64,000 bases of DNA from assembly GCA_044892525.1 (NCBI GenBank), contig CM097885.1:1488001-1552000 (forward strand), read 5' to 3'. A program made the translations under genes and the position numbers. The notes beneath the pieces were generated by a model, which saw nothing but the letters and a program-made list of their open reading frames with translations, was not told where the DNA came from and ran no database searches. Of the stretch, positions 1-64,000 are shown piece after piece. The stretch comes from Schmidtea polychroa (Eukaryota). The first letter of the stretch is position 1; each line of letters opens with the position of its first letter.

Positions 1-300
1 GTAACCCACTTTCACCCGCTCTGTTCAACAATATCACTGAGCAAAGGGTTGAACCGATTATACCGGATCTTATTCTTCTAAAAGACAACCAAGCGATGGT
101 TTTGGACATCCAGATCATCAACGACAACGAGAATCTTTATGACAGAAACTATCGGAAGGCAGGTAAGTACCAAGAAAATGAAATCTCACAATGAATTACA
201 AATAAAGGAGCATATGAGGTGGGTTTTGGAGCAGTCACTCTAAACTGGCGAGGCCTTTTGGCTATGGCCTCCTTTGAGAGCTTGTTGAGAATAAATATGC
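1..300 (+). pseudogene. 3' fragment of an REL-type (R2/NeSL-like) non-LTR retrotransposon ORF
   Basis: Frame +3 reads NPLSPALFN (RT 'PLSP.LFN' motif) then EQRVEPIIPDLILL..VLDIQI..RKAGKY..*..GAVTLNWRGL, the PD..D..K..KY endonuclease plus the TLNWRG motif typical of R2/NeSL C-termini. In-frame TGA at 192-194. Confidence 0.75.
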
Positions 301-540
301 CTTGAGAATAATATGCCTTGTGATGGCTATATTTACCTTTTTAAATCGTGATGACTGGTTAATATCGTTGATTTTTATTTGATCTGTTTCATTACTCATT
401 GTAATTAAGCCTAGTAATGACTGTTATTGGCATGTTATTAGCCTATTTTTTTATCGTGATGACTATCTAGTTTTGTTTTTTCCAAGACATTTGAAGGATA
501 GTAGGATTTTTATTGTGCCTTGTGATGGCTATGTTAACAC

Positions 541-665
541 AGGACTAGAGCAAGTTCAATAAAAGAATAATGATGGAGACGTTCCTGGCATCTCGCCGAA
601 GCTAGTCCAATTAAAGGGACTAATCTATCTTTTCGGATCAGATTTTTATTTAACTAAAATTAAAT
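541..665 (+). repeat. Conserved structured ~120-bp block, copy 1 (others at ~4420-4510 and ~4708-4820)
   Basis: All three copies share GCCGAA(A/G)CT(A/C)GTCC...TTAAA(A)GG, a hairpin with a TTCG/TTAG loop and an AT-rich TTTTATT-AA-TAAAAT end. Confidence 0.65.
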
Positions 666-1002
666 AAAATCGATAAGTTGATTCTTGACTTCTTTTCAGG
701 TAAAAGTGATCTGACGAATGACGAACTACGAAGCTTATGGAAGGAAATTGGCTACACAATTCAATTTGCGAGCCCAGAGATAAGCTTTCATGCTTCAAAC
801 TTGATTATGTCCCAAAACAGGACATATCGTATCTCCAAAAACGAACTAACGAGATTCTTAAAATGGAGGAAATCCAAAAAAACTGAATGCAGGATATTCA
901 ACTCGAAGAACTCCCACAAAAACTAGGGACAAAAATCAGGATTTCAAGAAAGGCCTAGAAGTAACAGGTAAAACGATTACTCTTTATGTCCCCCCTAACG
1001 AT

Positions 1003-1960
1003 TTGATCAAGACGAAAAAAACCAAAATCTCAAAAGACCTGAAAAAAATTGACTTAAATGACGAAATCTTATATTTTTTTGACTCGAGGGGTAAATTACA
1101 ATGCCGTGATGTTCATCAGACAGATTTTTGCGGACATATATCTGCTATAGATTTCGATAAAATCATCTCACATGCGCAAGACATCCATAATATAACTATC
1201 ACCTATGACTCACTTATCGACTGCTTACAATGTAGACCCAAAGGGGAAGGAAGCAGATCCACACTTAACCTTATCACACTTAGGAATCTTTTTAACCATA
1301 TTTCTCAGTTCCAACACCAATGCAGTGTAAATAAAGACTTCCTAAAAATTGTTACTCTAAAAATTACACCCTCAAATATTCTCGCTTGCCACTTTTGGAA
1401 CAAAGATTATCACAAATGTTATGACTCTTTCGACATTGATACTCCTTTACATACATTTATGTCTCATATTTCCAAAAATCATAAAAATCTAAAATTTGAT
1501 ATTAATTGTAAAATATACTGTTTTTGCGGAGAATGGATAAATTATGTTGATACTAAAACCCATATAGAGAATAACCACCCTACTCTTGAAACCAGCAACC
1601 CTAAACCGTAATAAATGCAAGACTACCTTTGATATTGACACTCCCCTAATGACCATTATTAATCACAAAAAGACTAAACACAAAAAACTTATCCTTTACC
1701 CTGATGAGGAGATCTACTGCCTTTGTGGATCATGGATTCCACACCATCTAATCAAACAACATATCATACAAATTCATCCTGAACCTTACGTATATCGAGG
1801 TAATATTCCCTCTCCTGTCGTAATCTCTCAAGTACAAGATAATACCCTTGAAACTGAAAACAACCTACATCCAATACTCGAATCGCAGGAATTTGAAACT
1901 GTATTCTTTGAGAGTGAAATCATCAAACGCCCTCTTCCTGATACTCTTATTTTTTCTTAA
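1003..1960 (+). pseudogene. Zinc-finger-rich N-terminal region of a non-LTR retrotransposon (frameshifted)
   Basis: Repeated Cys/His motifs (QCRDVHQTDFCG..HAQDIH..DCLQC; CFCGEW..H..NH; CLCGSW..H..IH) across overlapping ORFs 1003-1611 and 1586-1960. Paralogous to 6520-6790. Confidence 0.55.
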
Positions 1961-2026
1961 AACATTGAAATTGAATCAACATGATGGTCACAGCATGCAA
2001 TCAAGGCATATATATTCTCAAATGCC

Positions 2027-2340
2027 TTGAAAAACATTTTTGTTGACCCATTCAAAGGTAATGCTCTTATTCAGCATAACTATGTAACTTTCTTTGCCAC
2101 TTTCCCTATTTCCGAATTTGCTCATTGGAATAAGATTATAATGCCTATGTCTGATGGTAAAGACAACTGGTTCTTCTTTCTACTAGACAAAGGTCGTAAA
2201 CTCGCTGTACTCATTGACCCCTTTCTTGATGATAGCCTTTCTACCCACCTCTCCTTGGCTCAAAATATTCTTGAAACCATTCTTGATCTCCAAAAAATTG
2301 TATGCCCAATTAAAATGAACTGCAAAAACTTGAATATACT
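2027..2340 (+). pseudogene. Ulp1/C48-like cysteine protease remnant (NeSL-type accessory domain)
   Basis: WNKIIMPMSDGKDNWFFFLLDKGRKLAVLIDPF matches the Ulp1 pattern 'i..Pi....HW.l..id......iDs', with Asn in place of the catalytic His. It lies downstream of the zinc fingers, as in NeSL. Confidence 0.45.
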
Positions 2341-3303
2341 CGCTGCTTCTTACCTACTGACTCTACCTTCTATATATGCCACCTTATTGAATGTATTATT
2401 AAATGTAAAATATTCCTTTTTGCGTTTCTTATCTGTGAGGGGACGTTCTAAGGAATGTTCTAAGGAATCCATTCGCAAGCACATTGATAGTAAAAAATAC
2501 GAAGCAGTTTTCAAAGAGTTAGACGACAGGATGAAGGGGATGGGCTATATTAAGGAAATTCTCTCGAAGCGAGGGTCATAGCATTTGGCACGAAGACCAA
2601 TTAGACAGGATCATCCTCACTGAAGATAAAGATTCTCAACGAGTATTACTTGATGAATATTGCTTATCAGTAACTAAGCAGTTTCAAATGAAACTCAAAA
2701 AGAGAACGAGCAAGCGTAACCGAACGTACCAGGTCCCCGAGGATGGTACTAAGGTTAAAAACCACATAAAGATAGCTAGAAAGAGGGCTATTTATGAGAC
2801 TATACAGAGGCTATACAGAGGCTATTCCAAAAGGATCGAAGTGCTGCCGCTAGTACTATCCTTGAAGGTAAGCAGCATAATCTGCTGCAGGAGGATGATC
2901 CAATGCCGGATGGAGGAGACTATTTTAAACAGGTCCCCTTTTTTACCGTGAAAACCTTTCTTTAATGTTATTCAGAAACTCAAATTATTTCCAGGATACT
3001 CCCGCTGTTTCCCAGCGCTTAGGAGAATCACTTCGATATAACATTCGTAGCACCTCTTTTCCGTAAAGATTTTATTTAACATGCAAGATTCCAAAAACAA
3101 GCTTTACAATATAACTCAAGCCGTCTACTAGTGCTTAATAGAATTGCTTATATATTGCATTCATAGCACAATTTTTTTTTCTATGCTATCTAGAACTCAG
3201 AAATATCACAAGAATACTCCCGTCGTTTACCAGTGCTTAGGAGAATCACTCGCATATAACATTCCTAGCACAGCTTTTTAACTATTTTTCAGGAACCATT
3301 GAA

Positions 3304-3654
3304 ATGTCGAAGGATCTCCGAAAAGAATGCTGGAATTGTATTGGCTCCAATATTCGTGATATAAGCCAAAACACATATAGATATGCTGACAACCTTATCT
3401 CTGGATGTCTTATCATTGAAAACTTGGTCCGAGAACAGCATATAGACTTCCTAGATGCATTCGAAGCAGCGGTAAAAATATATCAATCTAACGTAAATTA
3501 TAATCAAAATTACCCTACTTTTATGAAAAATGATTCGTTAGAAAAACATGCTTTTTTTAAGAAAAATTTTAAATTTAAAGAAAAAATTAAAGAAAATGTT
3601 AATTCTAAAAAAACCTTGATAATTTTAAAAACACCCTTCATAAAATTAATATAA
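3304..3654 (+). CDS. Unknown ORF/exon 'MSKDLRK.CW.CIGSNI', copy 1
   Basis: Highly similar to 9945-10250. Both are preceded by the same acceptor context tttcag|gaaccattgaaATG. Confidence 0.4.
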   Translation: MSKDLRKECWNCIGSNIRDISQNTYRYADNLISGCLIIENLVREQHIDFLDAFEAAVKIYQSNVNYNQNYPTFMKNDSLEKHAFFKKNFKFKEKIKENVNSKKTLIILKTPFIKLI

Positions 3655-4419
3655 GTAACGAAAATTTTATTAAAAAACAAGTTATTAAAAATAAAAACAT
3701 GGAAAATTTTAAAAATACCCCTGATAAAACTAATATAAGTAACGAAAATTTTAAAAATAAAAATGTGAAAAATTTACCATTTTTTGAAAAAAGGCATGTT
3801 AATTGGTTCTTTAATGATTTCAGAAATAGAGAATTTAATAAGAATAAAAAATCTAAAAAATCCAGAAATAAAAAACGGAAAAAATTAAAGAAAAAACAAA
3901 TTTGGAATAAATTGTTTGTATTTCCTTCAAAACTCAGATCCGATGACAACGCTAAAAATCCGCACGGTTCTTCTTACTCCGAACTATTAAATTATTTTAG
4001 AGACCATAACCTAACTAAACTCAACAGACCCGTGCGGATTGGACAGAAGCCTCTACTAATCAATACTGCGAAAGAAATCCTGCGAATTAATCTCCGATGT
4101 ATATAATTAACCCATAACGAAAATAGATAAGAACGAAACCGACGACAACAACGACGACAACTACGACAACGATGATACCTACTGGTGATCCCGACCAAAC
4201 TCAATCTGGAGATCCGACTAGTGAGGAAGCCATTAAACTCCACACATTCCGATCTTCACTGCGAAATGGACGCTGGTAAACTCGTTGATACCCAAAAGTA
4301 CACCCAAAAAGATTGTACCGCCTATATAAGAATTCTACGATGGACCAAAAAGAAATCAGCCTTGATCCCTAAACCAGTATAAGGCTTGGACGATAGATGA
4401 TTTAAAAAATTTGGTGGTT

Positions 4420-4510
4420 TAGCTTTGGCCGCTGGCCGAAACTCGTCCCGTTAAAAGGACCAACCTGTCTCTTCGGAGGCAGGCTTTTATTAAATAAAAT
4501 TTTGATAAAT
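4420..4510 (+). repeat. Structured block, copy 2
   Basis: GCCGAAACTCGTCCCGTTAAAAGG followed by CCTGTCTC-TTCG-GAGGCAGG. Confidence 0.6.
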
Positions 4511-4707
4511 AGATGACGAACGAAAACCGGAATGAAGCGATGATGACCAATGTCCCATAGACTATACAGTTCATGCGAGCCCCCGAATAGATTGCCCAAA
4601 TATGCCGAAAAGATAGATGACCAATGTCCCATAAACTATACAGCTAATGCAAGCCCCGATGACTTGAATTACTTTTTCAGAAGCAGTCCTGTACTTTGAA
4701 ACATACA

Positions 4708-4820
4708 GGACTAGAGTGAACCAGCTAAAGCAATGAATGAGGAAGCTTCTGGCATTGCGCCGAAACTAGTCCCTTTAAAAGCACCAACTTGTCTCTTAGG
4801 AGCAGGATTTTATTAAATAA
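4708..4820 (+). repeat. Structured block, copy 3
   Basis: AGGACTAGAG...GCCGAAACTAGTCCCTTTAAAAG...CTTGTCTC-TTAG-GAGCAGG. Confidence 0.6.
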
Positions 4821-5752
4821 AATTTTCATAAATCGGCGGGTTTCCAATGGAGAAAAAGAGAATTTTATCAGAAAATCCAGGAAGCAGACGACGCTGTACC
4901 ATTGAAGCCTCCGGACCACGATAAAATTATCTTTAATAGCTCTAATATTTACCTTTATTTTAGGCAACTTGACGATATAAACATGAATGGAAATGAATGG
5001 AAATAAAGCTAAACCAATTCAAAAAACCAATTTTATTAATAATAATTTCAATAATTTGAAAAATTCTAAAAAGAATAATATAAAAAATACAGATAACAAT
5101 TCTGATAAAAAGCATAATAAAAGGTTTTACAATTTCCTCAAAAACAGAATTGGGGGAGTTGTGAAATGTTTAGTTCCTGATATCTCCTAATATCTCATCT
5201 AAGACTTAAAAGATTTAACTGTTAGCTCTTTCCCAGCTTCACCCAACTCTGCCTTCACCACTTCTAAAACCAAGTACGATAATTCTTTAACCAACGACAC
5301 TAATATGCTTTCCTCTTACAATGAAACATCAAGTACTGTAAATCCCAAAACATCTGACCCTTTATCCAATATCATTCTTACCTCAACTATTGACTATACC
5401 AAAAATACCCTTCGAGGTAGCCTTTACTCCATCCTTTAAGATCTCACTTTTCTAAACCTATCATTCCTCTAAATATTCACCAATTTATCTGCGATGATAC
5501 TTTTAAAAAGCCTTTTATCTTTCATCCCACTAGATCCGATTTCTCGAAACCAATCACCACCTTAATCGACTATAACCGAACCACCCCCAAATCTCCTAAA
5601 AAGATGAATACCATTAAACCTTCAAGCCTAAATAAAATATTAGAATCTTTTAAAATTATTAACTCTAATATTAAATTATCAAAATCTAATTATAATAGAA
5701 ATATTCATAAAAAACACCTGTTATCTCATCTGCTCGATTATCAAGAGAATTT

Positions 5753-6790
5753 TTGACAACAAACACCTTGTCAAGACCAATACCCTCAATCTCCGCTACA
5801 ACTCCTATCACTCCAGTCCTTAAAGCTTCGTCGGATATTATGGATAATAATACTCCTTCTTACTTAAACCCTCCTATCAATAAAACTGATACCTGTGATC
5901 TTGACGATGAAGACTGTGATGATGTCCAACTATCGAGCAGCTCCTCATCAACTACTCATCTTGATAATCTCTATCTCCCAAATATTACTTCAACTCCCAT
6001 AAAAGATGAATCCAACATCTCAAATAAATACTCTAACCACCTTCTACACTCTAATATGGATAATAACTCTATGATAAATCCCATATCCTTCAAACCTTCT
6101 CCCTTAAACGATACTTCTATCGTCGAAACAACTCACTCTCACATCTCCATAGACTTAGTAAGCCAGAACGACTCTCTCGATATCATAGAGGATTCTATAC
6201 AAAGACACTCTGTAACTGATGACATTGAGGAATCTATCATAAATCCTATTTCTTATAAAACATTTATCCTTAACGAAAACATTCAATCTAACACCTCCTT
6301 ACTCATCGCTGATATCAACGACTCCATGGCTCGTATAGACAACCTACCTGAAACTAGTGAAACTGATATTAGAGCAATTGACACTGATAACTCTAAAAAT
6401 AATGCTACCAACTCTAAATGCTGTTGTAATAAACCTAAATCACTTGTTGGAATAAAAATATCCATGGGCACAAGCGAAATCCCAAAACCAACTCAAACAT
6501 TAATACCACCTAGTCTGAAATCACTATACAGGCAAGATCCTAACCTCTACTACTTCAACTCCAGAGGGAAATGTAGATGCAGACACCACTTACGCACACC
6601 TTTTTGTGGAGCGATTTCCATTTACAATAGGGAAAAATTGGATCAGCACGCACTTGAAAGACACAACATCACTATCACTGAACACTCCATCATAGATTGC
6701 GGCCAATGCAAAGGCCAACGAACGCTATGTAATATATCCGGTTACGCACAAAGACATTGACAGACATGTCGAACAATATGTGCATGAGAT
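5753..6790 (+). pseudogene. S/T/D/N-rich linker plus zinc finger, second copy of the non-LTR N-terminal region
   Basis: YYFNSRGKCRCRHHLRTPFCGAIS..HALERHNITITEHSIIDCGQC aligns with YFFDSRGKLQCRDVHQTDFCGHIS..HAQDIHNITITYDSLIDCLQC at ~1070-1230. Confidence 0.6.
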
Positions 6791-6898
6791 ACAAAACGAT
6801 AAGGATACCCTCAAAATGATATTTATTAAAATTGACAAAAATAATAATATATAATAATATATAAATATCTAATGTATAAATATCATTATAATAATAAG

Positions 6899-6904
<6 letters not shown>

Positions 6905-6966
<62 letters not shown>
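6905..6966. repeat. (AT)n microsatellite
   Basis: Pure dinucleotide run. Confidence 0.95.
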
Positions 6967-6970
<4 letters not shown>

Positions 6971-6984
6971 GTATATTTAGTTGT

Positions 6985-7109
6985 ATATTGCTGAATGGGT
7001 CGGTGTAGGGACTCTTGTAGGAGTCCCGCCCATTCAGCAATATGGTAAAGGTACTATCAGTGGGTATCTGTAGGAGTCTTTGTAAAGGCTCCGCCTAACT
7101 GATGGTACC
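6985..7109 (+). ncRNA. Candidate structured RNA: two tandem hairpins with the same architecture
   Basis: H1 (6985-7043) has a 15-bp perfect basal stem and H2 (7050-7109) a 12-bp basal stem. Both have a 5' bulge ending in TGTA, an opposing single G and a TGTA apical loop, while the stem sequences differ. Confidence 0.45.
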
Positions 7110-8716
7110 ATTTTTAGTTGTTCATATCATTATTATAATAGTCCTTTCTTATCTCCTACACTCTATATATATTATATTATTGTATGATCTATAAAACGCT
7201 ACAATAATCTCAAATGGAGTCTTTCTACTCCGGAAAAAATTAAACTGATTTCTAGCATCCCAATCTACTTCAATATAAACTGGGATCAGTCAGAAACCCA
7301 ATACTAATAATGAAAATTCAAGATCTGCTAGCTCTACACTTGGATCCGGCAGAATTCAATTGCTGAAGCTGATCTGCTTGGACTACACTTGGAGCTGACA
7401 GAATTCTAAAATACTACCAGAACTAAACTCATCAGACAGAGGCTGGGACTGCTCAGACAGGAAGGCCTCTCCTAAACAGCTGAAAATCAGAACTAACCTA
7501 CGAATGAATGTCCGGTGCAGATATATGGGCCATGGCTGATCGTGTTTATGCTTGGCCATGATTATCCTCTCTCGCCCATATGATGCTTACCGGAAAAAAC
7601 AACCAACGTACAATTGCGGGAGTTTCCAATTCTAGCAATAGAAGAATGAAAGTAGTAAAAAAAATGAAAAATTAAGTTGCGAGAAGTTCTCCCCTTCGGC
7701 CTTATGGCCAGTGCGAATGTTAGTAAAATATAATTTGATTTTTATTTAATGATTTTATTTCATTTAACTACTTATTAACATTTATTGCAGGCAACAATGA
7801 AACTACTGCTGAAGAGCTGAGTGAACACTGGAAGAATGTCTCTGCTATTGTTGATGCAAATGATTCAGGAGCCCACGATTATATTGATCAATTAATATCC
7901 GAAAATGCTCCATACTATGACAGGGAAAGGCATGAAAAAGCCAAATTTATTATCTCAAAATTATCCGAAAAACTAAAATAACGGGGGACGAAAGGCCCTT
8001 ACGCAGCTCGCTGGCCCTCGGCCGACTCGAAGCAAATGTCACCCCTGAGATTATGTGTTGCGAATTCTCTCAAATTGACAATAAATTTTTTAACGGAGAG
8101 GCATCGCCACAAATAATCTCGGAATGCATAAGACCTATAAAGAAAATAGATAAAGATAATGTAGATCAAAGCATTTTTGATAGCAAAAACTATTTACAAA
8201 ATCTGAACATCATAGTTAATGAGTTTTTTGCGGATATAACATCCCTATTTGTGAGACTACACAATAGTGATCAATCTGCCTTGAAAGCAATATATAGGGA
8301 TTTTTTTACCATACGAATAAGAATAAGGATAATGCCAACTTCATAAGATACCTAAACAACCTAAGGAACCAGCTTTTTATTGATATACATAAGCAATTAA
8401 ATAAGAATAATAAAACCATAAACTTTAATATTATTACAGACTATTTTTATACTAGGTATCAAATATAAACAATTAACCTCATTCATCTTTCCTTTATTAA
8501 ATGAAATTGAACGCAAACAATCACCCCTTAAACCATCCATCTCTTCTAAATACGAACCACCCACTTGTAAACAACCGCAAAGTACGATATCGCCACAATC
8601 ATCTGCCGTTTTACCACAACCCACTACTGAAATCACGCCATTAATATCTTCACAACCATAGTCGTCCGCCACAAAACCAATACCAAAAGCACGTAAATTA
8701 TTTCTACTTCTTACTA

Positions 8717-9582
8717 ATGAAAACTCCTGTAAGTTGGAAAAACTTTAAGACCAAGTTGATTATTAAGCCCCACGAAGAAAACACCAGCTTTAAAGTTTCC
8801 TCCTGGCGTCCCCTTGCAATACTTGACACTGCATATAAGATTTTTTCAGCCGTAATTAACATAAGACTACTTGAATGGATAAGGCCTCATTATTATAAAC
8901 CAAAAGAGTATAGGTATACCAGGTGGCTGCTCTGAACATAATACTGTACTCACATTTATCAAAGAGAGAGCAATTCGCAATAATGGCGACATTAACATAG
9001 TCTGGTTAGACCTCGCTGATGCATTTGGAAGTGTACCGCATCAACTTATATGGTAAATACTAACAGAACTAGGCATTAATAATAAAACACTTAATATGTT
9101 TAAAGACCTATACCATGATTGCAAAACATACTACGAATGTGAAGGGCCCCAAATCAAAAATGACCCTGAATAACAATAACTCACTTCCCAATGGAACAAT
9201 CTCAAATATGCCTTCCAATAAATCTTATGCCAAAGGAATCGGGAGAAAATTGCGGGTATTGGACAAAATGACTAGAGGCATAGTTCACAAATATTTACAT
9301 CTGCCAACCAAAAAATTGTATTCAAAAGAAACTAGTACTGGGCCAAAAACATGTGCAACCGCTGTCAAAGAAGGTACTGAGATAATTACTCCCAGGAACC
9401 AAACCCAATATGCTCAAAATGGATATAGATATCAAAAGAATGGTAGCCCACCTTATTATGCTGGGAAACAACAGATGAAGCCCACGGAAGCTAACTCATG
9501 GAGACCGATATCCATCGTGAATACGGCATACAGAATTTTTTCCTCACTTATGAGCAATCGTCTACTAGGCTGGATAAAATAG
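8717..9582 (+). pseudogene. Scrambled NeSL/Utopia-like reverse transcriptase fragments
   Basis: SWRPLAILDTAYKIFSAVINIRLLEWI; GCSEHN..VWLDLADAFGSVPHQLIW* (8930-9060); LDKMTRGIVHKYLHLP; and a second WRPISIVNTAYRIFSSLMSNRLLGWIK. Stops and deletions throughout. Confidence 0.8.
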
Positions 9583-9664
9583 GGAAACCATCTTACACAC
9601 AACCATGAATTAATCTGGCACACTCTTCTATCAAATAATAATATTTACTTAATAATAATACCCG

Positions 9665-10250
9665 ATGAACAAGGTGAAAATATTTCAAGATATGCAGCTC
9701 AATTCCGCCTTAGCAGAATTGCTCCAATATAGCATTCATAGAACTGGGCAGAAATTTTATGAATTCATGGCAGAACAGAATTTTAAAGTGATCTCAGATC
9801 CGATGACCACGCTAAAGATTTTTGGTAAAAGTCCTCAGAGCTTAGTAGAATTACTTCATATAACATTCGCTAGCACTGGGGCAGAAATCAATGAGTTTTT
9901 TATTGCTTTTCAGCTTTTTAACTGTTTTTCAGGAACCATTGAAATGTCCAAGGATCTCCGAAAAGCATGCTGGGATTGTATTGGCTCCAATATTAAGGAA
10001 ATAAGCCATAATACGTTTAGATATGCTGACAACCTTATCTCTGGATGTTTTATTATTGAAAACTTGGTCCGAGACCAGCATATAGACTTCCTAGATGCAT
10101 TCGAAGCAGCTATAAAAATATGGCAATCAAACGTAAATTATGATCAAAAATACCTTAATTATTCCCATTCTTTTATGAATAATGATTCTTTTGAAAAACA
10201 TGCTTTTTTTAAGAAAAATGTTAATTTTAAAGAAAATAGTAATTTTAAAG
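9665..10250 (+). CDS. Unknown ORF/exon 'MSKDLRK.CW.CIGSNI', copy 2, interrupted by the gypsy insertion
   Basis: Paralog of 3304-3654. Its continuation after the element (14751-15000) matches 3590-3920. Confidence 0.4.
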
Positions 10251-10365
10251 AGTTATGGAAAGTTGTTTGTTTTAATAATATTGTTTTTAGCGTTTTTTTG
10301 GAAAATATATTTTAACTGCATTTATTATTGATCTTATGAATTTAGAAGTTGAAAACATCATAACT
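10251..10365 (+). repeat. 5' LTR (115 bp)
   Basis: Differs from the 3' LTR by 2 substitutions and 1 indel. Confidence 0.95.
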
Positions 10366-11583
10366 GGCGACCATGCCAAGGAAATCAATGCGATAGGAAA
10401 AAAGAAAGGAACCAAGAATATGTTAGATTCCTTGTCAAAACAAGCACGTGAGATGCTAAATTTTAATGTCAGAAAGTTTGACGGAAAAGTTGGATCTGAA
10501 GCCGAACTTTGGCTAAAGGATATTATGGAATGGCTGAGAATAGAAGATCAAAGTCTAGTAGACGCACTGGATCTTTTGTTGACAGATGCGGCATCGATGT
10601 TATGGGAAGCGGCGAAAATAGCGAAGATGACCGATGAAATGGCAAAAGAGTGGTTTATAGAAACTTTTACAGTAAGGAAAACCATTACTAACAAGATTGT
10701 GGAACTAGCTCAAATTCAGCAAGAAAGAGATGAAAGATTCCAAGTCTTCGAAATATTAGTAAGAAGTTTAGTTAAAAGTGTATTTAGCTCTGGAATGTCT
10801 GATGAACAGATTGTTCGAGACATTATTTCAAACAGAGCGAAAGACGATAGAGTAAAAGAAATATTCTTATCAGGGAAAGTGATAAGTTTTGAAGATGCCA
10901 GGGATATGGCAAAACTTTAGGAGAAGATCGAGATGACGAATGACAATAAATTCAATATTGATGCCATAAGAAGAGACTCTTACGCATCAGTGATGAAAAA
11001 TGGTAAATTCGAGGGTAGACGAGACCAAAGAACAATTGTGAAGACAACTGCACATCAACGCGACGAACATCGAGAGATTAATCATGAGAGGAATAGACTT
11101 GGTAATGGTCGGTTTGTACCAATTGTAAATGAAGACAAGAATGAAAATGAGCGGTATAGAGGACAATACGACACAGGAGAACCAGAGAGAAGAATACCTA
11201 CAGAATCGCTTAAAGATATTGCAAGAAGATTATTTAATGACAGCAAAGGAAGAGATTCGCCTCATCCAGTGAAACTGACACCAAGTCAGTGTTTTTGTTG
11301 TGGAGAAAAAGGGCACCGGCGTTTTGAATGTCCTATGAAAGACAAATGTCTAATCTGTGGAAAAGAAGGTCATGGATTCAGAGATTGTTTTTTGCTTAAA
11401 AATAGAAATGGATATCAGAAGAGAGTGGCATGTATTTACGAAGAAGATCACGAAAGAAATAATGGTGATTTCACAGAAGATTTATACAGTAATTACGAAG
11501 AAACGATAAAAAAATCAATGGATAAACCAAAAAACAAGGACGATCCCATTGCTTTCATTTCGTCAGTGGGGTCGACACAATAA
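10336..11583 (+). pseudogene. gag with two CCHC knuckles, premature TAG at 10918-10920
   Basis: ORFs 10336-10920 and 10933-11583 are in the same frame; motifs CFCCGEKGHRRFEC and CLICGKEGHGFRDC. Confidence 0.85.
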
Positions 11584-14500
11584 TCAGTAGAAAGAAGCGA
11601 AATGAAGACATGATGCAGAAAATATATGAGACGACAGACAGAAGAAAGTGGAGTAAGATTGTAATAAACATGACGGCGATTGACATGCTTTGGGACTCTG
11701 GAGCGTCAGTATCAGTTATGAGTGAAAAAAGTTGGACAAAGATTGGGAAACCGAGGTTGAAGCAGAGCACAATTTCTCTTTGTGGAGTATTTGCGACGGG
11801 AATGGAAAGACCGTTAGGAGCAATGACGATAGAAGCTGATTGGAATGGGAAAAAAAGAATTATTAATGTTATAGTTGTCAAAGATATACGCCCAGATTTC
11901 ATTGGGGGTGTAGATACAATGGAGAGATTTGGTATTCGACTGGTAGAGGTAGACAATATTGAAGCGTCACAAGTAGGGAGGACATATGTGGACTCACAAC
12001 GAGAAGAGAAAGCATTATTAATGCTTGAAGACAGGAAGAATGAACAGTTAGACATATTGCTACGGAAGTTCAAAGGTATTTTTATGGCTTCAACGTTTGA
12101 TCTCGGGTTTACGAAAGTTGTTCAACATGAAATGAATATAGTAGGTGGGCCTGTAATGTTACAGCCAAGAAGACAACCAATGCATTTAGAACAAAAGCTT
12201 GACGAACTTGTCACAAACTTATTAGAAGCAAAAGTGCATGGAACGCGCCACTAGTGATTGTGGCTAAGAAAGATGGATCAATAAGGATGTGTGTCGACTA
12301 TAGAGGGTTGAATGCGATCACTGAAAAGATATCTTTTCCAATGCCAGATACACGATTTCTACTGGATTGTCTGGCAGATTCAAAATATTTCACATCCATC
12401 GATCTAGGTCAAGCATATTATCAAGTTGGAATGGCGAAGGAAATTCAAGAGGTCACGGCTTTCAGTACAAGGCAAGGACAGTTTTGTTTTAACCGACTTC
12501 CTTTTGGACTAGCAACCGCCCCTGCGACGTTTCAAAGAATGATGCACTTAATGTTGGATGGAATATTATTTAAGGGTGTTGTTGTCTACCTCGACGACAT
12601 TCTTGTCTATGGAAAAGACAAATAGGAACACAATAACCGATTAGAGGAAGTATTCAGAAGAATTCAACTAGCGGGGTTGAGAATTAACCCAGAAAAATGT
12701 AATCTGTATAAAGAAGAATTGACATTCCTAGGGCACACTGTAAGTGCAAGTGGGATAAAAACGAACGACAAGAAGATTAAAGAGATTCAAGATGCAGAAA
12801 TACCAGTATGCGCCAAACAATTAAGATCCTTTTTAGGTATGACCAATTACTATAGGAAGTTTATAAAAGACTATGCGAAAATTGCGGAACCTCTACATGC
12901 AGCTACATCCGGCTGTGAGAAAAAGATTAATTGGTCAGAAGATTGCAACAATAGTTTTGAATTACTTAAAACAAAGTTGTGTGAAGCTCCAATTCTAGAT
13001 TACCCAAGAATGGATAGAAACTTTATTCTGGATACAGACGCTAGTTTTGGAGTCATCGGAGCAGTTTTATGTCAAGCTAAAGAAGATGGTACTGAAGTGG
13101 TAATTGCATATGGGTCGAGACACTTGACCGCGCATGAAAAAGGTTATTGTGTGACTAGGAAGGAGTTACTGGCTATACACGAATATGTAATGTATTTTAA
13201 ACAATATCTATACGGAAAGTCATTTGTAGTACGAACGGATCACAAGGCGTTGGTTTTCATGAGATACACAAAAAAACCGATAAGCCCGCAATTTCAAACC
13301 TGGCTAGCCAACTTTTCCGGATATGATTTCGATCTTCAATATAGGAAAGGAGAGGAACATGGAAATGCGGACGGAATATCAAGGATTAAAGGGATGTTAT
13401 GTGCACAATGCCAGACTAGACATGAAGACGCAAAAGAAGAAAAAGCCAGAGTAAGACATATCAGCTCATTACAGAAGACTGAGTCGATGACAAAACTCTT
13501 AGAAAAGCAACAAGATGATGTAGATTTCATTCACATGACAAGAGTGTTACAGGGTGAAGAGGAAAAAAATGACTTGAATAAAAAGAAATTTCCTTTCAAT
13601 TTGCATAACAACATAAAATTAGAAGATGGGTTTTTATTATTAGAGAAGAATGGTAAAGATGTCATCCTGGTGCCGATAGACTACTCAAATACGTTAGTTA
13701 AAGGAATACATACTGAAATGTGTCACATTGGAGTAAAGAAATTAAGTAGCTATATGAGCAACATATTTTTTTGGCCAAACATGCAAGAAACTATACAAAA
13801 CTGTTTGAGAGTATGTGAGATATGCTGCAGAAGGAAAATAGTACAGGAGAAGACAAAGGAACGATTGTTGCCGATAATAAGTTCAGAATTTTTAGAGCAG
13901 TTGGTCATTGATATAGCACACATGAAGAATGGTGGAGTGTACAAGTATATGCTAGTTATCATTGATCGTTTTAGCAAAATGGTCAGTCTGACCGCACTGG
14001 AGAGACAAGACGAGAGATCGATTTTCAAAGCCATATTGGAGAAGTGGATATACCGTTTCGGAAAACCGCGAAATTGTCTGTCAGACAGAGGGAAGAACTT
14101 CGATAGTGATTTTATGAAAATAAATCTAGGAAGACTGGGTATTACGCAACAGTTCAGTTCACCATATCAGAGACTTGCTGGCAACATCATTAGCAGGTGG
14201 ACTAGGAGAGCGAAATTGGGCGGAGTTACTTCCTCGAGTAGAATTTTGTATCAACGTGACACAACAGAGCGCGACGGGATTTTCTCCATTTGAAATTGTT
14301 TTTGGGAGGAAGATTAACCTTCATTCAACATTGCCTCAGACGACATTGGATACAGTTGAGATACATAGATTGGTAAGAGAGAACAGTGAGAAAGCAGCTA
14401 AACGAATGAAAGAGATGGAAACAGAGAAGAGAACGAATCGATGATTCACGGTGGGGAGAAAGTATTAGTTCGGAAGGAACCACAAAATCGCAACAAAGAT

Positions 14501-14626
14501 GGACTACAGTATGAAGGTCCTTTTGTCATATCAAAGTTTTTGCCAGAGCACCAGGTGGAATTGAGTGACGGGACGACAAAGAAACTCAGACGAATTGAAT
14601 GGCTTAAGAGATGGGCAGTTCCTTAA
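11529..14626 (+). pseudogene. pol (protease, RT, RNase H, integrase) in the -1 frame, with several lesions
   Basis: LWDSGAS; YLDDIL; DTDAS..TDHKAL; HTEMCH..C..C; DIAHM..DRG. Breaks at ~12240, 12623 (TAG) and ~14170. Confidence 0.9.
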
Positions 14627-14636
14627 AGAAGGGGAG

Positions 14637-14750
14637 AGTTATAGAAAGTTGTTTGTTTTAATAATATTGTTTTTAGCGTTTTTTGGAAAATATATTTTAA
14701 CTGCATTTATTATTGATCTTATGAATTTAGAAGTTGAAGACATCATAACT
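14637..14750 (+). repeat. 3' LTR (114 bp)
   Basis: Direct repeat of 10251-10365. Confidence 0.95.
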
Positions 14751-15629
14751 TAAAGAAAATCCTAATTCTTATAATAATTTTAAAAACACCCTTTATGAAA
14801 TTAATAAAAGTAATGCAATTTTTATTAAAAAACACGTTTTAAAAAATAAAAACGTGAAAACATATTTCGAAAAAAAGCATGATAATTGGTTTTTTAATGA
14901 TTTTATAAATAAATCTAAAAAATCTAGAAATAAAAAACGCAAAAAATTAAAGAAAAAACAAATTCGAAGTAATTTGTTTAAATATTCTAGCAATTTTTTA
15001 TAGATATTCATAAAATTCTAAAGAACAATTTAAAACTTACTAACCTTTATATCATCAAAGACTTTTTTCTAATCTTAAGACATAAAGAAAGATCCCTTAG
15101 AAAATCCTTACTTGCTCCTTGTACGAATAGGTACCACCATAATAAATATGCCAATAGTAATCTCCACACTATCGCCTATAAACCAACACCAACGACTTAT
15201 GATGCAAAAACACCTTTAACTGTTCTAGATACTTCCGATCATCAACAAAACAAATTTGGTGAACCTGATCAACTTAACGAAGACTATCCAAATTCCATAT
15301 CGAATATCAACGAATTCGAAAATACTGCGAATCCGAAGAAAACCAATTTAAATGAACTTATGAACTCTATCATCTCAACCTATCCAGACCTCTCAGAGCC
15401 CCTAACTACTGAACATCTGAACCAAATATCCAGACTTATTAATTCAATTCATATAGAGAAAGCGAGGAAGCCCGCATAATAATGATGGTAGAGTGCTTGC
15501 AGCATAATTTAGCGGTTTTCCATTTTAATTTGACGGTTTTTTATTTGAATTTTATTTTAAAAAAATATAAATTTATTGCTCGTGAATCAATTTTATTATT
15601 AAATTTATATAAATTTAAAAACTTAAAGT

Positions 15630-16150
15630 CATGGTGAGAAACAAACAACTGGAAACATGCATGCGAGAATCCATTCTGAAAAAATTCCAAGGAGGTAAAG
15701 GTCCAAAAGAAATAGTCACAGTGTCTTCGGTGACTGGGAGAGTGGAAGCGAAAAAAAAAGATTGACGCGTAGAAAGAAAATGACTTTAATATGCAAAGAA
15801 TCTTGTAACTCCTGCAATTAATGATGATTAAGCGTGCCTTTGAAGAAACTAAAATGTAAATTAAATTACGAGTTGGGCATATCCGTGTGTTTGTCTACGA
15901 TAAGCAAGTCATTAAACGAATTGAACTTTTCCATTAAAAGAATTTCATTTGTGCCCAAATCCCGAAATACAAATGAAAATAAAAACAGTAGAGAGTTATA
16001 ATGTTCTGAGTATGTTCTCCATGATGAAGAAAAAATAATTTTTGTGGATGAGTTTGGTGTAAGTTGTAGTACACGTGTGAAATAAAGGGAGAAGTATTGT
16101 TGGATACCAGGCGCGAAAACCTGTGTGAACAATAAGGAGTAACAATCTTT
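15630..16150 (+). pseudogene. IS630/Tc1-mariner-like transposase remnant
   Basis: MVRNKQLETCMRESILKKFQGGKGPKEI (HTH-like start) and EKIIFVDEFGVSCSTR (first Asp of the DDE triad), with stops and deletions. Confidence 0.5.
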
Positions 16151-16616
16151 CGGTATTTTAGTATAAATACCAAGCTAAAATTCAGTTTGTACCCAAAATT
16201 TCAGCGTTAAAGCAATTTTAAAGGTAAACCCTTAGAAATAGTTAAAACCCAAAACAAAACAGAACTGTTTCACATATTTTCGAAAAACGCAGTAATTCTC
16301 ACATACGCAAGCGTTATATAGCCTATTAACAAAACTTTATTAGCGGATTTCAAGAAGTTTCTAGCTGTGTATTTGATATTGTAAAGCCTAAGTAAATTGA
16401 TTGTAAAAGGTAAAACTTTGATATTTAATAAAATATTTTTATTGCGACTTATTTTCATTTATTTGCATAAGAACCAGTAAAGTCGAGACTCTCTAATATT
16501 CAGACCTCGACATCTACATACGCACACACACACAGAAAGAATAGCAAATACACACACACACACACACAGAATAATGAACGAAAATTAATTAAGATTTTTC
16601 TATTTCTAAATATACA

Positions 16617-19600
16617 TTATTCCAAGGTAAATTTGTTTTTGTGACGTAAGGATTTTCTCTTGATATTCGATTCTAGCCGCCTCACTGATGGAACAATATT
16701 TGCAATTTCCGGCTCAATATTATTCTCCTCCTGTTCTTTTTGTCGCATCAATTCACCCATTTTTTTTGCCAGTTGAGTCCGCTCATTGCGGGTCGCATAT
16801 CTTACTGCCAATTCCATCACCTGCGAATCCGGCATCAACTTACCGATATCAAAAGCCCTGCCATCGAGACCTTCGCAAAGAGCATTCTAATTATGGAGAA
16901 AATTTAAATTTAATAGCTATGGATGATGCTGGAGAATATGGCTAATGAAACCGTTCAAACTATTTACCAGTTATTCGTTCATAAATTGCGTTTATATTTA
17001 TCAAATTAAAATCCTCTCCCATGTCTACTTGACCTAATAAATTGTCGAATAAGTCCTTACGTACGAAAGCTGAGGATTCAGCTCTATATAAAGGATGCAA
17101 AATATAAATAAAATGGTCATAATGATGTAGAAATAATGATATATCCATGATGAGGTAGCAATGACGAGGTAGCAATGATGAGGTAGCAATGATGAGGTAG
17201 CAATGATGAGGTAGCAATGATGAGGTAGCAATGATGAGGTAGCAATGATGAGGTAGCAATGATGAGGTAGCAATGATGAGGTAGTCATGATGAGGTAGAA
17301 ACCTGCTGTACTAATATCAATTCCATCATTTCCGTTACAGATGATATTGATTAGTGATCAAAGAGTTCTGATTATTGCAATATTATCAAAACTATGCAGA
17401 AAATGTCCTACCTATCTTCAAAATAAGCTTCGAGAATTCAGGATTGCAATGGAAAATTCAAAATGGGAAAATTCAAAATTTCAAAAGGGTAAAGTAAAGG
17501 GGTATCAAAATGACAATTGTTACAAAACGAATCCGAAACTGCTGGACCTGGAGTCGTGGGAGAATGGTAAAGAGAATCAACAATTGGACCTACAATTCTA
17601 TGAACAGTAAAGGGATCAAGGTAAACAACGTAAGCAATGAACAAAATATTTATTTTAGTTATTCAGATAAATGAACACATTTTGTGCATGAAGATTCCTT
17701 ATAATTCATTTAATAATAAACTCACTTTTTTATTGTTTCAGATGATGCGGCTAACAGTAAGCCATCCGCTTGCTTATGGTAATATATAAACTTATCATTT
17801 GGATTATTCCTAAGCAGTGATGTAATACAGAATTCATCAAGCAATTATGTAGACATAGTAATAATGGGTTGCAAGGGTTACGTAATCCAGTCTAAAGGTC
17901 AGGGCAGAATCATATCAAATTACAAATTTGAAATTTGATATGATATAGTTCTGACCTTTAGACTAGATTATGTAACCCCTGTAACCCATTATTATTAGGT
18001 CTACATAATTGCTTGATGAATCCTGTATTACATCAGCGAATGGCCATGAGAATTATTATAAAATATTAATAATTATCATAATAATAATAAAAATATAATG
18101 ATTATTAACATATGACAAATAGCGATGTTATAAGATATTAAAGAAATAAAAAAACTTACCGCAAACAATTTCAATAGCATATGCCTCTCTGTGAGCTGCA
18201 TTGAGCTGAAACTGTCGGTGTCGGTCCAATCAGCGAGCAATTGGTCGACAATAAATCCGTTCTGAATTGTGATTTATGAGTTCCAATGACTGTCAATTAT
18301 ATATCATATTATAATTACCTCGAGTTTGGTGAGCTCGGATTTCGGGGCGCCACAGAGCGGTATCCGGAAATCAATAGAAGAGAACGATTGCCAAGAAAAG
18401 ACAGTTGGATAGCGGGAATCCCGACAGTGGACAGCAAGCACGCAACACTTTCCAGCACGGTCCGAAACACCAACAGGAAAATATCGATCGATATAACGAG
18501 TATCCTTGGGCAACGCCGTTCTCAGATTGAGCACTGGCATCCATCGTGGCTGGGAACGTATTTTGCCAGTTTCGGTAATTTCTAAATGAAGCCTTCGCAT
18601 CAACTGTTTCGAATCGACTGTGAACAAGGCGCCTGAATCAGAAAATCTGAATCGGGTGGAGTTTAATAGATAACCGTAACAATTAATAAATTTACCCAAT
18701 CCATTTTAATGTCAATACGGGCATTGGATGCCATGCTGTCGTGGCAACAATCGCTTTCCAGTTTCCTTTTTCTACCAATTTTGTTGGTTGGTCTGTTGCC
18801 TTGAATATATCAATTCGCCAGACAAGGTTGTTGCCTTCATCAGTGACCATGACAACTCGAATGAGATTATCCCTTGGTCCCGGTGGGCTTATCAAATAGC
18901 TTGATGAAGATGCGATTGCTACTGGACTCCCATGAATTGATTCAATATAAGCTTCCATGCCACTGCCATTGGCCATAAAATAGCGCATATATTTATCAGT
19001 CATAACAATTGCGTACATTTGGCCAACAAGGCAGCATCCTAGCACTTTTTCTCGATTATCAGAAGGTAACATAACATTCCATTCCTTCCAGGAGCTTTTA
19101 CCGAGCGGTCGCACATGTACCAGTGCAGGTTCTAGTACCTCTTCATCCTCCTCGTCGTCTTCACAGCTGCTATTTTCACCAAATTGTTTGGAAATCAGCA
19201 ATAGTGCGTGCCGATTCACATCACCCAATTCATATCTTTTTACAGAGTGCCGATATATTAAACGACTATTTACCTCCCGGTCTTGAAGGTTCACCTCCAA
19301 GAAATCTCCGTAATCGTTTCCTTTGTCAAATTGATTGCGGAGAGCTCCAATTGGATTCCAGATCAATATTTGTTGGGATGCTCTTCTCGGACACCAAGTT
19401 GATTTTATTGGCTGATGCGACCGTGTCCCTCTAATCATTTGCGTTGCTGATGATGTGATTCGCTGCTGATAATTGACTTGATCCTGATATTGGGCTTTGA
19501 GATCCGATAAATTTATCTCTATATTATCATCAATATCGCATGGAAATCTTTGAACCATTTGGGTATTCGACATTCTGAATAAATATTTTATTACATAAAA

Positions 19601-19699
19601 TAATTTGTCAAATATATAAACAAAACTCTCATTTAAAAATTACCTAACAAGATTTGTAATTGACATATTTAATTTATTTAGGTTGTCAAAAATTGACAT
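16617..19699 (-). CDS. WDHD1/AND-1/Ctf4 paralog lacking the N-terminal WD40 domain (SepB/helical region only)
   Basis: Exons 19699-19644, 19574-18696, 18646-18319, 18261-18160 and 16886-16617 join in frame with GT-AG introns (~544 aa). It aligns with the C-terminal half of the gene at 52785-57888 (RFPCDID, WCPRR, YELGDVNRHALL, LKWIGFSDSG, LLKLFA|NA, MPDS.VM) with introns in the same positions. Confidence 0.8.
17147..17298. repeat. 14-bp minisatellite (ATGATGAGGTAGCA), 11 units, intronic
   Basis: Direct inspection. Confidence 0.95.
17818..18035. mobile_element. 218-bp imperfect palindrome (MITE/foldback-like), intronic
   Basis: TGATGTAATACAGAATTCATCAAGCAATTATGTAGAC...GTCTACATAATTGCTTGATGAATCCTGTATTACATCA; the arms pair almost to the centre. 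Confidence 0.7.
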
Positions 19700-19924
19700 A
19701 TTTCGAGGGAAACAGGAATGGGCGGATGGTAATTACTGAGACAAATACGAATATAGGATGATATAAAATAAATGGGAGTCTCGTGAAACGGTTTATAAAG
19801 AATACAATTAATTAAGAAAAATAAATAAATTTAATTGGAATTTAGAAACCTCTAGCTGTCAGCCTTTACAAATAAATTCAATATAATAAATAAAATTAAT
19901 TTAATTTAATAAAACCAGAATAGT

Positions 19925-22190
19925 TATTACGTAACGCAAAGAAACGAGATTTCATAACCCCCTCCCCCTTATAACAGATTGTCACAAATTGCCAACTCCC
20001 TATTGCGTAACAATAATTTAATTAATAATTTCAGTTCAAGTTTAAGCACCAAATAAAAATAAATGAAACAAAAATAAAAGAAAGTCCAACGCATTATTTG
20101 CTTTATATTCATGTCAACTAGGCGCAAACATTTTATTCATTTCCCCAAATTTGTTGTAAATGTTCTTCGACAGTAAATGTATATCCAAATTCAGCATTAG
20201 AGTCCGCAGTTATGGGTTCTTCATGAATATCCAAATCCTCAGTTTCTATCCAATCAAGGTCGTCTTGGAGTTGCACTAAAACTTTTCTTTCTCACGTCTT
20301 ATTATAACCTTTCTTGGTTTACTCTAAGTATTAACTATAGCTTATGTATATCTTGTCGATGATACTTCATCATATCAATTGATGCACAATTGTAACCACA
20401 ATCGCTACGTACTCCTTCCTTTATAATGTCTGTAACACATGGACAGTATTTCTCATAAGAGGTTTTCGTTAATCCAGCAATAGAAAGGCTTTGAAAAGTG
20501 TTTTAAAACATGTAGCTGTATCTTCTTTATGGTCTGCAATCTTCTATTTAGGATCATATTTCATGGAAACTGGTGCCGGAAGATACTGATTCGGGAAGAA
20601 ATCTAAGAAATAACTACGTGGTGGAGAGCAGCAAGATTCATTTGAACATTTAACTATCTGTAGAAAGCATTGTGATGATCTGATGTGATTCATTTTCTAA
20701 GCTTCATCCACTTCACGATAATCTTGAAAATTCTCATCGTCTCTTTCCGGTTTCAGATATTCTGTGATAATTGGATAACCATCTATAATGCTGTCACTGA
20801 GGATTCTTTTCTAAGGTTTCTCCAGTATATTCAAAATTTGCTTTTAAGGTTCCTAATCAACTGTCGTTCCATTGCCATCCAAATGAGTACCGAAATTCTC
20901 ATGAGGTAAAATAACTCTCTTTAGCTGTCGACTTAAAGGTGCCACTCTTTGTTCTTCTGGGTTAAATGGATCTCTTCCTGGTGCATTTGTAGCGAGGATA
21001 AAAGCATCTAAGTCGTATTGTTGAACATGATTAATGAGTGATTTGATTGTTTTGTATATCTAGGATATTCCTCGGGCCCTCTATCAACAAGTATGATAAA
21101 TAATCGTTTAATTTCTCCAGATTGAGTCTTTGTGATTGTATCAAATTCGCCAATCTCCATGAATTTTGAAACGTCTCCAGCATGTTTTTGCTGTTGAGGA
21201 TGAATGTTTACCAGAGCGAATTAAAATCTATGTTAGTCAAGAGTACGAAACTGCATCCTTTGATCCAATCCAGCATAAACTGAAGGAAGAAGTGCCTGAG
21301 CCTTTGCTGCTGTTATTCCAATTGCTACACGACATTTATCATCTACACTTATTATAGCTTCCTCATAATGTTCAAGAAACAATGCCAGCTTATTCAAATT
21401 ACTAATAGTTTCTGCAGCAAATTTAGCATCCTTATGGTCTTTATGAAGAGTATTCTATGCTCTTATTAATTTTACAGGTGCTGTGCTGATGTGTCTTTTA
21501 CCATCCAATGCCCTTACGCTTGCAGGATGCAAATGGTAGTATACTGTAGATCGTGATAACTTATAGCCCATATTCTCAACCTCTCGATGCAATTAATGCA
21601 ATGTTCAGACGCTTATCTATATTTCGTTTCTACGTCTTCGTGCGCTGGACTTTCATGCGTAGCAATATTAATTATGGTATCAGTTATTGATGGTCTTCCA
21701 GGTCTGTTATTCAATTTAATCTTTGATTCTAAATCAGAATTTTCAGCGGCAATCGGTTGTAGAATCGCCTTTGTTTCTTCACTAAATTTCTTTTGCCGTT
21801 GTTGACCAGCCTTTAATTTCTCCATTTCATTTTCAACTTCTATATTTCGTTTCTTTTTTCTTTTTGTCTCTCTTTTCTGTTCATCTGGCCACAAATCCTC
21901 TGATTCTCGTATTGAATAACTAGCTAATTCCGAATTCAAAATGCTCATTTCCTTACTCCGTTCTTCCTGTTTTGGAGCTTTATTTGTACCCACACTACAG
22001 GTTGCAATGGATTATCTGAATTAGCTGATTCGGGATTAGAGGATCAATTATCAAATGCCGCTTCCTCTTTACTATTTAGTGAGAGAGGCGCTGTTTTTCT
22101 ACTTGCAGATGTAGAAGTTTTTGGAAAAATGAAATAATTGATTCCTGGCTTCTAGCATTTCTCTTCAAACCAATAATGTTTGATGTATAT
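19925..22190 (-). mobile_element. Zator-like (TP36/ISAzo13-related) DNA transposon remnant
   Basis: Broken minus-strand frames give GRPSI..IAT, YKLSRST..GKRH..APVKLIRA, IISVDDKCRVAIG, LPSVY, RSGKHSSSTA, VDRGPEEYPRY, TNAPGRDPFN..APLS and VKCSNESCC. A subterminal motif TTACGTAACGC..CCCCCTCCCCC lies at ~19925-20010. Confidence 0.65.
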
Positions 22191-22227
22191 AACTCCATAA
22201 AGCAGTAGTATGTAATAAGGACTCAAA

Positions 22228-23066
22228 CCCACTTTCAAGGTCATGAAATGTCAAGATCAAATATAGACCAATTGAATAATTTAATTTTTATTTATTTTTT
22301 TTTGTTAAATTAAAATTTTATTAATTTACTTCTATTTATTATTATTATTATTTTTTTATTTTTTTTTAAATTTTATTAATTAAATATTTTATAATGTTTT
22401 TATATTTATTACTTACTTTAGTTAATTTTTATTTTAAAACATTTAATTAATTAATTAGTTTATTAATANNNNNNNNNNNNNNNNNNNNNNNNNNNNNNNN
22501 NNNNNNNNNNNNNNNNNNNNNNNNNNNNNNNNNNNNNNNNNNNNNNNNNNNNNNNNNNNNNNNNNNNNNNNNNNNNNNNNNNNNNNNNNNNNNNNNNNNN
22601 NNNNNNTTTATTTTAATTACTTACGTTATTTAATTATTATTATTTTTTTCATTTTACATTTACATTTAATATATTCTAACAAGAGCATAAATTATAACAT
22701 TAATATTTCAATTTGAATAAATTTTTAATTAGTAATTATTCAATTTGAATAAAATTTAAATTAGAAATTATTTAATTTATTATAAAATAATTTTAAATAA
22801 ACCGGATATTAATTTTTTCGGAAAATATAAATAACTAAAATAAACACGAAAATAATAAATTTTTTTTACTTGAAACAAATTATCTAAATTAATTGGGCAA
22901 ATGAATTATTAAATGATAAAACACATTTTAATTAACTTTGTCAAATTATTCACAATATATATATATTTTATTATTCATATAAATTACACATTTAAAGTGC
23001 TTGTTTCGATTTGCATTCATAAAAAAAATATCAAATTTTATTTCATTCAAATCCGCATGCCGGTTA
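22228..23066 (+). repeat. AT-rich dispersed element, copy 1 (spans an N-gap)
   Basis: Starts CCCACTTTCAAGGTCATGAAATGTCAAGATC. Homologous to 35228-35636 + 38808-38900, to the reverse complement at 43466-44068, and to a fragment at 40977-41068. The copy ending at 44068 is flanked by TTAA (piggyBac-like end). Confidence 0.75.
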
Positions 23067-23099
23067 AGGCTGAAAGGGAGAGGTTCTCACCCTTAGAGT

Positions 23100-23500
23100 T
23101 CTAACGTTTTTAATTAATATTCTGTGAACGATGAGCCGAGGCTCAATCGTTAGTACGGAGTAATCTTCATTCAGGTTTTCGTAGGCAATACAATTTCTGG
23201 TAGGCATCTTCAGACATAGAATTTGATGATCATGGCAAGCCATGGCCCTACCGAAGCGCCGGACACTCATTCATTGATTATTGAATATTGCTTGTTGAGT
23301 TTGTAATTGTGGCTTCTAGGTGATAACTAAAGGTAAAATTCATTGGAGTAGGAAGACTCCGTAAATTGGATATAACGCTGATAACGGTTACCATACTTAT
23401 TATAATAGGTATATGGTGAAATAGGATAAGGGAAAGATATAATATAGATATGAACACTAAAAGGCAACCATCAATGGGCAGGATCCATATAAGGGTCTTT
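23100..23500 (-). pseudogene. REL non-LTR C-terminal fragment (zinc knuckle region)
   Basis: Fragments AH*WL, LRSLPTPMN, NECPALR..HDH and IEPRL occur in the order expected before the REL endonuclease. Confidence 0.45.
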
Positions 23501-23699
23501 ACATTTACCCATTGATAATTGTGAAAGACGAAAAGATGAGCCTTGAATGTCACATTCTTTTCTTCTATTATGGTAGCAGAGCGTGGTTCCGTCTACCCAG
23601 CCGGAACAAGGTAATTGATGATTGTCAAATATATTTTTTGTATTTATGTATTATGATAAAAAATGTAATGGCAACTAATATTTTTAAAATTGAAATTGA

Positions 23700-23943
23700 A
23701 ACAAGTGAAGGGATTTATGATTACGGGTTTGGAAAGTTATCAGCTATTCAAGCTAGAGCTACAAATCAAATTGTTAAAAGTCGTGATGTAATTGCTCAAG
23801 CAGAATCCAGTACTGGTACAACTTCATTAATCGCGATATTCTCATTGCAATTAACTGATAGCGATCCTTGTGAAACTCAAATGTTAACACCTTTGACGAC
23901 TAGAGAATTGGCACAACGAATACGAAAGACATTACGTGATTAG
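23700..23943 (+). pseudogene. eIF4A-family DEAD-box helicase N-terminal fragment
   Basis: GIYDYGFGKLSAIQARA..KSRDVIAQAESSTGTT..ETQ..TRELAQ matches eIF4A/eIF4AIII GIYAYGFEKPSAIQQRA..GRDVIAQ.QSGTGKT..PTRELA. Walker A is degenerate and the fragment is truncated. Confidence 0.8.
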
Positions 23944-24049
23944 TTTGTGAATTATTTTATGAAATATAAAATGTATGTTATATTTTTTGAAACATTTCCC
24001 CTAGGGCCTGCCCTCCCTAAACTTATTAAAAAATAAATTAAATAAATTT

Positions 24050-24277
24050 GCGCAATTATTTGTAAGGACGTTGACAGGGAAGATTATCACGATTGAAGTT
24101 GAATCAAGCGATACTATTGAAAATGTGAAAGCGAAGATTCATGAAAAAGAAGGGATAGCCCCAGGTCAACAAAAACTTAATTTTGCTGGTAAAACATTAA
24201 AAGATGGCTTTACTTTATCAGATTATAATGTTAAGAAAGAATCTACGTTACATCTGGTCTTGGGTCTTGCAGGGGAA
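24050..24277 (+). pseudogene. Diverged ubiquitin unit (76 codons once one G is restored)
   Basis: [75 protein letters not shown]. Confidence 0.9.
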
Positions 24278-26530
24278 GTCCAGTATCTGATGTTGAGTTC
24301 GAGGCAGGTTACAAAAGACGAACAGGGTTGAAAATTTCATTAGGGTGTTTACGGAACCGGGCTTTAGGAGATGGATTGGACACTGGGGAAGAACTAAGGA
24401 GAATGGAGGCATAAGAAGACAAGTATGAAGAAGTAATGAATGAATTCGAGGAGCTGAAGAATAATGCTCTGGAGTTAGGACGAAAGAAAGAAGTGAAGGA
24501 AATTGAGGCAGATCTGAAACGATTAGAAGCGGATTTTAGCAGAATCGGTGATCTAGTCCTCATGCAGAAGGAAGAAAGTTTTAAAGTGGATTCGCTGAAG
24601 GTCACAGAGAAATCATTTAGGAGTGAAGATCCAAATGAAAAACAGAAGTTCATAGTGGGATTGAAACCCTTACAGCTTCCGATATTTAATGGAAGGGTAA
24701 TGGAGTATCCTGGATGGAGAGCAATTGCGAGAGCCTGCATCGAGGACACGGATGAACCCAGCGAAAGGAAATGCTTGTACTTGAGACAGTATTTGGAAGG
24801 GAAGCCTTTGCAATTTATTGCCTATATTGGATATGGCTCACAGGCTTTCGAGACGGCTATGAAATTATTGGATGAGAGGTACGGGGGACCAGAAAGATCA
24901 TATTCAATGATTTTGTACGCGGTGCAGAAGTTCCTTCCAGTAAGACTCAACGTATTGGAGGACCTAGAGCGGTTTGAAGAGTTGTTGGGAAATCTCATCC
25001 TGAATTTCAAGGACCAAAAGAGAGAAGGCGAATTGAACATCGGAATGTTGTATCATCAACTGCTGAAGAAGTTGCCAGAAACCATGCTAATTCAGTGGTT
25101 ACGTAATTGTGACTCAGGGAGAGAAGCAAATGTAGAAACTTTAGTCGATTGGATCAAAAAGGAAGCTAATAGGCATCGGCATGCATTGAGCATACTGTTT
25201 GGAGAAGGGCTAACAAAAGATAGAACTGTCACACCAACAACCAACTTCGTAAATGTGAATAAGGGCACTAATTTTACGGATAGTAGGCGAAAGATAGAGG
25301 GTAGTAGTGCTCGAAAAAAGGAACCAATCTGTGTGAAATGTGGATCTGAACATTATTTGAATCAATGTCCGGAACTTTTACAATTGAAAGTAGCAGCACG
25401 AAACGACCTTGTTAAAGAATTAAGACTTTGTTTTAACTGTTTAGCTGTAGGCCACTTCCTCAGGAACTGCGAGAGGTCCAGCTTCTGTAAGGATAGAAGT
25501 TGCAAAACAAAGCATCATTTTCTTTTGCATGATTCAGATTGCAAAGCTGAGGATAGTCAAATGAAGGCGATAAATGAAAACACATCAATGATGACGGTTC
25601 AGAGTTACTTTGCGGTAACTGAAATGTTGAATGACGAGTTACGGGCATTTCTGGGAATTGAGGACACGCAATTCGACAGGAGTAGGGCATCTAATGAAGA
25701 GCAAGGAGCTCAGAGTCATTTAGATGGGCAAATATTCAATTCTGGAGGAACTAACGAATTAGTTAACGTCATTACAATCACACAAAATATTCAAGGAGAA
25801 ATGAATACATGGGAAAAGCAAGATGAGGCTTGCCGGGCTGGTCAGATCATAAGATTATCCGAAGATAAAATTGTGGAACCGAAGACAAGGATGTGTTGAG
25901 TAATTGGGAAAAAGACAAACCAGCATCAGAGGATCTAACGCCCGAGGCGGCGGTTAATGATATTCAGCTCGATGAAGCAGAAGTTAATCGACTAAAAGAA
26001 GAACGTGATAATGTTCAAAGGGCCAAAGAAGTTATGGATTTAACAGAAAATTTTAACGAACCATCGAACAGTTTCAAATAACACGGATCGTTTGAACTCA
26101 TTTGCACCCGTCTAAAGATGTACATGAAAGACAAGGTGTCAATTGTGGAATTGAAACACGAAGCAATCAAAGAACTACTTTGTAGGAGTCTTATAAAAAC
26201 GTCAAGTGAAAACTGGTCACTGAATGAAATGTAACAGGGAAAAGTGTGGATTATTGAATTGGCAAAAAATGAAGGAAGAATAATGGAGATATTACACCTA
26301 AACAAAATGAACGGTGACAGTGGCTTGGCCGAGAATGTCGATGGTTGGTGGAGAATCCACCATGATGTCTCAAAAAAGGTGCGTGGTGCGGCGGTTTATG
26401 TAATGCAAAGATGGGTGTGTGAGGGTTATTGGAGATTGAGCAAATGAAAAGAGTTATTGGTACCAATAACTGAGGTTTCCCCCTAAAGTAGGTGAAGTTG
26501 TTGATCCGCTGGAAGGGATCAAGGAGGGGG
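24277..26530 (+). mobile_element. BEL/Pao LTR retrotransposon remnant (gag plus deleted pol)
   Basis: LKPLQLPIFNG...YPGW...KCLYLRQYLEGKP..LLDERYGG (DUF1759-like Gag) and three Cys/His knuckles CVKCGSEHYLNQC, CFNCLAVGHFLRNC, CKDRSCKTKHHFLLH, diagnostic of BEL/Pao. Stop at 24412. A polypurine tract AAGGAGGGGGAAA followed by TGT at 26534 may start a 3' LTR. Confidence 0.85.
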
Positions 26531-26881
26531 AAATGTGTCGACCAGTCAGAGGGGGATTGGCACTCACCTCCTACTGGCAGTTTGTTTGTTGAATGTTCTC
26601 GCGTCTGTGTGCAGAATTATGGTAATATGGATGCGCGCACACATACGCGAGCAAGAGGTTTCTATTTTTTTTAATTTGTAAATTTTGATGTTAATTTAGA
26701 TTTAGAATTGATTGTAATTCTAGAAATTGTTTTACTAAATCAATTGATTTGGTATTCTGGAATGGATCTTAAATTTTGGTGGAATTGAATTTAATTCTAG
26801 TGATTAATGGAATTCTAAGTTTTTTTTTCTAAATGAATTGATTTGAACTCGATTGGATTTTTTTGTATTCTGAAATGAAAT

Positions 26882-27169
26882 ATGGAAGATAATGAATGTT
26901 TGATATGTCGTAATTCAATGAGCAATATAGCGAAGGTAATATTTGAAAGTTGTAGACATGCGTTTTGTATCTGTTGCGCGAAGAGATGTCTTTCCAGCAG
27001 TGAAACTTGTCCATGTGATCGTGGCTCAACAAGATCGTTGCAGATTATTAATGGAAGTTTATCAAAACGATTGGAAATCAACGATTTAATTTCTGTAAAT
27101 CATGAAATGACAGAAGAGGAACTCCAAGATATTTTTATGAAATTTCCCCAAAAGTTTAAAGATATTTAA
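26882..27169 (+). CDS. Small intronless C3HC4-type RING finger protein (95 aa)
   Basis: CLIC..SCRHAFCICC..CPCDR; the terminal CPxDR variant resembles PHRF1/SCAF11 RINGs. Confidence 0.65.
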   Translation: MEDNECLICRNSMSNIAKVIFESCRHAFCICCAKRCLSSSETCPCDRGSTRSLQIINGSLSKRLEINDLISVNHEMTEEELQDIFMKFPQKFKDI

Positions 27170-27266
27170 GTTTAAACCATTTATGACATTAGCGATAAAA
27201 AGATAAACTTGCTAACTTATGAATATGATATGCTATTCAATCGAGCTCTTAAAAAGATCAACACAA

Positions 27267-28045
27267 TGTTGTACCCGGTAATTTAGCGGCTTTTGACATT
27301 CGGTTAGAAACAGGAACACTTTCATTAAAATATGTCATTGAATCCGCAAACTTTTCTTGCATATCACACAAATATAATAGTGAATTTTCCAACGCAATTA
27401 ATATCACAAATTTCAATATATTTAAAGACAGTTCAATTTTTATACACAAATTAGAAATTTTATGGAAAAAGTTCATTTTTTTTTGGAATATATAAACAAG
27501 CCAGGAAATCTTTTACAAAATTTCTACATATAAGTAAACAAAATTACAAAGAATACAAAATTATGTCATTCGATAAAAAATAAACAGATTTTTAAAAATA
27601 TGTAATTTAAAAAGCTTAACGATTTTATAACGTTCGCGTAAGAATTTCAAATAGTCAATTTCTAATAATTAAATGCAGAATAAACAAATTTAGGTTTTAT
27701 ATTATTGTTAGGATTTGTTCCGTATTTCGCGAATTGTAATGGATGAGGGTGTTGGTCTATGAGAGCCAACACTAAAACTATTGGGAGCCGAATACAGTTT
27801 ATCTTGATAATGATAACATGGCATCGAATTTGCTTTACTCTTCTGAGATTGATTAATAGAGCCTGATTGATAAGTAGAAGTATTAGCTGATCGCACGAAT
27901 TTTGATTGACTGTTATTGTGTTCTGTTTGGTCCTTAGTCGCTGGTGACCGCGCATTTATATATATAATATAATATCGTATAATATAATATAATATAGTAT
28001 AATAGGTATATAGATATTGTTAAGGCCGTGTAACGGCTCACTACA
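27267..28045 (-). repeat. 3' LTR (779 bp)
   Basis: Near-identical to 34159-34916. Confidence 0.95.
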
Positions 28046-28214
28046 TCAGCCCCACGGGAAGTCGCGGAGCGCACAGGGACTCAAGAATAGAGATTGATGA
28101 AAGATCTACTAGAAACAAGATGTAAGTCGAAAAGTAGTGACAATTTATCAAAGGTAGATAGTGTCTAAAAAGGAAATCGGTGACTGATGAATTAATTGAT
28201 CACATGGAATAAAG

Positions 28215-31200
28215 TTAAGTGAATTTCAGCATCAGATGTGTCAAGTTTTCATTGGAATAGACTCTGGCAAGTCTTGGAGGTTTGGAAATGTCTTCCCCAA
28301 TTTGGCGCACCCAAATCTTATCACTATGTTTCACATTTTTCGCGGTTCGCTGCTTGTCGGGTTTCGAAACAATTGAGCGAAGATTAAGTGGATTTGTTGT
28401 TGCTGAATGTGTATTCTCTGTAGCTAAATTTTCATCGCGTTGGTAGTTTGTGATCATGGTACGCGCGATTTCGTTTGAGTCCGTGGCCGGTTCTACTGAA
28501 AGGTTTTCGTTCGACGTAGTTGAAATGGGTTCGACTGAGACTTTCTCTAAATCAGAATGAAGTTTGTCTTCGTCCACGTCATCAGAAATCATAAAAGCCG
28601 GTTTAAGTCGGCACAAATTTATATTTTGGGTAACACCGTTAATAACGATGTGAGCATTGTTATCCTTAATGTCGATCAATTTGTAAGGCCCCGAATATCT
28701 CGGTTTGAGACCTGAATCCGTAATAAACGTGAGTTGCGTCCTTGAAGGACTTTGGGACGTACGGTGTATATGAGGAAGCATAAGAAAACTGTGGGTTGCT
28801 ATCGATCGAAAGAAAATGATCTCTAGCCATATCTAATTCCTCAAAGGTAGGAGCGTTATCGAAATCAACTAATTCGTTAGGTAACGATGTTGAAGAACCA
28901 AAAAGTAACTGTGCCGGTGTAGTTCCGGTAGTCCTGGAGGGTGTGTTACGCCAACCAAGAAGGACAAAAGGTAAAGCTTTAGTCCAATTAAGTCTCGATG
29001 AAAGTATTCCAAGAGAGGTCTTCAAAGTTCGGTGAAATCTTTCGATCATGCCGTTTGTCTGAGGATGGTAAGCAGTTGAACGGAGGTGTTGTATACCGAG
29101 CTTTTCAGTTAGCTGTTGAAATAACTGGGATTCAAACTGAGATCCCCTGTCTGTGATTATTGATTTCGGAACACCGTATCTAGAAATCCAATGTTGCAAA
29201 ATTGAATTTGCTACAATTTCAGCAGAAATGTTTTTCAGAGGAATAACTTCAAACCAACGCGTTTTCCGGTCAATCATAGTTAATAAGTAAGAAAAACCGC
29301 GATCAGAAGGCAAGGGGCCGACCAGGTCGATGTGAAGAATTTCGAACCTATTTCCGGTCGGATAGTGAATCATCTGTGGCTTAGTGTGTCTAGTTATCTT
29401 GTGTTGTTGACAACCGATGCACTGACTCACCCACAATTTAATATCGTGCCTCATTGCTGGCCAAACCACATGTGAATGCAATAGGTTGAAGGTAGCCGAC
29501 GAACCTGGATGATGTAAGTCGTGAATGGAGTGGAAAGCTAATTTCCGTAAGGAATCGTGCAAAATCGGTCTTAAAACACCTGATAAAGACGAGTCAAAGT
29601 GTACTCCGTCCACGATTTCAAGCTTATCGCCAAAAGCAGCTAGATCTTTTGCCGAAGGTGGATTGTCGCGGAGGCACTGTACTGGAAAAATCGGATCGTG
29701 CAATATAGCGTTGGTACTGCGGGAAAGACAGTCTGCAATAACGTTTTCTTTGCCGGCAATGTGGCGTATTTCGCAAGAAAATTCTGAAATATAACTGATT
29801 TGCCTCTGTTGTCGTGGAGATGGGTCTTTCATTCCAAAAAGATAAGTTAGCGGTTTGTGGTCAGTGTAGATGACAAAAGTAACGACCTTCAAGCAAGTGC
29901 TTGAAATGTTTGATTGAAAGATATATGCCTAAGAGTTCTCGGTCGAAAGCCGAATATTTCCGTTGAGCGGAAGAAAGTTTCTTTGAGAAAAACTCTAAGG
30001 GTTCAGAAATGTCATTATGTAATTGATGTAATACTGCACCAATAGCAACGTTTGATGCATCAGTGGTCAGACTCCAAGGTAAATCAGCATTGGGAAAATG
30101 GAGTGTTTGGATTTTCGAAAGTGCCGACTTAGCGTTTTCAAATGCACTGAGTGTGGTATCGCTCCATGACACTAAAGACTTTTTTGGTTTTGAGACGAGA
30201 CCTGAAAGAGGTGACAAAATGTCAGAAACCCCTGGAATAAAACGATGACAATAGTTTATCGTTCCCAAAAAACTTCTCAGTTGTGAAACTGTTTTTGGAA
30301 GTGGGAATTTGGCTATGGTATCTAGTCTATCCGGAGGAGGTCGGATTCCATCTGCGGAAATTAAATGTCCCAGGAAACGAGTCTCGTGTTGGAAGAAAGT
30401 ACACTTATCGACGTTTACCTTAAGGTTGTATTGCCGAAGTGCTGTTAAAGTTCTTGTTAGATGGGTTTTATGCGTCTCTAAGTCAGGTGATCCGACTAAA
30501 ATGTCGTCTATGTAAGGAACTGCGAAAGGTAGGTCCATTAAGACTTGATCAATATACCTTTGAAAGGTCTGTGCAGAATTACGAAGGCCAAATGGCATAT
30601 GCACGTACTCGAAAAGTCCGATCGGAGTTATTACGGCTGTTTTTTCTATGTCAGACTCTCGCACGGGTATCTGATGGTACGCCTTCACGAGGTCGATTGT
30701 GGAGAAAATCTTTGCCTTTGAAAGACGGTGAAGGATATCACTAACAAGCGGCATGCTATAGGAATCATGTACCGTAATAGCATTAAGGTTTCGATAGTCG
30801 CCACACGGACGGAAAGTGCCATCTTTTTTTGGGACCAGGTGCAATGGCGATGACCATGGAGATTTAGATCTCCGAATGGTACCCTCATGTAAGAGGTTAG
30901 TAAACTCGGAACGTACAAATTCGAGTTTTTCATTCGACAGTGGTCTAATTTTGCATCTAACTGGTAAAGATGAAGTTGTGTCGATCGTGTGGCAGTAAAG
31001 CGGCTTCAAAACGTCACTTATTGGCGTGTTAAAACACCTATTAATAATATCTAAGGCTATTTTTGGGTGTTCGATTGTTATAACCGTTTTCGACGGAGTA
31101 GTATTTATATCGTCCGTTCCTATCCGTTGTGGATCTTCAAAGATGTTTGAGGGAATAGTGCTGCAGTTTAATTGATTATTTATCCTTAAAGTGCGTCCGC

Positions 31201-31582
31201 GGCAATCTACGAGTAGTTCGTTAGCGCTTAAAAAATCAGATCCTAATATGGGGATAATAACCTCTGCTATATAAAATTTCCACTCAAATAATTGGTCGGA
31301 CAGAAATGGCAACGAGAAAGCAATTGTCTTTGAACCTAAAGTCTCAACAACACTACCGTTTGCGGCCTTCAAAGAAATATCGACAGTGTTGAGGTCTGGA
31401 AGGTACTCTTTAGGTAAGATCGACAAGCTGGAACCAGTGTCGACAAGGAATTTTAGTCTATTGGAAGGAGACGACAATATATTAAAAGCGTTTGACTCTG
31501 CTTCTATTAAAAATAAATCTGATTTCGATGAAATTTTGCCTCCCACCTCTGCCGCTAGAAGTGGTGGCATTATAAGTTTTTT
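28215..31582 (-). CDS. pol (protease, RT, RNase H, integrase) with two apparent 1-bp frameshifts
   Basis: FLVDTGSS; YIDDIL; TDAS..SAFDREL; TDHKPL; HDLHHPG..CIGC; DLVGPLP..TDRGSQF..GMIERFHR; PRYSGPY. Frame breaks at ~29880 and ~28725. Confidence 0.9.
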
Positions 31583-34368
31583 TGATTGCTTGCTTTAGGT
31601 TTTGTGTAATTGGAGCAGCCTTCGAAGCATTTTAAGGCTTTATCTCCAAACCTGTCGTGGTATATGCACTTGTCAAGTATCTGACAGGATGGTGCTTTAT
31701 CTCGCCAATTGCAACCTAGATGGCAGAACCGTGCCTTGTTACGAAACTTAAAATGGAAACGGCACAGGTTCCTGGTTGCAGGGGAAGGTGAACGTTGACG
31801 AGTATTTCGCACAAAGTGTGATTTTTGGGCATATTGCCTGTCGTCATTTGTCCGCCTGGTGGACATGCTATTTTCAAGCTCGCTGATGCGTTTAGTGAGG
31901 CCTGTAATAGCGCAAAGTAAGGCTTCTTCGGTCGAAGGTTTTAAAGAAGAAGAAGAAGGTAAAATTTCGGGGTTAGTGCTGCTACTTAACTGCACAGAGC
32001 AAGTTGGTTGCGGACCAAGTGGCACGACTTCGTTAATCTTGTCGGCCATCTTTGCTAGCTCTACCACGTCTGCTGTTGACGAAAGCGCTAAAATTTGTTG
32101 TGCGTGTGGCGGTAAAGCAGACAGAAAAAATTGCCTCAAGAGTTTTTGATCCGCCGCAGCCTCCGGGTGTATTTGCGTTAGTTCCGCCATAGCGTGTTGC
32201 AAGAACTGTGATGGTTTTCTGCTGCCCAAAGTTTGCGTCTTAAAGTATTTAGTGAAGACGGCAGCTGTAGGTTCCTTAAAAATATCGAGGATTGCCGTAC
32301 GCAATTCTTCATATGGGTTTTTTACGCTAGTAGGCGAAGTGCGAAGGATCACGGACGAAAGTTTACTTAATATCGTCGGCGGAATCAACGGCAAGATGCG
32401 ACAGTATTTGTCTCGTGAACTGGTTACCTCGATTCCCTCGAGTGCTAGTTCGGTAGCTATCAGCCAAGTAAGTGGAGAGTTATTCTCATCCAAAAAATAT
32501 TGACATAGGTACGTTGATCGCTGGTTGTTGGACCTACGTTTATGTTTTGCCTGTTTGGGGTTGCTGCCTGAGTCATTCTCCGAATCGGAGGAACCGCCAG
32601 AAAGTGGCAACAAGCAATGAATGACGCTGCATGGTGTCACTCCATAGTCGCCCAAGGTACGACTGTCGGAAAGGATGTTGCCATTATACGACAAGAGAAA
32701 ACGGCATTTGTGATTTGTCAATATGCTGTAATTTTTAGAAAGACCTCTAATTGTAGTGTCTGTGTCAACTGAAACGGTTTGTGTCTTATTTGTTACAGGG
32801 TTTTCTATTAATATTTGGAACTTTTTGGGCCCCGGTGCGGCGCTACCCTCTCGTGTGGGCTGATGCTTATTTAAATAATTTATTATAATTTTATATATGA
32901 TATCAATAATAATATAAATCAATAATAATATAGTATAATTTAATAATAATATAATAATATAATTTAGAGGTAATCGATCTAAGGTACCTGGCGGTGCTGA
33001 CACGGGCATTGCTTGATTGAGTCTCGATTCGCTGGGAGACGGTTTATTATCCTGAATAAATGGCTGTCCCGGTGCACGAGAGTTTAATGTGAAAAAATCA
33101 TTATTCTGTTGCATTAAGAATTCATTTGGATTTGGTCGAAGCATGATGCGTTGTGGGGCTGTGTATAAGACATCACTCGTTAGCAATTTGTTATTTGGTA
33201 TATAATTATTGATCGGAGTCATTTTTTTACGATTTTCAACGGCAATCATCTCAGCCAATGCTTGCCGGGAAACATTAATCGAATCAAAATCTATATCGGC
33301 TGTATCTTTATATTTCTGATCGTAATGTGAATTCGGTTTCTCCGAGCCAAATATGCGATTTATATCCATTTCGTTTCGATCCTGATACTGACCGTAGTTA
33401 AGCACACCGTTGTTGTTTGCCTGTTGATTGATGTTGTGATCGTATGACTGATTATTATTGTTGTTATTCTTGATTGCGGCGTGGTTTTGAGAATTTAACT
33501 GGCGGAAACTTTCCAGCAGAGAATTCGACGAACCAACTGAATTCAAACTGTTCATAAATGATTTCTGATCTGAAAGCCGTGACAGGGGAGATGTGGAATT
33601 CAGTGTACTGTGGAATTCAGTAATATCATTACCAGCTGAGCTATTGAAAGCACTGAATAGGGGAAATTCGGATTTAGTATCCGATGATTCAGATTGTAAT
33701 TGAATACTTTTCTTGATAAATTTGAAAGACGATTTATTTATCGGGTCAGCAATTATCAATTGACCATTTGGAATATGATTATTATCTGTGATATTTGCAG
33801 GGGTCGAAATGGAATCACCTAGAACGACTACGGGATCCAAAGAATCACGATCTGGAATTGTCTGAGTTAATTTGATATACTCTTCTCGATTCGATGACAA
33901 ACAACAGGAATGAGCAATTATCAATTGATCTATCAGCCTATCAATATCATGGGATATAGGATTAAATTTTGATGAAAGTTTTAATTCAGAAAATATTTTG
34001 GAAAGCATATGGAACATATTTTGACGTAATTCCGCTGTTCGTTTATGAGAAACTAATATAGATTGTATTTCCTGTAATCTGGATTTAGCAATGATATTAG
34101 ATAAATAAGTTTCTAATTGTTCAAATCTTGAACATTGTTCTGGCACTTCTGACACCAATGTTGTACCCGGTAATTTAGCGGCTTTTGACATTCGGTTAGA
34201 AACAGGAACACTTTCATTAAAATATGTCATTGAATCCGCAAACTTTTCTTGCATATCACACAAATATAATAGTGAATTTTCCAACGCAATTAATATCACA
34301 AATTTCAATATATTTAAAGACAGTTCAATTTTTATACACAAATTAGAAATTTTATGGAAAAAGTTCAT
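31570..34368 (-). CDS. ORF1, 932 aa: unknown N-terminal region, hydrophobic segment, ubiquitin-like domain, Gag (CHCC knuckle)
   Basis: A single open frame. UBL at 32820-32593 ends LPLSGG. Gag motifs PLTWLIATE..KYCRILPLIP..PYEELR..LGSRKPSQFL..FFLSALP and CRFHFKFRNKARFCHLGC. Slippery A-AAA-AAC at 31582-31576. Confidence 0.85.
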   Translation of the reverse strand: MNFFHKISNLCIKIELSLNILKFVILIALENSLLYLCDMQEKFADSMTYFNESVPVSNRMSKAAKLPGTTLVSEVPEQCSRFEQLETYLSNIIAKSRLQEIQSILVSHKRTAELRQNMFHMLSKIFSELKLSSKFNPISHDIDRLIDQLIIAHSCCLSSNREEYIKLTQTIPDRDSLDPVVVLGDSISTPANITDNNHIPNGQLIIADPINKSSFKFIKKSIQLQSESSDTKSEFPLFSAFNSSAGNDITEFHSTLNSTSPLSRLSDQKSFMNSLNSVGSSNSLLESFRQLNSQNHAAIKNNNNNNQSYDHNINQQANNNGVLNYGQYQDRNEMDINRIFGSEKPNSHYDQKYKDTADIDFDSINVSRQALAEMIAVENRKKMTPINNYIPNNKLLTSDVLYTAPQRIMLRPNPNEFLMQQNNDFFTLNSRAPGQPFIQDNKPSPSESRLNQAMPVSAPPGTLDRLPLNYIIILLLNYTILLLIYIIIDIIYKIIINYLNKHQPTREGSAAPGPKKFQILIENPVTNKTQTVSVDTDTTIRGLSKNYSILTNHKCRFLLSYNGNILSDSRTLGDYGVTPCSVIHCLLPLSGGSSDSENDSGSNPKQAKHKRRSNNQRSTYLCQYFLDENNSPLTWLIATELALEGIEVTSSRDKYCRILPLIPPTILSKLSSVILRTSPTSVKNPYEELRTAILDIFKEPTAAVFTKYFKTQTLGSRKPSQFLQHAMAELTQIHPEAAADQKLLRQFFLSALPPHAQQILALSSTADVVELAKMADKINEVVPLGPQPTCSVQLSSSTNPEILPSSSSLKPSTEEALLCAITGLTKRISELENSMSTRRTNDDRQYAQKSHFVRNTRQRSPSPATRNLCRFHFKFRNKARFCHLGCNWRDKAPSCQILDKCIYHDRFGDKALKCFEGCSNYTKPKASNQKNL
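34144..34157 (-). other. Primer-binding site complementary to a tRNA-Leu 3' end
   Basis: TGGTGTCAGAAGTG lies one base after the 5' LTR; it complements the ...CACUUCUGACACCA end of eukaryotic tRNA-Leu. Confidence 0.8.
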
Positions 34369-34916
34369 TTTTTTTGGAATATATAAACAAGCCAGGAAAT
34401 CTTTTACAAAATTTCTACATATAAGTAAACAAAATTACAAAGAATACAAAATTATGTCATTCGATAAAAAATAAACAGATTTTTAAAAATATGTAATTTA
34501 AAAAGCTTAACGATTTTATAACGTTCGCGTAAGAATTTCAAATAGTCAATTTCTAATAATTAAATGCAGAATAAACAAATTTAGGTTTTATATTATTGTT
34601 AGGATTTGTTCCGTATTTCGCGAATTGTAATGGATGAGGGTGTTGGTCTATGAGAGCCAACACTAAAACTATTGGGAGCCGAATACAGTTTATCTTGATA
34701 ATGATAACATGGCATCGAATTTGCTTTACTCTTCTGAGATTGATTAATAGAGCCTGATTGATAAGTAGAAGTATTAGCTGATCGCACGAATTTTGATTGA
34801 CTGTTATTGTGTTCTGTTTGGTCCTTAGTCGCTGGTGACCGCGCATTTATATATATAATATAATATAGTATAATAGGTATATAGATATTGTTAAGGCCGT
34901 GTAACGGCTCACTACA
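34159..34916 (-). repeat. 5' LTR (758 bp)
   Basis: Begins TGTAGTGAGCCG, ends GGTACAACA, and contains a TATATATAAA tract near its 5' end. Confidence 0.95.
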
Positions 34917-35039
34917 CACAACTCCAATGTTTATTAGCCGAAGTGTTGAACAATTATCCAATGTTTTAAATTCAATCATGGCTCAATCTCAAGTTATTGG
35001 ACACGATAAATGGTTTTGTACAAATAAAGCTTGTGACAT

Positions 35040-35217
35040 TAATTACAATGAAATTCTTCTGATGTGTCTTAAATTTAAACAATATGTGTTGTCTATATAT
35101 TTGGTAGCTGCTATTGATTGCGGCTACACAGGCTTTTTTGGCAAGCTCCTTTATTTCATTATTTGATAGGCCGATAATTTTGAGTAATGAGTCGTTATTT
35201 TTATCCCATGATTCCAT
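35040..35217 (-). pseudogene. Extreme 3' coding end of a 5'-truncated NeSL/Utopia-like element
   Basis: ESWDKNNDSLLKIIGLSNNEIKELAKKACVAAINSSYQIYRQH matches the 'GsW...N..ll..lGl......l.......i..S..Iy..H' C-terminus. Confidence 0.6.
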
Positions 35218-35636
35218 GATCCCATGATTTTTTAATTTAATTAATTAAGTATTTTATAAATATTTTATTTTAATTACTTGCGTTATTTAATTATTATTAT
35301 TTATTTATTATTATTATTATTTTTTTTTATTTTACATTACATTTAATATATTCTAACAAGAGCGTAAATTATAACATTAATATTTCAATTTGAATAAATT
35401 TTTAATTAGTAATTATTCAATTTGAATAAAATTTAAATTAGAAATTAATTAATTTATTATAAAATAAATAAACCGGATAGTAATTTTTTCGGAAAAAATA
35501 AATAAATAAAATAAACAAGAAAATAATAATTTTTTTTACTTGAAACTAATTATCTAAATTAATTGGACAAATGAATTAATAAATGATAAAACACATTTTA
35601 ATTAACTAAGTCAAATTATTCACTATATATATATAT

Positions 35637-38600
35637 TAGGGTGGGTCGAAAATTTTTTTTTCTCCAAACATGCCTAAAAAGTTGTGCTTATGCTAGAAAA
35701 TGAAATATCCCTGCAAAAGACTGCTGTTTAAAAGGGTTTACAGGTCCCAACTTTTGTTTGTATGTATTAGTACTATCCCAGTAAAAATGCTCGCACACGT
35801 GCCATTGTAAATTCATCCTGCAAGCAGTCACACGCTTGCAGAAAGACCATTTTTGACATGCTCTATTCACAAGTCCAAGCTAACGCGTGCATGTATAGAG
35901 AGGTTAATTCACGGAAGCACCTTCACACAAGCACTCACAAAGACAATTTCTTCTGAACAATACTAACACACACACTACAGTCAACACATAATCCACATGG
36001 ATACTACTAGTCAGTCTAAACTCAGATAATTTAATTTGTTTCGATTGGATGTCAAGTGTTTGCTGGACCTAATTAAAAAAGTTAACTTGATGATTCACTT
36101 TTATTTTGCCAGAGCTGAGTACAGAAGAGCAGTTATGAAGGGACAGAGAAATAAGCAATTTCGCAAAACAAGAAGTAAATCACGTCATTGTCTGTTTGGT
36201 CAAACTTGTGAACTACCCAGAAACCAATTACCTACTTGTGAAGATGTGTTTCGTGATTACTGTTACAATGAGAAATGTACGCAATTTCATACTGGCTTTA
36301 ACGAACAAGCAACTCTTCTCGCAAATAAGATGAAGGAAATTTATATGAAGGCAAGTATCCCAACTGTTGAGTTCAGTAGTATTGTGGTTCGTGTCAAGCG
36401 ACTAATATCAAAAGTGCGTGAATTAGAGAAGTATCCAGAATGCAAGAGGCCATCTGCCAAATTTCAAGATAAGTTAAGCTCGTTTTCCAAATTGTTTGAC
36501 ATATGTTGCTGCAAATGTTTTAATGATGGTGCTCGTGGAAGAAGTCAGTGTACATACCGATTGGCCTTGAAAATTCCTACCTTAGAGTGGGAGTTCTGGA
36601 TTGACCAACAAACTACCAGAAACATGAAAATCGGAAATACGGACAGACAGGAAACCTCAAAATTGAAGAGAAAACAAACGAAAAGCAGCCCTACAGGAAA
36701 AGGAAAACAAATGAAAAATGAAATAATGGACACTGAAGTTAACGATCTACATCCGACCTCAAGAAGTGACACGGAGAGTGAAGTCGCTAGTGATGAAAGT
36801 AAAGATAAGTTAGACAATTCAACAGAAAGCTCAGAGTCAAGCGTAGAAGAATGTGATGAATTTCAAAATAGAAGACATTATCCTGAATTAAGTAAAGCTG
36901 TTGACAGATGTGGTGTGAGCAACAGAGACACGTGTTTGCTAGTAAACGCTTTTCTGAAAGATATGGAACTGTTATCCTCTCAAACAATCATCGATCCCGC
37001 AAAATTACGGTGTCAGAGAAAGTACTGGAGGGAGAGAGAAATTGAACAGCATTCAGCAGAAGCGAAAAACTTGATTTGCCTTGGTTTCGACGGGAAACAA
37101 GATTCCACCTTACCTCATAGAAGGATCCTAAAAGAGGAGCATAATGTGATTGTCGCCTTTCCAGGGGATACATATATCGATCATGTTGTACCTCAAAGTA
37201 GTAAAGCTGTGGATATTGGCAAAGAAATCATGTCAATCATCGTTAGCACGCAGTCCTCACTGACCCTTCAAGCAATTGTGTGCGATGGAACCAATACAAA
37301 CACCGGAAAAAATAATGGAATAATCAGAAGACTTGAAAAAAGCCTAGGGCGACCTCTACAATGGCTGATATGCTTGTTGCATGCAAATGAATTGCCATTC
37401 AGGAAGTATTTTTCAGTCGTCGATGGTGGAGAAACAAAAGGTCCAAAAACGTCATGTGGTGAAATAGGAAGCGTTCTTGATTTTGATCCAAAAGACAAGC
37501 CCGTAGTAGCCTTTATGTCCCTTCCTGGAAAGGTCGTAGATATTAGTGAAAATGTCAAGAAAGAATTGAACACTGATCAATTGTATTTCCTCAGAGTATG
37601 CTTGGCAGTCCAGAAAGGGTACCACAACAACAAGGATGTCCCTTTTCTACAAATGGCACAACCAGGAAATTTGAATCACAGTCGCTGGCTAACGAAAGCT
37701 AATAGAATTCTGCGACTATATATGTCCGAAACTGCTCCATCTGAACCTCTCATGCGAATAGTGAAATTTATTGTCAATTTCTATGGACCGTCATGGTTTT
37801 ATATAAAGACTCACTCGTCATGCCAAGATGGTGCAAGAAATATTTTTTATATGCTCCAACTTCTGCAGGATTTGGATCCATCAGACCAAGAAATCATCTT
37901 TCCTGTCATTCAGAACAACAATTACTTCTCACATCCAGAAAATATACTCCTAGCTGCTGTTGGTGATGATGATGAAGAAATCAGAAAGTTTGCAACAGAA
38001 AAAATCATAACTGCAAGACAAAATTTTCTCCCTTCCGAAGTGATTCGCACTATGGACAAGAATACTGTCTTTCTTCAGTCGTCTGCTACATCATATGTTG
38101 ACATGATTGACTGGAAAAAATGTAGTTTGACGCCTCCCCCTCTTTTATCTCATATATTGGATCATGAATTGAAGATGAATAAGAAAATTACATTAGAACA
38201 ATTTCCCTGTCATTCTCAAGCCGTTGAAAGAGCCATCAAAGATGTTTCTTCTGCCAGTTGCAAAGTGTTTGGTCACAAGTCCAGACATGGTATGGTACTA
38301 CTGAGTAAAAAATCAAGGAGGGAATTGCCCAAGGTGCAAAGCAAAGCTGATTTCATGTGACTTCTTTTTATGCCCTCGCTAATACATTTCTAAACTTTTG
38401 GCTGGATGTTTTTAATAAAAAATAATTTCGAAAGTTGATTTTTGTCTTTGAAAAGGATAATTCAAATTTGGCCCTTCCTAATCACTGACGTTGTCAGGAT
38501 ATATTTCAATGCGGGATGAGGACACAGAATATACTATCTCAGCCCAAGAGAGTAAATAATATACTTATAAGCTCTTAAGAAAGCTACATCTAAATATGGA

Positions 38601-38804
38601 CAAAGGCGCAAAACACATTCCGACACTAGCCAAATTACATTGTTTTCACACTTATGTTGAACTGCATTTTCGGAGAAAAGTTGGGAGCAGTAAATGTCCA
38701 TAAATCTAAGTAAAATGGTTTGATTCGATTTTTCTATACCAAAATACAACTTTTTAACCATGTTTCCTTTCTTGAACTCAAAATTTATTAACATTCGACC
38801 CACC

Positions 38805-38807
<3 letters not shown>
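35637..38807 (+). mobile_element. Intact hAT-superfamily (hATm-like) DNA transposon, 3171 bp
   Basis: Perfect 14-bp TIRs TAGGGTGGGTCGAA / TTCGACCCACCCTA; 8-bp TSD ATATATAT on both sides; one uninterrupted transposase ORF. Confidence 0.93.
36135..38360 (+). CDS. hAT-type DDE transposase (741 aa from the first ATG)
   Basis: GFDGKQD, CDGTNTNTG..NGIIRRLE..LGRPLQWLICLLHANELPFR, HSRWLT, FPCHSQAVERAIK. Confidence 0.9.
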   Translation: MKGQRNKQFRKTRSKSRHCLFGQTCELPRNQLPTCEDVFRDYCYNEKCTQFHTGFNEQATLLANKMKEIYMKASIPTVEFSSIVVRVKRLISKVRELEKYPECKRPSAKFQDKLSSFSKLFDICCCKCFNDGARGRSQCTYRLALKIPTLEWEFWIDQQTTRNMKIGNTDRQETSKLKRKQTKSSPTGKGKQMKNEIMDTEVNDLHPTSRSDTESEVASDESKDKLDNSTESSESSVEECDEFQNRRHYPELSKAVDRCGVSNRDTCLLVNAFLKDMELLSSQTIIDPAKLRCQRKYWREREIEQHSAEAKNLICLGFDGKQDSTLPHRRILKEEHNVIVAFPGDTYIDHVVPQSSKAVDIGKEIMSIIVSTQSSLTLQAIVCDGTNTNTGKNNGIIRRLEKSLGRPLQWLICLLHANELPFRKYFSVVDGGETKGPKTSCGEIGSVLDFDPKDKPVVAFMSLPGKVVDISENVKKELNTDQLYFLRVCLAVQKGYHNNKDVPFLQMAQPGNLNHSRWLTKANRILRLYMSETAPSEPLMRIVKFIVNFYGPSWFYIKTHSSCQDGARNIFYMLQLLQDLDPSDQEIIFPVIQNNNYFSHPENILLAAVGDDDEEIRKFATEKIITARQNFLPSEVIRTMDKNTVFLQSSATSYVDMIDWKKCSLTPPPLLSHILDHELKMNKKITLEQFPCHSQAVERAIKDVSSASCKVFGHKSRHGMVLLSKKSRRELPKVQSKADFM

Positions 38808-38849
<42 letters not shown>

Positions 38850-38919
38850 ATGCATACAAATTACACATTTAATTGTTAAAGTACTTGTTTCGATTTGCAT
38901 TCATTTCTAGATGGACCAG

Positions 38920-39320
38920 TTGCAATATGCATTTGACGAATCTTATAGTGACTGTATGCATAGCTTTCATTACAATTAAACCAATACCTTTTATCGTCCA
39001 AACATTGGAGAGCGCGTTTTTCTGTCATGAAAGTATACTACTGATGATTGACACTTCTTATTCTCTTTTGTTAGATGCTCACCGTTCCACCATTAGTATA
39101 CAATTTTTTGTAAGCTTCATGTGTAAGATTAGAATTTTTAAGACTTATTCCTTTGGCTTTTAGAGTGTCTTTATCGCCTTGAAGTGAGTAGCACTTGGGT
39201 CGAAGAAACACCCATTCTTTATATTGTTTTCCTTTATTCTCATCCTTAACTATCCCGATTACAGAACAAATTTTATCTGAGAACAATGGATCGATCACTT
39301 GATAATTTGAAGTTTCTAAA
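38920..39320 (-). pseudogene. C-terminal piece of a protein-primed DNA polymerase B (Maverick/Polinton-type)
   Basis: KDENKG..EWVFLRPKCYSL..LKAKGI..EKRALQCLDDKRYW..YSHYKI. Confidence 0.85.
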
Positions 39321-39327
39321 TATGTTA

Positions 39328-39828
39328 TTACTGTTTAATTGTCCTTTGAAGATTGGTTCTTAGTATCGTCTTAGTAATCCTCCGCTTTTCTCGACGGAGC
39401 AACTCGTACACTTCAACGGCCACCTCATAATCTGACAGACAACTGAAACCTGTATCCTTAGCTGCGGTGATTTTCTTGACTGTTAATTTCTCAATATCTG
39501 CCTCATTTGCTAGTGTAGGACCACTTTGTTCAAATTGATTCTTAATACTCGTTACACACTTGTCAAAACTTTGATCTGAAAACATGTAATCTGACGAATC
39601 GGATCTAAAATCCTGCGGCAGCAATCCACCAAATAAATTTGATATTAGTTGGCCAAAAATACCATTAAAGTTATCAGGATCTCTTGGAGTCATAAAAAAG
39701 GAACCATCAGTTTCGTTTGTAGAATTTCCAACAGGAACATGACGAATAATATAAGAAACATTCAAGGCATCATCATTATTTTCCATTAAGTTATAACGCA
39801 TAATATCAAAAGTCATATATTTTCCCAA
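39328..39828 (-). pseudogene. RNF126/RNF115-like E3 ligase fragment, truncated within the RING
   Basis: SDYMFSDQSFDKCVTSIKNQFEQSGPTLANEADIEKLTV..SCLSDYEV..VYEL parallels RNF126 GDY.W....LD.IITQLLNQFENTGPPPA..E.I..LPTV..C..C..DY...V..LPC. Confidence 0.6.
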
Positions 39829-41267
39829 AAGGACAGGAATTTAAAAACCATTTGAAAACAACTCACAATTCGAAAACATCCATCCAAAACTCGATAGCAT
39901 CCAAACTCTGACCTCACTCAAAAAACTTAACCATAATAATACTCACAATAGTCCGCGTCTGTGTGCGCACACAATTTAAATCAACCAAGTAAAAAGCGCA
40001 CACAGACGCGAGAATCGAAATTAATCAATTACTGTGTTGGAATTTTATGAAATAGTTATTACTTTGTGGATTCATCACATTATTTTATACTTTGTTTCAA
40101 TATTTTCATAATCTTGTTACAATTTGTTTAAATATTTTATAACTTTGTAGCGATTTGATAAAATCATTTATTAATTTTTATCATTTGCTTAAATATTTTA
40201 CATCTGTTGAAATACTTCCGAAATATGTTATTACTTGATTGGAATATTTTTATAATGTTATAATTTGATTAAATATTTCAGAAATAATAATAATAATAAT
40301 AATAATAATATTGGAAATTATGAATATGTTGAAAAATGTTTAAAATAATCATGAAATTGGGGCGAAAATTATAAAAATATTTCTGAAATTATTATGAAAA
40401 TGTTAAATAAATCAACTTTAGCGTCAAAATGTGTTTATTAAATATATTTAAGTTTTAAATACCGCAATGTAATGTATTTATTTTCGTCCTACCCCTTCCT
40501 TGATTTTAATTGGTCAGAATCCAGTTATGTGTAATATATAAACACTAACTTTTCAATTGTTTGTCATTTAAACTTTTAATTTAACTGATTTAAGTGAATA
40601 ATTTATTCTTTATCTATTATTCATGATTATTTTCTTTAAGTGAACGGATGCAGTTTATATAAATTTTGTATAGCCGAAAGTCATGAAGATGTTGAGAACT
40701 GTAAATCAGTTACATCATCATTTTTCAAGATAAATGACTCTACTCTCTATCGGGTTACATGTGTCCAAAATGTGTCATTATAACACCAGGTAGGTGGTTA
40801 ATGTTTGTTCGACAACTTGGACACCATCTTAGAGGATTCGAAGAAACGAAGGGTAGTATGATCACTCAAAGTTATTTTCTTTATACTATTAACAATTATT
40901 ATTATTTTTTTTATAGTACAATCGAAAATGAATACATCACACGATTCTAAGCAGCTTAAAGAATATGTTACAAGTTATAAATAAATAATAATAATAATTA
41001 AATAGTGTAAGTAATAAAAATAAAATATTAATAAACTAATTAATTAATTAAATGTTTTAAAATAAAATCTAGCGATCAATGTTCTCAAATATAATAAAGA
41101 TCCAATTAAACAAAAAACTAATGATATTTTCAAGAATCCGTTCGTTGACTTGGAATATAGAAGTACTTCGACGGGATCTCAAATATATCTCTTTTTGATT
41201 GAAGAAGGTAATATTTCATTTAATCATTAAAAATATTAACTAAATTTTAGAATTAAAATATCATTTT

Positions 41268-43465
41268 TTGGCTGTAACCAATCTCGATCGACTGCTGATG
41301 TACAGAGGTAGAGTAGAAGATGTTAGAATCCAATCATATTGGTGCCATACGTGTTTTCATGGGTTTCAAAAACGTCCTGCTTTTGAAAGACATATAAAGC
41401 TTTGTAAGAAGAATGTGGAGCGGACTACTCTATACTCAATGCCAGAATATAAATATATCGAATTTAAAGACTGGAGTAAAACTATCAAACAGCAGTTTGT
41501 CGTCTACGCGGACTTGGAATCAATATTACCTTTTGATTACAAGCACTTTAAAAAACATGAGCCGATTGCATCTGCATTTGTGCTTCTTCATCAAGGTTAC
41601 CCGATTCGAAATGAAACATTTGTTGGGAAAAACTGTATCATTCAGTTCATACAAGCATTGGATGATATAGCTACAGACATAGTTTATCCGTGGTATAAAA
41701 TTAATGGATCAAAGGAAATTATGGAACTCACTTGGGAACAGCAGGAAGAATTCACGACTCAAACTCATTGCTACCTTTGTAAAAAGATTATCAATATACC
41801 TGTTCGAGATCATGATCATTTTACTGGTCAATATCTCGGAGCAGGATGTCAAGATTGTAATTTGGCTAGAAGAATCAATCCGTCTTTACCTGTTGTATTT
41901 CACAATCTTCGTGGATATGACATTCATCATATATTAAAATATGCAATTGGAAAATTCCCCGATTGTAATTTAATTGTTATTCCACAATCAACAGAAATCT
42001 TTCTCACACTTACAGCGACATCGAAAGGCAGAAGAATTAGATTCATTGATTCATTGCAATTTTTAAATAGCAGTTTGGCAAATTTATCAAAAAACTTGCC
42101 ATGTCTTCCACTTACCTCAAAGATTTTCAATTCGCATCTAATAACTGGTAAAGGCATATTTCCTTATGATATGGCTACATCAATGGATGTTTTACCAATT
42201 TGGGAGGGAGTTAGTCAAGAAGATTACATACATGCAAATCGAAACTGGCAACAATACAACTATGAGACACTGCTCGATTACATGCTCATATATCTCAAGT
42301 TGGATATTTTTCTATTAGCAGATATTTTCGAGGCTTTTTTTCAGGCTTTCGTTTGTTTCCATATCTGGATTAAGTTGGGCATCAGCTATGAAACAATTAG
42401 CTGAACCGATAGAACTTATTCAAGATCCAGAGCTTTACCGTTTATTTGAAACTGGTATTCGTGGTGGAATGACATTTATCAACAAACACCATGGTGAAGC
42501 TGATGAGTCAACACAAATGTCATACCTAGATTTTAATAATTTATATGAATGGGCTCTATCGCAAAAACGTCCTATTGGTGAATTTAGATGGCTAGAAGAT
42601 CAGACTGAAATGGATAGTATTATTAAAAGATGTATGAATGGCGATGAGTTTGATGGAGATGGTGGATATGTTTTGGAGATTGACATCGTCATTCCAGATA
42701 GTATACAAGATCAACTAGATGATTTACCTATAACTCCTGAGCTTTGTTATCCGCATGGTAGTAAAGTTGAAAAGTTGTTATTAACACACGAACCTAAGAA
42801 TAACTATGTAGTTAATAGTAGAGTTTTGAATGACTGGTTGAGTTACGGCTCAAAAGTCACAAATGTTAATCGCGCTGTAGAATTCAAGCAAGTAGCTATT
42901 TTCAAACGATATATTTATTAGAATACTCAAATGAGAGCAGCTAATACAGATTTATTTCAGCGAGATTATTATAAGTTAAAGAACAACAGTTTATACGGTA
43001 AAACCGTGGAAAACCTTAAGAAACGTATAAACTTGAGATTATGTAACAAAAGCAAAAGATTGATAACTTATTTTAGTAATCCTATGTTTCGTCGAAGCAT
43101 CCAGATTGCAGATGATCTCATTGATGTTATACTCGATAAGGAAATTGTGTGTTTAAGTAGACCTATGTATATTGGACAAAGCGTACTTGATTTATCTAAG
43201 TTAAGGATGTACCAGTTTCAATATAAAGAACGACAGAGTTATAGAGAAGAATTCAATGGTCAAATTAATATCGTAGCCGGTGACAGATTCCTTCTTTTTA
43301 GAGTGTAAAAATGTTGATTTACGATTAGAACTGTATCCAAAAATGATTTCCGATGGGCTGCTAGATACTTCAAATTATCCAGTGATCGATCCGTTGTTCT
43401 CAGATAAAATTTGTTCTGTAATCGGGAAAGTCAAGGATGAGAATAAAGGAAAACAATATAAAGAA
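41268..43465 (+). pseudogene. Protein-primed DNA polymerase B (Maverick/Polinton/adintovirus-type), frameshifted
   Basis: CHTC..HIKLC, VYADLESIL, VRDHDHFTG..CQDCNL, VFHNLRGYD, RFIDSLQF, KGIFPY, YLKLD..LLADIFE, GIRGG, YLDFNNLY, YKLKNNSLYGKT..N..KR, P.YIGQSVLDLSK. Confidence 0.92.
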
Positions 43466-44072
43466 TATAAATTATTTAAAATTATTTTATAATAAATTTA
43501 ATAATTTCTAATTTAAATTTTATTCAAATTGAATAATTACTAATTAAAAATTTATTCAAATTGAAATATTAACGTTATAATTTACGCTCTTGTTAGAATA
43601 TATTAAATGTAAATGTAAAATAAAAAAAAATAATAATAATAAATAAATATTAATAATTAAATAACGTAAGTAATTAAAATAAAATATTTATAAAATACTT
43701 AATTAATTAAATTTTAAAAAAATAAATAGATAAATAAAATAAATAATTTAATAAATAGAAGTAATAAAATAAAATTTAAATTAAAAAAAATAATAAATAA
43801 ATAAATAATAATAATAATTAAATAGTGTAAGTAATAAAAATAAAATATTAATAAACTAATTAATTAATTAAATGTTTTAAAATAAAAATTAACTTAAATA
43901 AGTAATTAAAATAAAAACATAATAAAATAATTAATTAATAAAATTTAAAAAAAATTAAAAAATAATAATAATAAATAGAAGTAATTTAATAAAATTTTTA
44001 TTTAAAAAAAAATAAATGATTCAATTGGTCCATATTTGATCTTGACATTTCATGACCTTGAAAGTGGGTTAA
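43466..44072 (-). repeat. AT-rich dispersed element, inverted copy with a TTAA-CCC end
   Basis: Reverse complement of 22228-22790. Confidence 0.75.
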
Positions 44073-45559
44073 AGCTCTTTTTCTTTGATGTTCTTCCAAA
44101 AGTTGTTGCAATCATTTTGTATGTTCCGTTTCTGAATTGGTAGATATGCTTTTATCTACTTATTATGCAGCTCGATGAAGAGTTTCCCACGATCCAATAA
44201 TCATAATCATTATTCATTATTATATTGATATTACCTTTTATTCACTATTCTTTTCTTAAAATCTCATAATAAGACTTAAGATTCAATGCAATCCAAAGTT
44301 TCGAAATATTATTGAGAATCTTTAAAAGGAATTATATAGTTATATAAAATATATATTATTAGGATTTTAATACAAGAAGAGCAAAGAAAAAATATTCATT
44401 AATTTCTAATAAGTCACTTAACAAATTTCAGACCGCCTCCCCCTGTAACAAATAGTAACACTTTCTAGACTTCCTTCCCCTAAATCTCTGTGATCTACTT
44501 AAATATTTTCGTGTCTACTTAAAAATGTTAGGCAATTTTCTTAACTTAATATTTTATTTCCTCAGCAGGAAGGGACTGTGCCATCGGGAAAAATCCCATC
44601 TAATTGAAAGGCATCGCTCAACTCCCCAATATCTCCCATCAAACGAGAGCTAATAAAATTTCATTACATTACAAAGATTTGCCACAGGAATTCTATCAAA
44701 ATCATGAACTGTCCATCAGCGTTTAACTAACTTAAATTTCAGGAACATTTAAATTTATTTTCTTAAATCAATAGATAATGATCAAAATCACTTGAAAATG
44801 TGCCGAAAATTATTGACTATCAAAAAACATAGATAATTTTAGCAAGGGCGACTCAAGAATTTTTGTCCGAGCCTAGCGCCTTAGGCGAATTTTATGAAGC
44901 ACCTACGTTAAAGAATGCCAACTGAAACATTAGGTTTTAATAATTTAAATTTCTTAATTCAACGAGTAGGTATTTCATAATTAATTTTTTATTGAGTGAT
45001 ATAAAAAATTTGTTCATTTCAAAATATAATAATATGTGCAGTTTCAAAATACATAAATAATAGTACAAAATAATATCGGAGTGACAATTGTTAAAGATAT
45101 CATAATAAATAATTCTTTTTATATATTCGAGAAATAATTTAGAAAAATATTTTTGCGCGCATGGCGGCCACCTAATTCGCCTATATGGTAGAGCAGTCCC
45201 TGATCTTTACTGATTCCTAGTCAAGCTTTTTCATAAATATAATGTCAATTAAAAAGAAAATTCTATTGAGAAAGCGAAAGAATTAATTATAATATAATTA
45301 TTATACAATATTAATAAATAATGAAATACCTAAATAATGACTAGTATCATAAATAAATAAAATAACTTGGGGGGAAACCGATAAAGGGATTAGGATAGCA
45401 CCCTGGAACCTGGAGAAAAGAACGGAAGAAAAAATAATTGAGAATGAGAGAGTAGGATCAAATAATAGAAATCAGACAGCAAAGCAGGAGAAAGGTTAAA
45501 TTATTAAATTCAAGAAAGCAAAAAAGAATGAGAGATTTGATTGGCAACGTTTAAATATT

Positions 45560-48500
45560 ACCACCAACCAAATGATCCAACATTACAAATTCATTGACCT
45601 TAAAGTAATAAGTTATATTATCACCAAAAAATTGCAAATATTTTAAAAAAGTTTATTTAGTAAACAGAGGAAAGCTTTCAGTCTGATTTGAGGTTGAGCA
45701 GCTGAATCTTGTTGTTAATTGCTAAATAAATCTAAAATGCAATAAATATATCCCAATTGAATAAAATGGTCTCACCTTTTGATGGATAATTTTTGACACT
45801 GCAGTTATTTCATCTTCCGCTCCAAATTTCTTAACCATCTTTACGGAACCCTTTCGGTTTTTCTAATTCCAATATTGAAATAATAAATACATTTAATGAA
45901 TTAATCTCACCTTGAATATTGTCACAGTGTTTTCTATGTCGACTGTCACAAAGGAAGGCGAATAATAATACAAACTTTTCAGAGGAACCGCAATTCGTAT
46001 TTCACGCTTAATGCTGTAGTTCTAAGTGTAAAATATTTATTATTCATATATAATAGTTAGTAAGGTGATGGCGATCTCATTAGCATCGAGGGTCTTTGAA
46101 TATGCCATCATTCTTTTGGTGATCATCCTTTTATACATTTCACCACAATATGCTAGATAAATGGCATCATATCATCATTTCAAGATCATGATCATAAAAC
46201 CCCTTTGACAACATAAAATAAAATGTACCTCCCAATTAATCCAGTAAATTGATGATGGAGAAGTTGCTAAAAACAGCCTACAAGATGTATCACTATAAAT
46301 CTGTTGACATCCTTCCAAGGATTTGATTTCCTTAACTTTTTTATAATTAGTTGATTGATAGACCTTGGATTTCTGCATGGGAAATATTCAAATAAAAAAA
46401 GAAAAAACAATTTACCGATGAAAGTGCAACCGATTGATTGTTAAGTGAGATTATTGATTTCAATTGGAAGTTCCAAGTGAAAACCTTCACAAAAGGGCTT
46501 TCAAGGAATTTATAAATCCAGATATCGCCGTTTCGTAGAGCTATTTCAAACTTTTTCATATTCTTATGGATATTTATGATTGTCTGAGGTTTAAAGCTTT
46601 TCAATATTTTCGGGCGTGTTTTATTCTAAATCAGTCATAAATTGTATTTCTTTCTGAATTGGGCTTCCTTACTTGTGGTCTAGCAGTGAGAATGATTTCG
46701 TATGATGTACATATCAAGATCTTCTCTTTGATTGGATAAAAATCTAAGATATCTTCTGTTGTCCCTGATGGTATTGCTTCCTTATTGTTCTGTAAAGGTT
46801 TCAGATTAAGGCCGTATATTTTATGATTAATAATAATAATTATTATTACAGATGAAATATTTCGTTAACAGGAAATATATCAAAGGCTTTATCAATTAAA
46901 AAATATAAAAGAAAACTTTCATATTTTTGATTTCACCTTTTTAATTCAATGATTTTGTTGAGGTTCTCAGAATCTCAACCTAATGGCTCCTTTATTAATA
47001 AGACCACAAACACTGGTTCAAAAATCACCTTTTATAAAAATTCCATTATTGTTAATTATATTTTTAACCCTTAAACCACTGAAATAGAATTACGAGGAAC
47101 CGAAGTTCTCAACGAAACTGACCGTTACAAGCAAACTATGTGTTTGATCGTGTTGAAACCTACAAGTTATGGTCGGGAGTTTTACAGACGAAAAACGGTA
47201 TTACTGGTTGGAACGCGAAAATATTTTGATTTGAATCAAATGGGGTTTTTATGATGACCGTCTGTAGACGGTTTTAGGGTTAAAGGGTTAAGTATTATAA
47301 AAATTCTGTTAATTATATTCCATTATTGTCATAATTATTAGAAACATGTTTTATTTTAATTATTCTAATAAAATAATGCATTATTTGCAAGTGATTACAA
47401 TTTATAACCTGCCTTCTCCATCATAATTTCTTTAAAAACTTGTCTTATTTTCCCTTAATTAATTACCAGCTGATTTTTCCACAAAAAATTAATTAATATT
47501 TCCGTTGTTAAATTTATATGTTAATAAATATGGGAGTCACATTCACAAATATACAATATTTACACCACAAAATATATATGGGAGTCACATTCACAAATAT
47601 ATATGGGAGTCACATTCACAAATATACAATATTTACACCACAAAATATATATGGGAGTCACATTCACAAATATATATGGGAGTCACATTCACAAATATAC
47701 AATATTTACACCACAAATATATATGGGAGTCACATTCACAAATATATATGGGAGTCACATTCACAAATATACAATATTTACACCACAAATATATATGGGA
47801 GTCACATTCACAAATATACAATATTTACACCACAAATATATATGGGAGTCACATTCACAAATATATATGGGAGTCACATTCACAAATATATATGGGAGTC
47901 ACATTCACAAATATATATGGGAGTCACATTCACAAATATATATGGGAGTCACATTCACAAATATATATGGGAGTCACATTCACAAATATACAATATTTAC
48001 ACCACAAAATATATATGGGAGTCACATTCACAAATATATATGGGAGTCACATTCACAAATATATATGGGAGTCACATTCACAAATATACAATATTTACAC
48101 CACAAAATATATATGGGAGTCACATTCACAAATATACAATATTTACACCACAAAATATATATGGGAGTCACATTCACAAATATATATGGGAGTCACATTC
48201 ACAAATATATATGGGAGTCACATTCACAAATATATATGGGAGTCACATTCACAAATATACAATATTTACACCACAAAATATATATGGGAGTCACATTCAC
48301 AAATATATATGGGAGTCACATTCACAAATATATATGGGAGTCACATTCACAAATATATATGGGAGTCACATTCACAAATATACAATATTTACACCACAAA
48401 ATAAATATGGGAGTCACATTCACAAATATACAATATTTACACCACAAAATATATATGGGAGTCACATTCACAAATATATATGGGAGTCACATTCACAAAT

Positions 48501-49960
48501 ATATATGGGAGTCACATTCACAAATATACAATATTTACACCACAAAATATATATGGGAGTCACATTCACAAATATATATGGGAGTCACATTCACAAATAT
48601 ATATGGGAGTCACATTCACAAATATATATGGGAGTCACATTCACAAATATACAATATTTACACCACAAAATAAATATGGGAGTCACATTCACAAATATAC
48701 AATATTTACACCACAAAATATATATGGGAGTCACATTCACAAATATATATGGGAGTCACATTCACAAATATATATGGGAGTCACATTCACAAATATACAA
48801 TATTTACACCACAAAATATATATGGGAGTCACATTCACAAATATATATGGGAGTCACATTCACAAATATATATGGGAGTCACATTCACAAATATACAATA
48901 TTTACACCACAAAATAAATATGGGAGTCACATTCACAAATATACAATATTTACACCACAAAATATATATGGGAGTCACATTCACAAATATATATGGGAGT
49001 CACATTCACAAATATACAATATTTACACCACAAAATATATATGGGAGTCACATTCACAAATATATATGGGAGTCACATTCACAAATATATATGGGAGTCA
49101 CATTCACAAATATATATGGGAGTCACATTCACAAATATATATGGGAGTCACATTCACAAATATACAATATTTACACCACAAAATATATATGGGAGTCACA
49201 TTCACAAATATATATGGGAGTCACATTCACAAATATATATGGGAGTCACATTCACATTGTTAATGGGATTAATCATATACTCTCCTCCAATCATTATCGA
49301 AGTCTCGAATTTCAATCATCATCACTCCTCGTTCTGAATATGTATATTTATAAATTAAATAAAAATACATTAATATGAAAATTATTGAAATAAAAACCTT
49401 TCATATTTGTAGAGATCAGGTAAAATGTGATAAATTGAAGACAGAATCAAATGAAATCAGGCGGTATGGGAGTAGGAAATTGGGAGGGTCGATGGAAATA
49501 ACGTTAACCATGTGAAATATTAGAATTTTTAATAACAAAATGGTTTGAAATATCCAAAATGTTTAGCAGGTTACATTTTTATCTAGCTCCTGGGTCACTA
49601 TTTGGCTTGCATTTTAACTAAGTTGCGCAAAGGTTCCAATTTACGGATATTCATTACTAATGTAAAACATCAATGATTTTGCCCTTATATTGTCAAGTAT
49701 TGGATGAGAAATTATTATTCAGTAAAACAACTTACATCCCATTTGTGAAGTTCCAAGGATCCATTCTCACCGGAGGAGATGACTCCGTCCTTCGCTACGT
49801 ATAATTTTGATATTCTTTGTGATTCCTTATATCTAAAATTAAATTTTTATTATTGCAATATATTTTAAGAAATTGATTTTCAAAATGCATCGTTGATCAA
49901 TTTTTGGAGATATTTTGGTTCAATAACGCACCATGATGAGTGCTGTAAGGAAATTATAAT
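45560..49960 (-). CDS. Probable multi-exon gene with beta-propeller-like segments; boundaries uncertain
   Basis: GT-AG-bounded open segments such as YKESQRISKLYVAKDGVISSGENGSLELHKWD, NNKEAIPSGTTEDILDFYPIKEKILICTS, FEIALRNGDIWIYKF, KVKEIKSLEGCQQIY..IYWINWE and KNRKGSVKMVKKFG. Several other segments do not splice cleanly. Confidence 0.4.
47064..47291. mobile_element. piggyBac-like MITE (220 bp)
   Basis: TTAA|CCCTTAAACC ... GGTTAAAGGG|TTAA; 9/10 TIR match with a TTAA duplication. Confidence 0.55.
47523..49257. repeat. Two-unit minisatellite: A = ATATATATGGGAGTCACATTCACAA (25 bp), B = ATATACAATATTTACACCACAA(A) (22-23 bp)
   Basis: One to four A units alternate irregularly with single B units over ~1.7 kb. 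Confidence 0.95.
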
Positions 49961-51159
49961 ATTGATTTTTAGGTGCATTAGCAAAGCTGTGAAGTGCAAA
50001 TGTTACCTATAATCAGTCGCAAAGAATTTCTCCTGACTTTAGTCAATGTCTCATATCCGCCGATCCTTTGCAAATAATTATTTTAGGAAATTAAAACAAA
50101 AAACCAAACAGCAACAAACAGTCGGTTATAAAAAAACGAAACCAATGAAAATAATGATAAATGATTGTTACATGGTGGAATTAGTAGCAGTTGCGGATTA
50201 ACGGGCGGGTTGACCATGGCGCCAGAGTTAGAGGAGCTCCAAAATAAGAATGGGGAAATACAAATAAATTCATATCAATGATTTATAAAATAAAGGTCTT
50301 TTATCTTCTGAAAAATAAACTGTAACCAAAGAATGTGAAATGAAACTATACAAAAATACAGATTCGCCGTTAAAAATATTACAATTTTTAAAAACCACCA
50401 ATTTACAGAATACAGTAATGAGTGGCGTCAAGAATTTGGCTTACCATTCCTATTACGGTCGCTACCGCAGAAAGACGTTTTAGTAAATTGAATCTTATAA
50501 AAATATATTTACGGCCAACAATGAGTAATGAAAGATAAAATTCCCTATCGTTATTATCAATTGAAAATGAAGTTGCCCAAAAGGTGGATATAAGTGAACG
50601 AATCAAATTATTTGCAGATTTAAAATCAAGAAAAAAATGTTTTTGAATAAATGAATTATTATTACCTGCTTATTATTGCTGAGCAATAACTCAATGTAAC
50701 TGTAAATAATTGTAATTATTACGTTTTTAATTTTTCTTATTTTTGTGAATAAAATTTGATTTTTTATTAGTTTTTTTACATCAACCAATTTTTGAATATT
50801 GAAAATTATTAGGGAGGCAAAACAAAGAGTTCGTCCGGGGCGCAAGATTGCCATGNNNNNNNNNNNNNNNNNNNNNNNNNNNNNNNNNNNNNNNNNNNNN
50901 NNNNNNNNNNNNNNNNNNNNNNNNNNNNNNNNNNNNNNNNNNNNNNNNNNNNNNNNNNNNNNNNNNNNNNNNNNNNNNNNNNNNNNNNNNNNNNNNNNNN
51001 NNNNNNNNNNNNNNNNATACTTATTAATAAAAAGATTTAAGGATTTTGAATAATAAAATTTAAAAGAAATTAATTTAAGCTAAAATAAGTTGATGTAATT
51101 AAGTAAAATTGCACTTCATAACGATCGCAATTTCTATTATAAAATATAATTAATAAAAT

Positions 51160-51754
51160 TTACCCGTTATCGGTTAAATCTATTATTTCATATTCATTTA
51201 ACTTTCTTCTTTTTGGTGATGGCGATTCAATTCTAAGTGATATTGATGATCGATAATATATACACACACATATATATATATATACAAACATACATAATAA
51301 TATCATCCAATGATTCGCCTGATAATTCCCCAATTGGAATATGATTGTGTGCAACATTCTCAATGATCTCAATCAAATGTGATTGACTTGTTGATTCTTG
51401 TTTGGCAAGTTTCCTTTCATTCAAATCTCGGATTTCTAAAAATATTAAATGTATAATAGAAAACATTTATATTACCTTGGTTAATTTTTCTTTTCTTGAG
51501 TTCTACATCCATCTTGATTTCTTCAAACTAGATATAAATAATAGAAAATGTTGAGAAATTAATTTTACTTTAGAAAGCATTTGCTGTTGTTCATGATGTC
51601 TATGTGTTAATTGTTCAATTAAATTTATTGATTTATTAATTTCATCTTTTTGAATAGATATTTTATCCATTATTTTTTTTTCTTTTTTAACAACTTCAAT
51701 TAAATTATGCAATAACATTTCCATTTCTTCTGATTCCTGTTGAGACATTGGCAA
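51160..51754 (-). CDS. Small 4-exon coiled-coil protein with an NLS-like PKRRK and a SIM-like IIDLT C-terminus
   Basis: Exons MPMSQQ..MLSK | FEEIKMDVELKKRKINQ | EIRDL..DDII | IESPSPKRRKLNEYEIIDLTDNG* join in frame through three short GT-AG introns. Divergent from WDHD1 across ~1 kb. Confidence 0.65.
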
Positions 51755-52784
51755 TTTTTTAAATCTATTTTAAAGTGATTTTTCAAACTAATTTAATTTT
51801 TAATATTAAATTATTTAGAAAAATTCGGTTTTAATTTAAATTTAGGTCAATTGTTTAAACATTTTGATATTTTTTCATGTAGTTTCAGTATTTTTTATTT
51901 AAATATATTATTATATAGATTTTTATATTTTTTTTAAAATTTGTACAATAAAAGGCGCTCTTTTTGACACTGCTAATTATTTATTGGTAAAAAAATAAAT
52001 AAATAATTATAATAATAATAGCGATTTAGTTGCAATATTGGACTAATCTAACCATTTCTTATATAATAATGCGTTAGTTATTAAATTTATATTTTGTAAA
52101 TACCGACAATGTGGGAAACGAACAAAATGAATGAAACATAAACAGGTGATGTAATTGTAATATGAGATTTGCTTGACCTGACAATTATGCTGAATTACAT
52201 AACATCTGGGATTTTGCTTCTTGAATAATTGCCCCCCCCCCCCCCATATTATATAACGGTGTATTATTGATATCAATAATAAATGGTCTGTTGCAGATAA
52301 TAATATTATTAATAAAATATATTAAATTGATGTCTTCATAATTCACATTTCCATTGTTATTTCTAGTATAAGCAATATTTGTACGATTCAAGTTTTGTCT
52401 TGTTTTAGTTTACTATATATTTGTCATATAGGTCATCTGTGATTTGTCCCTAGGACTCTTTGAAATTTAAATAACCCAATTCCAAAATCATCCCATAATG
52501 ATAAACACAATGGGAACTTTATAAATCGCTTTAATGGTTGGTTAATGGTTGACATTTGTGAATATATTTGTAAAATGTTCTATAAAATTTTTATTCATAA
52601 TATTATAAAATGAAATTAAACATAATTAATTTAAAATATTAATTTATAATTAGAATAAATATATTATTATTAAAAAATGAGAAGTCACATAATTTTGATT
52701 ACAAATTATTTTAGTAAAACTGTAAATGAAGTTATTGTTTAAATAATTAAAATTTAAATTCTTTTAAAAAAAATCAAATTTAAC

Positions 52785-55700
52785 ATGTCTACTGTAATTA
52801 AAAAATTACATCAAAACGGGAAAACTATATTTGATTATGACGAATATTTTAAGTAATTTTTATTAATTTTTAATTTTCTATTAATTTTGTAATTGTTAGA
52901 TATATAGTAAGTGCTGGCGTTGATGGGGAAATCAAAGTTTGGTCTCTATCTAAAAATGAAATTGTTATTACTTATTCTCAGAAAATCGGAATAAATTGCA
53001 TTGCGGTTGAAGTAATAATTTTTTTGATTTTTATTTCGTTTTCAAATTCCGAATTTAAGAATGAAAGATTTTATTTTAATTCGGGAAATCGTATAGAAAT
53101 GCTTTCTATTTCAAACCCATCAGCAAATGAGTCGACTTTAGCTAGTTTCACTGGTAATGTTAATGACATACAATTGAATAAGAGCAAAACGAAACTTGTC
53201 GCATGCAGTGATGATTGCCATATTAAATTAATAAATTTAAATTCTAATCATTTGAAACGCGAAATCTCATTTGTCGGTCACAAAGGCGCAGTTTGCAATG
53301 TTTCAATTAATTGCGATGATAATTATGTTGGTTCAATTAGTTGCGATGGGTTTCTAATAATTTGGGATGCTAATAAGGCGACAAAATTGAAATCATTACC
53401 AATAGTTGAGAAGTGTGCCGGGATTTCTCAAATGAAGAAAAAGTATCGATTGAAATGGCATCCGAATGAATCTAAAGTAATCAAATTGAATAATGATAAT
53501 GATTAATTGATATGAAATATTTATATAGGTGCTTGCAATTACCATGGGAAACGAGATCAAATTTGTCAAGGGCGACGATTTCAATATCGATTCAGCTTTG
53601 TTATGTAAGCAAGGCGAATTAAGCGATTTAGCTTTCAATGCTGATGGCAATCTGTTGGCTTGCGCCACTCGGGCTGGTTGGATTTGTATTTGGGATATGA
53701 GGACGGAGGATTTGTTGGTGAGGTGGGATTGATGGTGATTATTGATTGCTATTATTCATTATTGATCAGCTGGGAGAGCGCGAGGGGGTCTGAGATAGCC
53801 AATATCAAATGGCCAATAGCAGCAGCAACAGCAGGGGGAGCATTGGATGATTGCTGTTGTAATATTATCTTTTCTGATTTCACTGGCTGCTGGGAAACGG
53901 TGCAAATGAAGGCAGTAGCGGCGGCGGTTGCGATGGCGTCACCAGTGAGATTCCCATGCGATATCGATGCGGATATAGATATGGATGAGAATCCGATCAA
54001 TTACCAGCCAATAGCAGCAGCAATCCCCAGACAGCCAATAGCAACCGCAGGTGCAACGGCATCCACCAGACAGCGTGACAAGCAAGCAATAACAACAACA
54101 GCAATCCCCCGGCAGCCAAAAGCATCACCAATAGCAACAGCATTCACCAGACAGCCAATAGCAACAGCATCCACCAAACAGCCAATATCAGCATCACCAA
54201 TAGCAACAGCATTCACCAGACAGCGTGACAAGCAACCAATAGCAGCAGCAGCAATCCCTAGGCAGCCAATAGAAACGACAGCAAACCCCAGGCAACCAAT
54301 AGCAACAGCAGGAGCAGCAGCAATCCCCAGGCAGCCAATAGCAGCAGCAACAGCAATAGCAACGGCATCCACCAGGCAGCGTGGCAAGAAACCAATAGCA
54401 GCAGCAGCAATCCCCCGACAGCCAATAGCATCACCAATAGCAACGACAGCAAACCCCAGGCAACCAATAGCAACGACAGCAAACCCCAGGCAGCCAATAG
54501 CAATGACAGCAAACCCCAGGCAGCCAATAACATCACCAATAGCAACAGTAATCACCAGACAGCGTGACAGACAGCCTCATCAGCCAATCAGGCCAACCTG
54601 GTGCCCCAGGAGGGGAAACCGCCAGATATTGATGTGGAACCCGATTGCGGCTCTCAAACATCAATTTGACAATGATTATGGCTATGGTGATTTCCTGGAG
54701 GTGGATTTCCAGGATCGGGGGGTGAATACCAAGCTTATCTATCTGCACAGCGCGCTGAGATATGAGCTGGGTGACGTGAATCGGCACGCGTTGCTGTTGG
54801 TGTCACGGCAATTTGCTGAGGGAGGCGGTAACTGGTGGGCCAGGCATGGTGCCAGTGGTGACAGTAGTAGCAGTGAGGATGAGGAGGAGCACATAGAACC
54901 TGCACTGGTGCGTGTCGTGCCGCTGGGCAACAGCTCATGGAGCGAATGGCATATCACATTGCCACGCACCAGCCGAGAGAAGGTGATTGGCTGCTGCCTA
55001 GTGGGGCAGATATATGCGATGGTAATGACCCAGAAATGCGTGCGGTACTTCATGGCCAATGCTGGGGGCATCCAGGCATATGTGGAATCGATTCATGGCA
55101 ACCCTGTGGCTCTGGCATCCTCATCTAGCTACCTGATGAGCCCCCACCGGCCCTGCGATGATATCATACGGGTTGTCATGGTGACAGATGATGGCAGCAA
55201 GCTGGTGTGGCGCATTGACATATTCCGTGCATCAGACCGGCCAATCAAATGGGCGCACACAGGCAACTGGCAAGCAATCGTTGCTACAACTGAATGGCAT
55301 CCAATGCCCGTGCGGACATTGAAATGGATTGGGTAAATTGGTTTATTGATTGTCGCGTTATTGATTGATGGATTGATTGCTATTCAGATTCTCGGATTCA
55401 GGGGCGATGTTCACCGTGGACAGTAGGCAGTCAGTGCTACGGCTGCACCTGGAGATTGGCGTAGCGGGCCAATTGCTTTGCCAGCCCCGGTGGGTTCCCG
55501 TGCTCAACCTGAGGACCGCAATGCCCGCCGATATTCGCAATGCCGATCGATATTTCCCAATCGGTGCGCTGGACCGCGCTGACCGGTGCTGCTTCCTTGC
55601 TGTCCATTGCCGCAACTCCCGCTATCCAATCGTATCGCCTTGGCAATCCCTATCAACTATCCCGTTCCAATTGCCGCTCTGTGGAGCCTTCAAATCCCCG

Positions 55701-57888
55701 CTGAGTGAACTCGAGGCAATTATATATATCATTATCATTATCATCCTCATCATCATTCAGAACGGACTCATTGTCAACCAATTGATATCCAATTGGGCAG
55801 ATCCGGCTGGCATCAACAAGCTCAAGCTCAATGAAAAGGATTTGCTGTTGAAATTATTTGCGGTAAATCTTGGTTGTTTCACACTCAATGATGATATCGA
55901 GCATAATAATGGGTTACTAAGGGTCACGGGGTTACGCAATGGTGCACCTGGGTCAGGGTAACACAATATCGCTTTGCGATTTCATCACAGCTTATATTTC
56001 ATTTATTTAATCATATTTCCATAATATCATTATATAATTACCAACAGAATTAGGTAGAATTGTTTTGCACAATTTTTGCACTCCATGGGACTATATCGCA
56101 CTCTATATCAATATATTGCACCATATGGCACTCTATCAATATATGGCACTCTATATCAATATATTGCACTTTATGGAACTATATCAATATATTGCACCGT
56201 ATGGCACTATATCAATATATGGCACTTTATATCAATATATGGCACTTTATATCAATATATTGCACTTTATGGCACTCTTTATCAATATATTGCACTTTAT
56301 GGAACTATATCAATATATTGCACCGTATGGCACTCTATATCAATATATTGCACTTTATGGCACTTTATATCAATATATTGCACTTTATGGCACTCTATAT
56401 CAATATATTGCACTTTATGGCACTCTATATCAATATATTGCACTTTTTGGAACTATATCAATATATTGCACCGTATGGCACTCTATATCAATATATGGCA
56501 CTTTATATCAATATATTGCACTTTATGGCACTCTATATCAATATATTGCACTTTATGGCACTCTATATCAATATATTGCACTTTATGGAACTATATCAAT
56601 ATATTGCACCGTATGGCACTCTATATCAATATATTGCACTTTATGGCACTTTATATCAATATATTGCACTATATGGCACTCTATATCAATATATTGCACT
56701 TTATATCAATATATTGCACTTTATGGCACTATATCAATGTATGGCACTCTATATCAATATATTGCACTTTATGGCACTATATCAATATATTGCACCGTAT
56801 GGCACTCTATATCAATATATTGCACTATTATTTATTATTATTGTTATTATTAAAGAAATGATTAACCGATATTGCATAAGATAAATTGCCATTGGCTGTC
56901 AATATAATAGTTATGACAACATTGAATTTCTCTCACAATTAGAATGCCATCGAGCGGAATCAAGATTGGCTGGCATTTGAAATGGCTAAATTTATGCCAG
57001 ATTCTAATGTGATGCAATCAGCACTGAAATGTGCAGCAATGAAGGGGAGGAAATATCTGGCTGAGAAAATGGGAGAATTGAAACATCAGCAGGTGCTGGA
57101 GGAGCAGTACTATATCTCATTGTCAGCGCCACGGGGGGCGGAACGCACAGGGACGTCACTTGTACAGCAGAAGGATCACAAGGTGTGTGTTGGTCAATCA
57201 ATTGCCAATCAGCCATTGACTGGATCAGATCAGAAATCAATTACCAATCAGCCTTTGCCTGGATCAGATCAGAAATCAATTACCAATCAGCCTTTGCCTG
57301 GATCAGATCAGAAATCAATTACCAATCAGTCATTGACTGGATCAGATCAGAAATCAATTGCCAATCAGTCATTGACTGGATCAGATCAGAAATCAATTAC
57401 CAATCAGTCATTGATTGGATCAGATCAGAAATCAATTGCCAATCAGCCATTGACTGGATCAGATCAGCAATCAATTGCCAATCAGCCATTGACTGGATCA
57501 GATCAGAAATCAATTGCCAATGCTCCACAACCATTAAAGGATGAAACACAAATTCTATTTGAGGAAGCATTTGGGGTCGATCCAAATGCGGTTGCTAGGA
57601 CTGCTCCTACGGCCTTTAAAAATCCGTTCAAAGTACAAATGGAGCTCATTTGCAAATCTAATATCTATAATTAAATATATTCAGGTCTTTTTACGGAAAC
57701 CGGTGGAACGGCGGGGCTTGCAAGTAATCGATGAAATGGTGCGGCCGGTTCCCCCTAAAAAAAGCCCTAAAAAGGATCCAAATCCCTTTGCAAAGTTTGT
57801 TCATTCACCGAACCTTCCAAAATCGAAATCCAAGAGAAAATCCACTTTTGATAATGGCTGCACTTTGGATAAATTTTTGAAGAAATAG
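52785..57888 (+). CDS. WDHD1: WD repeat and HMG-box DNA-binding protein 1 / AND-1 / Ctf4 (no HMG box seen)
   Basis: Exons (approx.) 52785-52852, 52900-53011, 53060-53476, 53529-53722, 53770-55332, 55388-55715, 55761-55862, 56943-57632 and 57685-57888. N-terminal WD40 repeats (IVSAGVDGEIKVW, ACSDDCHIKL, GHKGAV..DGFLIIWD), then the SepB region (QILMWNPI, WIGFSDSG..TVDS, W.PVL, YFPIG, FQLPLC) and the helical LKLFA..LAEKM segment. Confidence 0.85.
56080..56830. repeat. Intronic minisatellite, ~30-bp unit ATATCAAT-ATATTGCACTT-TATGGCACTCT with 19-bp variants
   Basis: Fills the WDHD1 intron at 55863-56942. Confidence 0.9.
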
Positions 57889-58994
57889 ATGTTATTGATT
57901 GATTTTTATTTATTGATTTTTGCTTTGATTAATTTATTGCTTTCACTGTGATTTATTTGATTGTGTAAATGCGTCGATGGAATAAGTGTAACCAAAATTC
58001 TTGGCTTCAACAAATGGACCATTTATTGATAAGTAGGTGATAAGTAGAGGTATAAGTATGTGGCATATTAAAATTAGTTATTTAAAAATATGGATTGATT
58101 GAATTGCGATATCATTATCACCTTGAGCCCAAGTTAGTTATAAAAAAAATTTACAAACTATATTGTAAAACACTGACAAGGACAAGGAGATAGGAATGAC
58201 AAGTTGCCAATGTATGAATAGAGGTCACACGGAAAACTTATGCGGAAATACTAGAAACCAAAAATTATTCTGATAGATATTTAAGGAGGATACTCAAGAA
58301 TAAGAATGATAAACAGGAATCACTCATCAGCGAATAGAATATTCTTTGTAAAAGATGAAAGTAATCATGAAGTCGGAATATTATATACTAAAGATTAAAT
58401 TATGCGTATTGATTGTAGAAATATTAAGTTATTTAAAAAGATGCGTAATTTTTATACAATTAGGCATTAATAATTTTGTCTATATAAATATTCGAATTTA
58501 GTGTATTTTTATGTAGTTTTATATTAGTAATTATATTTTTATGAAGGAATTATAGTGAAGTTAAATTATTCCAAAAATTATATAATAAACATGGAAGTAT
58601 TCTTCAATTTCAATTAGATTTAACAATTTATTTAAAATGTGATGGTTAGATTTACAAAATTATGAATTAAGTAAATGATCTAAAAAATATAGTACTAGAA
58701 AATATGTCTTTAATTAAAAATTAAATTTTTTAATCGGATATTTTAAATTATTGATACTTAAACTAGATTTTAAATTTTTATAAATGTACATTTATTTACA
58801 AAAAATTTAATAAAATTAAATAAAAATAATATTGTAATTAATGAAAATTTATGTTTTGTTTGAATATTCAAATAAAAGATATTGATAGATTTTTATATTT
58901 ATTAACAAGTTTTAAAATCTTAGTAAATTTTGATATATAAACTTATCAATTTAGTATTTCAAAATTTATAGATATTTAATTGAATTGTATATAA

Positions 58995-61900
58995 ATGGTT
59001 ATTAATATTATAAGCGGAGTTCCTGTTGATTTTCCCAATGAACCGTATCCGACGCAATTTTTTATGATGAATCGAGTAATAATTATGAATATAATAATAT
59101 TGTATTTAAAATATCTAGATAATAAATACGTTGATTAAAGGCCATAATTGCTTGTTGGAGTTGCCCACAGGTAGTGGGAAAACTATGGGATTATTATGTT
59201 CGACTTTGGCATGGTTTAAAAATGGCGCCTTAGCAGGTAATATATTTTTGTATTTGTGCTCGCGCATTATTGCCACATATTTAGTTGATCCATCCACTGG
59301 AAACCAGACCCAAATGTAAATTATTATTTAACCATTTGGTCACTCAATGCAATTATAGAATAACGAAGATTTTCTATGGAACGCGGACTCACAAGCAGAT
59401 CCAACAGGTCGTGCGGGAGCTCAATAAAACTGCTTATCGCAATGTCAAGTAAATGAATGATTTTTCTATGATTAATACTGAGGTATACGAATGAGGAGTA
59501 AGGGAATATGATGATGAGCTGGGGAGCGGTAGGGGGGGGGTAAATGAATAAATGAAGTGCGTTTGGTCATCAGAATTAATGAAATCATTGAAACTGGTGG
59601 AATAAATGATATAATATATTAATTTATTTATCAGCCAATCATAATGCAGCATTTCATTATTTAATTGTTTTACACCAATCAGTGATCATTTCATTCCTTT
59701 CCTTTCTTTCTGTTGTTAGCTATTGAATTCCCTGATAATTGTTGATTATATTTGATTACATTTGATAATATTTGATTATATATTGATTATATATTGATAA
59801 TATTTGATTATATATTGATAATTTTTGATTATATTTTGATTATGTTTGATTATATATTGATTATATATGATTATATATTGATTATATATTGATCATATTG
59901 ATTATATTTGAATATATATTGATTATATATTTATAATATTTGATTATATATTTATAATATTTGATTATATATTGATAATATTTGATAATATTTGATTATA
60001 TATTGATAATAATCTAGAATGGATATCTTAGCGGGTAGAAATCAAACGTGCCTGAATGAAGAAGTGAAAAGGAAGCCAGATATCAATCAGGGCTGTAGAG
60101 ATGCATGCAGAGTAATTGATATATATATATATATATATTTGTGTGTGTGTGTATGTGTGTGTGAGTAACATTTACTATCAATTGATTCATTCAGAAATCC
60201 GATGAGACCATGCAATGCATATATCGCAAGAAAGGAAGCATTAAAGCGATGGAAAATGTGAGATAATAGCAACTGTGTATACCGTATATAAATATATATA
60301 TATATATCTGTTAGCGGCCCCTTATATCTGGAACATGGGATCTCACCGCTAAGAAGGAGGAGTTGAAGCGTGTATATTCATATATTGATTGATTATGCCA
60401 ATTAATTATCCCCTCCCCCCTCCCCATTAGATCAATTGCTGCCCATATTATCAAATGAAATATTGGGTCAGTCCTGCCGATATCATATTCTGTCCTTACA
60501 ATTATATTCTCAATCCATTTATCCGCCGCGCAGTCAGTTATTATTCATTCCATTTATTATCATCATCATCACCTCTATCTCTCTCCCACCCCTCTCATCT
60601 AGCTCAAGATCGACCTGAAACGAGCAGTTCTCATACTGGATGAGGCCCATAACATCGAGGAAATATGTAGAGAAAGCACATCACTCGTTATCACCGCTCC
60701 AGAAATTGAATTATGCCTCATCCAGTTGCGTTTGATTGGTTAGTTTTCTATTGATTTGTTGCTACGATTTAGGCCGTTCTGATTGGTTGCAGCTCTGTTT
60801 CCGTTGCATTCTCATTGGTCCGTTCCTATATATATATATATATATATAATTAATGTTTTTTATTTTTCCTGCTGGCCCGCACCGCCCCCCCCCCCTGATA
60901 TACTCATATGGAATAATCTAACCGTTACCGCTGCATTTATTCATTGCAGATAAGGAGAACGCCGGCAGCCCTTTCATCCCTCAATTGATCAAGATGGTAA
61001 CAATCAATATTTATCATCCGGATGACGTCATTCATTCTCTCTAGTTGGTTTCGTTGCAAGCTGTCATCAAGATTCTGGGCGAGAAAACATTCCAGGACGG
61101 AGACAATGTTCTAGAGCGGTGCTGGGATTCCAGGGATTTCATAGCATTGCTGGGAATGAACAATATGGCTAGGGGGGACATCAAGGGTTACCAAGTGAGA
61201 TTTAGTGAGATTATTATTTGTATGTATTATTTGGCATTGCTAGGATAGCTTGATTGCTCTGAATGAGTTCCTGCGCACCTGCAATCAGCAGGTCAAGGTT
61301 AGGGATATTGAGGACTGTCATTTGGCTCCATGTGGTGATGCCCATTCCAGTTGCCATGGTGATGATATCAATGCTGGTGATGGCCATTCCAGTTGCCATG
61401 GTGATGATATCAATGCTGGTGATGGCCATTCCAGTTGCCACGGTGATGATATCATTGCTAGTGACGGCCATTCCAGTTGCCATGGTGATAGAGATCAAGT
61501 AGAGATAAGGAACGAGGCGACACCAAGCCAGAAAACAAAGCAATCAAGTGAAACTCTGCAGCATTTCTTTGTCAGTATGGAATCGATAAATATGATGGAA
61601 ACATTTCTCATGATTTGCCAACTGATTCATGATGAGGAGCGCAACTGTCACGATGATTTCAATGTTATCATAACGGAGGATCCGCGCAAACGAGCACATA
61701 ATAGCACAGCTGTAAGTTTGTATATATCTATCTATATTATAGTAGCGGCAGGAGGGGGGGGTATACCAGGCCAGATATCCTAGCAATATATGCATGGGTT
61801 ACCCCGGGGCCCTGTTGCGTACCGATACTATGAGTATTCCTACTTTGTTTGTTTCTGTCTTATAAATGGAATATTTTTGGCTGATTGCCTGATATATAAT

Positions 61901-64000
61901 TGTGAATATGCGTGTGNNNNNNNNNNNNNNNNNNNNNNNNNNNNNNNNNNNNNNNNNNNNNNNNNNNNNNNNNNNNNNNNNNNNNNNNNNNNNNNNNNNN
62001 NNNNNNNNNNNNNNNNNNNNNNNNNNNNNNNNNNNNNNNNNNNNNNNNNNNNNNNNNNNNNNNNNNNNNNNNNNNNNNNNNNNNNNNNNNNNNNNNNNNN
62101 NNNNNNNNNNNNNNNNNNNNNNNNNNNNNNNNNNNNTGTGTATATGTGACTGTATGTGTGTATGTGTATATGTGACTGTATGTGTGTGTGTATGTGTATA
62201 TGTGACTGTATGTGTATATGTGACTGTATGTGTGTATGTGTATATGTGACTGTATGTGTGTATGTGTATATGTGACTGTATGTGTGTATGTGTATATGTG
62301 ACTGTATGTGTGTATGTGTATATGTGACTGTATGTGTGTATGTGTATATGTGACTGTATGTGTGTATGTGACTGTATGTGTGTATATGTATATGTGACTG
62401 TATGTGTGTATGTGTATATGTGTGTATATGTGACTGTATGTGTGTNNNNNNNNNNNNNNNNNNNNNNNNNNNNNNNNNNNNNNNNNNNNNNNNNNNNNNN
62501 NNNNNNNNNNNNNNNNNNNNNNNNNNNNNNNNNNNNNNNNNNNNNNNNNNNNNNNNNNNNNNNNNNNNNNNNNNNNNNNNNNNNNNNNNNNNNNNNNNNN
62601 NNNNNNNNNNNNNNNNNNNNNNNNNNNNNNNNNNNNNGTGTATATGTGACTGTATGTGTGTATGTGTATATGTGACTGTATGTGTGTATGTGTATGTGTG
62701 ACTGTATGTGAATATGTGTGTATGTGTATATGTGACTGTATGTGTGTATGTGTGTGTATGTGTATATGTGACTGTATGTGTGTATGTGTATATGTGACTG
62801 TATGTGTGTATGTGTGTGTGTATGTGTATATGTGACTGTATGTGTGTATGTGTATATGTGTGTATATGTGACTGTATGTGTGTATGTGTATATGTGACTG
62901 TATGTGTATGTGAATATGTGTGTAGGTGTATATATATGTGTGTGTGTATATGTGACTATGTACAAATTCCTAGATGTCATCACCAGCAGGAGCAGCAGAA
63001 CGGCAACTGATATTGAATATCTGGTGCATGAATCCCGGCATTGCATTCAAGGAGATCTCTGCCAATTGCCATTCAATCATCCTCACCAGCGGCACACTCA
63101 ATCCCACCGCATCATTCCAGCTGGAGCTACAATGTCAGTTCCAAACGATATTCGAGGCGCCTCACGTTGTCAGCACCGACCGTACCTTCCTGGCTAGCAT
63201 CAGTCGCGGCCCCACCAACAAGCAGATCCAGGCCGTTTTCAGCAACATCGAGAAGTTTGAATTCAAGGACGAGCTGGGCAGGATGATCCTAGAGTGCTGC
63301 AAGGTTTCACTGTTCAATGATTCAATCGCTTTTATCATCACTCATCATTTAGGTGGTACCCAACGGGGTGCTTTGCTTCCTATCCTCGTTTACATATATG
63401 ATCGGCCTGTTGAACCGGTGGCAGGTAGCGATTTTTGTTTTCTCATGTAACCATTATCTTTCTGAGCATTTCGATAACGCTATGCCCACCAATCACCTGC
63501 TGCCACTCATCAGTGGATTCGCATGTGATTGGCCATATTACATTCATTCTGCGGTTAACCCAGCACCATTACTGTTCAATGTGACTGCTGCATTATCTCT
63601 GCATCATATCTGCATCATATCAGCATTATATCGGCATTATATCTGCATTATGTCAGCATTACATCTGCATCATATCAGCATTATATCGGCATTATATCTG
63701 CATTATGTCAGCATTACATCTGCATCATATCAGCATTATATCGGCATTATATCTGCATTATGTCAGCATTACATCTGCATTATATCTGCATTATATCGGC
63801 ATTATAACAGTATTATATCGGCATTATGTCAGCATTACGACTGCATCATATCTGCATTATATCAGCATTATATCGGCATTATATCGGCATTATATCAGCA
63901 TTATATCTGCATTATATCAGCATTATGTCAGCATTATATCTGCATTTTATCAGCATTATATCGGCATTGTATCAGCATTATATCTGCATTATGTCAGCAT
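58995..64000 (+). CDS. BRIP1: FANCJ/BRIP1 Fe-S DEAH helicase, 3' end beyond the window
   Basis: [25 protein letters not shown]|[22 protein letters not shown]; [20 protein letters not shown] (FANCJ-type rather than RTEL1 YASRTHSQ); [16 protein letters not shown]; [17 protein letters not shown]; [13 protein letters not shown]; FEFKDELG; GVLCFL. Confidence 0.9.
59740..60010. repeat. Intronic ~10-11-bp satellite (ATATTGATTAT)
   Basis: Direct inspection. Confidence 0.9.
61910..62960. repeat. Intronic TG/TA-rich satellite (~26-bp TGTGACTGTATGTGTGTATGTGTATA), with two N-gaps
   Basis: Direct inspection. Confidence 0.9.
63595..64000. repeat. Intronic 11-bp satellite (ATATCDGCATT)
   Basis: Direct inspection; continues past the window end. 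Confidence 0.9.

What the first reader, a model, noticed from the sequence alone, without database searches (positions are those of the whole stretch)
32593..32820. Ty3/gypsy Gag preceded in frame by a complete ubiquitin-like domain ending in Gly-Gly
Seen: exactly 76 codons, FQILIENPVTNKTQTVSVDTDTTI...LSYNGNILSDSRTLGDYGVTPCSVIHCLLPLSGG, align end to end with ubiquitin. They are followed by SSDSEND.., a basic patch and the capsid and CHCC knuckle. All of this sits in one ORF within an element bounded by LTRs and a TSD, so the UBL travels with it. Known: host deubiquitinases cleave linear fusions after GG (Ub-L40, Ub-S27a, FUBI-S30), and pestiviruses use captured ubiquitin as a polyprotein processing signal. 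I do not know of this being described for LTR retrotransposon Gag. Inference: a host protease, not the element's own, releases mature Gag (and Gag-Pol) with a defined Ser N-terminus from a ~590-aa leader.
Basis: partly seen in the sequence, partly recalled or inferred. Interest (0 to 1): 0.85.

Follow-up and report, generated by a model that had tools for sequence, protein, structure and literature searches.

The report
Ubiquitin-like cleavage module before retrotransposon Gag
A jumping gene of the Ty3/gypsy type carries a ubiquitin-like domain ending in Gly-Gly directly in front of its capsid protein, and this module is conserved across a whole family whose upstream "leaders" are unrelated and often hold captured host-gene pieces, which suggests that host ubiquitin-type proteases cut the capsid protein free.

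Summary
Window 32820-32593 encodes 76 residues that pass Pfam's ubiquitin threshold (41.9 bits), align to ubiquitin residues 4-76 and model as a beta-grasp (TM up to 0.92). They end in Gly-Gly and sit in one 932-codon ORF with a Gag carrying two CHCC knuckles. The element has 98.8%-identical LTRs and a 5-bp target duplication. The feature is family-wide. Of the 35 closest Gag relatives among 1.84 billion proteins, 28 carry a UBL-type tail ending in GG at the same place. In 33 such relatives GG is invariant, position 72 is Arg/Lys in 27, and the residue after GG is never Pro. dN/dS of the UBL is 0.25 in one close pair. Leaders upstream of the UBL are unrelated between relatives. Two elements 92% identical in DNA diverge completely at the first UBL codons. 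Several leaders hold host fragments (histone H2A, DIS3L1 plus CNOT1, cohesin SA, 5'-nucleotidase, WWE). Best reading: a processed UBL lets a host protease release Gag and Gag-Pol from a swappable N-terminal cargo. Cleavage itself is untested. No description was found in the searchable literature. All UBL-bearing relatives come from unannotated metagenome contigs.

The parts
27262..27266 (.). Target-site duplication, copy next to the 3' LTR (CACAA on the + strand)
   Evidence: Read directly from the sequence at both LTR outer edges.
27267..28045 (-). 3' LTR (779 bp; TG..CA on the element's strand). It holds a (TATAA)n simple repeat.
   Evidence: blastn of the two ends gives 98.8% identity over 745 columns. 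TRF finds the repeat.
28257..31591 (-). pol (protease, reverse transcriptase, RNase H, integrase, in the Ty3/gypsy order). This copy is broken by two frame changes and has no in-frame stops. pol starts in the -1 frame relative to gag and overlaps its end.
   Evidence: Pfam on the separate ORF pieces finds RVP, RVT_1, RT_RNaseH_2, Integrase_H2C2 and rve. tblastn of the intact 1120-aa pol of L001 gives 3 segments, 2 frame changes, 57% identity and outer bounds only.
31573..32592 (-). Gag proper (ORF1 residues 593-932): disordered acidic/Ser linker, helical capsid-like region, coiled helix, two zinc knuckles. The stop codon is at 31570-31572.
   Evidence: Translation. Weak DUF7041 match, 25 bits. 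2662 relatives in the phmmer search. AF2 models. The best Foldseek hits are Arc, PEG10 and Ty3 capsid domains, but with E > 0.3.
31615..31764 (-). Two C-X2-H-X9-C-X3-C (CHCC) zinc knuckles, ORF1 residues 869-918
   Evidence: Translation. The Cys/His columns are invariant in alignment A2 and at least 90% conserved in A3. pLDDT is about 95.
32026..32472 (-). Helical capsid-like core, ORF1 residues 633-781
   Evidence: AF2 helices at pLDDT above 90. Foldseek probability 0.89-0.98 for Arc and PEG10 capsid C-terminal domains.
32473..32592 (-). Linker after Gly-Gly, ORF1 residues 593-632. It begins with Ser, is Ser/Asp/Glu-rich, then has a basic patch, and is predicted disordered.
   Evidence: Translation. 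pLDDT is about 50. In relatives the 25 residues after GG are enriched in Asp+Glu (0.16 against 0.09 for the whole proteins) and Pro (0.11 against 0.05).
32593..32820 (-). Ubiquitin-like domain, 76 codons, ORF1 residues 517-592, ending in Gly-Gly
   Evidence: GG is invariant in alignment A1.
32821..34368 (-). Leader, ORF1 residues 1-516. It is in frame with the UBL and has no detectable homologue or Pfam domain. The first 70 codons are LTR sequence.
   Evidence: The reading frame has 0 stops in 516 codons, against 38 and 51 in the other two frames. The chance of no stop is about 4e-17. No Pfam hit. No homologue found.
32870..32963 (-). Degenerate AT-rich simple repeat inside the leader. It translates as an Ile/Leu/Tyr/Asn-rich stretch just before the UBL.
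   Evidence: TRF and sequence. It could be removed by one in-frame 138-nt GT..AG interval, which is untestable without RNA data.
34159..34916 (-). 5' LTR (758 bp). The first ATG of ORF1 (34368) lies inside it. A TGG-starting candidate primer-binding site follows 2 nt after its inner end.
   Evidence: The same 71-codon ORF piece is present in the 3' LTR.
34917..34921 (.). Target-site duplication, copy next to the 5' LTR (CACAA on the + strand)

Best explanation
The 76-residue domain is a processed (type I) ubiquitin-like module. It is a fixed part of ORF1 in one clade of Ty3/gypsy LTR retrotransposons with CHCC-type Gag. ORF1 is translated as leader-UBL-Gag, and after a -1 frameshift as leader-UBL-Gag-Pol. 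A host protease specific for ubiquitin or a ubiquitin-like protein then cuts after the terminal Gly-Gly. This frees Gag and Gag-Pol with a new N-terminus, Ser in this copy, whatever lies upstream. Because the cut depends only on the UBL, the region between the 5' LTR and the UBL is free to vary. It can be nearly absent, be an orphan sequence as here, or hold pieces of host coding sequence that are then made in equal amount with Gag. Shown here: the fold, the GG, the single ORF, the LTR and target-duplication bounds, conservation of the module across the family, purifying selection on it, and the non-homology and host origin of leaders. Inferred: the cleavage itself, the protease that does it, and any function of the leaders.
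For: UBL identity:
- Pfam 41.9 bits.
- PDB ubiquitin aligned over residues 4-76.
- AF2 beta-grasp with pLDDT about 90-96.
- Foldseek TM up to 0.92.

One ORF inside one element.

Family-wide conservation:
- 28 of the 35 best Gag relatives carry a GG tail at the predicted place. The other 7 have fewer than 60 residues upstream.
- 33 of the 39 relatives with at least 60 residues upstream have it.
- G75 and G76 are invariant in A1.
- PF00240 is recognised in 11 of 35 members on their own.

Tail and cleavage-site features, n = 33:
- Arg/Lys at position 72 in 27.
- Leu at position 73 in 28.
- The residue after GG is Ser in 14, Asn in 4, and never Pro.
- GG background frequency elsewhere is 0.0028 per position.

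Core hydrophobic columns are kept, while the positions matching ubiquitin's Ile44 and Lys48 are not.

Selection, L012 against L007: dN/dS is 0.25 for the UBL and 0.14 for Gag.

Leader modularity:
- No similarity between leaders except one pair.
- P0005 and P0008 are 91% identical from the UBL onward and unrelated before it.
- At DNA level, the 91.7% identity starts within a codon or two of the UBL start.

Host pieces in leaders:
- Near full-length histone H2A starting at its own Met.
- About 320 residues of DIS3L1 N-terminus plus a CNOT1 MIF4G piece.
- Cohesin SA HEAT.
- 5'-nucleotidase, and WWE.

Leaders lie inside elements: the window itself; L014, which has an LTR pair; and L003, which has pol end, about 490 bp, then the H2A leader.

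The window's leader frame has 0 stops in 516 codons.
Against: - No protein or RNA data exist, so cleavage is inferred from conservation alone.
- The window's tail has Pro at 72 and Ser at 74, where 27 of 33 relatives have Arg/Lys at 72. This copy's UBL may be a poorer substrate.
- Many family UBLs are under 25% identical to ubiquitin and have lost the Ile44-patch positions, so ordinary ubiquitin-specific enzymes may not recognise them. No candidate protease is identified.
- The window copy has a pol broken twice, so it is not itself proof of a working arrangement.
- In two relatives (L014, L016) the upstream ORF is in a different frame from UBL-Gag, so a fusion is not universal. It is unclear whether that is decay or design.
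- Most relatives are gene calls on short metagenome contigs of unknown organisms.
Confidence: 0.62

Rival explanations
1. The released product is the point. After the cut at GG, the UBL, alone or carrying its leader, exposes a C-terminal Gly-Gly. It then acts on the host ubiquitin system as a conjugatable modifier or as a decoy or chain terminator. Freeing Gag is secondary.
For: GG is invariant and Arg/Lys at position 72 is kept in 27 of 33 relatives. From general knowledge of ubiquitin, position 72 matters for recognition by the activating enzyme. Some members carry near-canonical ubiquitin, PF00240 81.5 bits in P0022.
Against: Most family UBLs are very diverged and do not keep the positions matching ubiquitin's Ile44 patch or Lys48. 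The UBL is often preceded by hundreds of unrelated residues, which is an odd form for a modifier. This reading also needs cleavage at GG, so it is an addition to the best explanation rather than an alternative.
Confidence: 0.12
2. The UBL stays attached and works as an integral (type II) ubiquitin-like domain of Gag. It would serve, for example, to dock to proteasomes, ubiquitin receptors or the budding and trafficking machinery, as the UBL of Ddi1 does next to a retropepsin-like domain.
For: The beta-grasp fold is well kept. From general knowledge, retroviral Gag uses ubiquitin in budding, and papers on this were seen.
Against: From general knowledge, integral UBL domains do not need a terminal Gly-Gly, yet here it is invariant in 33 of 33 with an Arg/Lys-Leu-x-Gly-Gly tail. 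From general knowledge, a linear fusion with an intact GG tail would be expected to be cut in cells. Surface positions used by ubiquitin receptors are not conserved. A disordered linker follows GG.
Confidence: 0.12
3. The element's own aspartic protease, not a host enzyme, cuts at or near the UBL-Gag junction. The UBL would be only a folding or solubility aid for the N-terminus.
For: pol encodes a retropepsin. From general knowledge, LTR elements normally process Gag themselves.
Against: From general knowledge, retropepsin sites are not Gly-Gly-defined, so invariant GG at the exact end of a ubiquitin fold is unexplained. From general knowledge, cleavage by the element's protease would happen late and only in particles, whereas leaders of up to about 880 residues with foreign domains would have to be packed first.
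Confidence: 0.06
4. The arrangement has no function. On this reading the UBL would be a chance capture of a host ubiquitin gene piece, or the pattern an artefact of ORF calling or chimeric assembly.
For: Relatives are mostly automatic gene calls on short metagenome contigs. The window copy is defective in pol.
Against: The window shows the whole arrangement between intact LTRs with a target duplication. The module recurs in dozens of elements only 25-45% identical in Gag. Purifying selection acts on the UBL. The same H2A-UBL-Gag ORF occurs at 98% identity on two contigs.
Confidence: 0.03

Closest known systems
Cellular ubiquitin and UBL fusion precursors (ubiquitin-eL40, ubiquitin-eS31, FUBI-eS30, polyubiquitin)
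   Same: A ubiquitin-fold domain ending in Gly-Gly is fused in frame to the N-terminus of another protein. From general knowledge, host deubiquitinases release that protein. PMC6721733, seen, treats the ubiquitin moiety as needed for productive expression of eL40.
   Different: Here the cargo is a retrotransposon Gag or Gag-Pol. The UBL is strongly diverged, about 30% identical to ubiquitin. In this copy it is internal, preceded by 516 residues, not at the N-terminus.
Cytopathogenic pestiviruses with inserted host ubiquitin or ubiquitin-like sequences upstream of NS3
   Same: A host-derived ubiquitin-fold sequence inside a polyprotein supplies a cleavage site used by host enzymes, so processing is outsourced. 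The sequence was acquired by recombination with host RNA.
   Different: In pestiviruses the insertions are sporadic in individual isolates of an RNA virus. Here the module is fixed across a diversified clade of LTR retrotransposons, sits before Gag, and is under purifying selection.
Ty3/gypsy elements with a CHCC Gag motif (CsRn1/Boudicca-type clade; recalled from memory, no named reference was retrieved)
   Same: LTR element with protease, reverse transcriptase, RNase H and integrase in that order, and C-X2-H-X9-C-X3-C knuckles in Gag.
   Different: I know of no UBL or long leader described for that clade. Full-text searches combining CsRn1, CHCC, gag and ubiquitin found nothing relevant. Phylogenetic placement was not tested.
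Ddi1/Ddi2 (UBL plus retropepsin-like domain)
   Same: A ubiquitin-fold domain stands N-terminal to a retroelement-type module. PMC7072860, seen, describes their retroviral-like proteases.
   Different: From general knowledge, the Ddi1 UBL is an integral domain without a processed Gly-Gly end. Here GG is invariant and is followed by a disordered linker.
Gene capture by LTR retroelements and retroviruses (transduced host genes; crocodilian ERVs, PMC4299795; extra ORFs in bdelloid rotifer LTR elements, PMC5408684)
   Same: Host or foreign coding sequence is carried inside an LTR element. Contiguous host fragments such as 320 residues of DIS3L1 point to capture from spliced RNA (inference).
   Different: Captured pieces here sit upstream of Gag, in frame, and are separated from it by a UBL-GG module. 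PMC5408684 does not mention ubiquitin.
Viral 2A peptides (functional analogue only)
   Same: A short in-frame device lets one ORF yield separate proteins without the element's own protease.
   Different: The mechanism is different. By general knowledge 2A acts through ribosomal skipping, whereas here a host protease would act on a folded UBL.

Membership tests
Ubiquitin family (Pfam PF00240), processed type I UBL | Sequence match above the curated threshold | tested here: met
   41.9 bits against a gathering score of 25.4 for the 76 residues alone, and 35.6 bits within ORF1.
Ubiquitin family (Pfam PF00240), processed type I UBL | Beta-grasp fold | tested here: met
   AF2 pLDDT 89-96. Foldseek finds ubiquitin, NEDD8 and ISG15 chains at TM 0.80-0.92.
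Ubiquitin family (Pfam PF00240), processed type I UBL | C-terminal Gly-Gly at the end of the fold, conserved in relatives | tested here: met
   GG is at residues 75-76. It is present in 33 of 33 relatives.
Ubiquitin family (Pfam PF00240), processed type I UBL | Proteolytic processing after Gly-Gly | not testable with these tools
   This needs protein data. Only indirect support is available: no Pro after GG, a disordered linker, and variable leaders.
Ubiquitin family (Pfam PF00240), processed type I UBL | Ubiquitin's own functional surface (positions matching Ile44 and Lys48; Arg at 72 and 74) | tested here: not met
   The window has Ser44, Asn48, Pro72 and Ser74. The family keeps Arg/Lys at 72 in 27 of 33 but not positions 44 or 48. 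So this is a UBL, not ubiquitin itself.
Ty3/gypsy (Metaviridae) LTR retrotransposon | Two LTRs ending TG..CA, flanked by a short target-site duplication | tested here: met
   LTRs of 758 and 779 bp, 98.8% identical, with a 5-bp duplication.
Ty3/gypsy (Metaviridae) LTR retrotransposon | pol domain order: protease, reverse transcriptase, RNase H, integrase | tested here: met
   Pfam on the pol pieces. 57% identity to the intact pol of L001.
Ty3/gypsy (Metaviridae) LTR retrotransposon | Gag with a capsid fold and zinc knuckle(s) | tested here: inconclusive
   Two knuckles are clear. The helical core is confidently modelled, and the best Foldseek hits are Arc, PEG10 and Ty3 capsids. But E is 0.3 or higher, and DUF7041 scores 25 bits, below its threshold of 28.
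Ty3/gypsy (Metaviridae) LTR retrotransposon | Primer-binding site and polypurine tract | not tested
   A TGG-starting stretch follows the 5' LTR. No tRNA comparison was made.
CHCC-Gag (CsRn1-like) clade of Ty3/gypsy | CHCC instead of CCHC knuckle | tested here: met
   C-X2-H-X9-C-X3-C occurs twice. The Cys/His columns are conserved.
CHCC-Gag (CsRn1-like) clade of Ty3/gypsy | Phylogenetic grouping of RT/pol with named members | not tested
   No named reference came back from any search. All close relatives are anonymous metagenome proteins.
Ubiquitin-fusion precursor architecture (Ub-eL40 type) | UBL at the very N-terminus, starting at the initiator Met | tested here: not met
   In the window the UBL starts at ORF1 residue 517 and position 1 is Phe. 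A near-minimal form, 15 residues before the UBL, exists in relative L015.

The most novel reading that the evidence does not exclude
The UBL-GG module is a general cargo adaptor. Because a host protease separates Gag from whatever precedes it, these elements can pick up pieces of host mRNAs between the LTR and the UBL, swap them, and express them in equal amount with Gag. Some such pieces, for example fragments of the RNA-decay factors DIS3L1 and CNOT1, or histone H2A, might act as dominant-negative or decoy proteins that help the element. The same solution may have arisen independently in a BEL/Pao-type element in this same window, where a DEAD-box fragment and a ubiquitin lie directly upstream of a DUF1759 Gag.
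Probability: 0.3. Interest if true: 0.92.

Novelty: new variant of a known kind. Interest (0 to 1): 0.8.

Why it matters
LTR retrotransposons and retroviruses are thought to mature Gag with their own aspartic protease. A whole clade that places a Gly-Gly-terminated ubiquitin fold in front of Gag would show a second route, in which the host's ubiquitin or UBL proteases make the first cut.

That would be a natural counterpart of the ubiquitin-fusion technique and of pestivirus ubiquitin insertions, but fixed and diversified in a transposon family.

It also gives a concrete reason why these elements tolerate and collect foreign coding sequence upstream of Gag. This bears on how host gene fragments are captured, shuffled and possibly used against host defences.

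Practically, the module is a clear annotation marker for a family that is absent from annotated protein databases. It also predicts a specific Gag N-terminus that can be looked for in proteomic data.

Tried and rejected
**Searches that returned nothing**
- Word-indexed protein searches with ORF1, over the UBL+Gag region and over the leader, found no hits. The full HMMER scan with Gag alone was what worked.
- Exact look-up of ORF1 in public assemblies found nothing, so the source organism stays unknown.
- The window holds no other copy of this element.
- Locus searches were thin. The first alignment was too diverse to search with. A narrower one gave only 6 JGI loci and none in IMG/VR.
- Rfam and tRNA scans of the window, run in the hope of placing the host, found nothing.

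**Is the AT-rich stretch before the UBL an intron that uncouples leader and UBL?**
- It is a degenerate simple repeat.
- The only GT donor pairs with the nearest AG sites out of frame. One 138-nt in-frame interval remains possible.
- This is left open, not adopted.

**Is the sharp leader/UBL boundary a splice acceptor?**
- In the window an AG lies directly before the first UBL codon.
- The L012/L007 junctions show no AG there, so the idea is not supported.

**Other negative or weak results**
- Leaders are not homologous to each other, apart from one weak pair.
- The single relative of the BEL/Pao-type Gag found has no ubiquitin on record, so that second lineage could not be tested.
- Foldseek of Gag alone gives no significant E-value, although the ranking is dominated by retroelement capsids.

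- I built a profile HMM from UBL columns and used it only to scan the window.


Full report
**1. What is at the coordinates**

The plus strand of 32593-32820 is not coding. They are residues 517-592 of a 932-codon ORF on the minus strand, 34368 to 31573.

Several independent tests identify the stretch as a ubiquitin fold:
- Pfam PF00240 scores 41.9 bits (E 8.7e-11) on the 76 residues alone, against a curated threshold of 25.4.
- phmmer against PDB sequences aligns residues 4-76 to ubiquitin 4-76 with a single one-residue gap.
- An AlphaFold2 model of UBL plus Gag, built on 35 sequences, gives pLDDT 89-96 for residues 1-75, with the strand-strand-helix-strand-strand-strand order of a beta-grasp.
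- Foldseek against the PDB returns ubiquitin, NEDD8 and ISG15 chains with target-normalised TM 0.80-0.92, rmsd 1.1-2.0 A and 28-32% identity.

It is a UBL, not ubiquitin. Read against the ubiquitin alignment, the window has Ser at 44, Asn at 48, Pro at 72 and Ser at 74.

**2. The element around it**

The ends are two direct repeats, 34159-34916 and 27267-28045, 98.8% identical. They begin TG and end CA on the element's strand. A 5-bp duplication, CACAA on the plus strand, flanks them at 27262-27266 and 34917-34921.

Downstream of the UBL, ORF1 continues as follows:
- a Ser/Asp/Glu-rich stretch with a basic patch, modelled as disordered;
- a confidently modelled helical region;
- a long helix;
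- two C-X2-H-X9-C-X3-C knuckles.

Foldseek with a Gag-only model gives no significant E-value. Its best hits are nevertheless Arc, PEG10, Ty3, dArc1 and PNMA2 capsid domains, with probability up to 0.98 and TM 0.57-0.64 on the C-terminal capsid domain.

pol follows in the -1 frame and overlaps the end of gag. Its domain order is protease, reverse transcriptase, RNase H, integrase. Compared with the intact 1120-residue pol of relative L001, the window copy has two frame changes and no in-frame stop, with outer bounds 28257-31591.

So this is a young Ty3/gypsy-type insertion with an intact ORF1 and a twice-broken pol.

**3. The leader in this copy**

- The first ATG of ORF1 (34368) lies inside the 5' LTR, and the first 70 codons are LTR sequence. 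The same piece is present in the 3' LTR. The real start codon is therefore unknown. In-frame Met codons occur at 13 places before the UBL.
- The leader frame has no stop in 516 codons, while the other two frames have 38 and 51. The chance expectation is about 4e-17. It is, or very recently was, coding and in frame with the UBL.
- It has no Pfam domain and no detectable homologue.
- Just before the UBL lies a degenerate AT-rich simple repeat, 32870-32963, that translates as an Ile/Leu/Tyr/Asn-rich stretch.
- One GT donor precedes it. The nearest AG sites would shift the frame. One 138-nt interval would be in frame. Without RNA data this cannot be resolved.

**4. Relatives: the module is family-wide**

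A full HMMER scan of 1.84 billion representative proteins with Gag alone (340 residues) found 2662 relatives, 24 of them below 1e-30. I looked upstream of the Gag match in the best 150.

- Of the 35 best, 28 have a GG tail at the place predicted from the alignment, 26 of them with a full UBL length upstream. The other 7 have fewer than 60 residues upstream and cannot be judged.
- Beyond rank 35 most hits are Gag-only proteins.
- Of the 39 proteins with at least 60 residues upstream, 33 have the GG. The six without are distant, at rank 92 or lower.
- In an alignment of the window's UBL+Gag with 34 relatives, the two Gly are invariant.
- Pfam recognises PF00240 in 11 of the 35 on their own, up to 81.5 bits in P0022.

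Tail statistics for 33 relatives:

| Position | Result |
|---|---|
| 72 | Arg or Lys in 27 |
| 73 | Leu in 28 |
| 75-76 | Gly-Gly in 33 |
| residue after GG | Ser 14, Asn 4, Ala 3, Gly 3, Thr 3, Met 3, Val 1, Gln 1, Asp 1; never Pro |
| GG frequency elsewhere in these proteins | 0.0028 per position |

Column by column, the buried hydrophobic positions of the fold are kept (hydrophobic share 0.8-1.0). The positions matching ubiquitin's Ile44 and Lys48 are not.

For one close pair of loci, L012 and L007, dN/dS is 0.25 in the UBL and 0.14 in Gag.

**5. Leaders are modular and often host-derived**

Leaders upstream of the UBL range from 0 to 876 residues. Apart from one weak pair, they show no similarity to each other or to the window's leader.

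The clearest case is P0005 against P0008. They are 91% identical from the UBL to the end of Gag and unrelated before it. At DNA level the 91.7% identity between their contigs starts within a codon or two of the first UBL residue, with about 2.6 kb of unrelated sequence upstream.

Several leaders contain recognisable host protein pieces:
- P0010 starts with a nearly full-length histone H2A from its own Met, aligned 1-116 to H2A 1-122. A 98%-identical copy, P0158, lies on a second contig.
- P0058 holds about 320 residues of the DIS3L1 N-terminus followed by a piece of the CNOT1 CAF1-binding domain.
- P0008 holds a cohesin SA HEAT piece.
- P0011 and P0163 hold a 5'-nucleotidase piece, up to 93.5 bits.
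- The ORF upstream of UBL-Gag in L014 has a WWE domain just above threshold.

These leaders are inside the elements:
- In the window, the leader lies between the LTRs.
- L014 has an LTR pair (91.9% identical) with the leader-like ORF starting 26 nt after the 5' LTR.
- In L003 the order is end of pol, about 490 bp, H2A leader-UBL-Gag, pol.

The arrangement varies:
- L015 has only 15 residues before the UBL.
- In L014 and L016 the upstream ORF abuts the UBL-Gag ORF in another frame. This may be decay or a different mode of expression.

Long contiguous host pieces suggest capture from spliced RNA. That is an inference.

**6. How it most likely works**

An invariant Gly-Gly sits exactly at the end of a conserved ubiquitin fold. 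It is preceded by Arg/Lys-Leu-x, never followed by Pro, and followed by a disordered acidic linker. Everything upstream is free to vary. From general knowledge of ubiquitin-fusion precursors, this is the signature of a UBL that is cut off its C-terminal partner.

ORF1 is made as leader-UBL-Gag, and by -1 frameshift as leader-UBL-Gag-Pol. A host ubiquitin or UBL protease cuts after GG. Gag starts at Ser593.

What I add is the consequence. The module uncouples Gag from its N-terminal context, which explains the swappable, host-fragment-bearing leaders.

The rivals are:
- The freed UBL or leader-UBL is itself the active product. This is compatible with cleavage.
- The UBL is an uncleaved integral domain. 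This fits poorly with invariant GG.
- The element's own protease makes the cut. This does not explain GG.
- The arrangement has no function. Conservation and dN/dS contradict this.

Weak points are as follows. No protein or RNA evidence exists. The window's tail is atypical, with Pro72 and Ser74. Many UBLs are so diverged that the responsible protease is unclear. The relatives come from anonymous metagenome contigs.

**7. Comparison with what is known**

- In function it resembles cellular ubiquitin-fusion precursors and the ubiquitin insertions of cytopathogenic pestiviruses (general knowledge).
- In architecture it recalls Ddi1 (UBL plus retropepsin), but that UBL is not processed.
- As a vehicle of host sequence it recalls retroviral transduction and the extra ORFs of other LTR elements (PMC4299795, PMC5408684). 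The latter paper does not mention ubiquitin.
- The CHCC knuckles recall the CsRn1/Boudicca-type clade (from memory). Membership was not tested, because no named reference came back.
- Five full-text searches found no description of a ubiquitin-like domain in an LTR-retrotransposon Gag. The library lacks most subscription journals and Repbase Reports, so absence is not proof.
- All 20 UBL-bearing clusters looked up are held only by ENA, Logan or JGI metagenome sources, none by NCBI or UniRef.

**8. A second case in the same window**

The gypsy element is nested in an older LTR element. Its repeats are 22608-22967 and 35283-35637, 91.8% identical, and a third copy is inverted near 43472-44070.

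In one orientation that element holds:
- a DEAD-box helicase fragment (23512-23943);
- a near-canonical ubiquitin (24005-24328, PF00240 88.7 bits), whose tail is no longer GG in this copy;
- 108 nt later, a BEL/Pao-type Gag (24436-25899, DUF1759 with CCHC knuckles);
- a RING-finger ORF.

The ubiquitin lies in a different frame from its neighbours, which means two frame changes. No pol is present.

So a second, unrelated Gag family shows the same order of host fragment, ubiquitin, Gag. Only one homologue of that Gag was found, so it stays an observation.

**9. Verdict**

- Observation: confirmed.
- Interpretation: supported by comparative evidence, with cleavage untested.
- Novelty: a new variant of known kinds, namely a Ty3/gypsy element and ubiquitin-fusion processing.
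- Interest: 0.8.

Slip declared: notebook entry 1 lists the bounds of the three pol ORF pieces, which indirectly shows where the frame changes lie.

Noticed in passing
window 22226-35637 (+), especially 23512-25899 and 26882-27169: An older outer LTR element has repeats at 22608-22967 and 35283-35637, 91.8% identical. It holds a DEAD-box helicase fragment, a near-canonical ubiquitin (PF00240 88.7 bits; the tail is not GG in this copy), a BEL/Pao-type DUF1759 Gag 108 nt further on, and a RING-finger ORF. No pol is present. The ubiquitin is out of frame with its neighbours (two frame changes). This is the same order of host fragment, ubiquitin, Gag, in an unrelated Gag family.
   Followed up: partly
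L012:2797 and L007:2693: Two related elements are 91.7% identical in DNA from the first UBL codons onward. The roughly 2.6 kb upstream, which forms an open leader in both, is completely unrelated. This is a sharp recombination boundary at the UBL start.
   Followed up: partly
L003 (P0010), L004 (P0058), L007 (P0008-like), P0011/P0163, L014:411-1721: Leaders of relatives contain host protein pieces: histone H2A from its own Met, DIS3L1 N-terminus plus a CNOT1 MIF4G piece (both RNA-decay factors), cohesin SA HEAT, 5'-nucleotidase, and WWE.
   Followed up: partly
window 34159-34368 and 27264-27476: The first ATG and the first 70 codons of ORF1 lie inside the LTR, so the same 71-codon ORF piece is also present in the 3' LTR. 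The true start codon is unknown.
   Followed up: partly
window 32870-32963; also 27957-28004 and 34848-34888: An AT-rich degenerate simple repeat sits inside the leader ORF without breaking the frame. Similar (TATAA)n repeats occur in both LTRs and account for their length difference.
   Followed up: partly
L001 (ENA ERZ2272490 NODE_73): The closest relative (44% identity in Gag) appears as two tandem 5.07-kb units, 99.2% identical. Each has an intact 497-residue UBL-Gag ORF and an intact 1120-residue pol. Only about 270 bp lie between pol and the next gag.
   Followed up: no
window 53660-57674 (+) and 18692-19573 (-): Pieces of a WDHD1/Ctf4/Mcl1-like gene (Mcl1_mid, Ctf4_C) are spread over several ORFs in a stretch of 51% G+C, well above the roughly 23-42% G+C of the rest of the window. 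A second Mcl1_mid fragment lies on the other strand 35 kb away.
   Followed up: no
window 41268-42404 (+); L005:9871-12567: A Maverick/Polinton-type DNA polymerase B with an endonuclease VII-like piece is in the window. A similar gene lies near relative P0004 on its 32-kb contig, hinting at a related host.
   Followed up: no
window 9115-14293 (+): A second, degenerate Ty3/gypsy-type element: a CCHC knuckle, protease, RNase H and integrase spread over several ORFs. It has no UBL by my profile scan.
   Followed up: no
window 47523-49256 (+): A long internally repetitive stretch carries overlapping ORFs of 300-580 codons. The Pfam hit to a herpesvirus family there has no matched stretch passing on its own and looks like a low-complexity artefact.
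   Followed up: no
window 36036-38360 (+): A 774-codon ORF with no Pfam match lies just beyond the outer element's right LTR.
   Followed up: no
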